Shown here: positions 1-37,827 of the stretch, one piece after another
Numbering within the stretch: position 1 is the first letter of the stretch
How the letters are laid out: the number at the start of each line of letters is the position of its first letter
DNA from: a virus
Lineage: Duplodnaviria > Heunggongvirae > Uroviricota > Caudoviricetes
IMG/VR virus record: IMGVR_UViG_2534681663_000017
Span: 1-37,827 of that record
Reading direction: 5' to 3' (one strand)
DNA: 37,827 nt
The notes under the pieces: generated by a model
The model's database searches: none
What the model saw: the letters and a program-made list of their open reading frames with translations, nothing else
What the model was told of the DNA's origin: nothing
Position numbers and translations under genes: made by a program

Positions 1-468
1 TTAATTTAATCGGCTACGATAAAAGTCTCTTGTTATGTTGCGATCGATGACTACTTCACAACGTGCTGAAGGTCTGTAACCCTCACGAGCCTTAATCCAT
101 GGTTCTTCTTTATGAGTCATATCTTCAAGTTGTGCGCCAGAAAAAGCACCGTAGACTTCAAGAACGCCATCAATATGAGCTGCGGTTGCGGCTGGAATGG
201 ATGAAAGATCAAACCCAGGAGTGCGATCTGCAATCGTTATGTCCGAATACAGTGATTTTGTAGAAGAGAACCGGTTATAAATCGCACGGCTTACTGGGCC
301 ATGAATCCAAGCTTGAAACTCCTCATCCACTAACTTTTTATCGAAAAAAGCTAGATACCAAGCATCTGCGTAATAAGCTAATTTTTGCAGCTTCAAATTA
401 GACATAGTTTCACCTGAAGCTAAGATTTTTGTGATGATGTAATCACATAATTGGTTAATATTTATCAT
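1..468 (-). CDS. Panacea-domain (DUF4065, GepA/SocA-like) phage-associated protein, putative antitoxin-type module
   Basis: 155-aa ORF; N-terminal region KLQKLAYYADAWYLAFF...FQAWIHGPV matches the conserved Panacea-domain pattern from memory; ATG at 468 preceded by GAGGGA Shine-Dalgarno on the minus strand; AT-rich. Confidence 0.55.
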   Translation of the reverse strand: MININQLCDYIITKILASGETMSNLKLQKLAYYADAWYLAFFDKKLVDEEFQAWIHGPVSRAIYNRFSSTKSLYSDITIADRTPGFDLSSIPAATAAHIDGVLEVYGAFSGAQLEDMTHKEEPWIKAREGYRPSARCEVVIDRNITRDFYRSRLN

Positions 469-633
469 TATTTATCCCTCTAGGCTTGGTGTCTAAGCAG
501 CCAATCTTATTAAAGATATCGACCGTTAGAAATCTTTGAATACCAAGTTAACTTATAGTGGCATACATAGCTGAATAAATCGAGATTCAAACGTGCTAAA
601 ATGTGATGAATATGGATGAGCAGTGCTTTCATT

Positions 634-1653
634 TTACGTAGTTACCATAGTTGCTAATGGATTAAAACGTAGCGCTGTTTCTAGGTGGTCAGGAGCCAGA
701 TGAGCATAGCGCATGGTCATTTTTATGTCGTGATGCCCAAGGATTTTCTGCAGAGCCAGGATGTTTCCGCCGGACATCATAAAGTGTGCTGCGAACGTAT
801 GACGCAGAACGTGTGTTAGCTGACCGCGTGGAAGCACAATAGAAGTCTTATCCATTACAGATAAAAACTGGAAGTAGCAGTCAGTGAAGAAATTGAAACC
901 GTCTAGGGCAATGATTTCCTCATACAGCTCTTTGCTAATCGGAATGCTTCGGTTCTTTTTGCCTTTGGTCCTGACGAATGTGATCCGGTATTTCGTAACC
1001 TGAGAACGGGTTAGGTTCACAGCTTCGCGCCAGCGTGCTCCGGTGCTCAGACAGATTTTAACGACAAGAGCGAGCAGGGGACTTTGGCGGTTGCAGTCGT
1101 ACAATAGCTCGGGAATTTGTTCATGCGTCAGCCAGGCCATCTCCTTTTCTGCGATGGTGAATTTTCGCATGTTCTCCAGTGGGTTCGGATACGACCATTC
1201 GCCCAGGCGGGATAGTTCGCTAAAAACACTACTTAGATAGCTTTGCTCCAGGTTAATGGTGACCGGGCTTGCTCCTTTCTTCCATTTCTCGCTGAAGTAG
1301 ATCTCGCCTGTCAGGCGTTTATCTCGATAGTGGGCAAACATTTTAGAGGTGAGATCAGTTGCAAGGGGATTGCCCAGAGCGTCAACCATCAGCAGCAATT
1401 TGTCATAGACATGCTGCCCAGCAGTCAGTGATTTACCATGTAGTTTGAACCATAGCTCAACCACGTCTTTTAGTGTTCGACGATCCACTGATTCACCTAG
1501 CCAGGGCTTTGCTTCGGTTTCTTCCATCGTGTGACGCTCAAAAGCCAGTGCTTCGCCTTTGGTGGCGAATTGTTTACGCACACGACGCCCACTACGTCCG
1601 GCGGGGTAACATTCGCAAAGCCATTTTCCTGTGGTGAGTTTTCGTACAGCCAT
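634..1653 (-). CDS. int: Tyrosine integrase, P2-type
   Basis: ORF track gives 391 aa but P2-family integrases begin MAVRKL...; this motif starts at ATG 1653 (340 aa). C-terminal catalytic region with HxxR...Y (LRHTFAAHFMMSGGNILALQKILGHHDIKMTMRYAHL). Confidence 0.9.
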   Translation of the reverse strand: MAVRKLTTGKWLCECYPAGRSGRRVRKQFATKGEALAFERHTMEETEAKPWLGESVDRRTLKDVVELWFKLHGKSLTAGQHVYDKLLLMVDALGNPLATDLTSKMFAHYRDKRLTGEIYFSEKWKKGASPVTINLEQSYLSSVFSELSRLGEWSYPNPLENMRKFTIAEKEMAWLTHEQIPELLYDCNRQSPLLALVVKICLSTGARWREAVNLTRSQVTKYRITFVRTKGKKNRSIPISKELYEEIIALDGFNFFTDCYFQFLSVMDKTSIVLPRGQLTHVLRHTFAAHFMMSGGNILALQKILGHHDIKMTMRYAHLAPDHLETALRFNPLATMVTT

Positions 1654-1841
1654 AAAAAATGCCCTCCAATAGAGAGCATTTTTACTGTATGTATAACCAG
1701 TGTCAATATATGAAATCCTGCGACCATACATCTCACTGAAGCCATAATGAAGTAGGCTATTCTTTTTGCTATGTGAGCATGTAACTTTTGCGGTTAACCT
1801 GTGGCTCATTTTTATTTTAGGCGCAGATATAAAAGCAAAAG

Positions 1842-2033
1842 TTATCGTGAGTTTTTAGTACAGATTTTTTTGGATTTACTAATAGTTCCATCATTGCAAA
1901 CGAATTTGCCATCTGAGGTACAGTGAGAAACACCTCCCTTTTTCCCTGAGCAGGGATAATTTCTAGCATAGGTAGCTAGTGGGTTTAATAACAAAGAACA
2001 TGACAAAACCACAAAAAATACCTTACCAAGCAT
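1842..2033 (-). CDS. Small secreted cysteine-containing protein (signal peptide plus about 40-aa mature part), hypothetical
   Basis: 63-aa ORF with N-terminal hydrophobic signal-like segment [23 protein letters not shown] followed by a Cys/Lys/Gly-rich segment; AT-rich; sits between int and cI. Confidence 0.35.
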
Positions 2034-2048
2034 AATTTCCTCCCGGTA

Positions 2049-2618
2049 CTATTTAACATACTTGACTGTTAAACTTATAATTTTACCAATTATTTCAATG
2101 TCTTCTATCTTGCATTCGAAGGCTCTGTTTCCACCCTCGACGAAGATTCTTCCACCGGGTAAACGAGTAATGTCACGGATCGTTATTTCGCCATCAATAC
2201 TTATTACCCATTTACCATCACGTATATCATCAAATTCCTTATCACAAATAAATTCAGAATTATTATCTGTGATTACAAAAAGATTCTTGAATGCCGACGG
2301 TAGAAATTCTCTATCGAAAATATAAAAACCGTCTTCACACAAGGCCCCATCAGATAATACATATTTAGCAACTTCCATAGTATTTGTATTACCTGAAGTT
2401 TGCTTTGAACCATGCCCGGTTGTGAGCCAATTAAGCGAGGTGCCTGTTTCAAGGGCGCACTGGATTACCCATTCTGCTGGGAATGAGTCACGCATGTAGC
2501 GTGTGGCGAGTGTACTTTTAGAGATTCCTAAATGATCGCACAACGCCTGTCGAGTCTTGAATCCATATGCTTCTACCATGCGCTCTATAGCGCCTCGTCC
2601 GCCTTTCTCCAAATTCAT
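2049..2618 (-). CDS. cI: Immunity repressor, phage 186 CI-like
   Basis: N-terminal region ...ERMVEAYGF...CALETGTSLNWLTTGHG resembles 186 CI as recalled; likely start ATG 2618 (GGAG 5 nt upstream on minus strand) rather than the GTG at 2624 given by the ORF track; divergent from the lytic operon. Confidence 0.75.
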   Translation of the reverse strand: MNLEKGGRGAIERMVEAYGFKTRQALCDHLGISKSTLATRYMRDSFPAEWVIQCALETGTSLNWLTTGHGSKQTSGNTNTMEVAKYVLSDGALCEDGFYIFDREFLPSAFKNLFVITDNNSEFICDKEFDDIRDGKWVISIDGEITIRDITRLPGGRIFVEGGNRAFECKIEDIEIIGKIISLTVKYVK

Positions 2619-2643
2619 GGTCACTCCAAGTGAACTTTTATCT

Positions 2644-2672
2644 TGACGATTTCACTGTGCGATCGTATGTTT
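2644..2672 (+). promoter_or_regulatory. Candidate early lytic promoter (pR-like): -35 TTGACG, 17-nt spacer, -10 TATGTT
   Basis: TTGACG at 2644..2649 and TATGTT at 2667..2672 in the cI/apl intergenic switch region; GTGAAC/GTTCAC inverted hexamers at 2631..2636 and 2677..2682 flank it (possible operator half-sites). Confidence 0.35.
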
Positions 2673-2743
2673 ATGGTGTTCACAAAATACAAACGATCCG
2701 TATTCGTCCTGATTAATCATCATTAAACGAGGAATGTTGCATC

Positions 2744-2965
2744 ATGAGACCTAACATTTCAATCACTCTTACTACACCTCATGTGACTATTGAACGCTAT
2801 AGCGAGCTGACAGGGCTATCCATCGATACCATCAATGACATGTTGGCTGATGGACGCCTTATCCGTCACCGTCTGCGCAAAGATAAAAAACGCGAAAAAG
2901 TGATGATCAACATAGCAGCAATGACCGTTGATGCGCTTTCAGAATGCAATCTAAACCTTAATTAG
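2744..2965 (+). CDS. Apl/Cox-like excisionase and transcriptional regulator (first lytic-operon gene)
   Basis: 73-aa ORF directly divergent from cI, with HTH-like segment [24 protein letters not shown]; GAGGAATG upstream of ATG 2744; position equals apl (186) / cox (P2). Confidence 0.55.
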
Positions 2966-2997
2966 TTCGATTCTGAAATACATCAGAGGCATTGACC

Positions 2998-3507
2998 ATG
3001 TTTGATTACCAAGTTTCCAAACATCCACATTTTGATGAATCCTGTCGTGCATTCGCATTGCGCCACAACCTGGTGCAACTGGCAGAACGTGCTGGCATGA
3101 ATGTGCAGATTCTGCGGAACAAGTTGAACCCAGCTCAACCTCATTTATTAACCGCACCAGAAATCTGGCTGCTTACCGATCTGACTGAAGATTCAACGCT
3201 GGTAGATGGTTTTCTGGCTCAGATTCACTGCCTGCCATGCGTACCGATTAATGAGGTGGCAAAAGAGAAACTGCCACATTACGTCATGAGTGCAACCGCA
3301 GAGATCGGGCGTGTTGCTGCAGGTGCGGTATCTGGCGATGTAAAAACCAGTGCAGGTCGTCGTGATGCTATCAGCAGCATTAACTCTGTAACACGACTGA
3401 TGGCGTTGGCTGCTGTTTCATTGCAGGCCCGTTTACAGGCTAACCCTGCGATGGCGAGTGCAGTTGATACCGTGACTGGCCTCGGTGCTTCATTTGGTTT
3501 GCTGTGA
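2998..3507 (+). CDS. cII: CII-like lysogeny-establishment regulator (186 CII family)
   Basis: Translation from ATG 2998, [24 protein letters not shown]...[25 protein letters not shown]..., matches 186 CII as recalled (169 aa). Confidence 0.85.
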
Positions 3508-3514
3508 GGTGCTT

Positions 3515-3811
3515 ATGCTGACGAAAGAACCATCATTTGCATCGCTGCTGGTAAAACAAAGCCCGGCAATGCACTACGGTCACGGCTGGATCACGGGTGA
3601 GGATGGAAAACGCTGGCATCCATGTCATTCACAAGATGAATTGCTGTCTGAATTGACCACGAGGAAACGGAGAAAGTCCAAATGTATGCGGCAGAAAGTG
3701 AAGTGGTTTATCAGTTTCGTTACAGAGGGGAGAGTTATTCAGTACCTGAAGATGATTTGCTCTGTTGCTATCCGTCATTGTCGGGCGATGGCAGTTACTT
3801 TTTCACGTTAA
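3515..3811 (+). CDS. Hypothetical early protein (N-terminal part plausible; 3' third overlaps next ORF out of frame)
   Basis: ATG 3515 with GAGGTG 4 nt upstream, overlapping the cII stop; the first ~55 codons look protein-like, the tail (CMRQKVKWFISF...) looks like out-of-frame read-through. Confidence 0.35.
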   Translation: MLTKEPSFASLLVKQSPAMHYGHGWITGEDGKRWHPCHSQDELLSELTTRKRRKSKCMRQKVKWFISFVTEGRVIQYLKMICSVAIRHCRAMAVTFSR

Positions 3812-3906
3812 AGGATGGGACGTTTTTACGGGGAGAGCAGGTTAAAGAGACGATACGAAAAAATGTATCTCCTCTTGAGCGTTACCGTAAGAACAAAGAA
3901 CGATAG
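3682..3906 (+). CDS. Hypothetical early protein (possibly the C-terminal part of a frameshifted gene with 3515..3811)
   Basis: 74-aa ORF with protein-like composition, GGAG 9 nt upstream of ATG 3682; overlaps the previous ORF by 130 nt in another frame. Confidence 0.4.
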   Translation: MYAAESEVVYQFRYRGESYSVPEDDLLCCYPSLSGDGSYFFTLKDGTFLRGEQVKETIRKNVSPLERYRKNKER

Positions 3907-3928
3907 CTGCGTTTGGGGGATATGAAGT

Positions 3929-4270
3929 ATGGCAATTAATGGCGCTGCAGCGACTGTTCCATTAAGCCCCGGTGAACGCCTGAATGGACTTAATCACATT
4001 GCGGAGTTAAGGGCGAAAGTGTTTGGCCTGAATATTGAGTCAGAGCTTGAGCGGTTTATTAAAGATATGCGTGATCCACGGGATATCAATAATGAACAAA
4101 ATAAACGGGCACTGGCTGCCATATTCTTTATGGCAAAAATTCCAGCTGAACGTCATAGCATCAGCATTAATGAGCTGACCACTGACGAAAAGCGGGAGTT
4201 GATTAAAGCAATGAATCATTTTCGTGCAGTGGTGAGCTTATTTCCCAGACGGCTAACCATGCCGAATTAA
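3929..4270 (+). CDS. Hypothetical phage early protein
   Basis: 113-aa ORF, GGGGGA 8 nt upstream of ATG 3929, co-oriented in the early operon. Confidence 0.55.
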   Translation: MAINGAAATVPLSPGERLNGLNHIAELRAKVFGLNIESELERFIKDMRDPRDINNEQNKRALAAIFFMAKIPAERHSISINELTTDEKRELIKAMNHFRAVVSLFPRRLTMPN

Positions 4271-4337
4271 CCAACTAATGAAATTAATGGCGTAAACCCG
4301 CCGGGCATCCCTTTATCTAAATTCAGGAGAATTGATT

Positions 4338-4571
4338 ATGCGTAATATTGAAACCCTCACGACTAAAACCGGACCGGATGACGCAGGGCTTAATATTTTA
4401 CTGACAGAGGCTCGTCTGGAAGAACGCCGGGCAAGGGCTGAAGCAATGGCTGCCCGCCTTGATAGTCTTGCGTGTCATATCACATCCCGCCAGCTAAACC
4501 ACGTCGAAGCGGCAGAACTGCTGCGTGTGACCGCTGAAGCAATCCAGAACGAAGCGCAGGAGATCCACTAA
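4338..4571 (+). CDS. Hypothetical phage early protein
   Basis: ORF track starts at TTG 4332; the ATG at 4338 has GGAG 9 nt upstream; stop overlaps next start (TAATG). Confidence 0.55.
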   Translation: MRNIETLTTKTGPDDAGLNILLTEARLEERRARAEAMAARLDSLACHITSRQLNHVEAAELLRVTAEAIQNEAQEIH

Positions 4572-4798
4572 TGGCTGATGCAATGGATCTCGTACAGCAG
4601 CGCGTTGAAGAAGAACGCCAGCGCCATATCCGTGCTGCCCGTGCCAAAACACCGGGCGTGTCTCGCGTGCTTTGTATTGAATGTGAAGCGCCAATTCCGC
4701 CAGCACGCCGCCGCGCCATTCCTGGAGTGCAGCTTTGCATTACCTGCCAGGAAATCGCAGAGCTGAAAGGCAAACATTACAACGGAGGGGCTGTATGA
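4571..4798 (+). CDS. TraR/DksA-family C4 zinc-finger protein
   Basis: 75 aa with CxxC...CxxC arrangement (CIECEAP...CITCQEIAE) typical of phage TraR/DksA-like zinc fingers; translationally coupled on both sides. Confidence 0.7.
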   Translation: MADAMDLVQQRVEEERQRHIRAARAKTPGVSRVLCIECEAPIPPARRRAIPGVQLCITCQEIAELKGKHYNGGAV

Positions 4799-5652
4799 GC
4801 ACCATCCTGAAATGGGCGGGTAATAAAACCGCCATTATGTCCGAACTGAAAAAATACCTTCCTGCTGGCCCGCGACTGGTTGAACCTTTCGCGGGTTCTT
4901 GTGCTGTGATGATGGCGACGGATTACCCCAGCTATCTGGTTGCGGATATTAATCCTGATTTAATCAACCTCTATAAAAAGATTGCCGCTGATTGCGAAGC
5001 GTTTATATCTCGTGCCAGAGTTTTATTTGAGGAAGCAAACAGTGAGCTGGCTTATTACAACATAAGACAGGAGTTTAATTACTCAACTGAAATTACTGAT
5101 TTCATGAAGGCGATATATTTCCTGTATCTCAATCGTCACGGTTACCGTGGTTTATGTCGCTATAACAAGAGCGGGCATTTCAACATTCCCTACGGTAATT
5201 ATAAAAATCCGTATTTCCCTGAAAAAGAAATTCGCGCATTTGCAGAGAAAGCCCCGCGGGCAACGTTTATCTGCGCCAGCTTTGATGAAACGCTGGCGAT
5301 GTTGAAGGCGGGGGATGTGGTGTATTGCGATCCGCCGTATGACGGTACGTTTTCCGGCTATCACACTGATGGTTTCACTGAAGATGACCAGTATCACCTG
5401 GCATCCGTTCTTGAACATCGGTCGTCAGAAGGTCATCCGGTCATTGTTTCTAACAGTGACACATCCCTGATTCGTTCGCTGTATCGCAATTTCACTCACC
5501 ACTACATCAAGGCAAAACGCAGCATCGGCGTGTCGGCTGGCGAGAGTAAATCTGCAACAGAAATCATTGCTGTTTCCGGGGCGCGCTGCTGGGTGGGATT
5601 TGATCCTTCGCGTGGCGTGGATAGTTCTGCTGTGTACGAGGTGCGTGTATGA
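4795..5652 (+). CDS. dam: DNA adenine methyltransferase (Dam-like, N6-adenine MTase)
   Basis: Starts [11 protein letters not shown] (ATG 4795, overlapping the previous stop as ATGA); contains FAGSCAV SAM-binding-like motif and catalytic DPPY (CDPPYDGTF). Confidence 0.85.
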
Positions 5653-8063
5653 GTCATGCCGATATGAGCGACTCTAGCGGCTTTAACGAGGCCGCTGCAG
5701 CATTTTCATGGAACGGCCCGAAAAAGGCCATAAACCCTTATCTGGACCCGGCGGAAGTTGCGCCGGTTTCTGCGCTTTCAAACCTGATCACTCTGTATGC
5801 TGCCGATAACGAGCAGGAACAGCTGCGCCGCGAGGAATTGAGTGAACAGGTCTGGGAGCGTTATTTCTTTAATGAATCCCGTGATCCTGTCCAGCGCGAA
5901 ATGGAGCAGGATAAGCTCATTAGTCGGGCAAAGCTGGCGCATGAGCAGCAGCGTTTTAACCCGGACATGGTCATTCTGGCGGACGTCAGCGCCCAGCCCA
6001 CCCACATCAGCAAGCCGCTGATGCAACGTATCGAATACTTCAGCAGCCTGGGCAGGCCAAAGGCTTATTCCCGCTATTTGCGTGAGACGATTAAGCCATG
6101 TCTGGAGCGACTGGATTGTGTACGCGACAGTCAGCTATCTACTTCTTTCCGTTTTATGGCAAGCCATCAAGGGCTGGAGGGCCTGCTGATCCTGCCTGAA
6201 ATGAGTCAGGATCAGGTGAAACGCCTGTCCACCCTGGTAGCTGCGCATATGAGCATGTGTCTTGAGGCCGCTTGTGGTGATTTGTATACCAACGATGACG
6301 TAAAGCCAGAAGAAATCCGCAAGACATGGGAAAAGGTGGCAGCGGAAACCCTGCGTCTGGATGTTATCCCGCCTGCGTTTGAGAAACTTCGTCGGAAAAG
6401 AAACCGCCGCAAACCTGTGCCCTATGAACTCATACCGGGTTCGCTGGCACGTATGCTTTGCGCCGACTGGTGGTATCGAAAATTGTGGAAGATGCGTTGC
6501 GAATGGCGGGAAGAGCAGTTGCGTGCTGTCTGTCTGGTCAGCAAAAAAGCATCTCCCTATGTCAGCTATGAAGCCGTGATGCATAAACGTGAGCAGCGCC
6601 GCAAGTCGCTGGAGTTTTTCCGTTCTCATGAACTGGTGAACGAAGACGGAGACACGCTGGATATGGAAGATGTGGTAAACGCCAGCAGCAGCAACCCGGC
6701 ACATCGCCGCAATGAGATGATGGCCTGCGTTAAAGGTCTGGAGCTTATCGCGGAAATGCGCGGTGACTGCGCCGTTTTCTACACCATCACATGTCCGTCA
6801 CGTTTCCATTCCACGCTCAATAACGGCAGGCCCAACCCGACCTGGACAAATGCGACGGTAAGACAAAGCAGCGATTATCTGGTCGGCATGTTTGCTGCAT
6901 TTCGTAAGGCGATGCACAAAACCGGGTTGCGCTGGTATGGCGTACGGGTGGCTGAGCCGCACCATGACGGTACTGTGCACTGGCATCTCATGTGTTTCAT
7001 GCGCAAAAAAGACCGCCGCGCCATTACTGCATTGTTGCGTAAGTTTGCCATCCGTGAAGACCGCGAGGAGCTGGGCAATAACACGGGCCCACGCTTTAAG
7101 TCTGAGCTGATAAACCCACGCAAAGGAACGCCGACAAGCTACATCGCAAAATACATCAGTAAGAACATTGACGGGCGTGGTCTGGCTGGCGAGATCAGCA
7201 AGGAAACGGGTAAATCCCTGCGTGATAACGCCGAATACGTTAATGCCTGGGCGTCTCTGCATCGTGTTCAGCAGTTCCGCTTCTTTGGTATTCCGGGGCG
7301 CCAGGCTTACCGTGAACTGCGATTGCTGGCTGGTCAGGCGGCAAGACAACAGGGTGACAAAAAAGCAGGTGCGCCGGTACTGGATGATCCGCGTCTTGAT
7401 GCCATCCTGGCTGCTGCTGATGCTGGTTGTTTTGCCACCTACATCATGAAGCAGGGCGGCGTACTGGTTCCCCGCAAATATCACCTTATCAGAACAGCTT
7501 ATGAAATTAACGAAGAGCCGACTGCCTATGGCGATCACGGTATTCGTATTTATGGCATCTGGTCACCCATTTCAGAGGGCAAGATCTGCACTCATGCAGT
7601 GAAGTGGAAAATGGTTCGTAAGGCCGTTGACGTTCAGGAGGCGGTAGCCGACCAGGGCGCTTGCGCCCCTTGGACTCGTGGCAATAACTGTCCCCTTGCT
7701 GAAAATTTGTACCAACAAGGGAAAGACAAATCAGCTGATGGGGGCTCCAGAACGGACATTACCCGCATGGATGACAAGGAATTGCACGATTACCTGCACA
7801 GTATGAGCAAAAAAGATCGCCGGGAGCTGGCAGCAAGGTTGCGCTTGGTGAAACCGAAACGGCGTAAAGACTACAAACAGCGAATTACAGATCATCAGCA
7901 TCAGCAGCTCGTCTATGAACTGAAGTCCAGAGGATTTGATGGCAGCGAGAAAGAAGTCGATTTGCTCCTTCGCGGTGGCAGTATTCCGTCAGGAGCAGGC
8001 TTGCGTATCTTCTATCGGAACCAGCGTTTGCGGGAAGATGATAAGTGGCGGAACCTGTATTAA
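5649..8063 (+). CDS. A: Replication initiation endonuclease, P2 gpA family (rolling-circle initiator)
   Basis: 804-aa ORF; HUH-like metal motif [11 protein letters not shown] and paired-tyrosine region YIAKYISKN, as recalled for P2 A; start overlaps dam stop (ATGA). Confidence 0.9.
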
Positions 8064-8158
8064 TTACGCGGGTTAACAATTCGTGCTCTTAATAATACCA
8101 GGCATATCAGGCTGATGAACGTAAAAAAACGTTTTACATCAGTAAGATTATTATATAC

Positions 8159-8174
8159 TGTAAATATAAACAGT
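8159..8174. promoter_or_regulatory. LexA (SOS) box CTGT-N8-ACAG
   Basis: CTGTAAATATAAACAG (flanks TACTGT...ACAGTG) matches the E. coli LexA operator consensus; lies 43 bp upstream of the small ORF/DinI-like operon. Confidence 0.6.
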
Positions 8175-8216
8175 GGTTATGTATACAGCATTTCTTGTGG
8201 TGTCATAGGAGGAAAG

Positions 8217-8405
8217 ATGCAGGACTATTTTTTGGAGTCTTTGAAGCTCCAGCGCATTGATTTTTTTCTTAAGCTTGTAGCGGCTAGTGAGTGTAGTGAT
8301 GAAGAGAAGGGGCTGGCTTTGCAGTGGGGTTCTGAACTAACAGATGAACTCATGGCAAAAATCAGAACCCACGAATACAACCGCTCAATGGATGTCATCA
8401 GTTGA
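8217..8405 (+). CDS. Small hypothetical protein, first gene of LexA-box operon (possible N-terminal part of a Tum-like antirepressor)
   Basis: 62-aa ORF from ATG 8217 with AGGAGG 3 nt upstream; ends 10 bp before the DinI-like gene. Confidence 0.4.
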   Translation: MQDYFLESLKLQRIDFFLKLVAASECSDEEKGLALQWGSELTDELMAKIRTHEYNRSMDVIS

Positions 8406-8415
8406 GGTGACTTTT

Positions 8416-8649
8416 ATGCGCATTGAAATAATGATCGATAAAGAGCAGAAGATTAGCCAGTCTATCCTGGACGCCCTTGAATCCGAGCTTTACCGCAATC
8501 TGCGCCCCCTGTATCCCAAAACGGTAATTCGTATCCGCAAAGGTAGCTCTAACGGTGTGGAACTGACCGGACTGCAACTGGACGAAGAAAGAAAACAAGT
8601 GATGAAAATTATGCAGAAGGTGTGGGAAGACGACAGCTGGCTGCATTAA
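8416..8649 (+). CDS. DinI-family protein (Tum C-terminal-domain-like)
   Basis: MRIEIMIDKEQ...ILQKVWEDDSW aligns by eye with E. coli DinI (MRIEVTIAK...ILQETWESADDW); GAGGTGA upstream of ATG 8416. Confidence 0.75.
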   Translation: MRIEIMIDKEQKISQSILDALESELYRNLRPLYPKTVIRIRKGSSNGVELTGLQLDEERKQVMKIMQKVWEDDSWLH

Positions 8650-8651
8650 GA

Positions 8652-8694
8652 AACGTTGCTGGCGTCTGAACTTGCTTCTGACGTCAGCAACGTT
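8652..8694 (+). terminator. Hairpin after DinI-like gene (15-bp stem, one mismatch)
   Basis: AACGTTGCTGGCGTC ... GACGTCAGCAACGTT inverted repeat immediately after the stop; no strong T-tract, so terminator function is uncertain. Confidence 0.3.
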
Positions 8695-8915
8695 GAACAA
8701 CTAGTTTAGTGGGGCATTAGTCATGGGGTAAAATACAGTAACCATTATTTTCACTTCCGCTCAGATTTAACCGAACGTTAGTTTTGCTACGTATGATGGG
8801 CTGCAAATTACCTTTTGGGATTTGTGATAGATACGAAAATCCTATTAGATGCTTGTTAGACCGGAAGCGCCACTTCGAACGAAAAGTAATGGCCACTTAT
8901 GCCGGTTTAAAAGCC

Positions 8916-9446
8916 TTAACCTTGTATAGTTATTTGAATATTTTCTTCATTGACACCAAAGTATAGGGCTAGCCCTGCTTTTGCCTCCTGAAGTGTTAAC
9001 GGCTTAACTACATTTTCTTCTTCTTCTTCGTACTCATCACCCGCTTGATCGACAATCGAATTAGTCGGGGTTAATTTTGGAAGAGCTTTAAATTCCAACT
9101 TGTCAGCCTCAATGCCAATGTCTTTGAGGTTGCGATAAGAAACGGGATTCCGATTGCCATCCCATTGTCCTGGGATGTCAATTTCAGCATAAGAATTGAT
9201 GTTTATGATCCAGCGTTTAGGGTTTTCTGGAGCCCTGCTTACTCCCGAGATTCGACCGATCATAAAAGCATGATGATGTTTTGCTTCTTGTGATCCCCAG
9301 TCCTTTCTCGAATTTTGTACACAAACTAAATATTCGTGCTTAGCTGCATGGCTGGCGTCAAGTCTCCATGCTTGGCTTCCCCCTGTGTTCAAAATCTCTG
9401 TTAAACCACGAGCAGTAAGTACAGTAATACAGTTGGTAGTAGCCAT
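8916..9446 (-). CDS. Hypothetical cargo protein at the old/tin-equivalent position (acidic EEEEE stretch), candidate defence or accessory gene
   Basis: 176-aa ORF on the opposite strand to the early operon, RBS GGAGTCAC before ATG 9446, AT-rich codon usage; no motif recognised. Confidence 0.55.
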   Translation of the reverse strand: MATTNCITVLTARGLTEILNTGGSQAWRLDASHAAKHEYLVCVQNSRKDWGSQEAKHHHAFMIGRISGVSRAPENPKRWIININSYAEIDIPGQWDGNRNPVSYRNLKDIGIEADKLEFKALPKLTPTNSIVDQAGDEYEEEEENVVKPLTLQEAKAGLALYFGVNEENIQITIQG

Positions 9447-9763
9447 TGAATTGTGACTCCGTCTTTTTTAGAGAAATACTATTGATGAATGTAGTTTACG
9501 TATTTTTTTATTGAGTAGTCAAGTTAGTATTCTGCTCGTTATTGGCTGTTTTTTGAGTGTTGTGAGTTAGTACTTTGTGTAGTACCTCTTGGTTTATGAG
9601 GGTTAAATCTAAGTTATGACAAAGGGAGGCAGGGGGAACGCGCAGCGCAAGGGGTACAGGAGGCCATAAGGACTCACTTGAAGTAAGAAAAGATCGATAA
9701 AGCAACAATGCATGTCTATGCCGCATGAATTCGCATGATCGTTTGAGGATCGTTTTAGCTGAG

Positions 9764-9791
9764 GCCCGCTAGGAATGGCGGGCTTTTGTTT
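9764..9791 (+). terminator. Rho-independent terminator-like hairpin (GCCCGC-loop-GCGGGC + TTTTGTTT)
   Basis: 6-bp GC stem, 8-nt loop, followed by a T-tract; located just upstream of the cos-like motif. Confidence 0.4.
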
Positions 9792-9832
9792 ATGTCATGC
9801 AAGTGCATGAAAACCACTACATAAAGCGGGCA

Positions 9833-9851
9833 GGCGTGGCGGGGATACGAG
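9833..9851 (+). other. Candidate cos site (cohesive-end motif GGCGTGGCGGGGA...)
   Basis: GGCGTGGCGGGGATACGAG followed by GCGCGC resembles the 19-nt cohesive ends recalled for 186 (GGCGTGGCGGGGAAAGCAT) and P2 (GGCGAGGCGGGGAAAGCAC); orientation relative to Q is as in P2. Match is partial and recalled from memory. Confidence 0.35.
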
Positions 9852-10133
9852 CGCGCGCACCTTCTAATAATTACAAAGTCATTGAGATATGCAGGGGATA
9901 TTCTATATTTCATTTAATCGATATACCCAACCGAGCTACTAGATTGATTGTGCAAAGTTAATCAACTAACTATTAGGTGAAAATATATTCCCAATAGTTA
10001 TCATTCAGATTTATTTAATTCCTCGTTCGTATCATTTTTTATTTACCAATAAGCTGTGTGATTTTTATGTTAAATTAACGGCAATAGCATAATATGTTGT
10101 GAAAATGTGATGAGATCTACTTGATATTATTTT

Positions 10134-10139
10134 TATAAT
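10134..10139 (+). promoter_or_regulatory. Perfect -10 hexamer TATAAT upstream of the cargo operon (weak -35)
   Basis: TATAAT at 10134..10139 in an AT-rich leader about 80 bp before the 10217 start; no good -35 at 17-bp spacing. Confidence 0.25.
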
Positions 10140-10216
10140 GGTGTTAATTGTTAGTCAGCTAAACGGTGTTACATTTTATTTTCAACGAAATTAAGTTTTT
10201 GTCATGGAGAGGCTTT

Positions 10217-11038
10217 ATGAAGGTTAGTTTTGATGTTGTTATTAAAAGTGGTGCTTATGATGTTGATATGGATTACGCGCTTAAAACATTAGCTGGTACA
10301 TCGAATGTAGTTTGCCTTTTGGCAGAAGCGATACTTCGTGGAAGAATTATTGAACGGCGTACCCATGCAAATGATATCAGAGCAAAGCTTAAACACAGTT
10401 TTCCGGGTTCTTATGGTCAAAAATTTGACATCGAGATAAATGACTCGACACTGATTTCTCGTTTGAATTCTATGGGACGTAGTGTTTTCTCTGAAGTAAT
10501 GAGTTACTATATTTGTGAAGCGCTATATGTTGAGCATAATGGTTTGACAGATGCAGCACAGAAAATCATTGATAGTTTAGTTGCAATAGAGGATGAGCTT
10601 ACAAAGCGAATTCGTTCCCCACTAAAAGATATGCATAAAGTCACTACAATGAATGGTTATAATGTTGAGTTATCTTATCGAAAACCTGGATCACCAGAAA
10701 ACATTATAACGTTGACACCAGAAACTGAGATTAATATTTCAGATACTGAAATACTACAGGTTTCCCATGATATATCTGTAATCATAACTCGTTTTAATTC
10801 AATGACAGGAAATGGTCGACTTATACTTGAAGGGTATGAAGAACATGGCACTGTAGCATTTGGATTTTATGATAATTTAAGATATGTAACAGAAAACCAT
10901 AAAAGACAAATCACTCAAAACTTGCATCACAATAATGGCCTTCCATCAGATAGATGGCAATATATGAATTTAACTGTAAGTGATATGGTTCTTCCTAGTG
11001 GGGATGTTATTAAATATCTAATTCGTAATATACCTTGA
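10217..11038 (+). CDS. Hypothetical soluble protein, gene 1 of AT-rich two-gene cargo operon (candidate defence sensor/partner)
   Basis: ORF track starts at GTG 10166; ATG 10217 has GGAGAGG upstream (273 aa). No recognisable catalytic motif; strongly AT-biased codons. Confidence 0.6.
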   Translation: MKVSFDVVIKSGAYDVDMDYALKTLAGTSNVVCLLAEAILRGRIIERRTHANDIRAKLKHSFPGSYGQKFDIEINDSTLISRLNSMGRSVFSEVMSYYICEALYVEHNGLTDAAQKIIDSLVAIEDELTKRIRSPLKDMHKVTTMNGYNVELSYRKPGSPENIITLTPETEINISDTEILQVSHDISVIITRFNSMTGNGRLILEGYEEHGTVAFGFYDNLRYVTENHKRQITQNLHHNNGLPSDRWQYMNLTVSDMVLPSGDVIKYLIRNIP

Positions 11039-11048
11039 TAGAGTTATT

Positions 11049-11744
11049 ATGAAAATTCACTCTATTAAAATCTTTGCTGCATTAGTAATTATAATTACGT
11101 GGTTGAGTTATTTTGCAAAGTTTGGTGATTGGTTTAACTTCTCGAGTGATACGGCTGTTTGGGGGCAGTTTGGGGATTTTTTAGGAGGGGTGATTAATCC
11201 ACTGCTTACATTTATATCTGTTGTTTACTTGATTAACTCTGTAAATCTTCAGCGAGAGGCGAACGCTAGCCTGATTGCGCTTGAAGAGTTTAAGAAAACT
11301 GAGACCAAATTTTATAACATGCTTGAGTCACAACGAAGTGGCTTCGAAAGCTTTAAAATTGTAGATAGTGTGGATGGGAAACCTTTAGTTATCAAGGACG
11401 GTGACGCGGTTACATATATTGAGGATGTTGTTGTAGAAATGGTAATCCAAGGAAGTACAAAAGGAGAAATCTCAAATAAAATAGGTGGAATGGATAAAGC
11501 GGATAATATATTTAGTATAGTGAGGCGCTTTCATAATATTATTAAGTTGATTAAAAGGGAAATTCCGGAAAACTTAAGAAGTGAATATTATGATAGTTTA
11601 GTTAATATGACTGAGTATAAGCAAATATGTCTTATATTAATATCAATGGAGCTTTTTGATTGGCCTATTTTAAGTAGCATTGATGAAAGTGGTGTGTTTA
11701 ATATTGAGGCATTAATGGAATATAGAAAAGCATTTAGACCATAA
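11049..11744 (+). CDS. Two-TM membrane protein, gene 2 of cargo operon (candidate membrane effector)
   Basis: 231 aa; two N-terminal hydrophobic helices (IKIFAALVIIITWLSYFAKF and FGDFLGGVINPLLTFISVVYLI) then a charged soluble domain; starts 10 bp after gene 1. Confidence 0.65.
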   Translation: MKIHSIKIFAALVIIITWLSYFAKFGDWFNFSSDTAVWGQFGDFLGGVINPLLTFISVVYLINSVNLQREANASLIALEEFKKTETKFYNMLESQRSGFESFKIVDSVDGKPLVIKDGDAVTYIEDVVVEMVIQGSTKGEISNKIGGMDKADNIFSIVRRFHNIIKLIKREIPENLRSEYYDSLVNMTEYKQICLILISMELFDWPILSSIDESGVFNIEALMEYRKAFRP

Positions 11745-11750
11745 CTGAAT

Positions 11751-11786
11751 AAGAAACAATGCTTAGGCATTGTTTCTTGTGTTTAT
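11751..11786. terminator. Terminator hairpin between cargo operon and portal gene (12-bp perfect stem)
   Basis: AAGAAACAATGC-TTAG-GCATTGTTTCTT followed by GTGTTTATAAT; sits between the convergent 3' ends of the two-TM gene and Q. Confidence 0.55.
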
Positions 11787-11788
11787 AA

Positions 11789-12820
11789 TCAATCAAGGTT
11801 ATATTTTTTGAATTGAATAATTTTATCTTCTAGCCATTCATTAACTTCTTTCATCCTTTTTTGTAATGGTAAAAGTTCATTTCGAACAAAAACATTCGCT
11901 GCCTTCTCCACATCCCCAAATCCCCCAACATTATTCGGCATTATCCCCATCATTTGTGGCGGCACACGATGCGCCGCCATCATGTCGTCCCGGCTCACGT
12001 TCTTGATATTCAGGAACTCATCCTTCGCCGCCACTTCTGACAACGGGATAATCTGAAGCCCGTCCTTTTTACCGTTAGGCGAGTACATAAACAGGTTACG
12101 GAAGTTACCAGGACCTTTGGCGCTTTTCATCGCATTGCGGAGGTTGTTCACATCCTCCTGGTTCTGCGCAGCATCGGTCATGTACATGATGAAGCCTGCA
12201 TGACTGCCGTTAATGTAATACTTGCGGCGGAACAGCGTGGCGGACTCGTTGAGCAGAGCTGACGGAATGGCAGAAAGATAACCGGGCAGGCCGTAGATCT
12301 CCTGGTTGATGTCCGGTTCCATCAGATGAAAAATGCTGCCTTTCGTGAACTGATACGGCTGGGGTGTCATACCGTATTGCACAAACCAGTAGGTATCCAG
12401 GTCTAACCCGCGTCGGGTGTATTTTGCCAGCGCAGGCTCAAGGGCGATAACTTCACCGAATCGGTTCGTGCGTTTCTCCAGGTAGGCGTTACCAAATACC
12501 AGATAGTCCTGCACAAAACGCGAAAAAGCCTGCTGGCTGAGCAGCGGATGAGGGATATAGGTACTGGTCAGAATGTTGCACTTTACTGCAATCGGGGAAC
12601 TGTGATGCACGGCAGCGCGGAAGGTGCGCGCCAGTCCGTCAAAGCTGACGGGCGGCTCATACCAACGGTCCATCTGTACGCATTCCACATAGTCCAGCAG
12701 TTCTCGGCGGTCCAGAACAGGAACGGGATCGCCGAAGCTGAATGCTTCGGCTGTAGTCTGGTTTTTAAGCTGGATCTGTTTCGTCGCCGCAGCGCGGTTC
12801 TTCTTACTCTTTCCCATCAA
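11789..12820 (-). CDS. Q: Portal (capsid) protein, P2 gpQ family
   Basis: 343-aa ORF, size and position match P2 Q; translationally coupled to P upstream on the minus strand. Confidence 0.9.
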   Translation of the reverse strand: MMGKSKKNRAAATKQIQLKNQTTAEAFSFGDPVPVLDRRELLDYVECVQMDRWYEPPVSFDGLARTFRAAVHHSSPIAVKCNILTSTYIPHPLLSQQAFSRFVQDYLVFGNAYLEKRTNRFGEVIALEPALAKYTRRGLDLDTYWFVQYGMTPQPYQFTKGSIFHLMEPDINQEIYGLPGYLSAIPSALLNESATLFRRKYYINGSHAGFIMYMTDAAQNQEDVNNLRNAMKSAKGPGNFRNLFMYSPNGKKDGLQIIPLSEVAAKDEFLNIKNVSRDDMMAAHRVPPQMMGIMPNNVGGFGDVEKAANVFVRNELLPLQKRMKEVNEWLEDKIIQFKKYNLD

Positions 12821-14583
12821 AAAATCTCCACAATATTGCTGGTATTGGCGGATTCGCCCTGCAGCGGTTCGTTAAACAGTGCGTGCATTGTTGCCCAGGC
12901 CAGATCGGCGTGGCTGGCTTCTTCGCTGCGGCTGGCTTCATAGGTCGGGCGGTTGCCGCTGGCGGTGGTTGCGCGACGGATTGCCATGAATGACTGCGCA
13001 ATGTCGGTGTGTCCGGCGTCAAACTCCAGACGGCGGTGGCTGATAATGTCGTAGGCCTTGAGTACCAGGGCGTTTTTAACGTTGGGATTGTAGACAAACT
13101 CCCTGACGGCAGGAAAAAACGCTTTCACGTTCTCGTAAACCCCGTGACCGACGCCGGTCGAGTCGATGCCGATATAGGTCACGTTATACTGTTCGGTCAG
13201 TTTTTTGATGGCGTCAGCCTGGGCGCGGAAGTCCATCCCGCGCCACTGGTGACGCTCAAGAATGCGGAACTTACCGCCCGGCACGGCTGGCGGTGCCACC
13301 ACCACGCATCCGGCGCTGTCGCCGTTCTGTGTACCTTTTGCCGGGTCATAACCGATCCAAACCTCGCGCCAGCCAAACGGGCGCAGCGCCAGTGCATGAA
13401 AGTCGGTCCAGACTTCCCAACTGTCCACCATGCACGCCTGCAGCTCGCTGAGCGGGAACACGGACGCGAGATCGTCCACGAACTCACACATCAGCAGGTT
13501 CTGGTATTCGTCCGGGCTGTACTCCATGCGCAACTGGTCGAGATCGAACAGGTTACAGCCGCCGCGCACCGCATCTTCCACGGTGACTATCTGGCGGTAT
13601 TGCCCGTCTGCGCACAGCAGGCCGGGGGCCAGATTGTTGTGGGACAGGTCGATGTCCACCTTATCGGCTTTGTTGCGCCCACGATTGAACAGCGCACCGG
13701 ACCAGAACGGATAAGCACTGTGGGTCAGGCTGGATGGCGTGGAAAAATAGGTTTGTCGCCATTTTTTGTGAATAGCCATACCGGAAGCCACTTTGCGCAG
13801 CTCCTGAAATTTCGGTATCCAGAAATATTCATCCAGATACAGGTTGCCGTGATAACTCTGGGCCGTGCGGGCATTGGTGCCGAGGAAGTAAAGCGTGGCA
13901 CCGTTAGGAAGCACCATCGGATCACCTTTCAGCTCCACCTCCACTTCTTTGGCGAAGTCGATGATGTACTGCTTAAAGACGTAGGCCTGTGCCTTGCTGG
14001 CGGAAAGGAAAATCTGGTTACGTCCGGTCAGCAGGGCGTCAATCAGGGCTTCACGGGCAAAATAGAAGGTTGCGCCGATCTGGCGTGACTTCAGCAGGTT
14101 GCGGATGCGGTTGGTTTTTCCGGCTTCCCACCAGTGGCGCTGGTAGTTGAACATGGAGGAATGGAAAATTTCTTCCAGCTTCTCAATCTGTTCATCGGTG
14201 AAAACGTTCTTTTCCGGCTGACGGCGTGGGCCTTTGTTGCGGTTGGCGACGTTAGGGTTTAAGTCGGATTCGTTGCCGCCATTGTTAAACTTGCCGATCC
14301 GCGCGTGGCGTTCCGACTGGCGCGCCAGCAGGTCAATCTCTTTGAAATCTTTCCCTTCTTTGTGCTCCTTCATAATGAGCTGGCAGTAGCGTGCGGCGGT
14401 GGTGAGCTGCATCTGATCCAGCGGCCCATAGTCACCCCACTTGTCGCGTTTTTTCCAGCTGTGAACGGTTGCAACTTTCTCGCCCAGCATTTCAGCAATG
14501 CGGGCTACGCGGTATCCCTGAAAGTACAGCAGCATGGCCTGCCGACGGGGATCGAGATCTGCGGGTGTCAGTGTGGTGTTCAT
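12817..14583 (-). CDS. P: Terminase large (ATPase) subunit, P2 gpP family
   Basis: 588 aa; Walker-A-like SRQIGATFYF region and P2-P-like length; divergent from the O-N-M-L operon. Confidence 0.9.
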   Translation of the reverse strand: MNTTLTPADLDPRRQAMLLYFQGYRVARIAEMLGEKVATVHSWKKRDKWGDYGPLDQMQLTTAARYCQLIMKEHKEGKDFKEIDLLARQSERHARIGKFNNGGNESDLNPNVANRNKGPRRQPEKNVFTDEQIEKLEEIFHSSMFNYQRHWWEAGKTNRIRNLLKSRQIGATFYFAREALIDALLTGRNQIFLSASKAQAYVFKQYIIDFAKEVEVELKGDPMVLPNGATLYFLGTNARTAQSYHGNLYLDEYFWIPKFQELRKVASGMAIHKKWRQTYFSTPSSLTHSAYPFWSGALFNRGRNKADKVDIDLSHNNLAPGLLCADGQYRQIVTVEDAVRGGCNLFDLDQLRMEYSPDEYQNLLMCEFVDDLASVFPLSELQACMVDSWEVWTDFHALALRPFGWREVWIGYDPAKGTQNGDSAGCVVVAPPAVPGGKFRILERHQWRGMDFRAQADAIKKLTEQYNVTYIGIDSTGVGHGVYENVKAFFPAVREFVYNPNVKNALVLKAYDIISHRRLEFDAGHTDIAQSFMAIRRATTASGNRPTYEASRSEEASHADLAWATMHALFNEPLQGESANTSNIVEIF

Positions 14584-14629
14584 GGCACAAACCTACAGCC
14601 TTGAATGAAGGCTTTCCCCGCCTGCGGTT

Positions 14630-14647
14630 TGTGTGGTTGTCGGTACA
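14630..14647. promoter_or_regulatory. TGT-N12-ACA dyad (Ogr/B-type late-activator binding site) in the P/O divergent region
   Basis: TGTGTGGTTGTCGGTACA; centre is 87 bp upstream of the O start codon, the same spacing as the site upstream of FI. Confidence 0.4.
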
Positions 14648-14725
14648 AATACCGCGCATTGTTTCACTGCCCCCATCACCGCAACCATAAGGCTCCAGTA
14701 AGTTTTTTCTAACGGAGCACGGCTC

Positions 14726-15559
14726 ATGACAGTGAAAGCAAAGCGTTTTCGCATCGGGGTGGAAGGTGCCACTACCGACGGACGCGAAATCCAGCGTGAA
14801 TGGCTGGAACAGATGGCAGCCAGCTACAATCCGGCGGTGTACACCGCGCTGATTAACCTTGAGCACATCAAGTCTTATCTTCCGGACAGCACCTTTAACC
14901 GCTACGGCAAGGTGACGGCGCTGTTTGCTGAAGAAATCACGGAAGGTCCGCTGGCAGGCAAGATGGCACTGTATGCCGACGTTGAGCCAACGGAGTCCCT
15001 GGTGGAACTGGTGAAAAAAGGCCAGAAATTATTCACCTCTATGGAAGTCAGCCCGAAGTTTGCTGATACGGGCAAAGCCTACCTGGTCGGCCTGGCTGCC
15101 ACTGATGATCCCGCCAGTCTGGGTACGGAAATGCTGACATTCAGCGCCAGTGCAGCCCATAACCCGCTGGCAAACCGCAAGCAGAATCCCGCCAATCTTT
15201 TTACCGCTGCAGAGGAAACGGTGATCGAACTGGAAGAAATCCAGGAGGACAAGCCGTCCCTGTTTGCCCGCGTCACGGCGCTGTTCACCAAAAAAGAGCA
15301 GTCCGATGATGCCCGGTTCTCTGATGTGCATAAGGCCGTGGAACTGGTCGCCACTGAGCAGCAAAACCTGAGCACGCGCACCGAAAAATCCCTGTCTGAG
15401 CAGGAAGAACGCCTGTCTGAGATGGAGACTGCCCTGCAGGCACAACAAGCCGCCTTTAACGAACTGGTGGATAAGCTGAGTCATGAAGATAGCCGCCAGG
15501 ACTACCGCCAGCGTGCAACAGGCGGTAACGCCCCCGCTGACACTCTGACCAATTGCTGA
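14726..15559 (+). CDS. O: Capsid scaffolding protein, P2 gpO family
   Basis: 277 aa, first gene of the rightward late operon; GGAG 9 nt upstream. Confidence 0.85.
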   Translation: MTVKAKRFRIGVEGATTDGREIQREWLEQMAASYNPAVYTALINLEHIKSYLPDSTFNRYGKVTALFAEEITEGPLAGKMALYADVEPTESLVELVKKGQKLFTSMEVSPKFADTGKAYLVGLAATDDPASLGTEMLTFSASAAHNPLANRKQNPANLFTAAEETVIELEEIQEDKPSLFARVTALFTKKEQSDDARFSDVHKAVELVATEQQNLSTRTEKSLSEQEERLSEMETALQAQQAAFNELVDKLSHEDSRQDYRQRATGGNAPADTLTNC

Positions 15560-15575
15560 TGGAGCACAAAACCCG

Positions 15576-16634
15576 ATGAAGAAGAATACCCGCTTTGCTT
15601 TTAACGCTTACCTGCAGCAGCTGGCGCGTCTGAACGGTGTGGCAGTTGAAGAACTGTCCAGCAAGTTCACCGTCGAACCGTCCGTGCAGCAGACGCTGGA
15701 AGACCAGATCCAGCAGTCCGCCGCTTTCCTGACACTGATTAACGTCACGCCAGTGACTGAGCAGTCCGGTCAGCTGCTGGGGCTGGGTGTTGGCAGCACC
15801 ATTGCCGGAACCACTGACACCACCGCGAAAGAGCGTGAACCTGTCGATCCGACGCTGATGGTCGATGTGGAATATAAATGCGAGCAGACCAACTTTGACA
15901 CGGTGCTGACCTACGCGAAGCTGGACCTGTGGGCGAAGTTTCAGGATTTCCAGGTGCGTATCCGTGACGCCATCGTGAAACGTCAGGCACTGGACCGCAT
16001 CATGATCGGCTTTAACGGCGTGAAGCGCGCGAAAACCTCTAACCGTAGCGAAAACCCGCTGCTGCAGGATGTGAACAAAGGCTGGTTGCAGAAAATCCGT
16101 GAGGATGCACCGGATCACGTCATGGGCAGCACCACCACGGGCGGTGAAACCACACCGGGTACGGTGAAAGTCGGGAAAGGTGGCGAATATGCCAACCTGG
16201 ACGCCGTGGTGATGGATGCCGTCAATGAGCTTATCGACGTGGTCTATCAGGACGATGACGATCTGGTGGTGATTTGCGGGCGTGAACTGCTGTCTGACAA
16301 GTATTTCCCGCTGGTCAACAAAGAGCAGGAGAACAGTGAAAAAATGGCTGCCGATATGATCATCAGTCAGAAACGCATGGGGGGCTTGCAGGCCGTGCGT
16401 GCGCCATTCTTCCCGCCGAATGCGCTGCTGATCACCCGTCTGGATAACCTGTCCATCTACTGGCAGGAAGACACCCGCCGCCGTTCAGTTATCGACAACC
16501 CGAAACGTGACCGGATTGAAAATTTTGAATCCGTTAACGAAGCCTATGTGGTTGAAGACTACCGCTGCGCTGCACTGGTGGAAAACATCCAGATTGGCGA
16601 TTTCAGCGCCGCTGCAGCAGAAACCGGAGCGTAA
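15576..16634 (+). CDS. N: Major capsid protein, P2 gpN family
   Basis: 352 aa, follows O; size and order match P2 N. Confidence 0.9.
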   Translation: MKKNTRFAFNAYLQQLARLNGVAVEELSSKFTVEPSVQQTLEDQIQQSAAFLTLINVTPVTEQSGQLLGLGVGSTIAGTTDTTAKEREPVDPTLMVDVEYKCEQTNFDTVLTYAKLDLWAKFQDFQVRIRDAIVKRQALDRIMIGFNGVKRAKTSNRSENPLLQDVNKGWLQKIREDAPDHVMGSTTTGGETTPGTVKVGKGGEYANLDAVVMDAVNELIDVVYQDDDDLVVICGRELLSDKYFPLVNKEQENSEKMAADMIISQKRMGGLQAVRAPFFPPNALLITRLDNLSIYWQEDTRRRSVIDNPKRDRIENFESVNEAYVVEDYRCAALVENIQIGDFSAAAAETGA

Positions 16635-16637
16635 CCC

Positions 16638-17288
16638 ATGAGCCTGAGTCCAGCACGGCAGCATCGCCTGCGCGTTCAGGCTGAACAGGCCGCCCGCGAG
16701 GGCGGCAGTGTTCGCCACGCGTCGGGCTATGACCTGATGCTGCTGCAACTGGCGGAAGACCGCCGCCGTCTCAAGGGTGTTCAGTCCACGGTCAAAAAAG
16801 CGGAAATCAAGGTGGAGCTGCTGCCGAAGTACGCCGCCTGGGCAGAGGGTGTCCTGGCTGCCGGAGGCGCACAGCAGGATGACGTGCTGATGTACGTGAT
16901 GCTGTGGCGCATTGATGCCGGAGATTATGCCGGGGCGCTGGAGATCGGGCGTCACGCCCTGCGTCATGGCTGGGTGATGCCGTTAGGTAACCGCAACGTG
17001 CAGACCGTGCTGGCAGAGGAAATGGCAGATGCAGCCCAGAGCGCAATGCTTGCCGCCACCGGCTTTGATGCCGATCTGTTGCTGCAGACGCTGGAGCTGA
17101 CAGACGGTCTGGATATGCCGGACCAGTCACGGGCGCGTCTGCATAAAGCGATTGGCGCTGTCCTGAGTGAAAGCAATCCGGCTTCCGCCCTTAATCATCT
17201 CAACCATGCGTTACAGCTCGATCCCCGCTGTGGCGTGAAAAAAGACAAACAGCAGCTGGAGCGCAGACTGCGCAATGACAGCCGCTGA
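16638..17288 (+). CDS. M: Terminase endonuclease (small) subunit, P2 gpM family
   Basis: 216 aa directly after N, as in P2. Confidence 0.85.
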   Translation: MSLSPARQHRLRVQAEQAAREGGSVRHASGYDLMLLQLAEDRRRLKGVQSTVKKAEIKVELLPKYAAWAEGVLAAGGAQQDDVLMYVMLWRIDAGDYAGALEIGRHALRHGWVMPLGNRNVQTVLAEEMADAAQSAMLAATGFDADLLLQTLELTDGLDMPDQSRARLHKAIGAVLSESNPASALNHLNHALQLDPRCGVKKDKQQLERRLRNDSR

Positions 17289-17383
17289 CAGAACGTGCCC
17301 CCGCGCACGGGCGGCACGGGGTGGCGAAAGGCACTGCCACATCAAAACCCCGTCCACCGCCCTTTATTTCAGGAGAAAGCAGC

Positions 17384-17848
17384 ATGAAGTTTGTTGCGCC
17401 AGAACAGGCACCGGAACAGGCGGAAATCATCAGAAATACGCCGTTCTGGCCTGATGTGGACTTGTCGGAGTTTCGCAGTGTCATGCGCACTGACGGCACG
17501 GTGACGCAGCTGCGTTTAAAGCAGGTTGCGCTGTCGGCAATTTCGGAGGTCAACGCAGAGCTGTATGAGTTTCGCAGACGCCAGCAGATGCTGGGATATG
17601 CCTCGCTGGCAGAGGTTCCGGCAGAACATCTGGACGGGAAAAGTGAGCGCATTCAGCACTATTTCAACGCGGTTTACTGCTGGGCCCGCGCCATGCTCAA
17701 CGAACGATACCAGGACTATGACGCCACGGCGTCTGGTGTGAAGCGAGGCGAGGAACTGGCGGAAGCCAGCGGTGATTTATGGCGTGACGCCCGCTGGGCC
17801 ATCAGCCGGGTACAGGACGCGCCGCACTGCACAGTGGAGCTTATCTGA
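17384..17848 (+). CDS. L: Head completion/stabilisation protein, P2 gpL family
   Basis: ATG 17384 with AGGAGA upstream (ORF track begins earlier at 17321); stop overlaps X start. Confidence 0.8.
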   Translation: MKFVAPEQAPEQAEIIRNTPFWPDVDLSEFRSVMRTDGTVTQLRLKQVALSAISEVNAELYEFRRRQQMLGYASLAEVPAEHLDGKSERIQHYFNAVYCWARAMLNERYQDYDATASGVKRGEELAEASGDLWRDARWAISRVQDAPHCTVELI

Positions 17849-18051
17849 TGAAAGTGCGTGCGCATCAGTATGACACGGTGGACGCGCTTTGCTGGCGTCA
17901 TTACGGGCGCACGCAGGGTGTCACGGAGCAGGTACTGAAGGCAAATCCGGGGCTTGCCGAATACGGCCCCTTTTTACCTCACGGGCTGCAGGGGGAGCTG
18001 CCGGACATTCCGACCACCACCACCGTGCAGACCGTCCAGCTATGGGACTGA
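17848..18051 (+). CDS. X: Tail protein X
   Basis: 67 aa, same length and position as P2 gpX. Confidence 0.8.
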   Translation: MKVRAHQYDTVDALCWRHYGRTQGVTEQVLKANPGLAEYGPFLPHGLQGELPDIPTTTTVQTVQLWD

Positions 18052-18054
18052 ATT

Positions 18055-18270
18055 ATGACGCTTGAGCGAATCAGCGCCTTTATCACGTATTGCATCGCCG
18101 TCGTGCTGGCCTGGCTGGGCGATTTGTCCATCAAGGATGCCTCAACGCTGGGCGGCCTGATGATCGGTGTGCTGATGCTGGCTATCAACTGGTACTACAA
18201 ACACAAAGCCTACCAGCTTCTGCGCGACGGGCAGATCACGCGGGAGGACTATGAATCCATCAATCGTTAA
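18055..18270 (+). CDS. Putative holin
   Basis: 71 aa with hydrophobic helices and a charged C-terminus, immediately upstream of the endolysin. Confidence 0.55.
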   Translation: MTLERISAFITYCIAVVLAWLGDLSIKDASTLGGLMIGVLMLAINWYYKHKAYQLLRDGQITREDYESINR

Positions 18271-18763
18271 ACGCTGCCTTGTCGGGACCGTGCTGGCTAT
18301 TGCTGCCACGCTGCCGGGTTTTCAGCAGCTTCACACCTCCGTGGAGGGGCTGAAACTGATTGCCGATTACGAAGGCTGTCGTCTGCAGCCGTATCAGTGC
18401 AGCGCGGGTGTCTGGACCGACGGCATTGGTAATACGTCGGGCGTCATTCCCGGCAAAACCATTACGGAGCGACAGGCAGCAGAAGGGCTTATCTCCAACG
18501 TGCTGCGTGTGGAGCGGGCGCTGGAAAGGTGTGTGAAGCAACAGCCGCCGCAGAAGGTGTATGACGCTGCGGTGTCGTTTGCCTTCAACGTGGGAACGGG
18601 CAATGCCTGCAGTTCCACGCTGGTGAAATTACTCAATCAGCGGCGCTGGGCGGATGCATGCCGACAGTTGCCGCGCTGGGTTTATGTAAAAGGTGTGTTT
18701 AATCAGGGGCTGGGTAACCGCCGTGCGCGGGAGATGGCCTGGTGTTTACAGGGAGCAAACTGA
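18251..18763 (+). CDS. Endolysin (phage lysozyme) with N-terminal signal-anchor-release-like segment
   Basis: 170 aa; N-terminal hydrophobic segment CLVGTVLAIAATLPGF then lysozyme-like core; GGGAGG upstream of ATG 18251. Confidence 0.8.
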   Translation: MNPSIVKRCLVGTVLAIAATLPGFQQLHTSVEGLKLIADYEGCRLQPYQCSAGVWTDGIGNTSGVIPGKTITERQAAEGLISNVLRVERALERCVKQQPPQKVYDAAVSFAFNVGTGNACSSTLVKLLNQRRWADACRQLPRWVYVKGVFNQGLGNRRAREMAWCLQGAN

Positions 18764-18764
18764 A

Positions 18765-19142
18765 ATGAAGAAGAAATTAATCAGCGGGCTGTTTCTGATG
18801 TTATGGATGGCGCTGTTAATCGCAGCAATGGTGTATCCGCAGGGGATTTTTCCGGTACTGGCAGCGTCCGGTGTCTGGGTAGCCTGTCTGCTGACATGGG
18901 TGGCAATTCCGGTAGCACTGGTTGCGTTAATTAAGAACGGCCCGCTCTGGCAGGAGTTGAGGGCATCTTTGCTGAAGAGCATTACCCGAAAAGAAAACGT
19001 ATTTATCAGCTGGGTTATGCGATTGCTGATTGTCGTAAGTCTCGCCTGGACGGGGTGGGCCATTACCCTGGTCTTTTATCTGCTGACCGTTATTGCCTTC
19101 TGGATCACCCGTAACCAGATGGCGCAACAGGTAGCCGCATGA
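18765..19142 (+). CDS. LysA-like multi-TM membrane protein (putative lysis regulator/antiholin)
   Basis: ATG 18765 overlaps the endolysin stop; about four hydrophobic segments; position equals P2 lysA. Confidence 0.65.
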   Translation: MKKKLISGLFLMLWMALLIAAMVYPQGIFPVLAASGVWVACLLTWVAIPVALVALIKNGPLWQELRASLLKSITRKENVFISWVMRLLIVVSLAWTGWAITLVFYLLTVIAFWITRNQMAQQVAA

Positions 19143-19567
19143 ACCGGTTGCTGCTGGTTGTGCTGGCGTTATTACTGGTAGCGCTGGGCTGGCAGACATG
19201 GCGGCTGGCTGATGCCAGCCAGACCATCAGCACGCAGGCAGACGAACTGCAGAGCAAAAGCCAGGCGCTGGCAAAGAGCAACAGCCAGCTTATCAGCCTG
19301 TCCATTCTGACTGAAACCAATAACCGGGAGCAGGCGCGGCTCTATGCCGAAGCAGAACAGACCAGTGCACTGCTGAGACAACGACAACGCCGGATTGAGG
19401 AACTGAAACGTGAGAACGAGGATTTACGCCGCTGGGCTGATACTCCTTTGCCTGCTGACATTATCCGGCTGCGGAAACGTCCGGCATTCACCGGAGGTAC
19501 AGCTTACCGTCAGTGGTTGTCCGCGGGGGACGCCGTGTCAGCTGGATCAGGCAGCGCCGCGCACTAA
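19139..19567 (+). CDS. lysB: LysB, Rz-like inner-membrane spanin
   Basis: N-terminal TM (LLLVVLALLLVALGW) followed by a coiled-coil-like Q/E/R-rich region. Confidence 0.7.
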   Translation: MNRLLLVVLALLLVALGWQTWRLADASQTISTQADELQSKSQALAKSNSQLISLSILTETNNREQARLYAEAEQTSALLRQRQRRIEELKRENEDLRRWADTPLPADIIRLRKRPAFTGGTAYRQWLSAGDAVSAGSGSAAH

Positions 19568-19700
19568 CGGTGATCTGAACGCGTTGCTGGATGAAACGGA
19601 GGCCGCCTGGGCGGTCTGTGCAGACAAAGTGGACATGATTATTGCATGTCAGGAGCGAAACAGTGAACAAACCACAATCCCTGCGCCACGCCCTCAATAA
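19410..19700 (+). CDS. lysC: LysC, Rz1-like outer-membrane lipoprotein spanin, embedded out of frame in lysB
   Basis: GTG start; signal peptide with lipobox LTLSGC, Pro-rich mature part; overlaps lysB 3' end in another frame. Confidence 0.6.
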   Translation: MRTRIYAAGLILLCLLTLSGCGNVRHSPEVQLTVSGCPRGTPCQLDQAAPRTNGDLNALLDETEAAWAVCADKVDMIIACQERNSEQTTIPAPRPQ

Positions 19701-20094
19701 AGCAGTGCCTTATGTCCATAATAACCCGGACAAACTGCATCTGTTTGTGGATAACGGTTCGCTGGTTGCCACGGGGGCCAGCTCCATGTCATGGGAGTAC
19801 CGTTACACCCTGAACGTGGTGATTGAGGATTTCAGCGGCGACCAGAATCTGCTGATGGCCCCGGTTTTGCTGTGGCTGCGGGATAACCAGCCCGATGCCA
19901 TCAATAACCCGGCGTTACGGGAAAAGGTATTTACCTTTGAGGTGGATATTTTACGCAACGATGTCTGTGATATCAGCCTTAACCTGCAACTGACGGAGCG
20001 TGTGCTGGTCAGCACTGACGGCAGTGTGTCGAGTGTTGAAGCTGTAGCGGAACCCGATGAACCTGAAGAAATGTGGACGGTGAAACGTGGCTGA
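19663..20094 (+). CDS. R: Tail completion protein, P2 gpR family
   Basis: Aligns by eye with P2 R from ...QSLRHALNKAV...; likely GTG start at 19663 (AGGAGCG 5 nt upstream) rather than the TTG at 19642. Confidence 0.75.
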   Translation: MNKPQSLRHALNKAVPYVHNNPDKLHLFVDNGSLVATGASSMSWEYRYTLNVVIEDFSGDQNLLMAPVLLWLRDNQPDAINNPALREKVFTFEVDILRNDVCDISLNLQLTERVLVSTDGSVSSVEAVAEPDEPEEMWTVKRG

Positions 20095-20533
20095 ACTGCA
20101 GAAGGTGGACGACTGGCTGAGTGCTTTGCTGGCGAATCTGGAACCAGCCGCAAGAAGCCGCATGATGCGCCAGCTGGCGCAGGAACTGCGCCGGACACAG
20201 CAGCAGAATATCAGGATGCAGCGCAACCCTGATGGCAGCAGCTATGAACCTCGACGGGTAACAGCACGCAGTAAAAAGGGGTGCATCAAACGTCAGATGT
20301 TTGCAAAGCTGCGCACCACAAAATACCTGAAAACTGCCGCCAACGCCGACTCTGTCAGTGTGCAGTTTGAAGATAAGGTGCAGCGCATTGCCCGCGTTCA
20401 CCATTATGGCCTGCGTGATCGAGTTAGATATAAGGGGCCAGAAATACGTTATACAGAGCGACGTCTATTAGGCTTCTGCACTGAGAGTAACGATGCTATT
20501 AGTATAATTTTACTTCGTTATCTAACTAGTTGA
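20087..20533 (+). CDS. S: Tail completion protein, P2 gpS family (C-terminal about 35 codons AT-rich and probably remodelled by the downstream insertion)
   Basis: GTG start overlapping R stop; N-terminal two-thirds GC-rich and S-like, while the last ~110 nt are AT-rich like the adjacent island. Confidence 0.75.
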   Translation: MAELQKVDDWLSALLANLEPAARSRMMRQLAQELRRTQQQNIRMQRNPDGSSYEPRRVTARSKKGCIKRQMFAKLRTTKYLKTAANADSVSVQFEDKVQRIARVHHYGLRDRVRYKGPEIRYTERRLLGFCTESNDAISIILLRYLTS

Positions 20534-20605
20534 TATGTCTTGTTTTTTGTGGGTTTTTATAACATCATATTGGCTCTGTTATAAATAGTATGGAGAGTTT
20601 GATTG

Positions 20606-21811
20606 ATGAAAAAAAATAACGATATCAATAAACAAGTAAAATCAGAAACAGAAAATAATTCATCTGCAAATATGAATGGAAGTGGCTCGGATGAAATCCT
20701 TTCTAAGAGCACCTCTGGTACGGTGGTATGGGGAGATAACAGTTTTGGAAGTATTTCTAAATATATTAATGAGGTACTCGGTAAGAATTTATATTTAGAT
20801 ATAATTAAATCTCTTGATGCTAAGTTGAAAGCACCAGTTCAAGCTAATAGAACTACTATATTAAAGAACCTGAAGGGTAATTTCAAAGAGGAAAATCTTG
20901 TGCTTGTATTAGGCGCTGGAATTTCTTTGGATTATAAAATACCTACATGGGATGAATTATTAAGGAGGTTGCTTGCTAGAGCGTTACAAGATACTAATGA
21001 AAATCAGCAAGTTGTTGCGACATTATTTAATCAGGTGTTCGGGCCAAATGCTTTGATTGCGGCTAGATATTTAAAGTTACATTTTGAAAGTGCTAACACT
21101 CCTCTTGAGAAAGAAATTCAGAAAGTGTTATATCAATTTTATGATAGCACCGAGAGTCAAACGCTTAAGGCGATAAAGAAATTATGTATTTCTGCGGGGA
21201 AGGCTCCGGGGTTAGATTCTGTCATAACATATAATTATGACGACATACTAGAGCAAACATTACAAAACGCAGATGTTGGTATTAAATTTAAGGTTATATA
21301 TAAAACTGGGCAGCATGCAAAAAAAGATGAGTTGCCAATATATCATGTTCATGGATATCTTCCCTTAAATGGTAAGATTGATAGTGATGACAGCCTAGTT
21401 TTATCGGATGAAAGTTATCATCGGCAATATATGGATTTATATCACTGGAGTAATATGGTTCAGTTGAATAAATTCAAAGACAATAATTGTTTGTTTATAG
21501 GACATTCCTTTACTGATCCAAATTTAAGACGTCTGCTTGATGCTGCTAAAAAGTTAAGGGGTAATGATTCTAAACCTCATTACTTAATAAAATGTCGACA
21601 CTCAAAAGATGATGTTATAAATAAAATTCTAAAAGGTTCACGTCAAGATTTGAATGACGGGCTAGTCGACGATATAGACAATGTTGCCCGTTCTTTATTA
21701 GATACTGTACATAAATTTGAAGAAATTGATGCTAACTCTTTTGGTGTTAATGTTATATGGATTGATAATTTTACTGAAATAGGCCCCATAGTAACTGATT
21801 TAACTCAATAA
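20606..21811 (+). CDS. Standalone SIR2-like (sirtuin-fold, putative NAD+-consuming) protein, candidate anti-phage defence effector
   Basis: 401 aa from ATG 20606 (GGAGAG upstream); motifs LVLVLGAGISLDYKIPTWDELL, YNYDDILEQ and IYHVHGY match the SIR2-like domain pattern seen in defence-associated sirtuins; AT-rich island between S and V. Confidence 0.8.
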   Translation: MKKNNDINKQVKSETENNSSANMNGSGSDEILSKSTSGTVVWGDNSFGSISKYINEVLGKNLYLDIIKSLDAKLKAPVQANRTTILKNLKGNFKEENLVLVLGAGISLDYKIPTWDELLRRLLARALQDTNENQQVVATLFNQVFGPNALIAARYLKLHFESANTPLEKEIQKVLYQFYDSTESQTLKAIKKLCISAGKAPGLDSVITYNYDDILEQTLQNADVGIKFKVIYKTGQHAKKDELPIYHVHGYLPLNGKIDSDDSLVLSDESYHRQYMDLYHWSNMVQLNKFKDNNCLFIGHSFTDPNLRRLLDAAKKLRGNDSKPHYLIKCRHSKDDVINKILKGSRQDLNDGLVDDIDNVARSLLDTVHKFEEIDANSFGVNVIWIDNFTEIGPIVTDLTQ

Positions 21812-21821
21812 ATCTTGTTTT

Positions 21822-21860
21822 AGTTGTGCCGGCAATGGCACAACTGTCTTAAGTTATTTT
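21822..21860 (+). terminator. Perfect 9-bp hairpin plus T-tract after the SIR2-like gene; the same dyad is a TGT-N12-ACA motif (21825..21842)
   Basis: AGTTGTGCC-GGCAAT-GGCACAACT followed by GTCTTAAGTTATTTT; contains TGTGCCGGCAATGGCACA (TGT-N12-ACA). Confidence 0.45.
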
Positions 21861-21889
21861 CCTAATAATATTTTTGTAAGTTGTGTGCC

Positions 21890-22468
21890 ATGAACGCACA
21901 ACTTACAGAAATCATGCGCCTTATCACCAACCTGATCCGCACTGGTGTAGTCACCGAAGTGGACCGGGAAAACTGGCTTTGTCGGGTGAAAACGGGCGAC
22001 CTTGAAACCAACTGGATTAACTGGCTGACGCTGCGCGCGGGTAATGCCCGCACATGGTGGAAACCATCGGAAGGTGAGCAGGTGGTGCTGCTGAGTCTGG
22101 GCGGCAATCTGGAGACCGCCTTTGCGCTGCCCGCTGTCTATTCGAATCAGTTCGCACCACCGTCGACGTCGGCGGACGCCTGCGTGACAGAACATCCTGA
22201 CGGTGGCTGGTTTGAATACGAACCCGCCACCGGGCGCTGGTATGTCAGGGGCATCAAATCAATGGTCATTGAGGCCGCTGACAAAATCACCATGAAAACC
22301 AGTGAGTTTGTACTGGAGGCTGACCGCACGCGCATTAACAGTGAAGTGGTGATCAATGGTGGCGTTACCCAGGGCGGCGGTGCAATGAGTTCTAACGGAA
22401 TTGTGGTTGATGCACATCAGCATACTGGCGTCCTGAAAGGCGGCGACACAACCGGAGGCCCGGTATGA
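21890..22468 (+). CDS. V: Baseplate assembly/spike protein, P2 gpV family
   Basis: N-terminus MNAQLTEIMRLITNLIRTGVVTEVD resembles P2 V as recalled; ORF track starts 9 nt earlier at TTG. Confidence 0.8.
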   Translation: MNAQLTEIMRLITNLIRTGVVTEVDRENWLCRVKTGDLETNWINWLTLRAGNARTWWKPSEGEQVVLLSLGGNLETAFALPAVYSNQFAPPSTSADACVTEHPDGGWFEYEPATGRWYVRGIKSMVIEAADKITMKTSEFVLEADRTRINSEVVINGGVTQGGGAMSSNGIVVDAHQHTGVLKGGDTTGGPV

Positions 22469-22824
22469 CGCTTTATAGCGGGATGAACAATACCAGCGGT
22501 AAAGCCATTACTGATATTGACCATCTGCGCCAGTCGGTGCGGGACATTCTGCTGACACCGCAGGGTAGCCGTATTGCCCGTCGTGAATATGGTTCCCTGC
22601 TGTCGGCACTGGTAGACCAGCCACAAAATCCGGCATTACGTCTGCAGGTCATGTCGGCAGTGTATGTGGCGCTGAGTCGCTGGGAGCCACGGCTGACGCT
22701 GGATTCCATCACCATCAACAGCAACTTTGACGGTTCTATGGTGGTGGAGCTGACCGGGCGGCGGAATAACGGTGTGCCTGTGTCCCTTTCCGTATCAACA
22801 GGAGCAGAGAATGGCAGTGATTGA
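22465..22824 (+). CDS. W: Baseplate protein, P2 gpW family
   Basis: 119 aa, GGAGG upstream, coupled to V and J. Confidence 0.8.
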   Translation: MTLYSGMNNTSGKAITDIDHLRQSVRDILLTPQGSRIARREYGSLLSALVDQPQNPALRLQVMSAVYVALSRWEPRLTLDSITINSNFDGSMVVELTGRRNNGVPVSLSVSTGAENGSD

Positions 22825-23719
22825 CCTTTCGCAGTTGCCTGCACCGCAGATTGTGGATGTGCCGGACTTTGAGATGCTGCTTGCCGAACGCAAGGCAGAA
22901 TTTGTGGCGCTTCATCCGAAAGATGAGCAGGAAGCAGTGATCCGCACGCTGGAACTGGAATCTGAACCCGTCACCAAATTGTTGCAGGAGAACGCTTATC
23001 GTGAGTTGCTTCTGCGCCAGCGCATTAACGAAGCCGCGCAGGCGGTGATGGCGGCTTATGCCATAGGGAGCGATCTGGACCAGCTCGCTGCCAATTACAA
23101 CGTGAAACGCCTGACGGTGACGCCTGCTGATGATGACGCTGTGCCGCCCGTTGCAGCTGTGATGGAAAGCGATGAAGCGTTACGCCTGCGTGTGCCTGCA
23201 GCCTTTGAGGGGCTTTCAGTTGCGGGGCCAACTGCAGCTTATGAATTTCATGCCCGAAGCGCCGACGGTCGGGTGGCGGATGCCAGTGCAACCAGTCCGG
23301 CACCTGCAGAGGTGGTGCTGACTGTCCTTAGTCGCGAAGGCGATGGAACAGCAGAAAAAGACTTGCTGGATGTGGTGGAGAAAGCCCTGAACAGTGAGAA
23401 CGTCCGCCCGGTGGCTGACCGTCTGACGGTTCGCAGCGCAGAAATCATCCCGTACCGCGTGGAAGCCACCATTTTTCTCTATCCGGGACCGGAAGCCGAG
23501 CCGGTAATGGCAGCGGCAAAAGCCAGCCTGCAGAAGTACATCGCCAGTCAGACGCGGCTTGGTCGGGATATTCGCCGTAGCGCCATTTTTGCCGCCCTGC
23601 ATGTTGAGGGTGTGCAGCGTGTGGAGCTGGCTTCGCCGTTGGCGGATGTGATCCTGAACAAAACGCAGGCGGCATCATGTACGCAGTGGAGCGTAACCAA
23701 CGGAGGAACGGATGAATAG
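22811..23719 (+). CDS. J: Baseplate protein, P2 gpJ family
   Basis: Start ATG 22811 (MAVIDLSQLPAPQ), GGAGCAGAGA upstream; 302 aa. Confidence 0.8.
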   Translation: MAVIDLSQLPAPQIVDVPDFEMLLAERKAEFVALHPKDEQEAVIRTLELESEPVTKLLQENAYRELLLRQRINEAAQAVMAAYAIGSDLDQLAANYNVKRLTVTPADDDAVPPVAAVMESDEALRLRVPAAFEGLSVAGPTAAYEFHARSADGRVADASATSPAPAEVVLTVLSREGDGTAEKDLLDVVEKALNSENVRPVADRLTVRSAEIIPYRVEATIFLYPGPEAEPVMAAAKASLQKYIASQTRLGRDIRRSAIFAALHVEGVQRVELASPLADVILNKTQAASCTQWSVTNGGTDE

Positions 23720-24317
23720 TCTGCTGCCACCGGGTTCAACGCCACTGGAGCGCCGACTGGCGCAAGCGTGTAGCGGGATTTCTGATCTGCAGGTGCCGCT
23801 GCGTGACTTGTGGAATCCGGCAACCTGTCCGGTCAGTTTCCTGCCTTATCTCGCCTGGGCGTTCTCTGTGGATCGCTGGGATGAGGGCTGGACAGAAAGC
23901 GTCAAACGCCAGGTGGTGAAGGATGCTTTTTATATTCATCAGCATAAAGGAACCACCAGTGCCGTGCGGCGGGGGGTGGAGCCGTTCGGCTTTCTGATCC
24001 GCATTATTGAGTGGTGGCAGACCGGAGAGACACCGGGCACGTTTCGCCTGGATATCGGCGTGCAGGACCAGGGCATCACTGAAGATACCTATCTGGAACT
24101 TGAGCGACTGATAAGCGATGCCAAACCATGTAGCCGTCACATGATCGGCATGTCCATCAATCTGCAGACCAGCGGCCCGCATTGGGTGGGAGCCGCCAGC
24201 TATCTTGGCGAAGAAATCACGATCTATCCGTATATCAACGAAACAATTATTTCCGGCGGCACCGCGCATGAAGGCGGGGCGGTCCATGTTATTGACACAA
24301 TGAGAGTGAATCCATGA
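23712..24317 (+). CDS. I: Baseplate/tail-fibre attachment protein, P2 gpI family
   Basis: 201 aa, coupled to J and H. Confidence 0.75.
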   Translation: MNSLLPPGSTPLERRLAQACSGISDLQVPLRDLWNPATCPVSFLPYLAWAFSVDRWDEGWTESVKRQVVKDAFYIHQHKGTTSAVRRGVEPFGFLIRIIEWWQTGETPGTFRLDIGVQDQGITEDTYLELERLISDAKPCSRHMIGMSINLQTSGPHWVGAASYLGEEITIYPYINETIISGGTAHEGGAVHVIDTMRVNP

Positions 24318-25705
24318 GCACAAAATTTTATACCCTGCTGACGGATATTGGCGCGGCGAAACTTGCCAGCGCCACCGCGCTCGGTGTGCCGCTAAAAATT
24401 ACCCATATGGCGGTGGGCGATGGCGGCGGAACATTGCCAACGCCGGACGCAAAGCAGACTGCACTGGTAAATGAGAAACGCCGGGCTGCGTTGAATATGC
24501 TCTATATCGACCCGCAGAACAGCAGCCAGATTATTGCTGAACAGGTGATCCCTGAAAACGAGGGCGGTTGGTGGATACGTGAAGTGGGCCTGTTTGATGA
24601 ATCAGGTGCATTGATTGCCGTGGGCAACTGCCCGGAAAGCTACAAGCCGCAACTGGCTGAAGGCAGCGGGCGTACCCAGACCGTGCGCATGGTGCTGATT
24701 ACCAGCAGCACGGACAATATCACCCTGAAAATCGACCCTGCTGTAGTGCTGGCAACCCGCAAGTATGTGGATGACAAGGCACTGGAGCTGAAGGTGTACG
24801 TGGATGACCTGATGGCAAAACATCTTGCCGCGCCGGACCCGCATTCACAGTATGCACCCAAAGAAAGTCCAACGTTTACCGGAACCCCCAAAGCGCCAAC
24901 GCCAGCGGCGGGGAATAATACCACGCAGCTTGCGACCACCGCATTTGTTCAGGCGGCACTGACGGCTCTTATTAATGGTGCGCCAGCCACGCTGGACACG
25001 CTGAAAGAAATAGCCGTAGCCATTAACAATGATCCGAAATTCAGTACCACCATTAACAATGCGCTGGCACTGAAAGCGCCGCTGTCGAGTCCGGCACTCA
25101 CTGGAACGCCAACAGCCCCCACTGCGGCGCAGTCGGTCAATAATACACAGATTGCCACTACGGCTTTTGTGAAATCAGCGATTGCAGGAATAGTGGGTTC
25201 TGCACCTGCGGCACTGGATACACTGAACGAACTGGCGGCGGCACTGGGGAATGACCCGAACTTTGCCACGACAATGCTTAATGCACTGGCAGGTAAACAA
25301 CCGCTGGACAATACGCTGACTAATTTGAGTGGAAAGGATGTAGCTGGTCTTCTCACATACCTTGGTTTGGGAGAAGCCAGATATGTCATTCAGCGAGGAG
25401 CTAATGCCAATGGTGCATGGGTACGCTGGTCAGATGGTGCAATAGAAGTATTTGGAACCGGTGGATCTAATGATAATGGACTGGCTAAAGTCGTTTACCC
25501 AATTGCACTGCCTAAACTTTCACGTTTTATCAGTATCGCAGAAAGAATAAGAACGGATTACGAGAGCACACCTAATAATGTTCACGTTTCAATGATCGTG
25601 GATGATCAGGTAACAAATACCGGCTTTTATGCCCGCTGCCAGATGTACGACGGCAGACCATCATCAAATGCTTTTTCATGGAGGGTTTATTGTGCGCCTG
25701 TTTAA
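24314..25705 (+). CDS. H: Tail fibre protein, gpH family; C-terminal ~110 aa encoded inside an invertible segment
   Basis: 463 aa; internal ~60-aa tandem repeat (SPxxTGTPxAPT...TTQxATTAFV...LDTL...NDPxFxTT) at about 24869..25290; recombination site at codon ~346. Confidence 0.85.
   Translation: MSTKFYTLLTDIGAAKLASATALGVPLKITHMAVGDGGGTLPTPDAKQTALVNEKRRAALNMLYIDPQNSSQIIAEQVIPENEGGWWIREVGLFDESGALIAVGNCPESYKPQLAEGSGRTQTVRMVLITSSTDNITLKIDPAVVLATRKYVDDKALELKVYVDDLMAKHLAAPDPHSQYAPKESPTFTGTPKAPTPAAGNNTTQLATTAFVQAALTALINGAPATLDTLKEIAVAINNDPKFSTTINNALALKAPLSSPALTGTPTAPTAAQSVNNTQIATTAFVKSAIAGIVGSAPAALDTLNELAAALGNDPNFATTMLNALAGKQPLDNTLTNLSGKDVAGLLTYLGLGEARYVIQRGANANGAWVRWSDGAIEVFGTGGSNDNGLAKVVYPIALPKLSRFISIAERIRTDYESTPNNVHVSMIVDDQVTNTGFYARCQMYDGRPSSNAFSWRVYCAPV
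24869..25290 (+). repeat. In-frame tandem repeat (two ~60-codon units) within tail fibre gene H
   Basis: Protein-level repeat SPTFTGTPKAPTPAAGNNTTQLATTAFV...DPKFSTTINNALA / SPALTGTPTAPTAAQSVNNTQIATTAFV...DPNFATTMLNALA. Confidence 0.6.
25350..25375. promoter_or_regulatory. Left recombination site (gix/hix-like, 12+2+12) of the invertible segment
   Basis: TTCTCACATACC TT GGTTTGGGAGAA; 22/26 match to the reverse complement of the site at 27036..27061; lies inside H at ...LTYLGLGE. Confidence 0.65.
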
Positions 25706-25889
25706 TCCAGTTACTTTGACTGAAGTAATCCCCGGTCTTCATGACGTGACCGGGGCTATTGAATTACCGGAGGACAACTGGTTTTTTACTATGACAGAAA
25801 TTCCTCAGGGCATGGAGCTAACAATTAATGAGAAAGGCGAACCAATACTGATTGAGGTTAATCAGTCTCAGGGAATACAGGCCAAATAA
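25692..25889 (+). CDS. Short ORF downstream of H in the current orientation (possible small or truncated tail-fibre chaperone)
   Basis: GTG 25692 with GGAGGG 6 nt upstream; only 65 aa, far shorter than typical tail-fibre assembly proteins; overlaps the convergent minus-strand gene by 32 nt. Confidence 0.3.
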   Translation: MRLFNPVTLTEVIPGLHDVTGAIELPEDNWFFTMTEIPQGMELTINEKGEPILIEVNQSQGIQAK

Positions 25890-26463
25890 TATCAGGCGCG
25901 GTGCTGGTATCTATTGCCGTCACCGCGTCAATGTAATCCAGCACAGCGTTAAGGCGGGTTGTTTCTGCCTGCGTCAGTTTACGTCCGGCCTGCAATTTCA
26001 GCTGAATCAGACTGATGGAAGCCATAGCAGCATCAATCAGAGACTGGCGCTGTACTTCTGCTGCATCTACTGCGGCGCTATGCTGTGCCTCGGTATCTGT
26101 TACCCATTTCTCACCATCCCATTTATCGTATGGCGTTAATGGGGCAAAAGTGGTCGTATTTTCAGGGTAATCCCCCGGCACAGTAATTTCTTTTGATTCC
26201 CCCGTTTCGATGCCATAGACAATTTCACCGCGATGGTCTGACACATATTCCCATGAGTTAAAATCTGCAGAACGGCAGATTGCATAACCAGCCTTATGTG
26301 TGCCGGGCGCATCGGTACAGGAATTGGCAGGAATACCCACCCCCACAGGCAGATACTCAACCGATGAGGATATGTATTCGCGGGTGTCGCCCCGGTAGTT
26401 GTACACAGTGATTTCTCCTGCCACGGTGGCAATAAACGCACTGTTTAATTTTGCTTTCGCCAT
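25858..26463 (-). CDS. Tail fibre assembly protein (Tfa/U'-like) in the inverted-orientation cassette
   Basis: 201 aa; C-terminal region ...RLNAVLDYIDAVTAIDTSTAPDIIWPVFPE resembles the conserved Tfa C-terminus; start overlaps the stop of the upstream alternative fibre segment (TAATG). Confidence 0.7.
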   Translation of the reverse strand: MAKAKLNSAFIATVAGEITVYNYRGDTREYISSSVEYLPVGVGIPANSCTDAPGTHKAGYAICRSADFNSWEYVSDHRGEIVYGIETGESKEITVPGDYPENTTTFAPLTPYDKWDGEKWVTDTEAQHSAAVDAAEVQRQSLIDAAMASISLIQLKLQAGRKLTQAETTRLNAVLDYIDAVTAIDTSTAPDIIWPVFPETD

Positions 26464-27061
26464 TATGCAGCCCTCACGATGTAGTTAAATGCAATGTTGC
26501 GCGGACGGGTTTCAGATGCGTACACGGACGGATGAGTAACACCGTCTGAGGTCGATGCCCTGTAAGTCCTGAATGGTGGTAATCCGGTCGCTATTGCGTT
26601 GTTATTACCTGTTGGTGAAAGGTCCTTGCGATAAAGGATTACCTTGTCTGCCCTACTGGTTGCGTCCCATGATGTTCCTGACGACGATGGACTCAGGGCC
26701 GCACTGGGTATTTCTGGTACATCGTTGAAAACCGCATAGATATCGCTTTCCATCTGGTCTGACGGATTACCCACTCCGGTTGGCAGAGCGTGCGCATGGT
26801 CCTGGAAAGCAAAACTCTGACAACTGAGAAGTATGCGCCCCTCATCAATCCCTCGCCCGTCATCCCAGCCACGAATAAACTCACCACGTAAATCTGGCAA
26901 TTTATTTGTCGGGTAAGCCTTTGCCAGTTCCGGGTATTCTTCAGCAGAAAAAGCCGCACCATTGCATTTCAGCCAGCCTGTTGGCGGAGTGGCTGAAGGC
27001 CACGGAACAGGGACACCAACAGGTAATGCAGAGCCTTCTCCCAAACCAACGTTTATGAAAA
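26463..27061 (-). CDS. Alternative tail-fibre C-terminal segment (Sv'-like, tail-collar-type motif); no independent start, expressed only after inversion
   Basis: Minus-strand reading frame carries GLGE at the crossover then ...LPVGVPVPWPSATPPTGWLKCNGAAFSAEEYPELAKAY...LPDLRGEFIRGWDDGRG, a phage tail-collar-like pattern; frame is open through the right gix-like site. Confidence 0.6.
27036..27061. promoter_or_regulatory. Right recombination site (gix/hix-like) of the invertible segment
   Basis: TTCTCCCAAACC AA CGTTTATGAAAA, inverted relative to the left site, 55 bp upstream of the invertase start. Confidence 0.65.
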
Positions 27062-27116
27062 TGCAGAGATAATGGCTAACTGGCATCATCCCCGGTTTTT
27101 ATTCAGGGGGATGCTC

Positions 27117-27683
27117 ATGCTTATTGGCTATGTACGCGTGTCAACAAATGACCAGAACACCGATTTGCAACGTAATGCACTGAACTGCGCGGGATGTGAG
27201 CGGATTTTTGAGGATAAAATCAGTGGCACTAAGTCCGACAGACCAGGGTTGAAAAAACTGCTCAGGACACTATCGGCAGGAGACACGCTGGTTGTCTGGA
27301 AGCTGGACAGGTTGGGGCGCAGTATGCGGCATCTTGTTACGCTGATAGAAGAGTTGCGTCAGCGAGGCGTGAATTTCCGAAGCCTGACTGACAGTATTGA
27401 TACCAGCACCCCAATGGGCCGTTTCTTTTTTCATGTCATGGGTGCCCTGGCTGAAATGGAACGCGAACTGATAGTTGAACGTACCAGGGCAGGGCTGGCT
27501 GCAGCTCGTGCCAAAGGCAGAGTAGGTGGACGCCGTCCTAAGTTGACCACCGAACAGTGGGCACAGATTGGGCGTTTACTCGAGGCCGGAGAATCAAGAC
27601 AGCGTATTGCACTGATTTTTGATGTGGGCGTTTCTACCATTTATAGAAAATTTCCGGCGAATGAGAACAATGAATCGCCCTGA
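27117..27683 (+). CDS. Serine DNA invertase (Gin/Hin/Pin/Cin family)
   Basis: Starts MLIGYVRVSTNDQNTDLQRNAL... (ATG 27117, GGGGGA upstream); near-identical by eye to Mu Gin as recalled, including catalytic Ser in YVRVST and a C-terminal HTH. Confidence 0.9.
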   Translation: MLIGYVRVSTNDQNTDLQRNALNCAGCERIFEDKISGTKSDRPGLKKLLRTLSAGDTLVVWKLDRLGRSMRHLVTLIEELRQRGVNFRSLTDSIDTSTPMGRFFFHVMGALAEMERELIVERTRAGLAAARAKGRVGGRRPKLTTEQWAQIGRLLEAGESRQRIALIFDVGVSTIYRKFPANENNESP

Positions 27684-27731
27684 GTCAGCATTATTTTGAT
27701 TTTTCCTGTAAGCGGACAAATACCGTTATTT

Positions 27732-27749
27732 TGTGTGAATAACGACACA
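27732..27749. promoter_or_regulatory. TGT-N12-ACA dyad (late-activator site) upstream of tail sheath gene
   Basis: TGTGTGAATAACGACACA; centre is 85 bp upstream of the FI ATG. Confidence 0.45.
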
Positions 27750-27825
27750 ACTGCGCTTAGCTGTTTGTCAGGCACAATCACTTCAACATAGGGCGAAGCC
27801 TAATCCAATCAGGAGGTTCGCCACT

Positions 27826-28998
27826 ATGGCTCAGGATTACCACCACGGAGTGCGCGTTGTTGAAGTCAACGAAGGCACCCGAACCATTACCACGGTGAGC
27901 ACCGCCATCGTGGGTATGGTCTGCACGGGCGATGATGCCGATGCAAAAATGTTTCCTCTTAATAAACCCGTGCTGATCACTGATGTGCTGACTGCCAGCG
28001 GTAAAGCGGGTGAGTCCGGCACGCTGGCCCGTTCGCTGGATGCCATCGCTGACCAGGCAAAACCCGTGACCGTTGTTGTGCGTGTGCCGCAGGGGGAAAC
28101 GGAAGAAGAAACCACGACCAATATCATCGGCGCAGTGACTGCTGAAGGTAAAAAAACAGGCATGAAAGCTCTGTTATCTGCACAGTCACAGCTCGGCGTT
28201 AAACCGCGCATTCTCGGCGTGCCAGGCCACGATAACAAAGCCGTTGCGACTGAGTTGCTGAGCGTGGCGCAAAGCCTGCGTGGGTTTGCTTACCTGTCAG
28301 CGTATGGCTGCAAGACAGTGCAGGAGGCGATCACTTACCGCGAAAACTTCAGCCAGCGCGAAGGGATGCTGATCTGGCCTGACTTTACTGGCTGGGACAC
28401 GGTGCTGAATGCCGAAGCAACGGCATATGCCACCGCTCGTGCGCTCGGTCTGCGCGCCAAAATTGATGAGCAGACCGGGTGGCACAAAAGCCTGTCCAAC
28501 GTGGGCGTGAACGGTGTCACCGGAATTTCTGCTGATGTGTTCTGGGATCTGCAGGACCCGGCAACCGATGCAGGTCTGCTTAACCAGAACGACGTTACCA
28601 CGCTTATCCGCAAAGACGGTTTCCGCTTCTGGGGTTCCCGCTGTCTGAGCGATGATCCGCTCTTTGCCTTCGAAAACTACACCCGAACCGCGCAGGTACT
28701 GACGGACACGATGGCAGAAGCGCACATGTGGGCGGTAGACAAACCGCTGAATCCGTCGCTGGCTCGCGACATTATCGAAGGTATCCGCGCCAAAATGCGC
28801 AGCCTGGTCAGTCAGGGGTATCTCATTGGTGGTGATTGCTGGCTGGACGAGTCGGTGAACGACAAAGACACTCTGAAAGCCGGGAAACTCACGATCGACT
28901 ACGACTACACGCCAGTGCCGCCACTTGAAAATCTGATGCTGCGCCAGCGCATCACCGATCAGTACCTGGTGAATTTCGCCAGCCAGGTCAGCGCGTAA
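27826..28998 (+). CDS. FI: Contractile tail sheath protein, P2 gpFI family
   Basis: 390 aa, AGGAGG upstream; size and position match P2 FI. Confidence 0.9.
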
Positions 28999-29007
28999 GG
29001 GGATAAC

Positions 29008-29523
29008 ATGGCTTTACCACGCAAATTAAAACATCTGAACCTGTTTAACGACGGGAACAACTGGCAGGGGATCGTAGAGTCGCTGACGCTGCCGAAATTC
29101 ACCCGCAAATATGAGAAGTATCGCGGCGGCGGAATGCCTGGTGCAGTTGATGTGGATCTGGGGCTTGATGACAGTGCGCTGGACACAGAATTTTCCATTG
29201 GTGGTACTGAACTGCTGCTGTTTAAGCAGATGGGCAAAGCCACGGTGGATGGCATCCAGTTGCGCTTTACCGGCTCTATCCAGCGTGACGATACCGGAGA
29301 AGTGCAGGCCGTGGAGCTTGTGGTGCGTGGACGTCACAAAGAAGTGGATTCCGGCGAGTGGAAGACGGGCGAAAGCAACACCACCAAAGTGACCAGTACC
29401 AACAGCTACGCGAAGCTGACCATCAATGGTGAGGTGCTCTATGAAGTGGACCTTATCAACATGGTGGAAATTGTGGACGGTATGGACCTGATGGAAGCGC
29501 ACCGCAACGCCCTCGGCCTCTGA
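29008..29523 (+). CDS. FII: Tail tube protein, P2 gpFII family
   Basis: 171 aa directly after the sheath gene. Confidence 0.9.
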   Translation: MALPRKLKHLNLFNDGNNWQGIVESLTLPKFTRKYEKYRGGGMPGAVDVDLGLDDSALDTEFSIGGTELLLFKQMGKATVDGIQLRFTGSIQRDDTGEVQAVELVVRGRHKEVDSGEWKTGESNTTKVTSTNSYAKLTINGEVLYEVDLINMVEIVDGMDLMEAHRNALGL

Positions 29524-29577
29524 TATATCTGAACGGCGCGGGATACCGCGCCAGAACCCAATCTACAGGACAGCAAA

Positions 29578-29880
29578 ATGAGTGATAAGCAGACTGAAAA
29601 GACCATTCAACTGGATACCCCCATCAAGCGCGGTAAAACAGAAATCACCGAAATTGTGCTGCGTAAACCGCAGTCCGGTGCGCTGCGCGGTACACGCCTG
29701 CAGGCCATTATGGATATGGATGTGAACGCGATGATGACCGTGATCCCCCGCATCTCCAGTCCGGCACTGACTGCACAGGAAATTGCAGAGATGGACCCGG
29801 CAGATCTCACTGCCATGTCGGTTGAGGTTGTCACTTTTTTGTTGAAGAAGTCGGTGCTTGCCGGTTTACCGACAGCCTGA
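29578..29880 (+). CDS. E: Tail assembly chaperone gpE (zero-frame product)
   Basis: 100 aa; contains slippery heptamer T_TTT_TTG at 29835..29841 near its 3' end. Confidence 0.8.
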   Translation: MSDKQTEKTIQLDTPIKRGKTEITEIVLRKPQSGALRGTRLQAIMDMDVNAMMTVIPRISSPALTAQEIAEMDPADLTAMSVEVVTFLLKKSVLAGLPTA

Positions 29881-30014
29881 CGGTTGACGATCTGGTGGCA
29901 GATATCGCCACCATTTTTCACTGGCCGCCATCCGTTACTGACGTTATGCCGCTGACCGAAGTGCTGGAATGGCGGTATAAAGCGATTCAGAGAAGCGGGG
30001 CCAATGATGAGTGA
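29578..30014 (+). CDS. E': gpE+E' fusion produced by -1 programmed ribosomal frameshift at T_TTT_TTG (29835..29841)
   Basis: The -1 frame is open from the slip site to TGA at 30012..30014 (58 codons, ...IFHWPPSVTDVMPLTEVLEWRYKAIQRSGANDE), ending just inside the T gene start, as in P2 E/E'. Confidence 0.65.
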
Positions 30015-33000
30015 TAATAACCTGCGGCTGCAGGTCATTCTTAATGCGGTTGACAAACTCCCCCGCCCATTCCGTGCTGCACAGGCCAGTTCGAAAGAGC
30101 TGGCTGGCGCAATCAGAAACTCCCGTGACGCATTAAAGCAACTCAATCAGGCGGGTAACAGCCTGGAAAAATTTCGCAAGCTGCAGGCCGATAACAAGAA
30201 GTTAGGCGACAGGCTGAACTATGCCAGACAGAAGGCTAATTTGCTTAGCTCTGAGCTGGAGTCGATCGAACAACCATCACAACGGCACCTTGTGGCTTTA
30301 GGTCGGCAAACGCTGGCAGTCCAACGTCTGGAAGAACAACAAAAATATTTGCAGAAGCAAACGGCGCTTGTGCGTGCAGAACTGTACCGGGCGGGAATTT
30401 CTGCGAAAGATGATGCGGGAGCAACTGCCCGTTTAGCCCGTGAAACATCACGTTATAACCAGGAACTGTTGAAACAGGAGGCGCGGCTGAAGCGACTGGG
30501 GGAAGCTCAGCGCAGGATGAATGCAGCGCGTGCCAGTTATGCCCGTTCGCTGGAGGTGCGCGATCGCATCGCAGGAGCCGGAGCCACCACCACGGCTGCA
30601 GGGCTGGCAATGGGGACGCCAGTGATGGCGGCAGTAAAAAGCTATACCAGCATGGAAGATGCCATGAAAGGTGTGGCAAAGCAGGTCAATGGTCTGCGTG
30701 ACGATAATGGCAACCGCACTGCACGTTTTTATGAAATGCAGGATGCCATCAAGGCTGCCAGCGAACAGTTGCCGATGGAAAACGGTGCGGTGGACTTCGC
30801 TGCACAGGTTGAAGGTGGTGCGCGCATGAACGTCGCAAACCCTGACGACAGCTGGGAAGACCAGAAACGTGACCTGCTGGCCTTCGCCAGTACGGCAGCA
30901 AAGGCGGCAACAGCCTTTGAGCTGCCAGCGGATGAACTGTCAGAAAGTCTGGGGAAAATCGCCCAGCTCTACAAAATACCTACCCGCAATATTGAACAGC
31001 TCGGCGATGCGCTGAACTATCTGGATGATAACGCCATGTCGAAAGGGGCGGACATCATTGATGTCATGCAACGTCTGGGCGGTGTGGCTGACCGTCTGGA
31101 TTATCGTAAAGCGGCGGCACTGGGTTCCACCTTTCTGACACTGGGCGCTGCGCCGGAGGTTGCAGCCAGTGCAGCAAACGCGATGGTGCGTGAATTGTCC
31201 ATTGCCACCATGCAAAGCAAGAGTTTCTTTGAAGGGATGAATCTGCTGAAACTCAATCCTGAAGTGATTGAAAAGCAGATGACGAAGGATGCGATGGGAA
31301 CTATCCAGCGTGTGCTGGAGAAGGTGAACGCACTGCCGCAGGACAAGCGTCTGTCTGCCATGACCATGTTGTTTGGTAAAGAGTTTGGTGATGACGCGGC
31401 GAAACTGGCAAACAACCTTCCGGAACTGCAGCGCCAGCTAAAACTGACAGCGGGCAATGATGCGCTCGGTTCCATGCAGAAAGAATCCGACATCAACAAA
31501 GACTCACTTTCTGCTCAGTGGTTGCTGGTCAAAACCGGAGCGCAGAACACCTTCAGCAGCCTGGGCGAAACGCTGCGCCAGCCGCTGATGGATATTCTGT
31601 ACACGGTGAAAAGCATCACGGGGGCGTTGCGCCGCTGGGTGGAAGCTAACCCGGAACTGACAGGCACACTGATGAAAGTAGCGGCTGTTGTGGCTGCTGT
31701 TACCGTAGGCCTCGGCACCTTAGCGGTGGCGCTGGCTGCAGTGCTGGGGCCGCTGGCAGTCATCCGTCTGGGATTCTCTGTGCTGGGTATCAAAACGTTA
31801 CCTTCCGTTACGGCAGCAGTAACACGAACCAGCAGCGCGTTGTCCTGGTTAGCTGGCGCTCCACTGGCACTGCTGCGACGCGGGCTTGCTTCATCGGGCA
31901 ACGCAGCGGGTTTACTTACTGCTCCGTTGTCGTCTTTGCGTCGCACGGCATCACTGACGGGGAATGTCCTGAAAACTGTAGCAGGTGCGCCGGTTGCACT
32001 GTTCCGGTCTGGATTATCCGGTTTACGTGCTGTTGCTGTGATGTTTATGAATCCTTTGGCGGTACTGCGCGGTGGACTGGCCGCCGCAGGCACGGTGCTG
32101 CGAGTACTGGCATCTGGTCCACTGGCGATGCTGCGCGTTGCCCTGTATGCCGTATCTGGTCTGTCAGGTGCTCTGCTCAGTCAGATAGGTCTTGTGGTTA
32201 CTGCACTGGCGGGCGTGGCGCTGGTTGTCTGGAAATACTGGCAACCCATCACCGCATTTCTCGGTGGCGTGGTGGAAGGATTCAAAGCGGCGGCAGGACC
32301 CATCAGTGCCGCATTCGAACCACTTAAGCCTGTGTTCCAGTGGATTGGCGACAAAGTGCAGGCGCTGTGGGGCTGGTTTACTGATTTGCTGACGCCCGTT
32401 AAGTCGACTTCTGCCGAACTGCAGAGCGCAGCGGCAATGGGGCGACGATTCGGGGAGGCACTGGCGGAAGGGCTGAATATGGTCATGCATCCGCTGGACT
32501 CCCTGAAATCCGGCGTATCCTGGTTGCTGGAAAAACTCGGCATTGTCAGTAAAGAGGCCGCAAAGGCGAAACTGCCGGAAAGCGTGACGCGTCAGCAACC
32601 TGCGACGGTGAATGCAGACGGTAAAGTGATGATGCCATCGGGTGGTTTTCCGTCATGGGGATATGGCTTTGCGGGGATGTATGACAGCGGCGGCTATATC
32701 CCGCGCGGGCAGTTTGGCATCGTCGGTGAAAACGGGCCGGAAATTGTTAACGGCCCGGCAAATGTGACCAGCCGGAGAAATACAGCTTTACTGGCTGCCG
32801 TTGTTGCCGGAATGATGGGCGTTGCTGCCGCGCCTGCAGAGCTTCCACCGTTGCATCCTTTGGCACTTCCCTCGAAAGGCGGCGAAGCGATGGGGAGTCG
32901 TGCAGCCACTGTGCCGCCCGTTCAACGGATTGAGGCACCGACGCAGATCATCATTCAGACGCAGCCAGGACAAAGTGCGCAGGATATTGCGCGGGAGGTG

Positions 33001-33084
33001 GCCCGCCAGCTTGATGAACGTGAACGCAGGCTGAAGGCAAAAGCCAGGAGTAACTACAGCGATCAGGGGGGATACGACGCATGA
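30004..33084 (+). CDS. T: Tail tape measure protein, P2 gpT family
   Basis: 1026 aa; coiled-coil N-terminus, central hydrophobic segment and repeated PLAxLRxGL units (about 31840..32140). Confidence 0.9.
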   Translation: MMSDNNLRLQVILNAVDKLPRPFRAAQASSKELAGAIRNSRDALKQLNQAGNSLEKFRKLQADNKKLGDRLNYARQKANLLSSELESIEQPSQRHLVALGRQTLAVQRLEEQQKYLQKQTALVRAELYRAGISAKDDAGATARLARETSRYNQELLKQEARLKRLGEAQRRMNAARASYARSLEVRDRIAGAGATTTAAGLAMGTPVMAAVKSYTSMEDAMKGVAKQVNGLRDDNGNRTARFYEMQDAIKAASEQLPMENGAVDFAAQVEGGARMNVANPDDSWEDQKRDLLAFASTAAKAATAFELPADELSESLGKIAQLYKIPTRNIEQLGDALNYLDDNAMSKGADIIDVMQRLGGVADRLDYRKAAALGSTFLTLGAAPEVAASAANAMVRELSIATMQSKSFFEGMNLLKLNPEVIEKQMTKDAMGTIQRVLEKVNALPQDKRLSAMTMLFGKEFGDDAAKLANNLPELQRQLKLTAGNDALGSMQKESDINKDSLSAQWLLVKTGAQNTFSSLGETLRQPLMDILYTVKSITGALRRWVEANPELTGTLMKVAAVVAAVTVGLGTLAVALAAVLGPLAVIRLGFSVLGIKTLPSVTAAVTRTSSALSWLAGAPLALLRRGLASSGNAAGLLTAPLSSLRRTASLTGNVLKTVAGAPVALFRSGLSGLRAVAVMFMNPLAVLRGGLAAAGTVLRVLASGPLAMLRVALYAVSGLSGALLSQIGLVVTALAGVALVVWKYWQPITAFLGGVVEGFKAAAGPISAAFEPLKPVFQWIGDKVQALWGWFTDLLTPVKSTSAELQSAAAMGRRFGEALAEGLNMVMHPLDSLKSGVSWLLEKLGIVSKEAAKAKLPESVTRQQPATVNADGKVMMPSGGFPSWGYGFAGMYDSGGYIPRGQFGIVGENGPEIVNGPANVTSRRNTALLAAVVAGMMGVAAAPAELPPLHPLALPSKGGEAMGSRAATVPPVQRIEAPTQIIIQTQPGQSAQDIAREVARQLDERERRLKAKARSNYSDQGGYDA

Positions 33085-33566
33085 TGATGGTGCTGGGATT
33101 GTACGTGTTTATGCTGCGCACTGTGCCGTATCAGGAACTGCAGTATCAACGCAGCTGGCGACATGCGGCAAACAGCCGGGTCAACCGACGTCCGTCCATG
33201 CAGTTTCTGGGACCGGACAACGACATGCTGACGCTTTCTGGTGTTCTTATGCCGGAGATAACGGGCGGCAGGCTGTCGTTGCTGGCTCTGGAGCAGATGG
33301 CAGAACAGGGAAAAGCATGGCCCCTGATTGAAGGCAGCGGCACGATTTACGGCATGTATGTGATTGAGGGACTGAATCAGACTAAAACGGAGTTTTTCCG
33401 CGATGGTATGCCGCGCCGGATTGAGTTCACCCTGTCGCTCAAACGGGTGGATGAATCCCTGTCCGATATGTTCGGTGATCTCAGTGCGCAGCTGAATAAT
33501 TTGCAGGATACGGCAACGTCTGCCTTAAGCGATATCAGTAAAACGGTGGGAGGGCTGCTGTCGTGA
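33081..33566 (+). CDS. U: Tail protein, P2 gpU family
   Basis: 161 aa, coupled to T and D. Confidence 0.8.
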   Translation: MMMVLGLYVFMLRTVPYQELQYQRSWRHAANSRVNRRPSMQFLGPDNDMLTLSGVLMPEITGGRLSLLALEQMAEQGKAWPLIEGSGTIYGMYVIEGLNQTKTEFFRDGMPRRIEFTLSLKRVDESLSDMFGDLSAQLNNLQDTATSALSDISKTVGGLLS

Positions 33567-34663
33567 ATTTCAGCTCTGAACTGCTTAACAAAGGCAACAA
33601 AACTCCCGCATTCAGCATCAGTATTGAGGGAAAGGATATCACCACTGTGCTGGATAACCGCCTGATGAGTCTGACGCTGACGGACAATCGGGGCTTTGAA
33701 GCAGACCAGCTTGATCTGGAACTGGACGACGCCGACGGAAAAATCGTGCTGCCGCGCCGTGGTGCGGTCATCATGCTGGCGCTGGGCTGGAAGGGGCAGC
33801 CGCTTTTCCCGAAAGGGGCATTCACGGTGGACGAGATTGAACACACTGGCGCACCGGATCGCCTGACTATCCGGGCGCGAAGTGCTGATTTTAGGGAAAC
33901 GCTGAATACCCGCCGTGAAAAATCGTGGCACAAGACCACTGTCGGGGAAGTGGTGAAGGAAATAGCCGCGCGTCACAAGTTGAAGATGGCACTGGGTAAA
34001 GACCTGTCGGATAAGCCCGTGGAGCATATAGACCAGACTAATGAGAGTGACGGCAGTTTTCTGATGCGGCTGGCGCGCCAGTACGGGGCCATCGCGTCGC
34101 TGAAAAATGGCAATCTGTTATTCATCCGGCAGGGACAGGGCAAAAGCGCCACTGGTAAACCACTGCCGGTGATCACTATCACACGCAAGGACGGCGACAG
34201 TCACCGCTTTACCCTGGCAGATCGCGGAGCCTACACGGGCGTAATTGCCAGCTGGTTGCATACCCGCGAACCCGCGAAGAAAGAAAGCACCACGGTGAAG
34301 CGTAAGCGCAGAACTAAGAATCAGAAGAAAGAGCCGGAAGCGAAGCAGGGCGATTACCTGGTGGGTACGGATGAAAACGTGCTGGTACTTAATCGCACTT
34401 ATGCCAACCGGAGCAACGCTGAACGGGCAGCGAAAATGCAGTGGGAACGCTTGCAACGTGGCGTTGCGTCATTCTCGCTACAACTGGCGGAAGGGCGGGC
34501 AGATCTCTACACGGAAATGCCAGTGAAAGTCAGTGGCTTTAAACAGCCGATAGATGATGCGGAATGGACCATTACGACTCTGACGCATACCGTAAGCCCG
34601 GATAATGGTTTTACGACCAGTCTGGAGCTTGAAGTGAGGATTGATGATTTCGAAATGGAATGA
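33563..34663 (+). CDS. D: Tail protein / late control protein, P2 gpD family
   Basis: 366 aa; GTG start overlapping the U stop (GTGA). Confidence 0.8.
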   Translation: MNFSSELLNKGNKTPAFSISIEGKDITTVLDNRLMSLTLTDNRGFEADQLDLELDDADGKIVLPRRGAVIMLALGWKGQPLFPKGAFTVDEIEHTGAPDRLTIRARSADFRETLNTRREKSWHKTTVGEVVKEIAARHKLKMALGKDLSDKPVEHIDQTNESDGSFLMRLARQYGAIASLKNGNLLFIRQGQGKSATGKPLPVITITRKDGDSHRFTLADRGAYTGVIASWLHTREPAKKESTTVKRKRRTKNQKKEPEAKQGDYLVGTDENVLVLNRTYANRSNAERAAKMQWERLQRGVASFSLQLAEGRADLYTEMPVKVSGFKQPIDDAEWTITTLTHTVSPDNGFTTSLELEVRIDDFEME

Positions 34664-34753
34664 TTCTTCGCAATGGAGAACTTTTAAGTTTGCAAAATGG
34701 AATAATGCGGTATCATTATTGTGAATTTAGCAAAAATGGGGAGAACTCGAAAA

Positions 34754-34972
34754 ATGATGATTTGCCCACTGTGTGGAAGTGCCGCCCATACTCGCAGCAG
34801 TTTTCAGGTATCTTCATTGACCAAAGAGCGTTACAACCAGTGCCAGAACATTAACTGCAGCCATACTTTTGTTACCCATGAAACTTTTGTTCGTTCGATT
34901 GCAACGCCAAAAGAGTCAAATCCGGTTCAGCCGCATCCAATGAAATCAGGACAGGTAGCGCTCTCTCTTTGA
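34754..34972 (+). CDS. ogr: Late-gene transcription activator, Ogr/Delta zinc-finger family
   Basis: From ATG 34754: MMICPLCGSAAHTRSS...KERYNQCQNINCSHTF, the CxxC-N22-CxxxxC zinc finger recalled for P2 Ogr; 72 aa; GGGGAGA upstream. Confidence 0.85.
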   Translation: MMICPLCGSAAHTRSSFQVSSLTKERYNQCQNINCSHTFVTHETFVRSIATPKESNPVQPHPMKSGQVALSL

Positions 34973-35207
34973 CGCTGCCGCCATTTTGTCGCCATCGTTA
35001 AAAAACAGTGCTTCTAACATCATGATCTTAAACACCATAAATTTCAGGCAACAAAAAACCCATCAACCTTGAACCGAAATGGCGGGGGTGATGGGCTCCA
35101 CAAAATGGGGACATCAAAGAAAAGCAGTGGCACTAATTAAGACTGATGCCCTGCGGAAAAGTTCTGCGGTTGTGCAAAAAAATTTCATTTTCAGGGCAAC
35201 TTCAGTT

Positions 35208-36893
35208 TTATCCTAATCCTGGCCATACCATGACGATGATTGTCCCTGCCAGCGTCAGCAGGACGTTGGCGATTGCGTAGGTGCCCGCATAGCCCAGCGC
35301 AGGGATGTTACTGCGAGCTGTATCACTGATGATCTCCATTGCCGGCGCGCAGGTGCGTGCGCCCATCATTGCGCCGAACAACAGTGCGCGGTTCATTCGC
35401 AATACATAAGCACCGAACAAGAAACAGATAACCACGGGCACAAGACTGACAATTAATCCGGCAATCAACATCTGACCGCCAATCGCGCCCAGGCCGTTAT
35501 TAATACCGCTACCGGCGCTCAGACCAACGCCTGCCATAAACACCATCAAGCCGAACTCTTTCACCATGCTTAATGCACCTTGCGGAATGTAACCGAAGGT
35601 CGGGTGGTTAGCACGCATAAAGCCCAGCATAATTCCGGCGAATAACAACCCGGCAGCGTTCCCCATGCCGAAACTGAATGTGCTGAACTGGAAGGTGATC
35701 ATCCCGATCATCAGCCCAATAACAAAGAAGGCGCAAAATGCCAGCAGGTCAGTGACCTGGCTGTGAATCGAGATAAAGCCGATGCGATCGGCGATGGTTT
35801 TTACGCGACGGGCATCACCGCTGACTTGTAAAACGTCACCTTTGTTAAGCACGACGTTGTCATCTATCGGCATCTCAATCTGGCTACGAATGACGCGGTT
35901 AAGGAAGCAACCGTGATCGGTCAACTTCAGTTGTGCGAGACGTTTACCTACAGCGTTATGGTTTTTAACGACCACTTCTTCAGTGACGATACGCATGTCG
36001 AGAAGGTCACGATCGAAAACTTCTTTACCGTTACGGAAGCTGGGATCGAGTCGGGCATGGGCGTCGGGATAGCCTACCAACGCTATTTCATCGCCCATTT
36101 GTAGCACGGCATCACCGTCTGGATTTGCCAGAATCCCGTTACGTCGAATACGTTCAATGTAGCAGCCGGTTTGTCGATAAATACCCAGTTCACGCAGATT
36201 TTTGCCGTCGGTCCAGGCCACCAGCTCCGGGCCGACGCGATAGGCGCGGATCACCGGTAAATAAACCTTACGGTTGGCATCAGTGTCCAGGCCACGTTCG
36301 CGGGCGATTTGCTGGGCGCTGGTCTGTAAGTCCTGATGCTGCAATTTCGGCAAGTAACGCGCACCAACAATCAAACTCACCAGACCGATTAAATAGGTTA
36401 AGGCATACCCGAGGCTCAGATTATCCAGTGCCAGTGAGAGCTGCCTGCTTTCCATGCCGAAATGACGCAGTGTATCGCCAGCACCGACCAGAACCGGTGT
36501 CGACGTCATAGAGCCTGCTAACATACCGGCCGTCAGGCCAATATCCCAGCCAAACAGCTTACCTAACCCTAAGGCGATCACCAGCGCACTGCCAACCATC
36601 ACCAGTGCTAACATTAGGTAATTTTTCCCATCGCGAAAAAAAATGGAAAAAAAGTTCGGTCCGGCTTCGACCCCGACGCAGAAAATAAACAGCATAAAGC
36701 CAAGATTAAGCGCATCGGTGTTAATGCTGAAATGTTGTTGGCCTAATAACAGCGATACGACTAAAACGCCAATGGAATTACCCAGTTGGATCGAACCAAG
36801 TCGTAACTTTCCGAGACATAGCCCAAGCGCGAGGACCACAAATAATAACAGAATGTAATTCCCATTTAACAATTCGGCGACGTTTATATTCAC
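35208..36893 (-). CDS. ybjL: Putative transport protein YbjL (AAE-family transporter with duplicated membrane domains and central TrkA-C-like domains)
   Basis: 561-aa ORF recognised as E. coli YbjL from memory; GTG start. Confidence 0.85.
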
Positions 36894-37162
36894 GGAGGCT
36901 AACTTCTTGTTTACTAGTAAGCTGTTGAAAGAAATGGTAATTTACGATAATGTTTTTTACCAGAATTCAGGGCGCAGATTCATTCAGCGCACCTAAACGA
37001 TAGTAAAGTAACAATATATTTTACTAGTGTAATCACATTAGGTATCAACGGCTATATGAATTGCGTTGGCCTATATTAGCATGGAATGCGAAGCGGCTTT
37101 ATCTTACTGAACGCCACACTGGCGAAAAATGTGTTCGATAGACGCAGTGTCAGGAGGAACGA

Positions 37163-37540
37163 GTGAAACATAAACAACGTTGGGCGGGGGCAATCTGCTG
37201 TTTTGTCCTCTTCATTGTGGTGTGCCTTTTTCTGGCGACGCACATGAAAGGCGCTTTTCGGGCTGCCGGGCATCCTGAAATCGGCTTGCTATTTTTCATT
37301 CTTCCTGGAGCAGTTGCCAGTTTCTTTTCACAGCGTAGAGAAGTCCTGAAACCTCTATTTGGCGCAATGCTGGCGGCACCCTGTTCAATGCTCATTATGC
37401 GGCTGTTTTTTTCACCGACGCGCTCATTCTGGCAAGAGCTGGCATGGTTACTAAGCGCGGTGTTCTGGTGTGCGCTGGGGGCACTGTGTTTCTTATTTAT
37501 CAGTAGTTTGTTTAAACCACAGCACAGAAAAAATCAGTAA
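37163..37540 (+). CDS. ybjM: Inner membrane protein YbjM
   Basis: 125-aa multi-TM ORF, GTG start with AGGAGG upstream; order ybjL-ybjM-grxA matches E. coli K-12 as recalled. Confidence 0.75.
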   Translation: MKHKQRWAGAICCFVLFIVVCLFLATHMKGAFRAAGHPEIGLLFFILPGAVASFFSQRREVLKPLFGAMLAAPCSMLIMRLFFSPTRSFWQELAWLLSAVFWCALGALCFLFISSLFKPQHRKNQ

Positions 37541-37559
37541 AGCCCTCAACGCGAGGGCT
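37541..37559. terminator. Bidirectional terminator hairpin between ybjM and grxA
   Basis: AGCCCTC-AACGC-GAGGGCT with an A-tract on the 5' side (T-tract for the grxA strand). Confidence 0.5.
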
Positions 37560-37569
37560 TGTCAGACGA

Positions 37570-37827
37570 TCAGGCGTCCAGATTTTCTTTCACCCATGCA
37601 GCAAAATCGGTATAGCCGCCGATATGTTGCTGATCGACAAAAATCTGCGGCACGGTTTCTACGGGTTTACCTGCCTTTTGTTGTAGATCTTCTTTAGTGA
37701 TCCCTTCCGCACGAATATCTACATACTGATACTGAAAATCATCGCGTTCATTGCTCAATTTCTCAGCCAGATCTTTTGCACGCACACAGTAAGGGCAACC
37801 CGAACGACCAAAAATAACGGTTTGCAT
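37570..37827 (-). CDS. grxA: Glutaredoxin 1
   Basis: 85 aa, MQTVIFGRSGCPYCVRAKDLAEKL... with CPYC active site; the start codon is the last three bases of the window. Confidence 0.9.
   Translation of the reverse strand: MQTVIFGRSGCPYCVRAKDLAEKLSNERDDFQYQYVDIRAEGITKEDLQQKAGKPVETVPQIFVDQQHIGGYTDFAAWVKENLDA

Follow-up and report, generated by a model that had tools for sequence, protein, structure and literature searches.

The window analysed here is the whole stretch of 37,827 nucleotides of the IMG/VR virus record IMGVR_UViG_2534681663_000017, and it holds a 186/P2-like prophage inserted between rcdA and ybjL. At its left edge lie, all on the minus strand, a Panacea-domain gene (panA), a non-coding leader and the integrase gene int, which is upstream of panA and co-directional with it. 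After int, the left side of the prophage continues with a YdcA-family gene (1842-2033, minus strand) and the CI repressor gene (2049-2624, minus strand), followed by plus-strand apl-like and CII genes and then by Dam methylase, replication gene A and the late genes; at the right end of the window, ogr (about 34.7-35.0 kb) is followed by the host genes ybjL, ybjM and grxA. The main features are given below in window coordinates, and L001 denotes the locus of strain BE2-5, in which window position 1 corresponds to position 8001, with one mismatch in 1900 bases.

-5 to -760 in window-equivalent numbering (L001 7995-7240), co-directional with panA: partner gene, 251 aa, WP_001710104.1
1 to 3, minus strand: panA stop codon and operon junction; the partner begins 5 nt farther left, outside the window
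1 to 468, minus strand: panA, 155 aa, a stand-alone Panacea domain, putative antitoxin or sensor
469 to 633, minus strand: leader of the cassette, non-coding, from the int stop to the panA start
634 to 650, minus strand: right border of the cargo insertion, within the int 3′ end; the codons that close int (MVTT and the stop) are cargo-derived
634 to 1653, minus strand: int, P2/186-type tyrosine integrase (Pfam Int_N E 2.7e-32, Phage_integrase E 2.1e-21; 339 aa in the RefSeq CDS)
34973 to 34995, plus strand: 23-nt repeat CGCTGCCGCCATTTTGTCGCCAT, with one mismatch relative to an int remnant at L001 7218-7240
35050 to 35063, plus strand: attR core AACAAAAAACCCAT, identical to the attL core and to K-12 attB

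The panA gene runs from an ATG at 468-466, preceded by the Shine-Dalgarno sequence GAGGG at 480-476, to a TAA at 3-1, as judged from the open reading frame and inspection of the sequence. An earlier note had recognised a Panacea domain in this 155-aa frame and had described its upstream side as intergenic DNA followed by int; both statements were borne out. In a profile-HMM search, PanA matched the Pfam family PF13274 (SocA_Panacea) with E 2.1e-19 and 70.9 bits, the gathering score being 25.7, with residues 27-124 aligned to profile positions 1-112 of 113; PanA also matched PHROG 1281 (E 2.4e-37), and the identical RefSeq protein WP_001710106.1 is named "Panacea domain-containing protein". On the upstream side, no gene lies within 469-633, and 634 is the last position of int; a 40-aa open reading frame at 510-632 was rejected as a gene, as it found no support in the profile search. 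The NCBIfam SocA equivalog NF047745 covered PanA residues 7-151 with 63.3 bits, far under its cut-off of 190, so PanA is a Panacea protein but not SocA proper. The SocAB system of Caulobacter, in which SocA is the ClpXP adaptor antitoxin for SocB, has the Panacea domain in common with PanA; the partner described here is unrelated to SocB, and the pair is therefore not a SocAB system.

Since the window begins exactly at the panA stop codon, the downstream side of the gene is missing from it. The same note had expected any co-transcribed partner to lie left of position 1, had held that the left boundary of the prophage is probably not at the end of int, and had allowed that the neighbour might instead be an unrelated host gene beyond an att repeat. 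After extension to the left, a co-directional 251-aa gene was found 5 nt past the panA stop, annotated as "hypothetical protein", and the att core lies past this gene and not between it and panA; the prophage boundary was likewise displaced from the int end as proposed, with the attL core about 0.9 kb beyond window position 1. The leftward order in BE2-5 is panA, 5 nt, the 251-aa gene, 115 bp of non-coding DNA and rcdA. Window positions 1-1900 are present in 24 of 5426 complete E. coli genomes at 99.5% identity or more; in these 24 genomes, the stretch from the attL arm to int is at least 99.1% identical, the L001 version being 100% identical in 19 of them, and in every one (24 of 24) a co-directional "hypothetical protein" gene adjoins panA in constant gene order. 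The 5-nt spacing lies well inside the limit of 100 nt that Kurata et al. 2022 set for PanAT pairs in silico. The gene pair halved by the window is thus complete, and the true left end of the prophage is fixed.

The 14-bp att core AACAAAAAACCCAT at L001 7112-7125 is attL; it lies about 115 bp beyond the partner stop, at a distance of about 875-888 bp from window position 1 on its left side. The attB of K-12 is uninterrupted (...GATAACAAAAAACCCAT|CAACCTTGAACC...), and homology to K-12 ends at the 14-bp core; the left junction of the lysogens reads ...AACAAAAAACCCAT|TTATGTAAACGGG (L001 7112-7125), and the right junction reads ...GGCAACAAAAAACCCAT|CAACCTTG (window 35050-35063). The P′ arm, from the core to the cargo junction just before the partner stop, measures about 107 bp (116 bp shared by alignment) and is common to sister prophages that are devoid of cargo, in which int follows directly (L064, strain 50EVAW). 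Beside attL it retains 41 bp left over from the int 3′ end, and a 23-nt stretch of this remnant, CGCTGCCGCCACTTTGTCGCCAT, recurs at window 34973-34995 with one mismatch. This repeat is likely to be an arm-type site of Int, a role in Int binding that we take to follow the paradigm of P2 attP. The P′ arm also contains two copies of AAAACAATAAGTT, 19 bp apart from start to start. Because the attL core lies left of both cassette genes, panA and its partner are inside the prophage and are phage cargo. The alternative that panA belongs to the host or to another island and lies beside int by coincidence found no supporting point; it is contradicted by the uninterrupted K-12 attB, by the position of the 14-bp core, by the P′ arm common to cargo-less prophages and by the restriction of the cassette in E. 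coli to this one context, and it was rejected as having next to no probability.

A terminator-like hairpin on the minus strand extends across the attL core (L001 7140-7119) and would stop leftward transcripts. The phage integrates into a terminator-looking hairpin between rcdA and ybjL, and integration rebuilds the hairpin and its T-run over the attL core on the minus strand (cf. window 35050-35100).

The cassette occupies a variable slot bounded by the att core and int. Alignments of other int homologues with the window start only at 646-650, and the Int proteins compared (the window and loci L002, L064, L066, L068 and L069) have ...RFNPLAT in common and then a cargo-specific tail, each tail being followed by the stop codon: LPSGDKVAAAVGITP where there is no cargo, MVTT with PanAT, MNNA with a DUF4917 gene, LEV in BL21(DE3), and also LDVTKSDS. 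As the Int tails vary with the cargo, it follows that the cargo is swapped at two fixed junctions, one of them within the last codons of int. The content of the slot, from the attL arm to int, was sampled over 1136 genomes with this prophage type, and in most of the sampled prophages it is empty. Alternative cargos include a DUF4917 protein that matches PADLOC PDC-S21 (E 9e-122) and has a weak SIR2-like signal, a DUF2971 protein that matches PADLOC PDC-S31 (E 4e-23), a 110-aa protein in BL21(DE3) and a 240-aa protein. Among the 5426 complete E. coli genomes, the PanAT cassette is confined to this prophage context; the G+C content of the cassette is 39-44% versus 48-50% for int. Another enterobacterium has a pair of 82% identity in this slot, at the syntenic site of its chromosome. 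A pair of 57% identity is found in Yersinia enterocolitica (L071/L072 4533-5747), flanked directly by ybjL on one side and by P2/HP1-like tail-fibre genes on the other; it adjoins an apparently partial P2/HP1-like prophage, int is absent from its surroundings, and the host neighbourhood used is that of the E. coli pair, though in a different genus.

The interval from int to ydcA/cI is a second variable slot, since other lysogens carry a KAP-family NTPase there (L067 1521-2852, PADLOC PDC-S20, E 2.5e-171); in the window it holds the 63-aa YdcA-family protein (1842-2033, minus strand; NCBIfam PRK10040.1-2, E 1e-33). It has been reported that the int-att and int-primase regions of P2-like prophages are minor defence hotspots, with 3% and 8% of systems, respectively (PMC13586616, 2026); neither Panacea nor DUF4065 is mentioned in the main text of that work or of Rousset et al. 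2022 (PMC9122126). As in such accessory and defence hotspots, PanAT occupies the int-att region, and other cargo, including PADLOC candidates, is found there in sister prophages; unlike those candidates, the PanAT pair is itself unlisted as a defence system, as neither PanA nor the partner matched PADLOC-DB v2 at E ≤ 10. For the int-att slot of this E. coli P2/186-like lineage, the junctions show cargo exchange at two precise points.

Homologues of the partner form more than 180 clusters at 90% identity and 739 representatives at 50% identity (E ≤ 1e-3), 265 of which have E ≤ 1e-30; the best 150 of the 739 representatives are mostly about 240-270 aa long, some being shorter, and show a single matched stretch with no added domains. 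In a survey of one genome per species, 59 partner loci were obtained from Proteobacteria, Bacteroidota, Planctomycetota, Verrucomicrobiota, Cyanobacteria, Desulfobacterota and a few archaeal MAGs. A Panacea gene is directly upstream on the same strand in 56 of the 59, and the three exceptions are degraded partner copies (truncated, split or frameshifted). The panA homologues adjoining the partner at other loci match E. coli PanA at E 1e-30 to 1e-68, and the estimated distance from panA stop to partner start at 55 other loci is -38 to +34 nt, most commonly -4 or -1. The pairwise divergences of PanA and partner are correlated (r 0.56, reached by none of 2000 permutations), which may point indirectly to a complex of the two, with a mean identity of 50% for PanA versus 39% for the partner. 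One hundred immediate neighbours belong to 95 different Pfam families, only transposases and integrases being recurrent; a conserved third component was therefore rejected, and no conserved operon of over three genes, which the in silico definition of a PanAT pair by Kurata et al. 2022 precludes, was seen among them. Transposases and integrases are the commonest neighbours, and the pair is a self-contained, mobile two-gene unit. A tblastn search of the partner against 50,697 phage records gave no match, and a plasmid search with the partner gave only a weak Vibrio match. In Thorsellia kenyensis (L049 3265-5026), Panacea genes lie both upstream and downstream of the partner, perhaps as a tandem or nested module.

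Sequence searches place the partner in no established family. It matched nothing in Pfam, PADLOC or PHROGs; a Pfam search with 54 members of the partner family at E ≤ 10 gave no family, including no membership of RelE, ParE, HigB or YoeB; a faint match to NCBIfam MAG6450_fam (E 0.03) was discounted; the full-length profile found only insignificant TAZ zinc-finger-like matches among PDB sequences; and a Foldseek search of the PDB was not significant, its best match being HigB (E 0.57). In the AlphaFold model (mean pLDDT 82), about residues 28-145 form one strand and then two helices, which a conserved insertion separates from a sheet of three strands; towards the C-terminus come two helices (168-197) and a final helix-loop-helix (215-248). 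From this predicted topology, we read domain 1 (about 28-150) as a RelE/HigB/ParE fold. The partner differs from the ribosome-dependent mRNA endonucleases RelE, HigB, YoeB and YafQ and from the gyrase poison ParE in having no sequence-profile membership and from RelE/ParE toxins in a conserved insertion of about 30 residues, WRYHxIxWxQKNIPxxR, between helix 2 and the sheet; moreover, the antitoxin in RelE/ParE systems is of the RelB, HigA or ParD type, whereas the putative neutraliser here is a Panacea protein. Invariant residues of the partner include H84, W88, N110, Q118, G126, G130, D144, H147, N148, Q150 and P151, among which H84, D144, H147, N148 and Q150 are catalytic candidates on the basis of conservation.

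The linker that follows the putative RelE-like domain contains the pattern CX4C...CX4C in most members (C162 in 46 of 54, position 167 in 44 of 54, C185 in 48 of 54 and C190 in 51 of 54), and this Cys4 arrangement presumably forms a zinc site; in the E. coli partner, position 167 is Thr, with extra Cys nearby. The modelled tail (about 205-248) suggests a ParD-like ribbon-helix-helix (RHH). A profile search with the C-terminal tail placed Caulobacter ParD1 (3kxe) at rank 2 with a marginal E of 0.032, and the alignment to ParD1 spans helix A-G-x-x-S-helix B. Unlike in ParD/CopG proteins, where the RHH is N-terminal in the antitoxin, this element would be C-terminal in the presumed toxin, and the tail has no Pfam RHH match. 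The resulting domain model (RelE fold, Cys4 linker and RHH) is testable and applies to a widespread, unannotated family of 739 representative clusters.

It has been reported by Kurata et al. 2022 that Panacea proteins and their partners form the PanA/PanT class, with 1268 predicted pairs, 88 toxin clusters and nine validated pairs (PMC8832971). In the part of their Dataset S1 consulted here, Marinobacter shengliensis SL013A34A2 is entered as PanA with a PanT of cluster T1, antitoxin first, with a gap of 4 (PMC8832971); this is locus L008 of the present survey, for which the gap measured here is also 4 nt, so the partner family has already been catalogued through its Marinobacter member. The neighbouring rows, V. 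alginolyticus with a gap of 4 and V. palustris, likewise belong to T1 (PMC8832971) and are not matched to loci of the present survey, and in the same part of the dataset WP_001710104 and WP_001710106 are absent; T1 is apparently the first-listed and largest PanT cluster there. The class itself, Panacea as an antitoxin domain, the entry of the partner family and the int-att hotspot were thus already known. As in PanAT pairs, a stand-alone Panacea gene comes first and is tightly coupled to a second gene, and the two-gene unit recurs in different phyla, is prophage-borne and lacks a conserved third gene. The profile of the partner family aligned to that of the short T1 PanTs only weakly (hhalign E 8.4e-4, probability 24%), this being its sole link by sequence, and a single-sequence hhalign of the partner against the PanT of phage Emek was insignificant. 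The partner exceeds the short T1 PanTs by about 100 residues, adding the Cys-rich linker and the RHH-like tail to what may be the same fold, and we read it as a long form of T1; no description of this long-form effector architecture was found in the PanAT papers (PMC8832971, PMC10440598).

The tested T1 members are labelled "mRNase" in SI Table S1 (PMC8832971). The T1 PanTs of E. coli MOD1 and Salmonella phage Emek were not toxic, and that of C. cadaveris was toxic but was not neutralised by its own PanA, so none of the three T1 pairs found tested behaved as a classical toxin-antitoxin pair (PMC8832971). For this reason, "toxin" is used of the partner as a presumption, and a non-TA pair deserves to be weighed, in which the partner would be a non-toxic RHH regulator on a degenerate RelE-like scaffold and PanA its co-factor or modulator, with prophage regulation, anti-defence or another accessory role as possible tasks. 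Two related T1 PanTs that are non-toxic in E. coli and the failure of all three tested T1 pairs to be validated (PMC8832971) agree with such a regulator, as do the probable DNA-binding domain of the partner, its lack of a sequence-profile match to any toxin family and the higher conservation of PanA. Against it stand the invariant polar residues H84, N110, Q118, D144, H147, N148 and Q150 in or near the RelE-like strands, which one would expect of an active site and not of a scaffold; in addition, panA and its partner show the obligate, translationally coupled pairing of toxin-antitoxin operons, the slot otherwise carries defence candidates, and the Panacea partners validated to date are toxins (PMC8832971). 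A regulator is held to be unlikely, and panA and its partner are probably a PanAT-type toxin-antitoxin or abortive-infection cassette carried as cargo by a 186/P2-like prophage. Besides the T1 assays, several results count against this reading: the failure of profile searches to place the partner in a toxin family, the non-significant Foldseek search, the marginal RHH match, the weak link to the short T1 PanTs, the lack of a match in 50,697 phage records and the absence of the pair from PADLOC. The analysis shows that PanA has a Panacea domain, that the gene order is constant, that the pairing is obligate across phyla, that the pair lies inside the prophage in a variable slot and that the partner is similar to RelE-type proteins in fold. 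That the partner is toxic, is an RNase and binds DNA, that PanA neutralises it and that the pair serves in defence is what we infer.

If the pair is such a PanAT cassette, transcription of panA and its partner would run leftwards to the hairpin rebuilt on the attL core and end there; it would begin at a weak promoter belonging to the cassette or arrive as read-through of cI and int. The promoter scan found no convincing sigma-70 promoter for the cassette, which counts against the PanAT interpretation, and the sole minus-strand promoter match overlaps the Shine-Dalgarno sequence and start codon of panA. Ernits et al. 2023 found that stand-alone Panacea domains neutralise toxins directly and argued that Panacea is not a transcriptional regulator and is probably a sensor (PMC10440598), a view that fits an effector carrying its own DNA-binding domain. 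PanA may accordingly be envisaged as binding the effector and keeping it inactive, by direct neutralisation as in other stand-alone Panacea antitoxins. Autoregulatory DNA binding would then come from the RHH tail of the effector and not from the antitoxin; a possible operator is the 9-nt inverted repeat AAAGATATC/GAAATCTTT at 512-520 and 529-537 in the panA leader, so that 512-537 is a candidate site. Loss of PanA, or its triggering by an infecting phage for instance, would allow the RelE-like domain to cut mRNA and halt translation, with abortive infection or prophage addiction as the outcome. One form of this scheme is an inverted division of labour, in which the RelE-fold effector with its zinc-stabilised linker and RHH serves as both toxin and operon repressor, and PanA is neutraliser and phage sensor in abortive infection; it is put forward tentatively, as a possibility that we think will more probably fail than hold. 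Were it true, it would supply a function for a part of T1, which has no validated pair among the three found tested, and PanAT would join the defence repertoire of the P2 int-att hotspot. If the pair proves toxic or protective, it would offer a tractable E. coli example for what Panacea senses.

Addiction is the classical function of toxin-antitoxin pairs, and the pair could be a genuine one with this role, stabilising the prophage or its int-att end against loss or excision, and not acting on other phages. The cassette sits at the extreme end of the prophage beside attL, it is kept in BE2-5 although that prophage lost most of its genes, and the Yersinia pair, which has no int in its surroundings, adjoins an apparently partial P2/HP1-like prophage, all of which is consistent with addiction. 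The other cargos of the slot, on the other hand, match phage-defence candidate models, P2 is reported to have a defence hotspot in its int-att region (PMC13586616), and Ernits et al. prefer to see Panacea as a sensor (PMC10440598), so that addiction as the sole role seems distinctly improbable. It is compatible with the same molecular mechanism, and addiction and defence could both hold. In the BE2-5 prophage, all genes from cII to the tape-measure gene are gone (noted at L001 10998-12632), yet int, PanAT and both att sites are kept.

Other cargo is present in the same prophage. A 402-aa SIR2-like protein is encoded among the late genes at 20603-21811 (plus strand), with matches to Pfam SIR2_2 (E 1.4e-21) and to the LmuA-type (E 8e-22) and ThsA-type (E 1e-19) models of PADLOC, which makes it a second candidate for defence cargo. 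Three open reading frames of 176 aa (8916-9446, minus strand), 290 aa (10166-11038, plus strand) and 231 aa (11049-11744, plus strand) occupy the interval from replication gene A to the portal gene, the classical position of the P2 old/tin hotspot; Pfam and PADLOC gave no match for any of them. In addition, the region 25858-27683 contains a Hin/Cin-type serine invertase gene (27072-27683; Resolvase, E 3e-53) that adjoins opposite-strand tail-collar and tail-fibre-assembly genes, and this arrangement looks like an invertible host-range segment.

Follow-up and report, generated by a model that had tools for sequence, protein, structure and literature searches.

A LexA-controlled tumA-tumB gene pair as the probable SOS induction module of a Fels-2/DuoHS-type prophage in Escherichia coli

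The SOS locus and its double operator

The DNA analysed here (hereafter the window, 37,827 nucleotides in all) is a segment of an E. coli chromosome that carries a P2/186-like prophage. An SOS module starts approximately 70 nt after the end of replication gene A (position 8063) and comprises a probable promoter, two overlapping LexA boxes, a gene for 62 aa (tumA) and a DinI-family gene (tumB); p95-tum of phage 186, tumA-tumB of PSP3 and the Fels-2 module likewise follow gene A. The features referred to below are as follows.

634-1809, minus strand: integrase
2049-2624, minus strand: 186-type CI immunity repressor (Pfam Phage_CI_repr and Phage_CI_C)
2744-2965: Cox/Apl-like gene
2992-3507: CII
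4735-5652: Dam methylase
5649-8063: replication gene A (Pfam Phage_GPA)
8133-8138, plus strand: TTTACA, probable -35 element of the SOS promoter (likely counterpart of phage 186 p95)
8156-8175, plus strand: LexA (SOS) box 1, the 20-mer TACTGTAAATATAAACAGTG; its core CTGT-N8-ACAG, at 8158-8173, reads CTGTAAATATAAACAG
8173-8188, plus strand: LexA box 2, GTGGTTATGTATACAG; G8173 is common to box 1 and box 2
8207-8212, plus strand: Shine-Dalgarno sequence AGGAGG of tumA, 4 nt 5′ of the ATG and kept in relatives
8217-8405, plus strand: tumA, putative 62-aa antirepressor (ATG at 8217), homologous by profile to the N-terminal half of 186 Tum
8404-8407, plus strand: Shine-Dalgarno sequence GAGG of tumB, overlapping the tumA stop codon
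8416-8649, plus strand: tumB, a 77-aa DinI-family protein (Pfam DinI, PF06183)
8652-8694: strong hairpin directly 3′ of the tumB stop codon (-35.4 kcal/mol, z -5.8 on the plus strand)

The right flank of the prophage consists of ogr, the RybB sRNA, ybjL, ybjM and grxA; the DuoHS prophage of E. coli HS also adjoins ybjL. The CI encoded in the window is identical to that of DuoHS at 188 of 188 residues and is 33% identical to 186 CI; by analogy with 186 Tum, it is presumably the target of TumA. We found the module in 67 phage records; of 5426 complete E. coli genomes, 1125 carry it.

Box 1 contains the single occurrence of CTGT-N8-ACAG in the 37.8-kb window and departs from the 20-nt LexA consensus at three positions, whilst three or fewer mismatches were found in none of 100 shuffles. 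The operator region of tumA thus holds a consensus-quality LexA box which is conserved and correctly placed; a LexA box lies 5′ of every homologue examined. In each of the nine phage loci that were compared, the hexamer TT(T/C)ACA (TTCCCA in PSP3) is located 17-18 nt 5′ of TACTGT, with spacer sequences that differ, and the phage 186 record annotates p95 as TTCACA-18 nt-TACTGT. We infer the tum promoter from this annotation together with the conserved spacing between the -35 hexamer and TACTGT; the latter, which forms the left arm of box 1, probably doubles as the -10 element, and transcription would be expected to begin near 8168. A generic promoter scan made no call at the tum promoter, because the -10 is weak. 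Nonetheless, we regard the LexA operator as real, since it is unique in the window, far exceeds chance expectation and is accompanied by a -35 hexamer at a fixed spacing in nine phages despite their diverged flanks. The original prediction of a consensus-quality LexA box about 40 bp upstream of a 62-aa ORF, with a DinI-family gene behind it, is borne out in each part: the 20-mer of box 1 ends 41 nt before the tumA ATG, the second gene matches PF06183 with 80.4 bits, and the predicted coordinates and distances were right to within a base or two.

Box 2 shares its first base with the last base of the box 1 core, and its left half is non-consensus, with GTGG instead of CTGT. The resulting double-box pattern, CTGT-N8-NCAG/GTGG-N8-ACAG, is matched exactly at 8158-8188 (31 nt) and was matched by 0 of 100 shuffles. 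This is the layout of a double overlapping SOS box of the colicin type, with predicted occupancy of both boxes by LexA. The double box is kept in the window, Fels-2, DuoHS, SopEPhi and MLG42; 186, PSP3 and the ESSI2-type phages have one SOS box only. We found no statement on the double SOS box of Fels-2-type phages in the literature searched, which excluded Bunny et al. 2002.

At the other end of the module, homology to Fels-2 and DuoHS breaks exactly at the tumB stop codon. The hairpin at 8652-8694 opens an insert of approximately 1 kb with a 176-aa gene on the opposite strand; the hairpin has no U-run on the plus strand and a U-rich tail on the minus strand. A conserved 150-nt piece (9709-9859), which contains the terminator-like arrangement GCCCGC-loop-GCGGGC-TTTTGTTT, is found directly 3′ of tumB in other P2-like phages; the conserved terminator lies near 9764-9791.

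Relation of the two genes to Tum

The 62-aa product has no match in Pfam, NCBIfam or PADLOC, and a PDB sequence search returned only chance matches to designed proteins; it corresponds to phrog_698, for which PHROG gives the function as unknown. Alignment to the two halves of 186 Tum, as had been proposed, succeeded directly for the 77-aa product and by one of two routes for the 62-aa product: although BLASTP of the latter against 186 Tum gave no alignment, a profile built from 23 members of its family matched Tum residues 5-48 with 32.0 bits (E 4.9e-8), in a search set of 10,002 sequences that included 10,000 composition-matched shuffles, the best decoy scoring 9.5 bits. A six-sequence profile of the family matched residues 5-49 of 186 Tum with 19.9 bits. 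Since the profile score lies far above the shuffles, we conclude from these sequence comparisons that the 62-aa protein and the N-terminal half of 186 Tum are homologous, and refer to the former as TumA. PSP3 TumA scores 4 bits against the six-sequence profile and does not rise above the shuffles with the 23-member profile; the proposed link between it and TumA of the window runs via 186 Tum and synteny, and a direct sequence homology between the two is not claimed.

The TumA family comprises 415 clusters at 90% identity and 57 at 50%, nearly all of 58-75 aa, with the consensus MQDxFxESLxLQRIDLFxKLVAxSxCSxxEKELAxxWxSELTxEL, in which W37 is the only invariant residue. Conservation at the protein level reaches down to 35-45% identity with the motif fixed; the 62-aa ORF is both related to Tum and conserved. 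AlphaFold2, run on the family alignment, predicts a two-helix hairpin (helices 2-23 and 28-61; mean pLDDT 86). Values of pN/pS are 0.10-0.16 for tumA and 0.00-0.15 for tumB, indicative of purifying selection on both genes. The mechanical list of ORFs gives a 96-aa frame starting at 8115, which was rejected as the true start as it opens 5′ of the operator. The same extension is found in many database entries (87-96 aa), and gene callers often run tumA back across its operator.

TumB covers profile positions 1-63 of 63 of PF06183 (E 1.3e-22; the score given above compares with a cut-off of 24.2 bits) and matches the DinI structure PDB 1GHH with E 3.6e-6. Its identity to Tum over residues 71-145 is 41%, and on phrog_189, which is built around full-length Tum, it occupies positions 71-148 of 151. 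Against the NCBIfam equivalog for host DinI it scores 42 bits, below the cut-off of 111, which marks it as a member of the family and not as an orthologue of the host protein.

As predicted, the two ORFs are 10 bp apart and in different frames, the gap being 8406-8415 and tumB lying in the +1 frame relative to tumA. The gap and relative frame vary between relatives:

Window and Fels-2: 10 nt, +1
SopEPhi: 11 nt, +2
Yersinia phage MLG42: 12 nt, 0
PSP3: 3 nt, 0

The ESSI2-type phages have a LexA box and a tumA homologue (70-74 aa, 41-49% identity) and no dinI-like gene. No fused TumA-DinI protein was found among the 57 family clusters at 50% identity.

The original prediction had left it open whether the locus holds a split tum or a distinct two-protein arrangement, and had suggested that a 1-nt indel might fuse the ORFs. 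The latter is formally right: the TumB frame is open from 8341, and a 1-nt deletion anywhere in 8341-8402 would restore a single frame of approximately 140 aa. This, together with the PSP3 genes, which share a frame and are parted only by a stop codon and 3 nt, is what might be expected if the pair were a recently broken tum, that is, a once-fused 186-like gene interrupted by a frameshift or nonsense mutation and a module now decaying or non-functional. The same open stretch, which in the +1 frame covers the final 62 nt of tumA, and a small hairpin spanning the junction would also suit programmed +1 frameshifting by the ribosome where tumA ends, yielding a fused Tum of the 186 kind. We consider the broken-gene explanation very improbable and give equally little credence to frameshifting. 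The two-ORF layout is common to all of the phage records and E. coli genomes counted above, both ORFs have a Shine-Dalgarno sequence and an ATG of their own, pN/pS does not exceed 0.16 for either, and a split orthologue is functional in DuoHS (see below). The frame change required would be +1, +2 or 0 depending on the close relative considered, which is incompatible with a conserved frameshifting signal, and the junction hairpin flagged by the scan (8394-8411) folds no more stably than shuffled sequences (z -1.4) and was also rejected as a candidate attenuator or coupling element. The variable gap and frame, the phages with tumA alone, the low pN/pS and the lack of any fused form among the clusters therefore exclude, in our judgement, both a recent pseudogenising frameshift and programmed frameshifting. 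Judged from comparison of the loci, the split is the stable, normal and conserved state of this clade and not a lesion, and the two genes would be expressed separately; the expectation of a Tum-type antirepressor module is upheld by the homologies to both halves of Tum, and its two-part form by the conservation of the split. Even the fused 186 gene appears to make its C-terminal half alone, since the 186 record includes, within tum, a 77-aa DinI-like product with an initiation site of its own.

Proposed mechanism and alternatives

Taken together, these observations make it very likely that the locus is the SOS induction module of a Fels-2/DuoHS-type Peduoviridae prophage, in the form of a LexA-repressed operon encoding a TumA antirepressor and a DinI-like TumB. 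In an undamaged lysogen, LexA bound to the double operator at 8158-8188 would cover the -10 element and the start region and silence the two-gene operon. Upon DNA damage, activated RecA would promote self-cleavage of LexA, and the operon would be transcribed. By inference from 186 Tum, the two-helix TumA would then bind the non-cleavable 186-type CI and remove it from its operators, leading to lytic growth; 186 Tum has been reported to bind CI reversibly and to prevent operator binding (Shearwin et al. 1998, as cited in PMC3121763). TumB has a ribosome-binding site of its own and would be translated independently; as its family membership suggests, it probably alters the activity of RecA filaments and does not act on CI. 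In the Gifsy prophages, deletion of dinI homologues had no clear effect on induction (PMC3121763).

Experimental results on related prophages bear on this mechanism. In DuoHS, deletion of tum or a lexA(Ind-) allele blocks induction by mitomycin C (Ortiz de Ora et al. 2025, PMC12055606); what these authors removed under the name 'tum' is ECHS_RS04495, a gene of 189 nt that precedes the DinI-like gene. Fels-2 was lost in all surviving lexA sulA null isolates of Salmonella, according to an account of Bunny et al. 2002 in PMC12626290, and this loss fits with constitutive tum expression being lethal to the lysogen.

Two further explanations concern the role and the state of tumA. Databases name only the DinI gene of the pair, whilst the 62-aa ORF is 'hypothetical' in RefSeq, a PHROG without assigned function and devoid of Pfam or NCBIfam matches; it might on this basis be considered irrelevant, with a phage DinI as the LexA-controlled payload, serving to adjust the SOS response of the host in the manner of dinI homologues in other prophages. 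This is scarcely credible, given a 62-aa ORF that is conserved to 35-45% identity with a fixed motif and low pN/pS, is homologous to the N-terminal half of Tum, has a homologue behind a LexA box without dinI in the ESSI2-type phages, and whose orthologue abolishes induction when deleted. It is also conceivable that the module is of the Tum type and that this particular copy is crippled, the prophage being poorly inducible or non-inducible by SOS. TumA of the window has glycine at position 38 (V38G), directly after the invariant W37 and within predicted helix 2, where all 141 relatives with a readable motif have V, I, L, A, F or M; in the closest genome, E. coli 1297KP (99.8% identity over a 621-nt query, with 1 nt differing), TumA has V38 and is otherwise the same protein. 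We nonetheless judge such a defect unlikely: the identical G38 protein is present on 11 contigs under NCBI accessions (one named Salmonella enterica and one multispecies Enterobacteriaceae), so that the allele has persisted and spread and is no sequencing error, CI, the operator, tumB and all other parts are intact, and the effect of a single glycine in a helix is not reliably predictable. That G38 may be a weakened TumA allele is thus offered as speculation, and an intact LexA-repressed tumA-tumB module remains the preferred reading.

With regard to the double operator, we tentatively propose, as something possible rather than probable, that it binds two LexA dimers, lowers basal expression and delays derepression, that the near-identity of box 2 to ColE1-type promoters reflects exchange or convergence, and that V38G possibly yields an attenuated antirepressor. 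If so, Fels-2/DuoHS-type prophages of E. coli, Salmonella and Klebsiella would fire only after sustained, severe damage, the V38G allele could further lower the inducibility of this copy, and a 'lethal-gene' operator would have been exchanged between colicin plasmids and phages, or would be convergent in them. As leads on the tuning of the induction threshold, the double SOS box and the V38G allele are modest and testable.

The biology of this locus is otherwise established; the window carries a near-identical copy of the Fels-2/DuoHS tum-dinI module and opens no new question. It is this module that determines whether these prophages, a very common enterobacterial family that occurs in about one-fifth of complete E. 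coli genomes, wake after DNA damage, including that from genotoxic antibiotics. The practical value of the analysis lies in the annotation of TumA, which is a 'hypothetical protein' in RefSeq, is labelled (wrongly) 'levan regulatory protein' in some records and has 'unknown function' in PHROG. Predictors of the SOS-inducibility of prophages can miss TumA because of this mislabelling and the upstream-extended gene calls.

Comparison with known systems

The split arrangement of tumA and tumB has already been described for PSP3 and Fels-2, and has been tested by deletion in E. coli HS. According to Lemire et al. 2011 (PMC3121763), who cite Bunny et al. 2002, tum of Fels-2 and PSP3 is split in two, and in PSP3 the antirepressor activity resides in the upstream gene; PSP3 TumA is the only copy for which such activity has been reported, as a personal communication (PMC3121763).

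Phage 186 resembles the window in the position of the module after gene A, in a LexA-repressed p95 with its -10 inside the box, and in a CI of the same family. The N-terminal 48 residues of its 146-aa Tum are homologous to TumA, and the C-terminal 75 residues align with TumB at the 41% identity noted above. It differs in that both domains are fused in one polypeptide, in its single SOS box, in its distant CI (33% identical) and in having orf97 downstream, where the window has other cargo. In PSP3, a LexA box, a 60-aa gene and a 77-aa DinI-like gene lie downstream of gene A, as in the window; the first gene is annotated as 'similar to 5' end 186 tum; UV induction of prophage' and the second as 'similar to dinI and 3' end of 186 tum', and its TumB is clearly orthologous to that of the window. 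PSP3 differs in having a single SOS box, genes in one frame 3 nt apart, and a strongly diverged TumA.

The dinI-gfoA/gftA-irsA operons of the Gifsy prophages (Lemire et al. 2011, PMC3121763) are also LexA-repressed and pair a small antirepressor with a DinI homologue, and the repressor is inactivated by binding and not by cleavage (PMC3121763). However, these are lambdoid phages with unrelated repressors, and dinI comes first in the operon (the reverse order).

The operator itself finds its closest parallel in the ColE1-type colicin promoter (L013, 2210-2240), which has the same 31-nt layout of two boxes with one base shared. A 48-nt query across the double operator matched 1212 plasmids, 809 of them mobilizable; in the two plasmid matches inspected, CTGTATATAAAACCAGTGGTTATATATACAG is found a short way 5′ of a pore-forming gene of the colicin E1 type. 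Box 2 of SopEPhi is identical to box 2 of a ColE1-like plasmid. At colicin promoters the two boxes are reported to bind two LexA dimers cooperatively, with no detectable basal expression and with tight, delayed induction (PMC2994835). The boxes there are downstream of a separate -10, whereas box 1 of the window appears to contain the -10, and the genes that follow are unrelated.

The nearest relatives of the locus are Fels-2 (STM2728 and STM2726.1) and DuoHS (tum ECHS_RS04495, and ECHS_RS04500). TumA of the window is identical at 60 of 62 residues to STM2728 and likewise to ECHS_RS04495; over the stretch that starts where gene A ends and closes with the tumB stop codon, the DNA identity to both is approximately 95%, and both have the double SOS box and the 10-nt gap as in the window. 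They differ in having V38 in TumA, in place of G38, and an unrelated cargo cassette after the tumB stop codon. Because CI is identical and TumA matches at 60 of 62 residues, the repressor and antirepressor of the window constitute the same pair as in the DuoHS system that was tested experimentally.

Annotation of TumA and its Gly38 allele

TumA, the putative antirepressor that is homologous to the N-terminal half of phage 186 Tum, represents an annotation gap in the databases: it is labelled 'hypothetical protein' in RefSeq, is named 'levan regulatory protein' in some database records, and falls in phrog_698, which is labelled 'unknown function'. Many gene calls in the TumA family are 87–96 aa long and begin at an upstream ATG (at 8115 in the window, giving 8115–8405); these longer calls span the promoter and operator.

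Codon 38 of tumA (8328–8330) is GGT (Gly) in the window but GTT (Val) in its nearest relatives; in every other TumA family member read, this residue, which adjoins the invariant Trp37, is V, I, L, A, F or M. The Gly38 allele is rare but real, since 11 contigs on record carry it, and its product may be an attenuated antirepressor.

Surroundings of the module and chromosomal site

In other P2-like phages a conserved 150-nt piece lies directly 3′ of tumB, the DinI-family gene, whereas in the window the two are separated by a cassette of ~1.06 kb. The features of this region are:

8650–9708: cassette downstream of tumB
8652–8694: strong hairpin, within the cassette
8916–9446, − strand: 176-aa gene of phrog_37247 (function unknown), within the cassette
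9709–9859: conserved 150-nt piece
near 9764–9791: terminator-like hairpin, within the conserved piece
10166–11038, + strand: 290-aa gene, after the tum module and before the portal gene
11049–11744, + strand: 231-aa gene, adjoining the 290-aa gene
35050–35128, − strand: RybB sRNA (Rfam RF00110, 100 bits)

The stretch from the tum module to the portal gene is variable cargo in P2-like phages, often with anti-phage systems. Neither the 290-aa nor the 231-aa product has a match in Pfam, NCBIfam or PADLOC, the sole matches of the pair being PHROGs 13337 and 8999 (unknown function), and the DNA of the pair (10166–11744) was not found in the phage collection. The RybB sRNA is placed between the ogr end of the prophage and ybjL; the prophage is therefore integrated at the site that DuoHS occupies in the E. 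coli HS chromosome.

The tum module compared with other systems

Loci of Escherichia phage ESSI2_ev015 (L007, 1501–1713) and Cronobacter phage ESSI-2 (L008, 1501–1722) carry a LexA box with a TumA homologue of 70–74 aa, and in neither locus is there a DinI-like gene downstream of it, so that in some lineages the module can do without its DinI half.

The tum operator of the window (8158–8188) comprises:

8158–8173: box 1, predicted SOS box
8173–8188: box 2, predicted SOS box, overlapping box 1

By its sequence, the operator is a double overlapping SOS box of the colicin type, and its 31-nt layout matches that of ColE1-type colicin promoters. The arrangement is common to the window, Fels-2, DuoHS, SopEPhi and MLG42, whereas 186, PSP3 and the ESSI2-type phages are without it.

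Follow-up and report, generated by a model that had tools for sequence, protein, structure and literature searches.

A solitary 176-residue protein gene beside cos in a P2-like prophage belongs to a large, mostly plasmid-borne family with a predicted PUA-like fold

Bacterial PUA-like domains that read modified bases are best known for targeting type IV restriction enzymes; more recently, they have also been recognised as sensors of a modified nucleotide. Their eukaryotic relatives in fold include the YTH domains (YTHDC1/2, YTHDF1-3, Mmi1, MRB1), which read m6A in RNA and have basic RNA-binding surfaces. Phage P2 carries two exclusion genes of lysogenic conversion, tin and old, on the opposite strand in the interval that runs from the end of the A operon to cosR, and the starts of their transcripts adjoin cos. 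Tin poisons T-even replication via gp32, and Old is an ATPase-nuclease. The gpA-gpQ interval has been shown to be a defence hotspot (Rousset et al. 2022, PMC9122126); it holds non-defence cargo too, and the gene studied here is tabulated in that work only as 'hypothetical' (PMC9122126). Two further precedents concern recognition of modified nucleotides or DNA. In PUA-Cal-HAD, the PUA domain binds free m6-dAMP as an immune trigger (PMC12871103). Lutz et al. (2019, PMC6765204) found that T4gt was restricted in vivo by DUF3427 fusion proteins whose nuclease activity in vitro was slight or absent.

The stretch of DNA analysed here (the window, 37,827 nucleotides) is a P2/186/Fels-2-like prophage. 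The gene order starts with the gpA replication endonuclease gene (5649-8063, plus strand), a small ORF, DinI (to 8649, plus strand) and a 176-aa gene on the minus strand, and continues with two AT-rich genes (10166-11038 and 11049-11744, plus strand) and then the portal gene (11789-12820, minus strand). Alignment with relatives indicated that the shared backbone ends at 8704, beyond which two variable slots flank a short conserved core. The features of this interval are as follows.

8705 to 9708, no strand assigned: variable slot 1, 1,004 bp and 40.8% GC, with the 176-aa CDS as its sole gene
8916 to 9446, minus strand: CDS of 176 aa, identical to WP_000246368.1 and a member of phrog_37247, an unnamed family
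9457 to 9460, minus strand: Shine-Dalgarno sequence GGAG, 10 nt 5' of the ATG, read directly from the sequence
9493 to 9522, minus strand: promoter-like TTGACT-18-TAAACT, sigma-70-like, a consensus match only (9 of 12 consensus positions)
9709 to 9859, plus strand: conserved core of 151 bp that divides slot 1 from slot 2 and carries the hairpin and cos
9761 to 9786: terminator-like hairpin within the conserved core
9833 to 9851, plus strand: cos cohesive-end 19-mer GGCGTGGCGGGGATACGAG, identical to P2 cosL at 14 of 19 positions, with conserved flanks
9860 to about 11765: variable slot 2, which holds the two AT-rich plus-strand genes of the window

The original prediction had described a minus-strand gene with its own ribosome-binding site, in the slot equivalent to that of tin and old between the early operon and a cos-like site. 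Both points were confirmed, the first by an intact ORF with an ATG start and a Shine-Dalgarno sequence at the expected place, the second by the alignment, the cosL match and the P2 reference. The AT-rich, compositionally foreign character ascribed to the gene was also borne out, given that the ORF has 42.0% GC and the whole insert 40.8%, compared to 53% for gpA and 50% for the portal gene. By analogy with P2 old-tin, the cos-proximal site read from 9522 to 9493 is probably the gene's own promoter. The gene thus resembles tin and old in its interval, its opposite strand, its cos-side promoter (here a consensus match) and its nature as non-essential AT-rich cargo, but the analogy is positional only. 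Homology to the P2 proteins was rejected on BLASTP E values of 1.6 (Tin) and 0.30 (Old) and on a different fold class, and kinship to P2 Orf91 (DUF3850) on an hhalign probability of 0.3%.

The identical product, named 'hypothetical protein' in RefSeq, is encoded in eight complete E. coli genomes, in which its neighbours differ. We observed the DinI-type backbone in about 1,300 of 5,426 complete E. coli genomes, and it is in these eight that the 176-aa gene fills slot 1. Slot 1 is empty in many of the approximately 1,300 genomes, and in others another small gene stands alone in it (DUF6236, DUF8087, DUF4145 or unnamed); likewise, the insert is missing from phage 500465-1 and other single genes take its place elsewhere. 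Slot 2 assorts independently. Beside an identical 176-aa gene, it may contain an Old-like ATP-dependent nuclease, HipA and HIRAN, or the pair found in the window, and the slot 2 cargo of sister prophages consists of an Old-like nuclease, HipA and HIRAN, or TIR genes. The window's own slot 2 pair was found in only two other E. coli genomes, both of which lack the 176-aa gene.

Outside E. coli, one family copy lies in the equivalent slot of an Enterobacter P2-like prophage. Comparison of the window gene with this copy (88% protein identity) gave a dN/dS of 0.059/0.573, or about 0.10, a ratio indicating that the gene is under strong purifying selection. Because of this ratio, and because the family comprises about 1,000 clusters (below), we conclude that the ORF is not a chance one. 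Similarity between the DNA of the window and that of plasmid copies (72-75% nucleotide identity) is restricted to the ORF. Since it does not extend beyond the ORF on either side, what moves is the single gene. Together with a slot that is empty or otherwise filled in most of the approximately 1,300 genomes, this supports the earlier proposal of horizontally acquired cargo, and we regard it as practically certain that this is a real, conserved gene and mobile cargo.

Sensitive profile and structure-prediction searches, which had been suggested as a check, recovered both a large family and a predicted fold. A word-indexed search yielded 74 family clusters, none of them named or carrying a Pfam domain. 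We then searched exhaustively with a profile through 1.84 billion representatives, each standing for a cluster at 50% identity. In total 1,008 matched at E up to 1e-3, of which 770 reached E up to 1e-10, and nearly all of the 1,008 are 160-200 aa long with a common layout. With a profile of the N-terminal domain only, 750 clusters were found, of which the best 120 are all stand-alone and unnamed. Members occur in Gamma-, Beta- and Alphaproteobacteria, Nocardia/Rhodococcus, Chloroflexi and Myxococcota. The description of the gene as an orphan was thus wrong, and the homologues are not phage structural or replication accessory proteins.

The main habitat of the family is small mobilizable plasmids rather than phage, contrary to the phage-specific origin that had been implied. 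A tblastn search of PLSDB detected the family on 193 plasmids (0.27%), of which 163 are mobilizable; most have 4-6 kb, with typical sizes of 4.4-6.4 kb. The carriers include ColE1-type plasmids in Enterobacter, Salmonella, Klebsiella, Citrobacter and E. coli and pRAY-type plasmids in Acinetobacter; in pABLAC2, a pRAY-type aadB plasmid, the family gene lies downstream of mobC-mobA. On several plasmids of 4.4-6 kb it is the sole non-backbone gene, and in another plasmid family a member adjoins parA/parD/rep. Single copies were also located inside a TraC-TraU-TraG transfer operon, on a small integrase-bearing island, and in a different P2-like prophage near UmuDC-like genes. A Pectobacterium copy forms a two-gene islet beside ParDE, and two lytic Brevundimonas jumbo phages carry members with 28% identity. 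The replicons concerned are unrelated (ColE1-type, Rep_3-type, RPA-type, rep-less pRAY, P2 gpA and conjugative elements).

To ask whether the gene travels with a partner, we surveyed 88 loci representing 52 member clusters and clustered the neighbours within 5 kb all-against-all, using crude gene calls. No neighbour family was present near more than 4 of the 52 member clusters, so the proposal of single-gene cargo is supported; the recurrent families were integrases, ParA and phage structural genes. A Sel1/TPR partner was rejected for the window copy, being confined to one ColE1-plasmid subclade and leaving no remnant detectable by tblastn in the window. A type II toxin-antitoxin module was rejected as well, as there is no conserved adjacent gene and the ParDE beside the Pectobacterium copy is a separate, complete module. 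The commonest neighbour family by matches was N6_N4_Mtase, with 5, mostly from one related phage lineage plus scattered cases, and DNA methyltransferase genes are found a few kb or less from several phage-borne copies. This link is suggestive only, because it derives mostly from that one lineage and because P2 Dam is a backbone gene. A link to thymidine hypermodification was not upheld: the aGPT-Pplase3/ADDT and thymidylate-synthase-like operon adjoins only an 80-aa C-terminal remnant of the family, which is a recombination scar in a Herminiimonas contig.

At the level of sequence, the protein resembles nothing that has been named. Pfam at E up to 1 returned only a spurious match to Phage-Gp8 (E 0.11), NCBIfam returned none, and PHROGs returned phrog_37247 alone, annotated 'unknown function'. 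PADLOC-DB v2, which includes models for PD-T4-3, Old and AbiTii, gave zero families at E up to 1. Searches of all PDB sequences by phmmer and profile were likewise without a match, two family profiles found no solved EVE protein at E up to 10, and there was no significant match to the EVE (PF01878), YTH (PF04146) or ASCH (PF04266) profiles. Accession WP_000246368 appears in no paper, and the papers on pRAY and Rahnella plasmids give the family gene no function; in those on pRAY it is listed as 'hypothetical'.

The predicted structure was more informative. AlphaFold2 with the family alignment produced a model with a mean pLDDT of 84.6, with values above 90 for residues 11-120 and about 85 for a helix at 152-163. 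The N-terminal domain is predicted to form a small pseudo-barrel in the beta1-alpha1-beta2...beta6 order that is common to EVE, YTH and ASCH domains. Foldseek statistics were weak (best E 0.009, TM about 0.4 over the full length), and the matches were to these same three classes, with the TRIP4 ASCH domain at the top and ZmASCH, CXorf40A/EOLA1 and YqfB also present. In the viral fold library BFVD all matches were weak and fell on ASCH proteins and on uncharacterised proteins of jumbo phages. From the model, we consider a PUA-like reader fold to be likely. The earlier statement that the protein has no recognisable motif consequently stands for sequence, where the Pfam, NCBIfam, PADLOC and PDB searches were empty, and does not stand for fold.

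Because no sequence or profile method links the family to EVE, YTH or ASCH domains, we would place it outside all three proper, with moderate confidence, as a divergent, unnamed family within the PUA-like superfamily. EVE proteins comprise PH1033/UPF0310, human THYN1 and the EVE modules of VcaM4I and McrB, and none of these shows sequence or profile similarity to the family. The stand-alone EVE and ASCH proteins described to date are found with RM or helicase-nuclease operons, whereas the family here is solitary, is borne on mobile elements and has a linker and a C-terminal motif. Unlike the basic YTH domains, the N-terminal domain has a net charge of about zero, and there is no sequence match between them. 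ASCH proteins (TRIP4/ASC-1, ZmASCH, YqfB, EOLA1/CXorf40A) are matched in structure, but the 176-aa protein has no Pfam ASCH match.

Three regions can be distinguished in the protein, listed here by their position in the window.

9072 to 9446, minus strand: N-terminal domain, residues 1-125, predicted PUA-like beta-barrel of the EVE/YTH/ASCH class
9003 to 9071, minus strand: linker, residues 126-148, variable, acidic and disordered, with pLDDT below 50 at 127-144
8916 to 9002, minus strand: C-terminal motif, residues 149-176, plus the stop codon; PLTxxEAKAGLAxxFGVxxxxIxITIxG, with the predicted helix 152-163

Family alignments revealed that T11, G23, W27, N45, H57, A60, F61, R78, W95, R99, P101 and Y104 are invariant or nearly so, and that the N-terminal domain contains the conserved motifs GGSQAW, VCVQN and W.GNRNPV.Y. 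About a dozen aromatic and polar residues are kept from Enterobacteria to Actinobacteria and Chloroflexi. Judged by conservation, W27, F61, W95, Y104, H57, N45, R78 and R99 may form a ligand pocket. The invariance of this candidate pocket across phyla favours a chemically constant ligand over a fast-evolving phage protein as the target. The whole protein has a pI of 5.4 (family median 5.6), and the net charge of the linker is -6 (family median -3). The N-terminal domain, with a family median charge of 0, has a pI of 8.7 in the 176-aa protein. An acidic protein with a roughly neutral N-terminal domain is unlike a DNA-coating protein. Compared with the anti-restriction proteins Ocr, ArdA and Arn, in which a strongly acidic surface over the entire protein mimics the DNA backbone, the picture is mixed: the whole protein and its linker are acidic, the folded domain is neutral to slightly basic, and the predicted fold is PUA-like rather than Ocr- or ArdA-like.

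Among the best 150 of the 1,008 representatives, four are fusions. In P0212, the N-terminal domain is joined to DUF3427 and HNH, an architecture like that of type IV restriction enzymes; in P0200 it is joined to AbiTii, and in P0206 to a MazE/AbrB-type DNA-binding domain. P0112 is a tandem of the N-terminal domain, and several other relatives consist of this domain only. The HNH and AbiTii modules were confirmed by both Pfam and PADLOC. In the fusion proteins the candidate pocket residues are retained, and the foreign module stands where the C-terminal motif would be. This replacement argues that the N-terminal domain serves as a sensor ahead of an effector, and it puts the 28-aa motif of the stand-alone proteins at the effector position.

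The likeness to type IV restriction enzymes lies in the reader module, and HNH is found only in rare relatives such as P0212. No nuclease domain or dedicated nuclease or NTPase partner was found for the 176-aa protein with Pfam, PADLOC and NCBIfam or among the neighbours of the 52 member clusters, and for that reason we rejected the idea that it is itself a type IV restriction enzyme. PD-T4-3, a restriction enzyme specific for 5hmC, consists of a GIY-YIG domain and a reader, and the PUA/DUF3427-HNH endonucleases likewise depend on modification; the 176-aa protein has no nuclease, nor is a nuclease gene adjacent to it. PUA-Cal-HAD is a parallel in one respect, as its bacterial PUA-class domain reads a modified mononucleotide, suggesting a possible class of ligand for a neutral, effector-less reader. 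However, its PUA domain sits in a multi-enzyme filament with Calcineurin-CE and HAD effectors, and the 176-aa protein is effector-less.

Taken as a working model, the protein would be a stand-alone ligand reader, composed of a divergent PUA-like domain, an acidic disordered linker and a C-terminal helix-strand motif, and encoded by a self-contained mobile cassette that has an RBS and probably a promoter of its own and would be expressed in the lysogen. The ligand, a modified base that is either part of a free nucleotide or flipped out of nucleic acid, would be bound in the pocket of invariant residues. The protein would act through binding, not cutting, and the C-terminal motif might mediate self-association or docking onto a host factor. 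Incoming phage DNA would be interfered with according to its modification, so that one gene would provide exclusion as a counterpart of type IV restriction that needs no nuclease.

A role in conflict among mobile elements, phages and hosts seems to us reasonably likely. Within that role, phage exclusion specifically, which the original prediction had raised, is mildly favoured but stays tentative. It is plausible in view of the tin/old slot of P2, which here lies beside a slot with defence cargo in sister prophages, and of the opposite-strand, own-promoter layout that would suit a lysogenic-conversion gene. The PUA-like predicted fold and the HNH and AbiTii fusions of relatives make it plausible from the side of the protein, and the DUF3427 precedent (PMC6765204) offers a plausible parallel for restriction without measurable cleavage. 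Against exclusion, the pocket is constant although the DNA chemistry of phages varies greatly from phylum to phylum. This constancy points more to a universal mark (m6A, m5C or a nucleotide) than to a hypermodified base peculiar to phages, and a protein that reads such a universal mark would see host DNA too. The empty PADLOC search also argues against it, as do an acidic protein with a neutral N-terminal domain and the presence of non-defence cargo in the hotspot. The spread of the family on plasmids, a conjugative element and lytic jumbo phages suits counter-defence or maintenance about as well as defence. More generally, we hold it possible, though rather doubtful, that a solitary, effector-less reader of about 170 aa is an immune or counter-immune device by itself that spreads on plasmids, conjugative elements and phages. 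Such a device could work in three ways: by blocking phages with marked DNA through binding alone, by masking the methylated sites of the carrier element from type IV nucleases, or by soaking up an m6-dAMP-like alarm.

Counter-defence, in which the protein would help its carrier element evade host immunity, appears somewhat less likely than exclusion. It could do so by shielding the element's own methylated bases from type IV nucleases (McrA, McrBC, Mrr) after transfer to a new host, or, as a sponge, by taking up a modified nucleotide that signals danger, for instance the m6-dAMP that activates PUA-Cal-HAD. The carriers speak for it, since they include 163 mobilizable plasmids among 193, a tra operon, par/rep neighbours and P2-like prophages, as well as lytic jumbo phages, which rarely carry host-protective genes. 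The position of the prophage copy does not, because this copy is an independent gene on the opposite strand in a lysogenic-conversion position and an anti-defence gene would be expected in the early operon. A small, single-domain, acidic protein with a neutral reader domain and no effector fits a sponge or shield better than a DNA-coating factor, and the constancy of the pocket across phyla again fits a universal mark or nucleotide. Yet it is implausible that the protein could shield the many sites of a 35-kb or jumbo genome stoichiometrically. A sponge is conceivable, as free m6-dAMP is bound by one PUA domain (PMC12871103), but the inhibitors known to act on methylation-linked defences (Ocr, Arn) mimic DNA and are not readers. 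Our search of the literature for ASCH, EVE or YTH domains in anti-defence contexts turned up nothing specific. The rare fusions, moreover, carry defence-type effectors (HNH, AbiTii), not anti-defence modules. Several phage-borne copies lie near DNA methyltransferases, but this proximity is weak for the reasons given above.

Quite unlikely, in our judgement, is an enzyme of the ASCH type that removes or hydrolyses a modification of a nucleoside, nucleotide or nucleic acid, or a small ribonuclease like the Zymomonas ASCH protein. The order of the Foldseek matches points this way, and YqfB and EOLA1 provide a precedent in the deacetylation of N4-acetylcytidine. In addition, T11, N45, H57, R78 and R99 are invariant polar residues typical of active sites, and a neutral or acidic surface suits a small-molecule substrate. 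The protein nevertheless lacks a sequence match to ASCH or any enzyme family, and in the fusions its N-terminal domain occupies the sensor position before a separate nuclease, as non-catalytic readers do.

Still less likely is element housekeeping, whereby the protein would read methylation of the element's own DNA (e.g., sites left hemimethylated by replication or transfer) or RNA and tune replication, copy number, partition or expression, with no part in conflict. Strong purifying selection is consistent with such a role, as are the plasmids of 4.4-6 kb with this sole non-backbone gene, the copy that adjoins parA/parD/rep, and the relative in which a MazE/AbrB-type DNA-binding domain replaces the C-terminal motif. 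Carriage, however, is patchy, with members in 0.27% of PLSDB plasmids and in 8 of the approximately 1,300 E. coli prophages that have the backbone, the replication systems of the carriers are unrelated although a core maintenance factor would track one replicon type, and the location is a swap-prone hotspot rather than a regulatory region. Finally, a non-functional chance or decaying ORF in AT-rich recombination junk, of which the 80-aa Herminiimonas remnant shows that such scars exist in hotspots, is effectively eliminated by full-length conservation in about 1,000 clusters from several phyla, a dN/dS of about 0.10, a confident and compact predicted fold, and the occurrence of the identical protein among different neighbours in 8 E. 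coli genomes.

What is new here is a large PUA-like family, as predicted, that has no name in Pfam, NCBIfam or PADLOC and combines a reader-linker-tail architecture with an unusual ecology. If any of the three modes of action proposed above is correct, the family, with its about 1,000 clusters at 50% identity, would be a new and very widespread class of proteins that take part in epigenetic conflict by binding only. Should a phenotype result from binding alone, a minimal, effector-less mechanism would join the repertoire of defence or counter-defence, and it would explain a recurrent 'hypothetical' on clinically common small plasmids, among them the pRAY-type aadB plasmids of Acinetobacter and the ColE1-type plasmids of Enterobacter, Salmonella and Klebsiella. 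At 531 bp the gene is easy to clone, and the natural HNH and AbiTii fusion relatives can be used for comparison. Even if the 176-aa gene is ordinary accessory cargo, the cos-proximal hotspot of P2-like prophages consists of two independently assorting slots that flank cos.

The P2 'cos hotspot' consists of two slots that flank cos and assort independently. In other E. coli prophages, for example those of three genomes that share the DinI-type backbone of the window (H94, H124, and H125), the slot between DinI and cos is either empty or occupied by alternative single genes, namely DUF6236, DUF8087, DUF4145, or unnamed ORFs; the P2-like remnant of BL21(DE3) is among these cases. On the DinI side, two small ORFs precede the 176-aa target gene, and the mechanical ORF list over-extended the start of each:

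8115-8405, + strand, small ORF 1 of that list
8344-8649, + strand, small ORF 2 of that list

RefSeq calls the first a 62-aa protein of phrog_698, whose function is not known (~8217-8405 in the window), and the second a 77-aa DinI-like protein (~8416-8649). The early operon probably ends with the phrog_698 gene and the DinI-like gene.

On the other side of cos, the second slot carries a two-gene cassette with a GC content of 33%:

9860 to about 11765, slot 2, between cos and the portal gene
10166-11038, + strand, slot 2 gene 1, 290 aa, phrog_13337
11049-11744, + strand, slot 2 gene 2, 231 aa, phrog_8999

Neither protein had a match in Pfam, NCBIfam, or PADLOC. The N-terminus of the 231-aa protein is hydrophobic and probably spans the membrane. 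Only two of the complete E. coli genomes (n = 5,426) carry this cassette. Because slot 2 in sister prophages contains genes for an Old-like nuclease, HipA plus HIRAN, or TIR, the pair is arguably a stronger candidate for an uncharacterised defence function than the target.

The prophage has a second site for cargo, an AT-rich island at ~20400-22000 (GC 33-37%) surrounded by genes of the late or tail region. It contains the following gene:

20603-21811, + strand, SIR2_2-domain gene, 402 aa, Pfam E 1.4e-21

The top PADLOC matches of the protein were LmuA (E 8e-22) and ThsA-type SIR2 (E 1e-19), and the gene is likely to be an NAD-depleting defence gene. Additional low-GC patches (34-42%) were observed towards the left end of the window, at 1-800 and 1601-2400, possibly surrounding the integrase and immunity region.

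Homologues of the target are also found on small plasmids. In Acinetobacter, the family gene is a constant 'hypothetical' of pRAY-type plasmids carrying the aminoglycoside-resistance gene aadB (about 60 plasmid records); it follows mobC-mobA directly, and published accounts of these plasmids give it no function. In one ColE1-type plasmid subclade (L090, L093, L040, and L025), the gene for a ~195-aa protein begins 4-5 nt 3' of the family gene, which suggests that in this subclade the two form an operon. Its annotation makes the partner a tetratricopeptide repeat protein, with repeats that by eye appear Sel1-like; neither the window nor most of the family has it.

L092 (pABLAC2, NZ_CP007714.1), 1532-2017, family member, immediately 3' of mobC-mobA
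L090, 1156-1746, downstream partner, ColE1-type subclade
L093, 1615-2199, downstream partner, ColE1-type subclade

Phage-borne family copies (L031, L035, L037, L034, L075, and L010) frequently have a DNA methyltransferase no more than a few kb away, at 1.3-2.6 kb in the first three. These enzymes include two N6_N4 methyltransferases in one related alphaproteobacterial phage lineage, a C5 enzyme in L010, and, in P2-like prophages, the Dam-like methyltransferase of the backbone (~4795-5652 in the window). A writer-reader link is possible, from a signal that is weak and confounded by lineage. On a Herminiimonas contig (L089), a family remnant, which we read as a recombination scar, adjoins three genes (thymidylate-synthase-like, one of no known function, and aGPT-Pplase3/ADDT) that constitute a phage-type module:

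L089, 4810-7543, - strand, thymidine-hypermodification module
L089, 7971-8213, + strand, family remnant, 80 aa, C-terminal part

Finally, an unannotated 355-aa gene starts 50 nt 3' of a distant family member in L100/L101. Its neighbours encode DUF6685, a 643-aa protein without known function, and a PIN7-domain protein, and the region (1669-8619) could be an uncharacterised defence-like island.

Follow-up and report, generated by a model that had tools for sequence, protein, structure and literature searches.

Gene content of the prophage and of its variable interval

The window, i.e. the whole stretch of 37,827 nucleotides that was analysed, is apparently a complete 186/Fels-2-like (Peduoviridae) prophage of E. 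coli, with the int, CI, A, Q, P, O, N, M, L and D genes all intact (Table 1). The gpA gene forms the left border of the variable gpA-gpQ locus, and the DinI/Tum-like gene, whose annotation in the relatives covers the 234-nt 3' part only, is the final conserved early-region gene ahead of variable DNA. The order on the 3' side of the variable interval is Q, P, scaffold O, capsid N, M and head-completion L, followed by the tail genes, and beyond gpD we found the host genes for an Asp-Al_Ex-family permease and ybjM. Of the two terminase subunits, gpP is expected to be the enzyme that cuts at cos and gpM the subunit that recognises this site.

Table 1. Features of the prophage that are discussed in the text, with positions in the window
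Feature	Position	Strand	Basis or remark
Integrase	634-1809		left end of the prophage gene order
186-type CI repressor	2049-2624		
D12-class Dam-type adenine methylase gene	4735-5652	+	directly 5' of gpA, as in Fels-2 and RE-2010
Replication gene A (gpA)	5649-8063	+	Pfam Phage_GPA, E = 6.5e-128
DinI/Tum-like gene	8344-8649	+	Pfam DinI, E = 2.5e-22; 'DinI-like family protein' in E. coli relatives
Slot-1 cargo ORF, A side of cos	8916-9446	-	phrog_37247, E = 6e-94
Conserved right-arm cos flank	9700-9832	+	column conservation 0.6-0.97 from -110 to -1 in 58 aligned cos regions
Rho-independent terminator hairpin (GCCCGC...GCGGGC, then TTTTGTTT)	9764-9790	+	terminator scan
cos core, 55 bp, common to 186, P2 and P4	9804-9858	+	four-way ungapped alignment
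Predicted 19-nt 5' cohesive end, GGCGTGGCGGGGATACGAG	9833-9851	+	identical to positions 1-19 of the annotated SEN8 cos
Slot-2 cargo cassette, cos core to Q stop	9859-11788	+	AT-rich leader, two genes, terminator
Cargo gene 1, 273-aa soluble alpha/beta protein	10217-11038	+	100% identical to WP_001710113.1; phrog_13337
Cargo gene 2, 231 aa, two N-terminal TM helices	11049-11744	+	alignment A1, predicted model
Hairpin with 14-bp stem between the convergent cargo operon and Q	11749-11780	+	terminator scan
Portal gene Q	11789-12820	-	Pfam Phage_portal; 60-93% identity to 80 portal loci
Large terminase gene P (gpP)	12817-14583	-	Pfam Terminase_5, Terminase_6N, Terminase_6C
Small terminase gene M (gpM)	16638-17288	+	Pfam Phage_term_smal, E = 2e-40
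gpD, end of the tail genes	33563-34663		

Cargo genes are found on both sides of a cos-like motif within this locus. Slot 1, on the A side, is a region of 41% G+C that contains two ORFs, one of 176 aa with a run of acidic residues (EEEEE) and one of 72 aa (9508-9726, minus strand). The larger protein matched no family in Pfam, PADLOC or NCBIfam, and its PHROGs family is annotated as 'unknown function'. It occupies the same side of cos as old/tin in P2 and orf97 in 186.

Slot 2 lies between the motif and the portal gene. Here the first-pass annotation had recognised a two-gene operon at 10217-11744, and both of its ORFs were confirmed. The cargo region is bounded by the cos core at one end and by the end of Q at the other, and its G+C content (32.9%, compared with 50.3% for the window) is that of foreign DNA. 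Promoter-like sites are present in its leader at 9882-9909 and 10110-10139, and the hairpin at its right end is the positional equivalent of the terminators tQ of P2 and tW of 186, which are situated just downstream of Q/W. The best explanation for these features is that the cargo is an AT-rich two-gene module, acquired horizontally and equipped with a promoter region and a terminator of its own.

A cos core shared with 186, P2 and P4

The 19-mer GGCGTGGCGGGGATACGAG, followed by CGCGCGC at 9852-9858, lies where a P2/186-like cohesive-end motif had been proposed, and it has the same orientation relative to A and Q as the cos sites of 186, P2 and P4. When the ends of these three genomes, all of which have annotated cohesive ends, were circularised and aligned to the window, the sequences matched column by column with no gaps over a core that reads TGCAT.AAAACC...AAG.GGGC. 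/ GGCG(A/T)GGCGGGGA.... / YGCGCGC. Here a right flank of 29 nt precedes the 19-nt cohesive end and a left flank of 7 nt (CGCGCGC) follows it, and the total agrees with the 55-bp core needed for packaging, a result that is credited to Ziermann & Calendar (1990) in PMC3931495 and PMC5694545.

The predicted cohesive end is rich in G+C and starts with GGCG(A/T)GGCGGGG, as in the reference phages. It equals that of 186 over the first 13 of 13 nucleotides, while the final six bases differ (the 19-mer ends in ATACGAG in the window, AAAGCAT in 186 and AAAGCAC in P2); it is thus in these last six positions that the window departs from the experimentally sequenced ends of P2 and 186. In the Felsduovirus phages SEN8, Fels-2 and RE-2010, both the 19-mer and the following CGCGCGC are identical to those of the window. 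Moreover, the identical 19-mer is present in 33 of 65 species-level loci with a recognisable cos core. For Salmonella phage SEN8 the same 19-mer has been published as cos and the sequence record begins exactly at that base (PMC5427200); the cos carries the label 'putative' and was assigned at the annotation stage, whereas the genome itself was sequenced as phage DNA and its assembly verified against a HindIII digest of phage DNA (PMC5427200). A literature search with the exact 19-mer matched the SEN8 announcement alone and returned no end-mapping report.

The surroundings of the motif are also those of a cos site. A block of about 150 bp (9709-9859) has 87-96% identity to intergenic DNA of many Peduoviridae, including P2-like phages of Klebsiella, Salmonella, Yersinia and Escherichia. 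The order of genes around it is A, DinI, cos, (cargo), Q, P and then O, N and M, and the genes for the cognate gpP and gpM are present. The 13-nt core GGCGWGGCGGGGA has one exact copy in the 37.8-kb window; three other matches, each with 2 mismatches, are about the number expected by chance. Judged from this homology, the motif is almost certainly a genuine P2/186-type packaging site.

We also considered that the true cut site may be elsewhere, e.g. at 11745-11790 beside Q, and that the motif at 9833 is a duplicate or decoy, a possibility that is suggested by P2 and 186, in both of which cos and the portal gene are no more than about 170 bp apart. However, a second cos core was not found in the window with up to 2 mismatches allowed, the sequence at 11749-11780 is a simple terminator hairpin, and the full 55-bp core with its 110-bp conserved flank occurs at 9700-9858 only. 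A cut beside Q is accordingly extremely improbable.

Conserved elements on the right-arm side of cos

The GC hairpin with a T-tract that had been noted ahead of the motif was recovered by the terminator scan (9761/9764-9786, then TTTTGTTT). Its predicted folding energy is -20.5 kcal/mol (z = -3.65 relative to shuffled sequences), and the stem is kept in the consensus of the relatives. The hairpin would stop rightward transcription from the A/DinI side ahead of cos, and it has an analogue in 186, where the t95b terminator is situated upstream of cos.

The flank at 9700-9832 contains five GCATG/CATGC motifs (at 9710, 9723, 9733, 9796 and 9805), whereas 0.27 would be expected in 133 nt. The consensus of the relatives retains them, and similar TGCAT repeats are found 5' of cos in P2 and 186. 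These repeats may be recognised by the small terminase subunit and are proposed here as candidate binding sites. Conservation among the 58 aligned cos regions is asymmetric: it extends over at least 110 nt on the A side and over 7 nt on the Q side, where it falls to the background level within about 10 nt of the cohesive end.

The distance between cos and the portal gene

The end of the 19-mer and the stop codon of Q (11789) are 1937 bp apart, in good agreement with the earlier estimate of about 1.9 kb. In 186 the corresponding spacing is 176 bp. For P2 the first-pass annotation had given a spacing of about 130 bp; the spacing is indeed short, but this figure is slightly low, as we measured 167 bp (cosL at 1-19, Q from 187).

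We surveyed this spacing between cohesive end and Q stop at 80 portal-gene loci with one genome per species. A recognisable cos core with a GCGCG-type context was present at 65 of the 80 loci. The distance exceeds 450 bp at 54 of these 65 and is 1 kb or more at 44, with a median of 1612 bp, while the short spacing of the P2/186 type (up to 250 bp) occurs at 11 loci only. The textbook references P2 and 186 are thus a minority state in which the slot is empty. Hence the view that cargo at this place is unusual did not hold: such a layout is that of the majority, it is also seen in Fels-2, RE-2010 and SEN8, and the position is a documented hotspot. For instance, SEN8 has a hypothetical gene and an HNH endonuclease between cos and Q, Fels-2 a 1.7-kb gene, and RE-2010 a 1.7-kb gene that is annotated as 'abortive infection protein'. 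The cargo genes of these three phages and the content of their A-side slot 1 are unlike those of the window.

Exchange of cassettes next to cos

Among 5426 complete E. coli genomes, 1288 match the 8000-12900 interval and none contains it in its entirety. Nine E. coli relatives have flanks that are 95-98% identical to the window, while the content of the slot varies. The cassettes found there include an OLD-like ATP-dependent nuclease, HipA with HIRAN, the retron St85, a pair with an S1 peptidase, a set with a STAS domain and a pair with a dsDNA-nuclease domain, and two of the nine strains carry the same cargo pair as the window. At least seven different cassettes are therefore present between near-identical flanks in E. 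coli prophages, which is the variable content of a hotspot. In all nine relatives the unrelated DNA begins directly after CGCGCGC, i.e. the homology breaks 7 nt beyond the cohesive end (at about 9859 in the window).

Slot 1 varies as well. Some E. coli relatives have its larger ORF (as WP_000246368), in others it is missing or other genes take its place, and the contents of slots 1 and 2 combine freely among the relatives, which is consistent with exchange at cos. We also attempted to place the right boundary of slot 2 by aligning the Q ends of prophages with different cargo. This comparison was uninformative, because every cassette comes with a terminator of its own and Q is divergent at its 3' end.

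The locus has a long record in the literature. PMC5694545 credits the description of the cosL-gpQ position as a hotspot to Dodd & Egan (1996) and Nakayama (1999). According to its title, the former study deals with retrons that replace the sequence from cos to a terminator in a 186-related prophage; this corresponds to the interval 9859-11780 of the window. Odegrip (2006) is likewise listed among the reports of a cos-proximal hotspot between gpA and gpQ. In the survey of Rousset (2022; PMC9122126) this 'cos-proximal' locus was recorded 18,150 times in E. coli, with 1,650 gene arrangements; it was speculated in the same paper that ends generated by terminase seed recombination, and its supplementary table (Table S5A, to judge from the main text) lists WP_001710113 and WP_001710114. 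The GpA-GpQ hotspot was reconfirmed in a 2026 NAR paper. Our window has the same locus and the same swapping of cassettes as the gpA-gpQ hotspot of P2-like phages, with no structural difference. Its layout is ordinary and already catalogued, since the slot has long been known for the exchange of accessory, often anti-phage, genes. The hotspot of the P4 satellites (gop/beta/cII) is comparable in that its cargo starts on the same side of cos, directly past CGCGCGC, but it is bounded by int instead of the portal gene and generally holds other systems.

The most probable reading, to which we assign a probability of roughly 0.9 from the comparative evidence, is that 9804-9858 would be the functional cos of a 186/Fels-2-like prophage, that the interval between about 9859 and the Q stop would be an exchangeable slot, and that its present cargo most likely serves defence. 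After induction, the gpM/gpP terminase would recognise the conserved right-arm flank together with the core and would introduce nicks staggered by 19 nt, in the top strand before 9833 and in the bottom strand after 9851, as annotated for 186. The virion chromosome would then start with GGCGTGGCGGGGATACGAG and carry the cargo cassette as its leftmost genes. The DNA between about 9859 and the Q stop would be dispensable for packaging and would represent the cosL-proximal half of the gpA-gpQ hotspot; because only 7 nt (CGCGCGC) are constrained on that side, the DNA from +8 to Q may be replaced freely.

A different outcome of the same insertion is conceivable, namely that the arrival of the cargo removed packaging sequences on the left side and that the prophage can no longer be packaged from the site at 9833, which would then be a relic. 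The sequences of P2 and 186 are indeed somewhat alike past +7 (GACGGTGGTG and AGAGGTGGCG), a likeness in which the window does not share. However, the 19-mer and CGCGCGC are the same in SEN8, for which phage DNA was sequenced; its sequence is unrelated to the window from +8 onwards, and two cargo genes precede Q. The deposited phages Fels-2 and RE-2010 likewise share the core, past which they have unrelated sequence with a 1.7-kb gene. P4 is packaged by the P2 terminase and also departs from P2 at +8. Moreover, the layout recurs at 54 of the 65 surveyed loci and every packaging gene of the prophage is intact. A relic is thus very unlikely, and a functional cos next to an exchangeable slot is preferred. 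For practical purposes the 55-bp core sets the exact left boundary of the cargo (+8), which should help to delimit hotspot cassettes automatically.

The cargo proteins and their possible role in defence

Neither cargo protein has a direct match in Pfam, PADLOC or NCBIfam, and in PHROGs both belong to families annotated as 'unknown function' only. For the first protein, sub-threshold matches to DUF7946/DUF7947 were found among the homologues. Its AlphaFold2 model is confident (pLDDT 89, pTM 0.81), and a Foldseek search with this model retrieved no PDB structure at E <= 0.001, with TM scores of about 0.2.

The second protein is a 100% match to the 231-aa representative of an E. coli cluster (P0001). 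Besides the two transmembrane helices, alignment A1 and the predicted model show a WGQxGDxxGGxxNP motif that is invariant and a C-terminal domain that is helical, and the protein shares both the two N-terminal helices and the helical C-terminal domain with AbiC-like (putAbiC, PF16872) proteins. The window protein and its close homologues nevertheless lie below every Pfam threshold: when it was scanned together with 13 homologues, none reached the gathering score of PF16872 or matched it at E <= 10, and comparison of the model with BFVD gave no significant structural match. The family profile built from A1 reaches 5901 representative proteins. Among ten distant proteins that were scanned (profile E-values of about 1e-17 to 1e-19), seven match PF16872, six of them above the cut-off, and the stretches matched by the profile overlap the domain only in part. 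In addition, UniRef gives one homologue the name 'Phage abortive infection protein'. These results suggest that the second protein is distantly related to putAbiC through a transitive link. The WGQxGDxxGG motif was considered as a hallmark of the Pfam putAbiC domain and ruled out in this role, as the Pfam domain corresponds to the C-terminal half of the distant relatives. No link to AbiC was found for the 273-aa partner.

Homologues of both genes also share the cos-Q slot of a P2-like prophage in Pantoea vagans (37% identity), and a further pair is located in an island near smpB in Serratia marcescens, so that the module seems to move between different mobile contexts. The Serratia copy encodes proteins of 273 and 236 aa and lies beside smpB, in DNA that is not a P2-like prophage (LZOB01000022.1; locus L098, 5183-6711).

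The distant kinship of the second protein to putAbiC makes the pair a candidate defence system. As no direct family or structural match was obtained, this assignment draws on the location of the genes and on the transitive profile link. The cargo is most likely a putative abortive-infection or anti-phage system that would be expressed from the lysogen. A function outside anti-phage defence, such as another lysogenic-conversion or membrane function, an addiction module resembling toxin-antitoxin pairs or a gene that benefits the phage, is less probable but has to be taken seriously. PADLOC returned no matches for the cargo and the first protein is devoid of informative homology, both of which fit such a function, whereas the membership of the second protein in a large superfamily in which distant members have a putAbiC domain, and the maintenance of the pair as a mobile module in the P2 hotspot as well as in the smpB-adjacent island, argue for defence.

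A more specific form of the defence hypothesis is that 10217-11744 encodes a hitherto uncharacterised two-gene abortive-infection system, composed of the 273-aa partner and a divergent AbiC-like effector with two transmembrane helices, which moves between the cosL-proximal slot and other islands. We put this forward tentatively, at slightly less than even odds. The pair is only a mildly novel element, yet a reasonable one to include in screens for defence systems.

Other accessory loci of the prophage

Three further loci were observed outside the gpA-gpQ interval. Just beyond the integrase end, an ORF with a SocA/Panacea antitoxin domain (1-468, minus strand) is truncated by the edge of the window; it may belong to a toxin-antitoxin or defence locus beside the attachment site. 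Within the tail operon, the tail genes at 20087-20533 and 21881-22468 are separated by an ORF for a 402-aa SIR2-like protein (20603-21811, plus strand). This protein gave matches to Pfam SIR2_2 (E = 1.4e-21) and, in PADLOC, to the models LmuA, ThsA and Dsr1, and its site is likely a second slot for defence cargo. Finally, a resolvase/invertase gene (27072-27683, plus strand) adjoins minus-strand ORFs for a tail-collar protein (26463-27089) and for tail-fibre assembly (25858-26463). This cluster is situated downstream of the tail-fibre gene (24314-25705), and the layout of 25858-27683 resembles the invertible host-range segments of the Mu G and P1 C type.

Follow-up and report, generated by a model that had tools for sequence, protein, structure and literature searches.

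Two adjacent genes of a P2-like prophage are quite likely a mobile anti-phage module with two components and of AbiC/AbiP type, carried in the cos-proximal defence hotspot of that prophage (Table 1). They lie in a stretch of viral DNA of 37,827 nucleotides, which is called the window below. We infer the function from kinship and genomic context, and on both the pair is a credible defence candidate, albeit one whose kind is not entirely new.

Table 1. Features of the two-gene cassette and its borders in the window.
Feature	Position	Strand	Product or structure	Basis or context
Conserved non-coding element of the cos region	9709–9858			Left edge of the cargo slot; conservation among P2-like phages
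Cargo slot	9859–11793	+	From cos element to portal stop codon	Homology break against 1297KP; GC content
Promoter-like site 5' of gene 1	10110–10139	+		Consensus match only
Gene 1	10217–11038	+	Soluble protein, 273 aa	ORF list, N-termini of homologues, homology and model evidence
Gene 2	11049–11744	+	Membrane protein, 231 aa	Remote AbiC/AbiP (putAbiC) homologue
Hairpin closing the operon	11751–11778	+	Perfect 12-bp stem, 4-nt loop	
P2-type portal gene (gpQ)	11789–12820	−		Right border of the hotspot; context, outside the system

An earlier note on this DNA had described two tightly linked genes with a 10-bp gap, AT-rich relative to their flanks and followed by a perfect 12-bp hairpin; coordinates, GC content and RNA folding all agree with that description. 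The gap spans nucleotides 11039–11048. The GC fraction is 0.33–0.36 over 10001–12000, against 0.52–0.59 from 12001 onwards and 0.41–0.55 upstream; the gene pair itself has about 33% GC, and the entire AT-rich cassette falls within the variable slot. In the ORF list, gene 1 appears as a 290-aa frame from a GTG at 10166. Its start is placed here at the ATG at 10217, on the strength of the N-terminus conserved in its homologues, MKVSFDVVIKSG, and of a GGAGAGG motif at 10206–10212. The hairpin consists of AAGAAACAATGC (11751–11762), the loop TTAG and GCATTGTTTCTT (11767–11778), without mismatch. Its RNA fold has an energy of −18.5 kcal/mol (z = −5.7), with none of 200 shuffled sequences equally stable; it was scored as terminator-like in the scan, its T-tail (GTGTTTATAAT) is weak, and it ends 10 nt short of the stop codon of the convergent portal gene. 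The promoter-like site is composed of ATGAGA, an 18-nt spacer and TATAAT, and position 10134, at which the earlier note began the cassette, is the −10 hexamer; in DNA this AT-rich, sites of this type are no more frequent than expected by chance (15 found, 11.6 expected). Many homologues were found for either gene, and both are under purifying selection, with dN/dS of 0.02–0.14 where dS could be estimated. Genes 1 and 2 are real genes and form a two-gene operon of foreign cargo, a reading already offered from the sequence and supported here.

The order of genes in the window, with the replication endonuclease at 5649–8063 followed by the cos-like element and the portal gene, corresponds to the gpA–gpQ interval beside cos. 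In P2, this interval is an anti-phage hotspot and the home of old and tin (Rousset et al. 2022). The position between a cos-like site and the portal gene, which had been recorded without this connection, is that published hotspot, and the pair occupies it. The cos-like core GGCGTGGCGGGGA (9833–9845), which resembles the cohesive ends of P2 and 186, occurs once in the window. It is part of the 150-bp non-coding element, which is 80–96% conserved in 96 P2-like phage records and also contains a hairpin at 9761–9786. On the P2 map, old and tin are found to the gpA side of cos, whereas the pair sits on the portal side.

Comparison with a sister prophage in E. coli 1297KP illustrates how this slot is used. 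The two are 99.8% identical over the aligned part of 8001–9858; homology ends at 9858 and resumes at 11794, and in 1297KP exactly the slot of the pair holds an Old-like 'ATP-dependent nuclease' beside the portal gene. Like P2 old and tin, this nuclease thus belongs to the gpA–gpQ hotspot, while neither Old-type proteins (ATPase-TOPRIM nucleases) nor Tin are related to the products of genes 1 and 2. In strain Q5, the cassette region is 98% identical and the prophage backbone about 95% identical. The backbone was found in 1355 genomes and the cassette in two. The pair is swappable cargo of the P2 hotspot. The yield of such cargo in protection assays has varied: only three of eight further P2 hotspot candidates were active (Rousset et al. 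2022), and six of eight randomly picked loci with no known function from P4 hotspots gave phage protection (Moura de Sousa et al. 2026).

The product of gene 2 has the two N-terminal transmembrane (TM) helices that had been predicted for it. The AlphaFold model (pLDDT 85) contains helices at residues 3–25 and 35–100, followed by a helical domain, and hydropathy peaks at about 1–27 and 41–67. The resulting layout comprises TM1 (about 3–25), a short loop, and the segment WGQFGDFLGGVINP opening TM2 (about 41–63); beyond TM2, a long stalk helix extends to residue 100 and leads via a β-hairpin (103–116) into the helical domain. This large C-terminal domain is probably cytoplasmic. The TM hairpin, with the WGQFGDFLGG segment that had been singled out as conserved, is the most conserved part of the protein.

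The family to which gene 2 belongs emerges from profile comparisons. Direct scans of gene 2 with Pfam, PADLOC and NCBIfam reached no model, even at E ≤ 1, and putAbiC (PF16872) matched neither gene 2 nor any of 18 aligned family members at that threshold. A profile search with gene 2 retrieved 6544 representative proteins, among them P0215, P0223 and P0230 at about 1e-19. These three pass PF16872 with 43–93 bits (cut-off 22) and, in PADLOC, match the AbiC model (about 1e-5) or the AbiP model (2e-11). Aligned by hhalign, the gene 2 family and P0230 match with 98.8% probability (E = 6.5e-17, 242 columns), and a WGxFGDxxGGxxNP signature is common to gene 2 and its putAbiC, AbiC and AbiP relatives. 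The link to AbiC is made solely by transitive profile homology through putAbiC-positive intermediates, on which gene 2 is counted as a distant member of the AbiC/AbiP (Pfam putAbiC) superfamily, with homology along the whole protein. The view that both products fall outside known families can therefore not be upheld, with gene 2 placed near putAbiC and gene 1 close to two Pfam families (see below).

AbiC, with two TM helices, and AbiP, with one, are proven lactococcal abortive infection proteins, each encoded by a single gene; their reported effects come after DNA entry, with less capsid protein and arrested replication, and the soluble domain of AbiP binds RNA and single-stranded DNA (reviewed in PMC13064643). 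AbiC is also known as Prf, and the two have been grouped as the 'AbiC/P group'. Like gene 2, both combine an N-terminal membrane anchor with a helical soluble domain, AbiC sharing the number of TM helices, and both reside on mobile elements. There are also clear differences. At 231 aa, gene 2 is shorter than the putAbiC-positive relatives seen here (about 300–430 aa), and it is always accompanied by the 273-aa partner, whereas AbiC, AbiP and the putAbiC-positive relatives examined are solo genes. As AbiC and AbiP work alone, gene-2-like proteins may be able both to sense and to act; homology to these single-gene systems provides no mechanism for gene 2.

The partner encoded by gene 1 is predicted to have two domains: an N-terminal α/β domain resembling DUF7946 and a C-terminal OB-like β-barrel resembling DUF7947. 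The barrel is small and five-stranded, can be superposed on OB folds, and carries an invariant TRFNxxTGNGR loop. Against Pfam, the protein from the window matches DUF7947 only, with 12.3 bits (gathering score 27 bits). Among 48 family members, weak matches to DUF7947 occur in 31 and to DUF7946 in 12, in the right N-to-C order and with best scores of 26.3 and 24.3 bits, all just under the 27-bit cut-off. The family is best described as a near-threshold relative of DUF7946 plus DUF7947, just below formal assignment. No DNA-binding, HTH, RHH or known antitoxin domain was found in it with Pfam. The profile and structure searches proposed earlier have thus given AbiC/AbiP kinship for gene 2 and an OB-like barrel for gene 1, and no significant match in the PDB: sequence-profile searches drew a blank for gene 1 and did not rise above noise for gene 2 (T5 exonuclease, E about 0.3), and Foldseek found no PDB match for gene 1 at E ≤ 0.001. 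The soluble protein of P4 system no. 30 of Rousset et al., whose partner has four TM helices, was considered as a relative of gene 1 and rejected, since the hhalign comparison fell short of significance and the match to DUF7946 was weak (E = 0.019); a scheme in which proteins like gene 1 partner a range of TM effectors therefore finds no support.

The two genes travel together. In all 20 viral loci whose downstream sequence is complete, gene 2 follows gene 1, the interval ranging from a slight overlap to about +60 bp, and the same holds for loci in Chitinimonas and Vibrio cholerae, on two metagenome contigs, and on IncX1 and ColE1-type plasmids. Carriers comprise P2-like phages, P4 satellites, these two plasmid types, and prophage-adjacent sites in V. 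cholerae and Chitinimonas; hosts include E. coli, Salmonella, Klebsiella, Yersinia and V. cholerae. Sequenced phages gave no megablast match to the cassette; a protein search of them found a single copy, distant and carried by a Klebsiella phage. Divergence of the two proteins is tightly correlated (Mantel r = 0.90, not reached in any of 5000 permutations); the genes always occur together and co-diverge. Gene fusions, as sought by a Rosetta-stone test, were absent from 148 representatives of the gene 2 superfamily. Gene 2 evolves faster than gene 1, which is a poor fit to a variable sensor combined with a conserved effector; the earlier note had cast gene 1 as the sensor and gene 2 as a membrane-disrupting effector.

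Strict co-inheritance would also be expected of a toxin–antitoxin-like addiction module, in which gene 2 is a membrane toxin neutralised by gene 1 and the pair stabilises its mobile element with no anti-phage role. The gene order fits such pairs, gene 1 abuts or overlaps gene 2 (by 4 bp in the plasmid, Vibrio and metagenome loci), and the small ColE1-type and IncX1 plasmids carry the pair beside dinQ-like type I toxin genes, a setting that suits addiction just as well. Nevertheless, at 273 aa gene 1 is large and lacks the DNA-binding or known antitoxin domains looked for, the pair is found in two independent defence hotspots of phages and satellites, and the relatives of gene 2, AbiC and AbiP, are anti-phage proteins. 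Pure addiction is considered unlikely, if the foremost of the competing explanations. Many Abi systems are also toxin–antitoxin systems, so that addiction would be compatible with defence.

For the favoured reading, a defence module, the following mode of action can be envisaged. The lysogen would gain protection against rival phages. Co-translation would yield a complex of the two proteins at the inner membrane, in which both gene 1 and the C-terminal domain of gene 2 are in the cytoplasm. In the uninfected cell, gene 1 might hold gene 2 inactive, or might be needed to load it. Upon infection, a phage product, most likely a nucleic-acid intermediate or a late protein, would engage either the barrel of gene 1 or the AbiP-like cytoplasmic domain of gene 2. 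Gene 2 would then halt phage development through its conserved Gly/Pro/Asp-rich TM hairpin, with loss of membrane potential; alternatively, it might block late protein synthesis or replication of the phage, as reported for AbiC and AbiP. In either case, the outcome would be abortive infection. More tentatively, the pair may constitute a distinct two-component immune module, in which an OB-fold-like cytoplasmic protein licenses or restrains an AbiC-type membrane protein, and which is disseminated among gamma- and betaproteobacterial phages, satellites and plasmids; this fuller version is possible, somewhat short of an even chance.

In principle, gene 2, as a small prophage protein of the inner membrane with its TM hairpin as the most conserved part, could also serve superinfection exclusion, by which DNA entry or early steps of an incoming phage are blocked and the host survives. 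Prophage membrane proteins often act in this way. A simple entry block, however, requires neither a large conserved cytoplasmic domain nor a soluble cytoplasmic partner, and the effects of AbiC and AbiP come after entry (PMC13064643), which makes exclusion a marginally weaker contender than addiction, and an improbable one. Least probable is a non-defence moron with a role in host fitness, the envelope or the phage's own biology (lysis timing, lysogenic conversion) that merely rides in the hotspot: of the hotspot cargo put to the test to date, only some has been active, and both families are of 'unknown function' in PHROGs, yet the pair recurs in six unrelated kinds of mobile context and so is independent of P2 biology, gene 2 is related to AbiC/AbiP, and the sister prophage in 1297KP has an Old-like nuclease in its place.

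The AbiC/AbiP superfamily, for which the profile search found thousands of relatives, has a branch that comes with an obligatory partner and is missed by current defence-annotation models. If correct, the fuller version of a two-component immune module would offer the first route, in genetically tractable E. coli, to the mechanism of AbiC/AbiP and to the role of the invariant WGxFGDxxGGxxNP motif in the membrane. An active pair would fill a missing entry in the defence catalogue and account for some of what P2 and P4 hotspots carry as 'unknown' cargo; it would also provide a model, in E. coli, of the way in which phages are stopped by AbiC-type membrane proteins.

How far the pair had been noticed before was assessed from databases and the literature. 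Membership of PD, Rst, Kiwa or another catalogued system is ruled out, because PADLOC gives no match. Kiwa, Hailong and the hydrolase-plus-TM system of Rousset et al. have the same general layout of a cytoplasmic and a membrane protein and occur in the same hotspots; they have no sequence kinship with the pair (PADLOC without match at E ≤ 1), so the resemblance is one of analogy only. A match to phage morphogenesis or packaging proteins, named in the earlier note as grounds for abandoning the defence idea, was not found: the PHROGs entries are phrog_13337 and phrog_8999, Pfam and NCBIfam gave nothing, and the pair also occurs on plasmids. A motif-string search of the tested-systems table of Rousset et al. 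and a search of Vassallo's supplement did not find the pair, and a literature search (DUF names, Pfam, PHROG and protein accessions, putAbiC, AbiC-like) found no study or experimental test of it. Still, to call the system 'undescribed', as the earlier note did, goes too far; the pair is listed, as uncharacterised. The exact proteins, WP_001710113 and WP_001710114, are in Table S5A of Rousset et al. (2022). Homologous pairs are P2 system no. 77 in Table S5B (50 occurrences), which is the same as a pair recovered in our own set of loci (L004), and P4 hotspot system no. 31 in Table S1B (49 occurrences). Both entries, neither of which is among the systems tested there, belong to the same two families as the pair in the window, with about 50% identity for gene 1 and 40% for gene 2, and are given there with neither domains nor function.

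The window is a P2-like prophage. Integrase, CI, CII, a Dam-like methylase, replication endonuclease A and then DinI precede the portal and terminase genes, beyond which lie the genes for head, lysis and tail (see table). The cassette of gene 1 and gene 2, which are 10 nt apart, is convergent with the portal gene. GC content is 0.33-0.36 in the cassette region (10001-12000) versus 0.52-0.59 rightward, and the operon ends in a hairpin with a perfect 12-bp stem and a 4-nt loop (RNA fold -18.5 kcal/mol, z = -5.7), 10 nt from the portal stop codon. The two ORFs, their 10-bp gap, the AT-richness, the hairpin and the cos-to-portal position described in the earlier note were all found, and its observation is confirmed as a whole. 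For gene 1, a longer ORF with a GTG start is also present; the ATG at 10217 is taken as the start because of the conserved N-terminus of the homologues and a GGAGAGG at 10206-12. The promoter-like match at 10110-10139 is of a kind expected by chance in DNA so rich in AT. Judged by their sequences, both ORFs are real genes; homologues are numerous for each, and dN/dS is 0.02-0.14 where dS is unsaturated.

Features of the prophage and its surroundings, with positions in the window
Feature	Position	Strand	Remarks
SocA/Panacea-domain protein	1-468	-	Pfam 2e-19; outside the prophage, next to its integrase end; cut by the window edge
Replication endonuclease A	5649-8063		
ORF in gpA-side sub-slot	8916-9446	-	176 aa
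Conserved non-coding element	9709-9858		150 bp
Hairpin in the element	9761-9786		
cos-like core	9833-45		GGCGTGGCGGGGA
Gene 1	10217-11038	+	273 aa
Gene 2	11049-11744	+	231 aa
Operon 3' hairpin	11751-11778		
Portal gene	11789-12820	-	
Terminase	12817-14583	-	
SIR2_2-domain protein	20603-21811	+	402 aa; Pfam SIR2_2 1.4e-21; PADLOC LmuA 8e-22, ThsA 1e-19
Tail-fibre gene	24314-25705	+	
Tail-fibre assembly protein	25858-26463	-	
Tail-collar-domain protein	26463-27089	-	
ORF to the right of the tail-collar gene	27072-27683	+	

The cos-proximal region from gpA to gpQ is a defence hotspot, which in P2 itself houses old and tin (Rousset et al. 2022, PMC9122126). Among 5426 complete E. coli genomes, 1355 match the left 12 kb of the window and only 2 match the cassette. 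In the related prophage of E. coli strain 1297KP, homology of 99.8% across the aligned stretch extends to 9858 and restarts at 11794; the cargo slot therefore spans 9859-11793, and 1297KP fills it with a gene for a 561-aa 'ATP-dependent nuclease' (Old-like). The prophage of strain Q5 is 98% identical over 9709-13500 (cos element, cassette and portal) and different over 8722-9708. Together, these comparisons define two sub-slots of the hotspot that vary independently and flank the cos element. This element is conserved across 96 P2-like phage records and contains the only occurrence of the cos-like core; it also bears a strong hairpin. The cargo slot has its left breakpoint only ~7 bp past the 19-nt position expected for the cos-like site, and cargo thus seems to be exchanged at the very edge of the packaging signal. 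The gpA-side sub-slot (8722-9708) holds an ORF without a match in Pfam or PADLOC; Q5 has two different hypothetical genes there, although its cassette across cos is nearly the same.

Many mobile elements carry gene 1 and gene 2, as an obligate unit. Of 22 loci from a scan of viral contigs, 20 have complete downstream sequence; in all 20, a two-TM protein with WGQFGD..GG..NP is encoded after gene 1, at spacings from a small overlap to ~+60 bp, and 19 of these have a P2-type portal gene convergent with the pair. In Chitinimonas arctica, the pair adjoins a lambdoid replication module and IS genes. In two Vibrio cholerae loci (L026, L027; pair at 8001-9568), it directly follows a filamentous prophage (Rep_trans, Zot) near rtxA, in the part of the chromosome where CTX-type phages integrate. 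Conjugative IncX1 plasmids and a 6.1-kb ColRNAI-type plasmid carry the pair too, as do two metagenome contigs reached via a distant gene 2 relative; a 4.7-kb Klebsiella plasmid has a gene 1 homologue. In the P4 satellite hotspot, a homologous pair is system no. 31 of Rousset's Table S1B. In pairwise comparisons, the divergence of one protein closely tracks that of the other (Mantel r = 0.90, 0/5000 permutations), gene 2 being the more divergent in 94% of cases. A search for gene 1-gene 2 fusions among 148 gene 2 superfamily representatives found none.

The gene 1 family comprises ~130 clusters at 90% identity, all of ~273 aa, from Enterobacterales, Aeromonas, Vibrio, Chromobacterium and Chitinimonas. 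Its members fall just short of the thresholds for DUF7946 (N-terminal) and, after it, DUF7947 (C-terminal). P4 system no. 30 (Rousset et al. 2022, Table S1B) pairs a 299-aa soluble protein with a 4-TM protein; the former matches DUF7946 weakly (E = 0.019), and its profile is not significantly similar to that of gene 1. Other membrane proteins might be partners of DUF7946-like proteins, on evidence too weak to use.

The earlier note had recognised no family for gene 2, and direct searches of Pfam, NCBIfam and PADLOC indeed gave no match. Its family profile, run against 1.84 billion representative proteins, found 6544 relatives. Three distant ones (P0215, P0223, P0230) pass Pfam putAbiC (PF16872) and match PADLOC AbiC or AbiP models. 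The hhalign comparison of the gene 2 family with P0230 (98.8% probability, E = 6.5e-17, 242 columns) takes in the region bearing the putAbiC domain. WGxFGDxxGGxxNP is common to the family, these three relatives and the putAbiC protein of Rousset's P2 system no. 86. This profile chain and the common motif identify gene 2 as a divergent, short member of the AbiC/AbiP superfamily. In the AlphaFold model (pLDDT 85), TM1 (3-25) and a short loop are followed by a long helix (35-100; TM2 plus stalk), a beta-hairpin (103-116) and a helical domain. Conservation is highest in TM2 (0.80) and lowest over residues 101-140; the charge distribution weakly favours cytoplasmic location of both termini. Two more distant AbiC-like proteins, P0020 and P0199 (L030 3-476; L032 1457-2212), lack a gene 1 partner. 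Their neighbours have a common Cys-rich C-terminus (…CANxRRGSIxYRECRK…HEECRTWRAR…SFNPMG) and may represent a different partner family for another AbiC-like branch.

AbiC has two TM helices and AbiP one, and their soluble domains superpose; AbiC reduces major capsid protein output, while AbiP stops phage DNA from replicating, prefers RNA to ssDNA as a ligand and requires its TM anchor (2026 review, PMC13064643). Both are single-gene systems, the mechanism of each being unsolved (PMC13064643). Those putAbiC-positive relatives that could be placed on contigs are likewise solo genes; the gene 2 branch differs from them by its partner, gene 1. The pair is thus a two-component form of a known Abi kind, not categorically new.

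Nor is it uncatalogued. The exact proteins (WP_001710113 and WP_001710114) appear as 'hypothetical' in Rousset's Table S5A, and Table S5B has a homologous pair, which occurs 50 times, as its system no. 77; neither is among Rousset's tested systems. The pair is absent from the supplement of Vassallo et al. and from the new systems described by Moura de Sousa et al. 2026, and a literature search on the two DUFs, the PHROG families and the accessions found no paper. The interpretation in the earlier note is thus supported in part: the two genes are foreign cargo, but 'undescribed' is too strong, and gene 2 has a known family.

On anatomy and homology, the pair is probably an AbiC/AbiP-type anti-phage module of two proteins. 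These would form a complex that a phage trigger engages, and a killing step would follow. Solo AbiC-type proteins are enough for defence, so gene 2 probably both recognises and acts, and a role of gene 1 as regulator, co-sensor or neutraliser is more likely than one as 'the' sensor; the faster evolution of gene 2, concentrated in its cytoplasmic domain, fits this division. The conserved TM hairpin could be pore-forming or merely an anchor. Plasmid context and overlapping genes would also fit a pure addiction module, an unlikely reading, and toxin-antitoxin and Abi roles can coexist. A non-abortive entry block ranks just behind it as improbable, and an unrelated moron is the least likely. Widespread and missed by current defence models, the pair merits testing.

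The SIR2_2-domain protein is encoded in a second low-GC island (0.31-0.37; 20501-22000), which separates the tail-completion genes from baseplate gene V; Q5 has an AIPR-family gene at the corresponding position. The prophage probably has a further slot for defence cargo here. In 1297KP, the SocA/Panacea gene is followed by a 251-aa hypothetical gene; together they may form a toxin-antitoxin pair of the Panacea type at the attachment site. The region 24314-27683 could be an alternative or invertible tail-fibre cassette.

Follow-up and report, generated by a model that had tools for sequence, protein, structure and literature searches.

The perfect inverted repeat that separates a SIR2-like gene from gene V in the window (by which we mean the whole stretch of 37,827 nucleotides that was analysed) is very probably the Ogr-type activator site of the late promoter pV, which serves the V-W-J-I-H-G tail operon. 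In the mechanism that we propose, the activator encoded at 34754-34972 would bind a TGT-N12-ACA element centred ~56 bp upstream of the start and recruit RNA polymerase to a promoter that combines a poor -35 region with a TAAGTT -10 element, and transcription would begin on the first base of the V ATG or 1 nt upstream of it, such that the V mRNA is predicted to be leaderless.

The window is a P2-like (Peduoviridae) prophage, most closely related to Escherichia phages 500465-1 and Cartapus and Klebsiella phage 4LV2017. Locally, its genes follow the order S, SIR2-like cargo, V, W and J, with V placed downstream of S. Gene S (20087-20533, plus strand; Pfam Phage_tail_S, 4e-38) is followed by a cargo gene encoding 401 amino acids in the same orientation as V (20606-21811, plus strand; Pfam SIR2_2, 1.4e-21), whose product has PADLOC matches to LmuA/ThsA-type SIR2 models and whose counterpart in E. 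coli PS10-3 is annotated “SIR2 family protein”; its GC content is ~30-35%, versus ~55% in the flanks. Gene V, which encodes the baseplate spike and heads the V-W-J-I-H-G late operon (21890-22468, plus strand; Pfam Phage_base_V, 1.1e-17), has the same start in relatives, where it is annotated as baseplate assembly protein V (the first base of its ATG is 21890, not 21891). The window also encodes an Ogr/Delta-family zinc-finger activator (34754-34972, plus strand) with a CX2CX22CX4C motif and a match to Pfam Ogr_Delta (5e-22).

The initial annotation had described a dyad containing TGT-N12-ACA downstream of the SIR2-like gene, and this element is present as claimed. The dyad (21822-21845, plus strand) starts 10 nt beyond the SIR2 stop codon (21809-21811) and is a perfect 9-bp inverted repeat, AGTTGTGCC-ggcaat-GGCACAACT, whose arms occupy 21822-21830 and 21837-21845 and are separated by a 6-nt spacer. 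Inside it lies TGTGCCGGCAATGGCACA (21825-21842, plus strand), the predicted Ogr-type activator site of pV. This site is centred on 21833.5, 56.5 bp away from the first base of the V ATG, and the corresponding distances for O and FI are 87.5 and 85.5 bp, in agreement with the previous estimates of ~56 and ~86 bp. The bare TGT-N12-ACA motif occurs nine times in the window compared with 9.6 expected, showing no excess over chance, and significance was therefore sought in position and conservation; by these measures the placement of the motif before V is far beyond chance. Perfect inverted repeats as long as the dyad are, moreover, rare in the window (counts are given below).

Between the dyad and V, a TG followed by TAAGTT forms a -10-like element of pV (21875-21882, plus strand), identified from the sequence and from the family matrix described below, and the hexamer itself (21877-21882) ends 7 nt before the V ATG. 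The -35 position (~21854-21859) reads TTATTT, a poor match of the kind expected of an activator-dependent promoter, and a scan with the sigma-70 consensus returned no full promoter at pV. There is no Shine-Dalgarno sequence upstream of V, the ATG being preceded by gtaagttgtgtgcc. In the window variant, the -10-like hexamer and the dyad each lie 1 bp farther upstream than is modal, which leaves room for a 1-nt leader, and from this geometry and the P2 annotation the start is predicted at 21889 or 21890 (plus strand).

The sequence features and their conservation were observed directly; the dependence on an activator and the start point are transferred from P2 (NC_001895), whose start and activator sites we took from the RefSeq annotation and from secondary citations. 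The activator site of P2 pV spans 10239-10266 and transcription starts at 10308, exactly where the V coding sequence begins; the distance from site centre to start is 55.5 bp and there is no leader, meaning that the P2 V mRNA is leaderless. At the other P2 late promoters, pO (site centre 3072, start 3127, leader 40 nt), pP (site centre 3072, start 3016, leader 23 nt) and pF (site centre 17569, start 17626-17628, leader ~25 nt), the centre-to-start distance is 55-59 bp, with a single activator site annotated for pO and pP together. The 56-bp spacing at V in the window is thus explained by a V mRNA without a leader, which is the canonical pV geometry, and the ~30-bp excess at O and FI by their 5' leaders, which contain Shine-Dalgarno sites. 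Judged by this comparison, the short spacing is standard for pV and is not an effect of the insertion. The earlier suggestion that a late promoter overlaps the hairpin at the 3' end of the cargo gene is essentially right, except that the promoter was called “compact”, since 56 bp is what pV normally has. Leaderless genes of lambda and P2 are among the few known in E. coli according to PMC4633059, which lists Christie & Calendar 1985 among its sources for leaderless genes.

The likeness to P2 pV extends to several further features. Both promoters head V-W-J-I-H-G, have an at least partly dyadic site ~55-57 bp before the start and start at the V ATG (both by prediction in the window), lack a Shine-Dalgarno sequence, show a poor -35 region and, 6-7 nt ahead of the ATG, a -10-like hexamer, and adjoin a non-essential S-V cargo gene (orf30 in P2). 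Unlike the window, however, P2 has an imperfect site, in which TGT and ACA are 11 or 14 nt apart and which folds with only -1.0 kcal/mol, whereas the window dyad is a perfect 9-bp repeat; P2 orf30 is on the opposite strand, whereas the window cargo runs in the same direction as V, with its stop codon next to the site; and the two pV regions have no sequence similarity beyond the motif. With leaderless phage mRNAs more generally (lambda cI from PRM and P2 V), the window shares the predicted 5'-terminal AUG, the lack of a Shine-Dalgarno sequence and a -10 element that spans -12 to -7, counted from the AUG; what differs is that the window promoter lies directly behind a constitutively expressed, co-oriented gene, so a leadered form of the V start is expected as well, which is predicted to be locked in a hairpin (see below).

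The three promoter-associated motifs of the window occupy the P2 positions of pO/pP, pV and pF. The divergent pO and pP have a common TGT-N12-ACA (14630-14647, assigned to neither strand; centre 14638.5), whose distance is 87.5 bp to the ATG of O (14726) and 55.5 bp to that of P (14583, minus strand), and pF has its own (27732-27749, plus strand), 85.5 bp before the FI ATG (27826). O is preceded by the Shine-Dalgarno sequence ACGGAG and FI by GGAGG, and the leaders of pO and pF in the window are ~30-32 nt long. P2 pO, pP and pF differ from the window pV in having leaders of 23-40 nt with Shine-Dalgarno sites, and the window pP appears to be leaderless like pV. Another TGT-N12-ACA, at 14572-14589, was considered as the pP site and rejected, as it overlaps the P start codon, the shared pO/pP site being that at 14630-14647. 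In their TGT-N12-ACA at about -55 and their activation by a zinc-finger protein of the Ogr/Delta/B type, the P2-family late promoters resemble the one proposed here. The P4 promoters Psid and PLL and the B-dependent promoters of phage 186 likewise carry TGT-N12-ACA at about -55 and are activated by Ogr, Delta or B. Promoters of this class depend for their activity on the activator and on the alpha subunit of RNA polymerase. The late-promoter consensus is quoted in PMC3931495. At the putative pV, the testable features of a P2-type late promoter (motif, position before the V ATG, -10 element, cognate activator and operon context) were each found.

The motif is conserved before V in relatives. 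All 80 IMG/VR viral loci that we compared (25 distinct upstream sequences) have an exact TGT-N12-ACA centred 54.5-57.5 bp upstream of the V ATG, and so do 45 of 53 genomes that each represent a different species of Enterobacterales (V identities of 48-98%), 35 of them at exactly 55.5 bp. The spacing is kept whether an empty site, minus-strand cargo or plus-strand cargo lies upstream. Comparison with S-V intergenic regions that lack an insertion, which had been recommended as a check, showed that these relatives have an S-V spacer of 68 bp with the motif TGTATCAGCACTGATACA located 55.5 bp before the V ATG. Cargo at this hotspot is mostly encoded on the minus strand, like P2 orf30, and a dyad in that context cannot be a cargo terminator.

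From the dyad to the ATG, the cassettes are otherwise unrelated in sequence, yet in a matrix anchored on the ATG (61 distinct variants, 43 after collapsing similar ones), 86% have A at -11, 84% have T at -7 and 60-67% have G at -14, the pattern expected of a -10 element whose +1 falls on the ATG. A Shine-Dalgarno-like 4-mer precedes V in only two of the 43 collapsed variants. Two exceptional loci (L099 and L114), in which the dyad is 68.5 bp from the ATG and a Shine-Dalgarno sequence (AAGAGG or AGAAGG) is present, fit the leaderless rule, as the longer spacing goes with a Shine-Dalgarno site. When the 61 variants were anchored on the dyad instead, the matrix consisted of the symmetric half-sites TTGTRYCA-N4-TGRYACAA, suggesting that the protein site itself is an extended symmetric element.

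In addition to being an activator site, the dyad could act as RNA. Its transcript is predicted to form an 11-bp stem (nine Watson-Crick and two G·U pairs) with a 4-nt loop at -16.2 kcal/mol, and the dyad with its flanks (RNA 21812-21862) folds at -18.6 kcal/mol with a z score of -5.25. A stable, G+C-containing stem-loop, as looked for in a terminator, is therefore located downstream of the co-oriented SIR2 gene, and at -16.2 kcal/mol it compares with the P2 terminators tQ (-14.4 kcal/mol) and tV (-12.6 kcal/mol), which also are stem-loops past a stop codon. Unlike these intrinsic terminators, the window stem has no adjacent U-run. The T-tract that the initial annotation had added to the hairpin does not adjoin it: the stem is followed by GTCTTAAGTTATTTTCC, the T-run comes only 9 nt after the stem, and no U-rich tract begins 0-2 nt after it (at most four T per 8-nt window starting at those positions). 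A permissive terminator scan called 58 sites in the window, and the dyad, failing its criterion, was not among them. The T-tract score of the dyad, 2.06, is intermediate, about half of the 4.0-4.2 obtained for the clear P2 terminators tQ and tV (the score was calibrated on P2's annotated terminators), and the T-rich stretch has no conservation among SIR2 cassettes. The “putative” terminator of the P2 O operon, a hairpin without U's, resembles the window dyad. If the stem-loop acts on the SIR2 mRNA at all, a weak terminator or a 3' stabiliser would be more likely than an efficient intrinsic terminator; of the terminator reading, the evidence for a selected RNA hairpin stands, and what falls away is a canonical U-tract and a site called by the scan. 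Rfam contained no family matching the site, the sole sub-threshold match being a meaningless one to mir-19 (E = 0.14).

The main alternative is that the dyad is nothing but an Ogr site, its symmetry being that of a near-consensus binding site, with no function in RNA. We give this reading somewhat less than an even chance. Since the protein-site consensus is symmetric, the inner palindrome may only reflect closeness to that consensus, and the window sequence, TTGTGCCg...TGGCACAA, is indeed an almost perfect match to the half-sites TTGTRYCA...TGRYACAA. The missing U-tract also favours this reading, as do two plus-strand cargo cassettes, a TIR cassette (L006) and L116, that have weak dyad hairpins (-0.8 and -2.9 kcal/mol), and a SIR2 homologue located before gene I (L153) that has no 3' hairpin at all. 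The outer part of the stem, however, argues against it. In all six distinct variants of the SIR2 cassette (the window, L151, L004, L152, L156 and L158, which are homologous and represent one lineage), the stem extends at least three pairs beyond TGT/ACA, as opposed to 3 of 37 minus-cargo variants and 1 of 16 empty sites. The pairs that are kept (alignment columns 13-16 with 37-40) fall outside the protein-site consensus, and the outer stem sequences differ among the SIR2 cassettes (AG/CT, GCAA/TTGC and GAAG/CTTC). In an alignment of these cassettes, the first helix is 88.9% paired, with three pairs changed on both sides and two G·U changes, and slid controls, calculated for the whole structure, are 32-39% paired. 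The two G·U-type substitutions preserve the stem in the sense-strand RNA and break the palindrome in DNA, and they therefore count in favour of an RNA layer.

The hairpins of the window (-16.2 kcal/mol) and of a 72%-identical SIR2 cassette (-16.9 kcal/mol) are the most stable of 61 pV dyads, the next best having -11.6 kcal/mol, and the medians for minus-cargo and empty-site dyads are -2.7 and -7.9 kcal/mol. Dyads at empty sites, where S is directly upstream, differ in stability from those behind minus-strand cargo (p = 2e-5), and those behind plus- and minus-strand cargo do not (p = 0.39), the latter result being due to the weak dyads of the TIR and L116 cassettes; in both tests the sequences are phylogenetically non-independent, and the automatic assignment of cargo classes mislabelled at least two loci (L097 and L133). 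When the interval from the cargo stop codon to V codon 8 is considered, all four plus-strand cargo cassettes in the sample contain a hairpin of -16 kcal/mol or lower, compared with 1 of 53 empty-site and minus-strand-cargo variants. Together, these data constitute good comparative evidence for a selected RNA hairpin in the SIR2 cassettes. We infer that the SIR2 mRNA may make use of the stem-loop at its 3' end, a proposition for which we see the chances as even. Equally balanced, in our estimation, is the corresponding step of the mechanism, in which the activator site of SIR2 cassettes would have been extended into a long perfect palindrome that serves as an RNA stem-loop, too; at the 3' end of the constitutive SIR2 transcript, this stem-loop would act as a weak terminator, a 3'-end stabiliser, or both.

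A second hairpin spans the V start. It covers 21870-21912 (plus strand), with the arms TGTAAGTTGTG at 21875-21885 and CACAACTTACA at 21897-21907, and in RNA it is predicted to fold at -21.9 kcal/mol (z = -5.68 for the read-through RNA) into an 18-bp stem whose 7-nt loop contains the AUG. The leaderless RNA (21890-21944) is predicted to be unstructured (-3.9 kcal/mol, z = -0.26). Because the left arm of the hairpin overlaps the -10 region, it is not transcribed from pV, and the structure can form only in transcripts that started upstream. The AGTTGTG arm of the dyad recurs within the second hairpin. Similar pairings between upstream sequence and V codons are found in L152, in L158 and in the unrelated plus-strand cargo cassette L116, with compensatory changes at synonymous V codon positions (TGT/ACA versus GGT/ACC in L152; AAG/CTT versus GAG/CTC in L116), which suggest that selection has acted on the pairing. 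On a MAFFT alignment, covariation in this second helix was undercounted, L152 being one column off, and individual folds and duplex energies were used instead. The median energy of the upstream-to-V duplex was -14.3 kcal/mol for plus-strand and -5.5 kcal/mol for minus-strand cargo (p = 0.005, kinship ignored), and nucleotides 1-18 of V had a predicted pairing of 0.64 versus 0.41 when folded as part of read-through RNA (p = 0.003, kinship again ignored). One family of minus-cargo loci (L005, L025 and L059) has a similar upstream-V pairing.

These results suggest that co-oriented cassettes stop read-through transcripts from expressing V. A broader proposal, which we put forward tentatively and consider rather unlikely, is that cassettes oriented like V carry purpose-built RNA structures that would insulate the leaderless tail operon from constitutive cargo transcription in the lysogen. 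One hairpin would sit on the Ogr site, at the 3' end of the cargo mRNA, and the second (21870-21912) would pair the RNA copy of the core-promoter DNA of pV, which is not transcribed from pV itself, with the first codons of V. Only transcription from pV would leave the V AUG unpaired at the very 5' end; read-through RNA would carry it internally, without a Shine-Dalgarno sequence and locked in a stem-loop, and the untranslated V would expose the operon to Rho-dependent polarity. Co-oriented cargo poses the question of what keeps a constitutive defence gene from driving late tail genes, to which hairpins on the activator site and over the V start offer a testable answer.

Far less probable, to the point of being nearly negligible, is that the insertion destroyed the native pV and that the dyad merely ends the SIR2 gene, leaving V to be expressed by read-through or from an unseen promoter, which was one of the two possibilities originally raised. 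A stable stem-loop does lie 10 nt past the stop codon of a co-oriented gene, and the native S-V spacer sequence is absent. TGT-N12-ACA is nevertheless found at the very distance from V that is conserved at cargo-free sites, and likewise behind opposite-strand cargo, where the dyad could not terminate the cargo gene. The -10-like hexamer is well placed, the Shine-Dalgarno sequence is absent and the terminator pattern failed. Furthermore, read-through RNA would be a poor template for V, as an internal AUG without a Shine-Dalgarno sequence is expected to be translated poorly and this AUG is predicted to lie within the -21.9 kcal/mol hairpin. The idea that the SIR2 insertion replaced the native V promoter is correct insofar as the ancestral spacer sequence is gone, but V would not be promoterless, the cassette having brought its own pV. 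We consequently reject the notion that V lost its promoter, and the apparent anomaly of a tail operon orphaned by a SIR2 insertion is removed.

The position of the cassette matches what has been described for defence hotspots of P2-like phages (Rousset et al. 2022, PMC9122126; PMC13586616), in which variable anti-phage cargo (SIR2, TIR and unknowns) occupies a fixed position flanked by core genes. A search of PMC13586616 for a late promoter, Ogr or a terminator found nothing, the only mentions of promoters that it brought up relating to cloning and to the P4 sid operon, and neither there nor in the corresponding portions of PMC9122126 on hotspot and gene content did we find a description of late-promoter architecture between S and V or of cassettes with their own pV. 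The core finding is mostly known biology in a new cassette; what is added is evidence that SIR2 cassettes have built the activator site up to a conserved RNA stem, together with the hairpin that spans the start codon.

Comparison of cassettes further indicates what is exchanged. Identity to other cassettes decays within the last ~35-40 codons of S and resumes at the V ATG, the swapped AT-rich module begins in S at ~20420, and the GC content drops from ~55% to ~30% between ~20450 and 21900. The decay of identity in S and the drop in GC content together define the exchanged unit as the cargo with pV and the 3' part of S, and every cargo version appears to carry its own pV. The region that begins in the 3' part of S and runs into the first V codons would thus behave as one exchangeable module, and S-V cassettes exchange together with their own late promoter and a diverged S 3' end. 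Hardly credible is the remaining reading, that the hairpin is an attC-like site of cassette insertion or exchange: the 37.8-kb window has five perfect inverted repeats with arms of 9 bp or more and loops of 3-20 nt, compared with 2.4 expected, three of the five fall in non-coding DNA of the SIR2 cassette, and one dyad arm recurs in the second hairpin, but the sequence from the dyad to the ATG also differs between cassettes, placing the junctions inside S and at the V ATG rather than at the dyad, the gradual decay inside S fits homologous exchange through flanking genes, and there is no recombinase within the cassette. As cassettes come with their own pV, a TGT-N12-ACA ~55.5 bp before an ATG that lacks a Shine-Dalgarno sequence should be a reliable landmark for V starts and cassette boundaries in Peduoviridae.

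The exchangeable module (window positions 20420-21907) begins within the tail gene S, and comparison of the relative loci L001, L004 (SIR2 cassette), L005 and L006 (TIR cassette) indicated that it contains the last ~35-40 codons of S, which are diverged and AT-rich. Its right end is the V ATG. Because the module spans the 3' end of S up to this start codon, each cargo moves together with an S C-terminus and a late promoter of V (pV) of its own. SIR2, TIR and several unknown proteins are among the cargo found at the S-V site, most of which is encoded on the minus strand. A copy of the window's cassette with 99.8% identity is present in E. coli EC05 (NZ_CM169495.1, match H38); this match covers query positions 1-2425 only and is split in two pieces, and an IS5-like (ISKpn26) transposase is annotated beneath the matched stretch. 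At another locus, L153, a SIR2 homologue (79% identical) lies immediately 5' of tail gene I, and therefore the same cargo can use a second site within the tail operon. At that junction (positions 2240-2310) a Shine-Dalgarno sequence is present; dyad and hairpin are both absent.

Based on 61 dyad-anchored pV variants (from loci L001-L145), the activator site looks like a symmetric element, TTGTRYCA-N4-TGRYACAA, that is longer than the usual TGT-N12-ACA shorthand. The species-level loci L099 and L114 (positions about 2420-2500) have TGT-N12-ACA 68.5 bp before V and carry a Shine-Dalgarno sequence, AAGAGG or AGAAGG, before this gene; they appear to be leadered pV variants, exceptions that are in keeping with the rule.

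A hairpin of 18 pairs (-21.9 kcal/mol, z = -5.7) surrounds the V start at 21870-21912, with the V AUG in its loop. The left arm consists of pV core-promoter DNA, and this hairpin is therefore possible only in read-through RNA from upstream. Comparable pairings, in which compensatory changes fall on synonymous positions of V codons, were found in two other SIR2 cassettes (L152 and L158) and in one with unrelated plus-strand cargo (L116). Apart from these, a similar pairing is present in one minus-strand cargo family (L005, L025 and L059). Further upstream, the stretch separating the S stop from the SIR2 start contains a 9-bp inverted repeat without mismatches, TTTATAACA-N12-TGTTATAAA (20556-20585), which may be an operator or leader structure of the cargo gene. 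A promoter-like CTGAGA-16-TATAAT is located at 20481-20508, within the module-specific 3' end of S.

The terminase gene P (minus strand; start region 14581-14647) appears, like V, to be leaderless in this phage. No Shine-Dalgarno sequence precedes the P ATG, the ATG (14583) is 55.5 bp from the centre (14638.5) of the dyad common to the divergent O and P promoters, and the P core, TAGGTT-tgtgcc-ATGAAC, closely resembles that of pV, TAAGTT-gtgtgcc-ATGAAC. The annotation of phage Cartapus has an identical P start. In P2 itself, P has a 23-nt leader. A fourth TGT-N12-ACA in the window (14572-14589), overlapping the P start codon, is probably a chance occurrence and not a promoter site. At the ogr end, the RybB sRNA gene (35050-35128, minus strand; Rfam, 100 bits) lies just outside the prophage and marks the chromosomal flank.

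Follow-up and report, generated by a model that had tools for sequence, protein, structure and literature searches.

Why should a tail-fibre gene that seems able to exchange its C-terminus by DNA inversion be followed by a full-length chaperone gene in one orientation and by a gene of only 65 codons in the other? The question is raised by gene H of a P2-like E. coli prophage, contained in a 37,827-nucleotide stretch of DNA that was analysed as a whole (the window). A first-pass annotation had proposed a Gin/Hin-type invertible tail-fibre cassette and had left two explanations for its asymmetry, namely that the two states differ in chaperone requirement or that the chaperone of the present orientation is degenerate. 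We consider it likely that H carries a working Gin/Pin-family inversion switch and that the 65-aa gene is the selected partner of the tip encoded in the present orientation (tip A).

Crossover sites, invertase and the two forms of H

The top inverted-repeat pair in the region has 27-nt arms (25350-25376 and 27035-27061) that are 85% complementary and spaced by 1,658 nt. Within these arms lie two 26-bp sites in inverted orientation, with imperfect 12-bp half-sites and identical 2-bp cores, as in the Gin/Hin/Cin/Pin systems. The left site, of the gix/pix type (25350..25375), reads TTCTCACATACC-TT-GGTTTGGGAGAA, with the TT core at 25362-25363. The right site (27036..27061) reads TTCTCCCAAACC-AA-CGTTTATGAAAA, with the AA core (TT on the other strand) at 27048-27049, and its reverse complement, TTTTCATAAACG TT GGTTTGGGAGAA, gives the same 12+2+12 reading as the left site. 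The inner half-site GGTTTGGGAGAA has exactly two mismatch-free copies in the 37.8-kb window, one per strand and both at the crossover sites; by simple arithmetic, about 0.005 exact copies of a 12-mer would be expected by chance when both strands are counted. The right site is collinear, column by column, with Mu gixR, the site that precedes gin. In addition, the left site includes TTGGTTTGGGAGAAG, the inverted repeat of the e14 P segment, and the P-segment repeat CCTTCTCCCAAACCAA falls within 27034-27049, which takes in right-site sequence and the two preceding bases (PMC12529663). The segment between the inverted sites measures 1,686 bp (about 1.69 kb), and every coordinate given in the first-pass annotation for two inverted 12+2+12 sites about 1.7 kb apart proved correct.

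A gene for a 188-aa Gin/Pin-family serine DNA invertase (27117..27683, + strand) starts 55 nt downstream of the right site and is located outside the invertible segment. The protein combines PF00239 (E 2.2e-53) with PF02796 HTH_7, as expected of a small serine recombinase (about 190 aa, with Ser9/10 in an N-terminal catalytic domain and an HTH at the C-terminus), and is 77% identical to Mu Gin over 181 residues in a gapless alignment, with the N-terminus MLIGYVRVSTNDQ (MLIGYVRVST) conserved. Its residues 1-183 match the Mu Gin structure 3UJ3 with 311 bits. In the Gin, Hin and Cin systems, the recombinational enhancer lies within the 5' part of the invertase gene. By position alone, the Fis-dependent enhancer would be expected at 27117..27300, a region with about 81% column identity to Mu gin DNA. 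A scan of the 5' part of the invertase gene for Fis-like 15-mers of the form G-N13-C yields candidates at 27213-27227 and 27260-27274 and no decisive pair of Fis sites at the canonical 48-bp spacing. By analogy with the known systems, the enhancer and Fis would participate in inversion.

In the present orientation H (24314-25705) encodes 463 aa, made up of a constant part and the 109-aa tip A. The constant part, residues 1-354 (24314..25375, + strand), is common to both orientations, matches PF12571 (Phage_tail_fib, an N-terminal domain) over residues 1-150 (E 1.3e-65) and ends in the left crossover site, which forms codons 346-354 and supplies its last 26 bases. Tip A, residues 355-463 (25376..25705, + strand), matches PF21882 (Gp53-like_C) weakly, at E 0.0027 and 18.6 bits, below the Pfam cut-off of 24.9, and is also matched by the C-terminus of phrog_2557 (E 3e-16). 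An AlphaFold2 model of tip A from the single sequence has a pLDDT of 41, too poor to judge the fold. The alternative tip B (26463..27035, − strand; 190 aa plus stop), which is expressed after inversion, contains a tail-collar domain (PF07484 Collar, E 1.8e-15) that reaches the gathering score with 57 bits against a cut-off of 24. When the segment is flipped in silico, H residue 354 is fused in frame to tip B, giving an H of 544 aa that is identical to the present one through ...LLTYLGLGE. A matching 544-aa H is annotated in E. coli strain 61, a sister strain. The listed tail-collar ORF extends further (26463-27089, − strand), the stretch to 27089 being an artefact of reading across the site. 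HK97 and HK106 have DNA related to that of tip B in their stf-tfa region.

Directly after tip B, with a start that overlaps the tip B stop (TAATG), follows the gene for a 201-aa Tfa-type tail-fibre assembly chaperone (25858..26463, − strand), which matches PF02413 Caudo_TAP (E 2.1e-30; 106 bits against a cut-off of 22.1) and phrog_105 (E 7.6e-96). Its 3' end overlaps that of the convergent 65-aa ORF by 32 nt. The layout described earlier, with the 65-aa ORF after H and the 201-aa Tfa-type protein and collar tip in the inverse orientation, is confirmed, and the asymmetry between the orientations, a 65-aa ORF versus a 201-aa PF02413 protein, is real.

Both orientations occur in nature. A locus common to E. 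coli strains 64 and 61 is oppositely oriented in the two, and once the DNA between the sites is flipped back they agree with 0 mismatches over 5,001 bp, their differences being confined between the sites; this comparison concerns loci 98% identical to that of the window rather than the window's own molecule. Of 5,426 complete E. coli genomes, 36 contain the H-tip A junction and 375 the H-collar junction, and viral contigs also include both orientations. The site architecture, the intact invertase, the gixR alignment and an isolate pair that differs only by a precise inversion all back the proposed Gin/Hin-type cassette. Experimentally, PinE, PinQ and PinR invert the e14 P-segment repeats (PMC12529663), and inversion has been demonstrated in P2-like E. 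coli prophages (PMC4272514).

The 65-aa ORF and its relatives

The 65-aa ORF (25692..25889, + strand) has a GTG start, overlaps the H stop by 14 nt and is preceded by a Shine-Dalgarno sequence, GGAGGG, that ends 6 nt before the start codon. It matches phrog_5400 (E 1.4e-25), reaches no Pfam or NCBIfam threshold and resembles no solved structure at the sequence level; its single-sequence AlphaFold2 model has a pLDDT of 51. We find 123 homologues at 53-100% identity, nearly all of 57-91 aa, and those with names span seven genera of Enterobacterales, including Erwinia aeris and Intestinirhabdus alba. The exact sequence is present on about 1,000 contigs, and the module of tip A plus 65-aa ORF in 116 of the 5,426 complete E. 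coli genomes.

The reading frame is open in 45 of 46 related loci, with a frameshifted copy at L013, and the Shine-Dalgarno sequence (GGAG[GA]G) and start codon are conserved. The other two forward frames contain stops in 44 and in all 46 of these loci. Codons 18-54 show a pN/pS of 0.30 and a median dN/dS of 0.21. A tip A homologue (35-100% identity) lies directly upstream in all 45 loci that give an upstream match, a count that leaves out L022 (no match) and L045 (contig begins at the ORF), and the 14-nt overlap with the H stop is seen in 46 loci. The divergence of tip A correlates with that of the ORF (Spearman 0.76), a correlation that linkage by itself would produce. In a Xanthomonas phage, the genes that follow a tip A-like C-terminus include no annotated small ORF of this kind, so the tip A type can exist without the 65-aa ORF. 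Six non-invertible P2-like phages have the order J-I-H(tip A)-ORF-FI, without a Tfa gene and without an invertase, and in these the ORF is the sole gene between H and the sheath gene FI, the position of gene G. In P2-like phages the gene in this position is an assembly factor.

A relationship to tail-fibre chaperones is found at the level of the family profile, which matches, end to end, the N-terminal module of relatives of 108-147 aa. With E-values computed at Z=1e6, the first 41-58 residues of JK004 gene_1, P0137, P0144 and P0136 are matched at E 1e-10 to 1e-15 (residues 1-57 of JK004 gene_1 at E 8.6e-11; residues 1-58 of P0137 at E 9.6e-16). JK004 gene_1 (128 aa, PF02413 E 1.4e-20) and P0137 (131 aa, PF02413 E 3.2e-20) are bona fide Caudo_TAP proteins, and the former is also located behind a Gp53-like_C tip. 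PF02413 itself gives no match at E<=10 to the 65-aa ORF of the window or to any of 25 short-form members of its family, of which 24 have 57-66 aa and one, P0120, is called at 91 aa. The 65-aa ORF stops about 10 residues past the N-module and lacks the Caudo_TAP C-terminal helical domain ending in W-P..P, and a search of the same strand downstream found no remnant of this domain. An hhalign comparison of the ORF with the N-domain of the 201-aa partner Tfa likewise reveals no similarity (probability 2%). Like Caudo_TAP members, it is encoded directly downstream of a fibre gene, and its N-module is homologous to that of bona fide members. The suggested alignment to Tfa N-terminal domains is thus borne out for one subclass of short Tfa proteins and fails for the 201-aa partner.

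A proposed mechanism and its alternatives

We propose that recombination by the invertase (27117-27683) takes place at the TT/AA cores of the two 26-bp sites and inverts the 1,686-bp segment. In the present state, the phage would make H residues 1-354 with the 109-aa Gp53-like tip and then the 65-aa protein, with probable translational coupling of its gene to H. In the flipped state, the H trunk would carry the 190-aa tail-collar tip and be followed by the 201-aa Caudo_TAP chaperone. Since the two orientations specify different H tips, the phage would switch between two receptor-binding tips, each paired with a partner gene of its own, and inversion may change the host range. In the modular model of Tfa function, the N-domain binds the fibre and the C-domain trimerises (PMC9608196). 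The 65-aa gene corresponds to the variable N-terminal module, which binds the fibre in that model, and lacks the conserved C-terminal helical domain that the literature describes as the trimerisation domain. Its product may be a minimal assembly factor or a cap that binds tip A, and tip A may not need the C-terminal Tfa domain. We see about an even chance that the family is a natural "half chaperone", a fibre-binding Tfa N-module that works alone, without the domain thought to drive trimerisation.

Two alternatives invoke decay. The switch could be a fossil in this prophage, with parts that look intact in a segment that inverts no more, which would agree with the single orientation seen in the window and with the failure of the Fis-like scan to pin down the enhancer. 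We regard this as very unlikely, given an invertase that is full length, gapless against Gin and conserved at its catalytic N-terminus, perfect inner half-sites and matching cores at both sites, the precise inversion of a 98%-identical locus between two sister isolates, and sites that match those of chromosomal Pin enzymes, which could act in trans. The 65-aa ORF, in turn, could be what is left of a decaying full-length Tfa gene whose 3' half disappeared in the tail-to-tail joining of the two cassettes, with tip A then lacking a working partner or being non-functional itself. The 108-147-aa relatives, which combine this N-terminal module with a C-terminal domain of chaperone type, fit such a loss, as do the overlap of the last 10 codons with the convergent Tfa gene, the lack of conservation past residue 55 and the frameshifted copy at L013. 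However, the ORF remains intact in 45/46 loci ranging over 53-100% identity, in contrast to the other frames, which contain stops; its start codon and Shine-Dalgarno sequence are kept, dN/dS is about 0.2, and it always stands behind a tip of type A. Non-invertible phages have the short form, too, with a 3' end free of overlap and with no other gene between H and FI, and the same strand downstream holds no trace of the C-terminal domain. We therefore reject the 65-aa ORF as a broken chaperone; the remnant reading is largely refuted and keeps hardly any credence. The idea of a degenerate chaperone in the present orientation is likewise contradicted by a conserved family under purifying selection that provides the sole post-H gene of non-invertible relatives. 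The evidence favours the other suggestion, that the two states differ in chaperone requirement.

The remaining alternatives accept a functional protein. It is highly improbable that this protein is unrelated to the fibre, for instance a lysogenic-conversion, exclusion or regulatory peptide riding on the cassette. Such a role would be compatible with the absence of an annotated function in any library and with the ability of e14 fibre-locus proteins, after inversion, to block the adsorption of other phages (PMC12529663), but the strict adjacency and 14-nt overlap with the tip A stop at every locus, the homology to the N-module of bona fide tail-fibre assembly proteins and the occupation of the gene G slot in fixed phages all argue against it. 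A less remote reading, which we hold to be possible though rather unlikely, is that the protein is real and dispensable for folding; tip A would fold by itself, and the protein would stay as an end cap or adaptor for receptor recognition or protection. TfaMu stays on the mature fibre (PMC9608196), and some fibres are active without their chaperones; for chaperones, a role as transient caps has been suggested (PMC10579305). The lack of the domain thought to drive trimerisation is consistent with such a cap, as are some alternative tips of related segments (L018, L030) that have no chaperone gene at all. Against it stands the role of gene G, in the same position of P2-like phages, as an established assembly factor, and the present data fit cap and folding roles alike.

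A working switch with the 65-aa gene as the selected partner of tip A is the reading that we prefer. The switch is of a known kind and adds nothing new in itself, Gin/Pin-type fibre inversion in Mu, P1, e14 and P2-like prophages being textbook knowledge; the N-module-only partner is an undescribed variant with a putative function. The useful part is the reannotation of a widespread "hypothetical protein", for which the evidence points to a cognate partner of one fibre-tip class, with kinship to the binding half of Tfa chaperones only. Where tip A is transplanted into engineered phages or tailocins, the 65-aa gene should go along. With this family, the modular Tfa model could also be put to a small, tractable test. 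If it is a half chaperone, the C-terminal domain would be dispensable for Gp53-like tips, and one segment would alternate a chaperone-dependent fibre with a fibre that needs only a small binding module or cap. It would then also provide a minimal system to separate fibre binding from trimer nucleation in Tfa function.

Comparison with known systems

The 65-aa ORF shares with Caudo_TAP proteins (PF02413; Mu U = TfaMu, P2 G, lambda Tfa) its place directly behind a fibre gene, but it lacks the W-P..P helical domain, the part mainly recognised by the family model, and falls below every threshold. The chaperones of Pam3 (gp25) and of Alteromonas phages V22/A5, likened here by description, set a precedent both for a small, beta-rich module that binds the fibre and for distal-cap or dispensable chaperones, although they keep the helical trimerisation domain that the 65-aa protein lacks.

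As a switch, the locus resembles the Mu G segment with Gin (S/U versus S'/U'), which likewise has 26-bp sites of 12+2+12 architecture, the same right-site position and an invertase just outside the segment, and in which inversion likewise exchanges the fibre C-terminus along with the downstream partner gene. Mu differs in its pair of similar-sized Tfa proteins (U 175 aa, U' 177 aa), where the window has a 201-aa Tfa and a 65-aa N-module-only protein, in its TC/GA core (TT/AA in the window) and in its segment length (3 kb, against 1.7 kb); the backbone of the window phage is P2-like rather than Mu-like. The same phage type and mechanism characterise the invertible fibre loci that P2-like prophages carry in E. 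coli, such as EPEC E2348/69 (Goldberg et al. 2014, PMC4272514), where coexisting orientations were shown with sequencing and PCR. One of those loci has three sites and four variants, whereas the window has two of each; partner genes are not described in the searched text of PMC4272514.

The e14 P segment of E. coli K-12, with PinE (PinQ/PinR), has crossover sequences identical to TTGGTTTGGGAGAAG and CCTTCTCCCAAACCAA and is similar in size (1.8 kb) and content, with tail-fibre C-termini and Tfa genes inside. The K-12 element is a defective lambdoid element with two Tfa genes (tfaE, tfaP), whereas the window holds an apparently complete P2-like prophage in which one partner is the 65-aa protein. 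We further note that some e14-like elements with pinE (H59, H60) bear the same cassette of tip A plus small ORF. Because the crossover sites are identical to those of the P segment, host Pin enzymes could flip the prophage fibre in trans, and the prophage invertase could flip e14.

Tail module and crossover sites

The tail module of this P2-like prophage occupies 22-29 kb of the window and includes J (22772-23719, + strand), I (23712-24317, +; PF09684) and H (24314-25705, +), the last encoding 463 aa with a PF12571 N-terminal domain. H is followed by the 65-aa ORF (25692-25889, +; GTG start), the gene for a 201-aa Caudo_TAP (PF02413) tail-fibre assembly chaperone, or Tfa (25858-26463, -), a tail-collar ORF (26463-27089, -), a resolvase/HTH_7 recombinase gene running from its most likely start, ATG 27117, to 27683 (+), and the sheath gene FI (27826-28998). 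Every ORF length and position in the first-pass annotation is correct. The nearest public DNA comes from E. coli chromosomes, with at most 99.2% identity over 2 kb. A scan of 25300-27900 gave no promoter or terminator exceeding shuffled expectation. Just beyond the prophage's last genes, at 35050-35128 (-), lies a full-length RybB sRNA gene (RF00110, scoring 100 bits where the cut-off is 40), with a 561-aa chromosomal ORF on its right; a search for att-type direct repeats shared by the RybB area and the integrase end (441-660) yielded none above 10 nt.

The top inverted repeat of the region pairs 25350-25376 with 27035-27061 (27 nt, 85% complementary, arms 1,658 nt apart). It holds the two 26-bp crossover sites, left (25350-25375) and right (27036-27061), and the earlier reading of these as inverted sites of 12+2+12 architecture stands. 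The left site reads TTCTCACATACC-TT-GGTTTGGGAGAA and the right site, in reverse complement, TTTTCATAAACG-TT-GGTTTGGGAGAA. Exact copies of the inner half-site GGTTTGGGAGAA number two in the 37.8-kb window, one per strand and both at the crossover sites; by our arithmetic the chance expectation for a given 12-mer is about 0.005. In a DNA alignment with Mu that spans the right site and part of the invertase gene, the right site aligns column for column with gixR. The crossover sites also include TTGGTTTGGGAGAAG and CCTTCTCCCAAACCAA, the published inverted repeats of the e14 P segment, for which inversion by PinE, PinQ and PinR has been shown experimentally (PMC12529663).

The recombinase aligns gap-free with Mu Gin across 181 residues at 77% identity, shares with it the N-terminal MLIGYVRVSTNDQ bearing the catalytic serine, and matches the Gin structure 3UJ3 at 311 bits, while the 5' part of its gene matches Mu gin DNA at about 81%. 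No decisive pair of Fis-like 15-mers, as expected for a Fis-dependent enhancer, emerged from a scan of this 5' region. The enhancer aside, all features tested place the switch in the Gin/Hin/Cin/Pin family.

Inversion of the segment

Flipping the segment in silico between the core dinucleotides places the tail-collar ORF in frame after H residue 354. The resulting H of 544 aa has a junction that joins ...LLTYLGLGE to GSALPVGVPVPWP..., and the Tfa gene comes next, with a TAATG stop-start overlap. The strongest evidence that the switch inverts is a pair of Swiss environmental E. coli isolates, strains 64 and 61, which share this prophage and its chromosomal coordinates but have the segment flipped relative to each other; after re-inversion of the inter-site DNA, the two show 0 mismatches across 5,001 bp, at a locus 98% identical to the window. 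In a set of 5,426 complete E. coli genomes, 36 have the H-tip A junction, tip A being the 109-aa H C-terminus of the present orientation, and 375 have the H-collar junction; both orientations are common among related viral contigs. For P2-like E. coli prophages, experiments have demonstrated that the two orientations coexist (PMC4272514). The Gin-like enzyme, the gixR-aligned site and the precise natural inversion together uphold the first-pass assignment to a Gin/Hin-type cassette.

In the most likely mechanism, the invertase flips the 1,686-bp segment, and transcription and translation from H then enter either tip A and the 65-aa gene or tip B, the 190-aa tail-collar C-terminus, and the 201-aa Tfa. 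Both the flip and this either-or readout rest on sequence, natural variants and established knowledge of Gin-type systems. As a separate observation, E. coli W, KO11FL and a DH5alpha-labelled record (DNA matches H41-H44) have, as annotated in RefSeq, an IS3-family transposase that interrupts their homologous invertible locus.

The 65-aa ORF and its linkage to tip A

The 65-aa ORF overlaps the H stop codon (14 nt), and a Shine-Dalgarno GGAGGG ends 6 nt before its GTG start. A search of 5.8 billion proteins returned 123 homologues, nearly all of 57-91 aa with a few shorter fragments, from sources that include E. coli, E. marmotae, Enterobacter, Salmonella, Citrobacter, Hafnia, Pseudescherichia, Xenorhabdus and Erwinia. 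Their identity to the ORF goes down to 53%, with 59-61% the lowest among members of 57-66 aa; the exact 65-aa sequence is present on about 1,000 contigs. A degenerate DNA pattern derived from the window identified 45 further loci (3 genome and 42 viral), also in Erwinia aeris and Intestinirhabdus alba. Of 46 loci, the window and two E. coli loci included, 45 have an open ORF, the exception being the frameshifted L013; the ORF is 59-69 aa long wherever it is readable through to a stop, and GGAG[GA]G lies at a constant distance from the start in all copies. The other two forward frames contain stops in 44/46 and 46/46 loci. For codons 18-54, which lie outside the search pattern and both gene overlaps, pN/pS is 0.30, and unsaturated pairs have a median dN/dS of 0.21. 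The 65-aa ORF is a real gene.

The ORF and the 201-aa Tfa gene are convergent, and their 3' ends overlap by 32 nt (25858-25889), so that the last 10 codons of the ORF, the non-conserved part of the family, are antisense to the Tfa C-terminus. Related loci show comparable 3' overlaps of 10-32 nt.

A tip A homologue (35-100% identity) directly precedes the ORF in 45 of 47 loci, with the same overlap geometry. Two loci deviate: the search detected no tip A in L022, and the L045 contig starts at the ORF. Six P2-like phages (L005 from Erwinia aeris, L016, L020, L026, L034 and L031) carry the module without invertase, Tfa or alternative tip, in the gene order J-I-H(tip A)-small ORF-FI-FII. The small ORF therefore takes the place of P2 gene G, as the sole candidate fibre partner there. 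Within invertible loci, the tip A/ORF module, which is present in 116 of the 5,426 complete E. coli genomes, is paired with many alternative cassettes: a collar tip with a 201-aa Tfa, other tips with Tfa proteins of 133-144 aa, tips without any chaperone gene, and one multi-site arrangement. The 65-aa ORF is thus linked to tip A rather than to the invertible segment.

Several of these loci have further features of their own. Chaperone-less alternative tips are a Gly-rich 244-aa tip in L018 (segment +433 to +1167 from the ORF) and a 444-aa H in L030. In L028, the two gix-like sites found lie about 4.4 kb apart and enclose the tip A/ORF module together with several tip-like ORFs, a stretch that may represent a multi-site arrangement. 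A gix-like TGATACAAAACCTCGATTTATGGGAA directly follows the stop of the small ORF, a 69-aa homologue, in the non-invertible L026 (about 6470-6500) and L020 (about 2005-2035), and may be the scar of a lost invertible segment. Finally, L040 (565-7749) and L047 (1-4796) each hold one tip A-ORF/Tfa-collar segment between two complete, facing W-J-I-H(constant) modules that come from two different P2-like phages, with no invertase between. This layout is the product expected if an invertase had joined one prophage's right site to the left site of another, an event that would entail a large chromosomal inversion and leave both fibres switched on; it may instead be an assembly chimera.

Kinship and role of the 65-aa protein

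Neither Pfam nor NCBIfam has a match to the 65-aa ORF. It falls solely in phrog_5400, of unassigned function, and covers profile positions 1-66 of 145 because longer relatives carry a further C-terminal part. Two of these longer relatives are bona fide Caudo_TAP members, JK004 gene_1 of a Cronobacter phage (128 aa; PF02413, E 1.4e-20) and P0137 (131 aa; E 3.2e-20), both assigned to phrog_188, "tail fiber assembly protein". The 65-aa family profile aligns end to end with their first 57-58 residues (E 8.6e-11 and 9.6e-16, respectively, with the database size set to one million), and in P0144 and P0136 the same N-module is joined to other chaperone-like C-termini. The 65-aa proteins end about 10 residues past this module, and no remnant of the Tfa C-terminal helical domain was found downstream of the ORF on the same strand in the fixed, non-invertible phages. 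JK004 gene_1 lies directly after a Gp53-like_C tip; tip A itself matches PF21882 (Gp53-like_C) with E 0.0027, below the cut-off. The alignment to Tfa N-terminal domains suggested in the first pass thus holds for these short Caudo_TAP proteins and fails for the N-domains of partner-type Tfa, the 201-aa Tfa included, to which the ORF family is unrelated (hhalign probability 2%). Without the C-domain and with sub-threshold scores, the ORF falls outside Caudo_TAP, yet it is homologous to a module of some members. This resemblance fits the published modular view, summarised from the TfaMu structure, in which the fibre tip is bound by a variable domain at the N-terminus, and trimerisation is proposed to be mediated by a conserved helical domain at the C-terminus (PMC9608196).

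Neither the ORF profile nor tip A has a sequence match among solved structures, and single-sequence AlphaFold2 models (pLDDT 50.8 for the ORF, 41.4 for tip A) are too poor for use. With the ORF alone as query, phmmer gave E 2e-32 to giant proteins of ~80-residue repeats (LNLSNDLT...DLTLDDFDF...). We rejected P0121 (2,709 aa, 15 stretches) and P0129 (1,373 aa) as relatives, both having E>1 with the family profile; the phmmer signal is the sum of many weak repeats. Other multi-repeat matches, in which no single stretch is significant, are spurious. Such matches call for caution with short query sequences.

The 65-aa protein would bind tip A, acting either as a distal cap or as a minimal assembly factor, and the Gp53-like tip would do without the conserved Tfa C-domain; fibres that differ in chaperone dependence, and chaperones that act as caps, have precedent (PMC10579305). 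Several findings contradict the first-pass alternative of a degenerate chaperone, that is, a decaying Tfa remnant: the frame is open, the start signals are conserved, and both the dN/dS and the fixed phages that carry the ORF speak against decay. The strict coupling of the ORF to tip A and its homology to Tfa N-modules likewise contradict a function unrelated to the fibre. The protein may be a folding factor or solely a cap. As for the switch itself, its intact parts, together with the precise inversion of the 98%-identical locus, make it unlikely to be a fossil whose segment no longer inverts.

All sources annotate the 65-aa protein as hypothetical, and a literature search on its protein accession, PHROG number and N-terminal motif found no paper. 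The relevance is modest and concerns annotation, fibre engineering and studies of Tfa function. We conclude that this is a known kind of switch with an undescribed variant of the fibre partner. It is nearest to the e14 P segment by site sequence and to Mu Gin by enzyme. In Mu, U (175 aa) and U' (177 aa) are near-equal in size, whereas the two partner genes in the window, the 65-aa ORF and the 201-aa Tfa, differ in architecture, in agreement with the asymmetry originally proposed.
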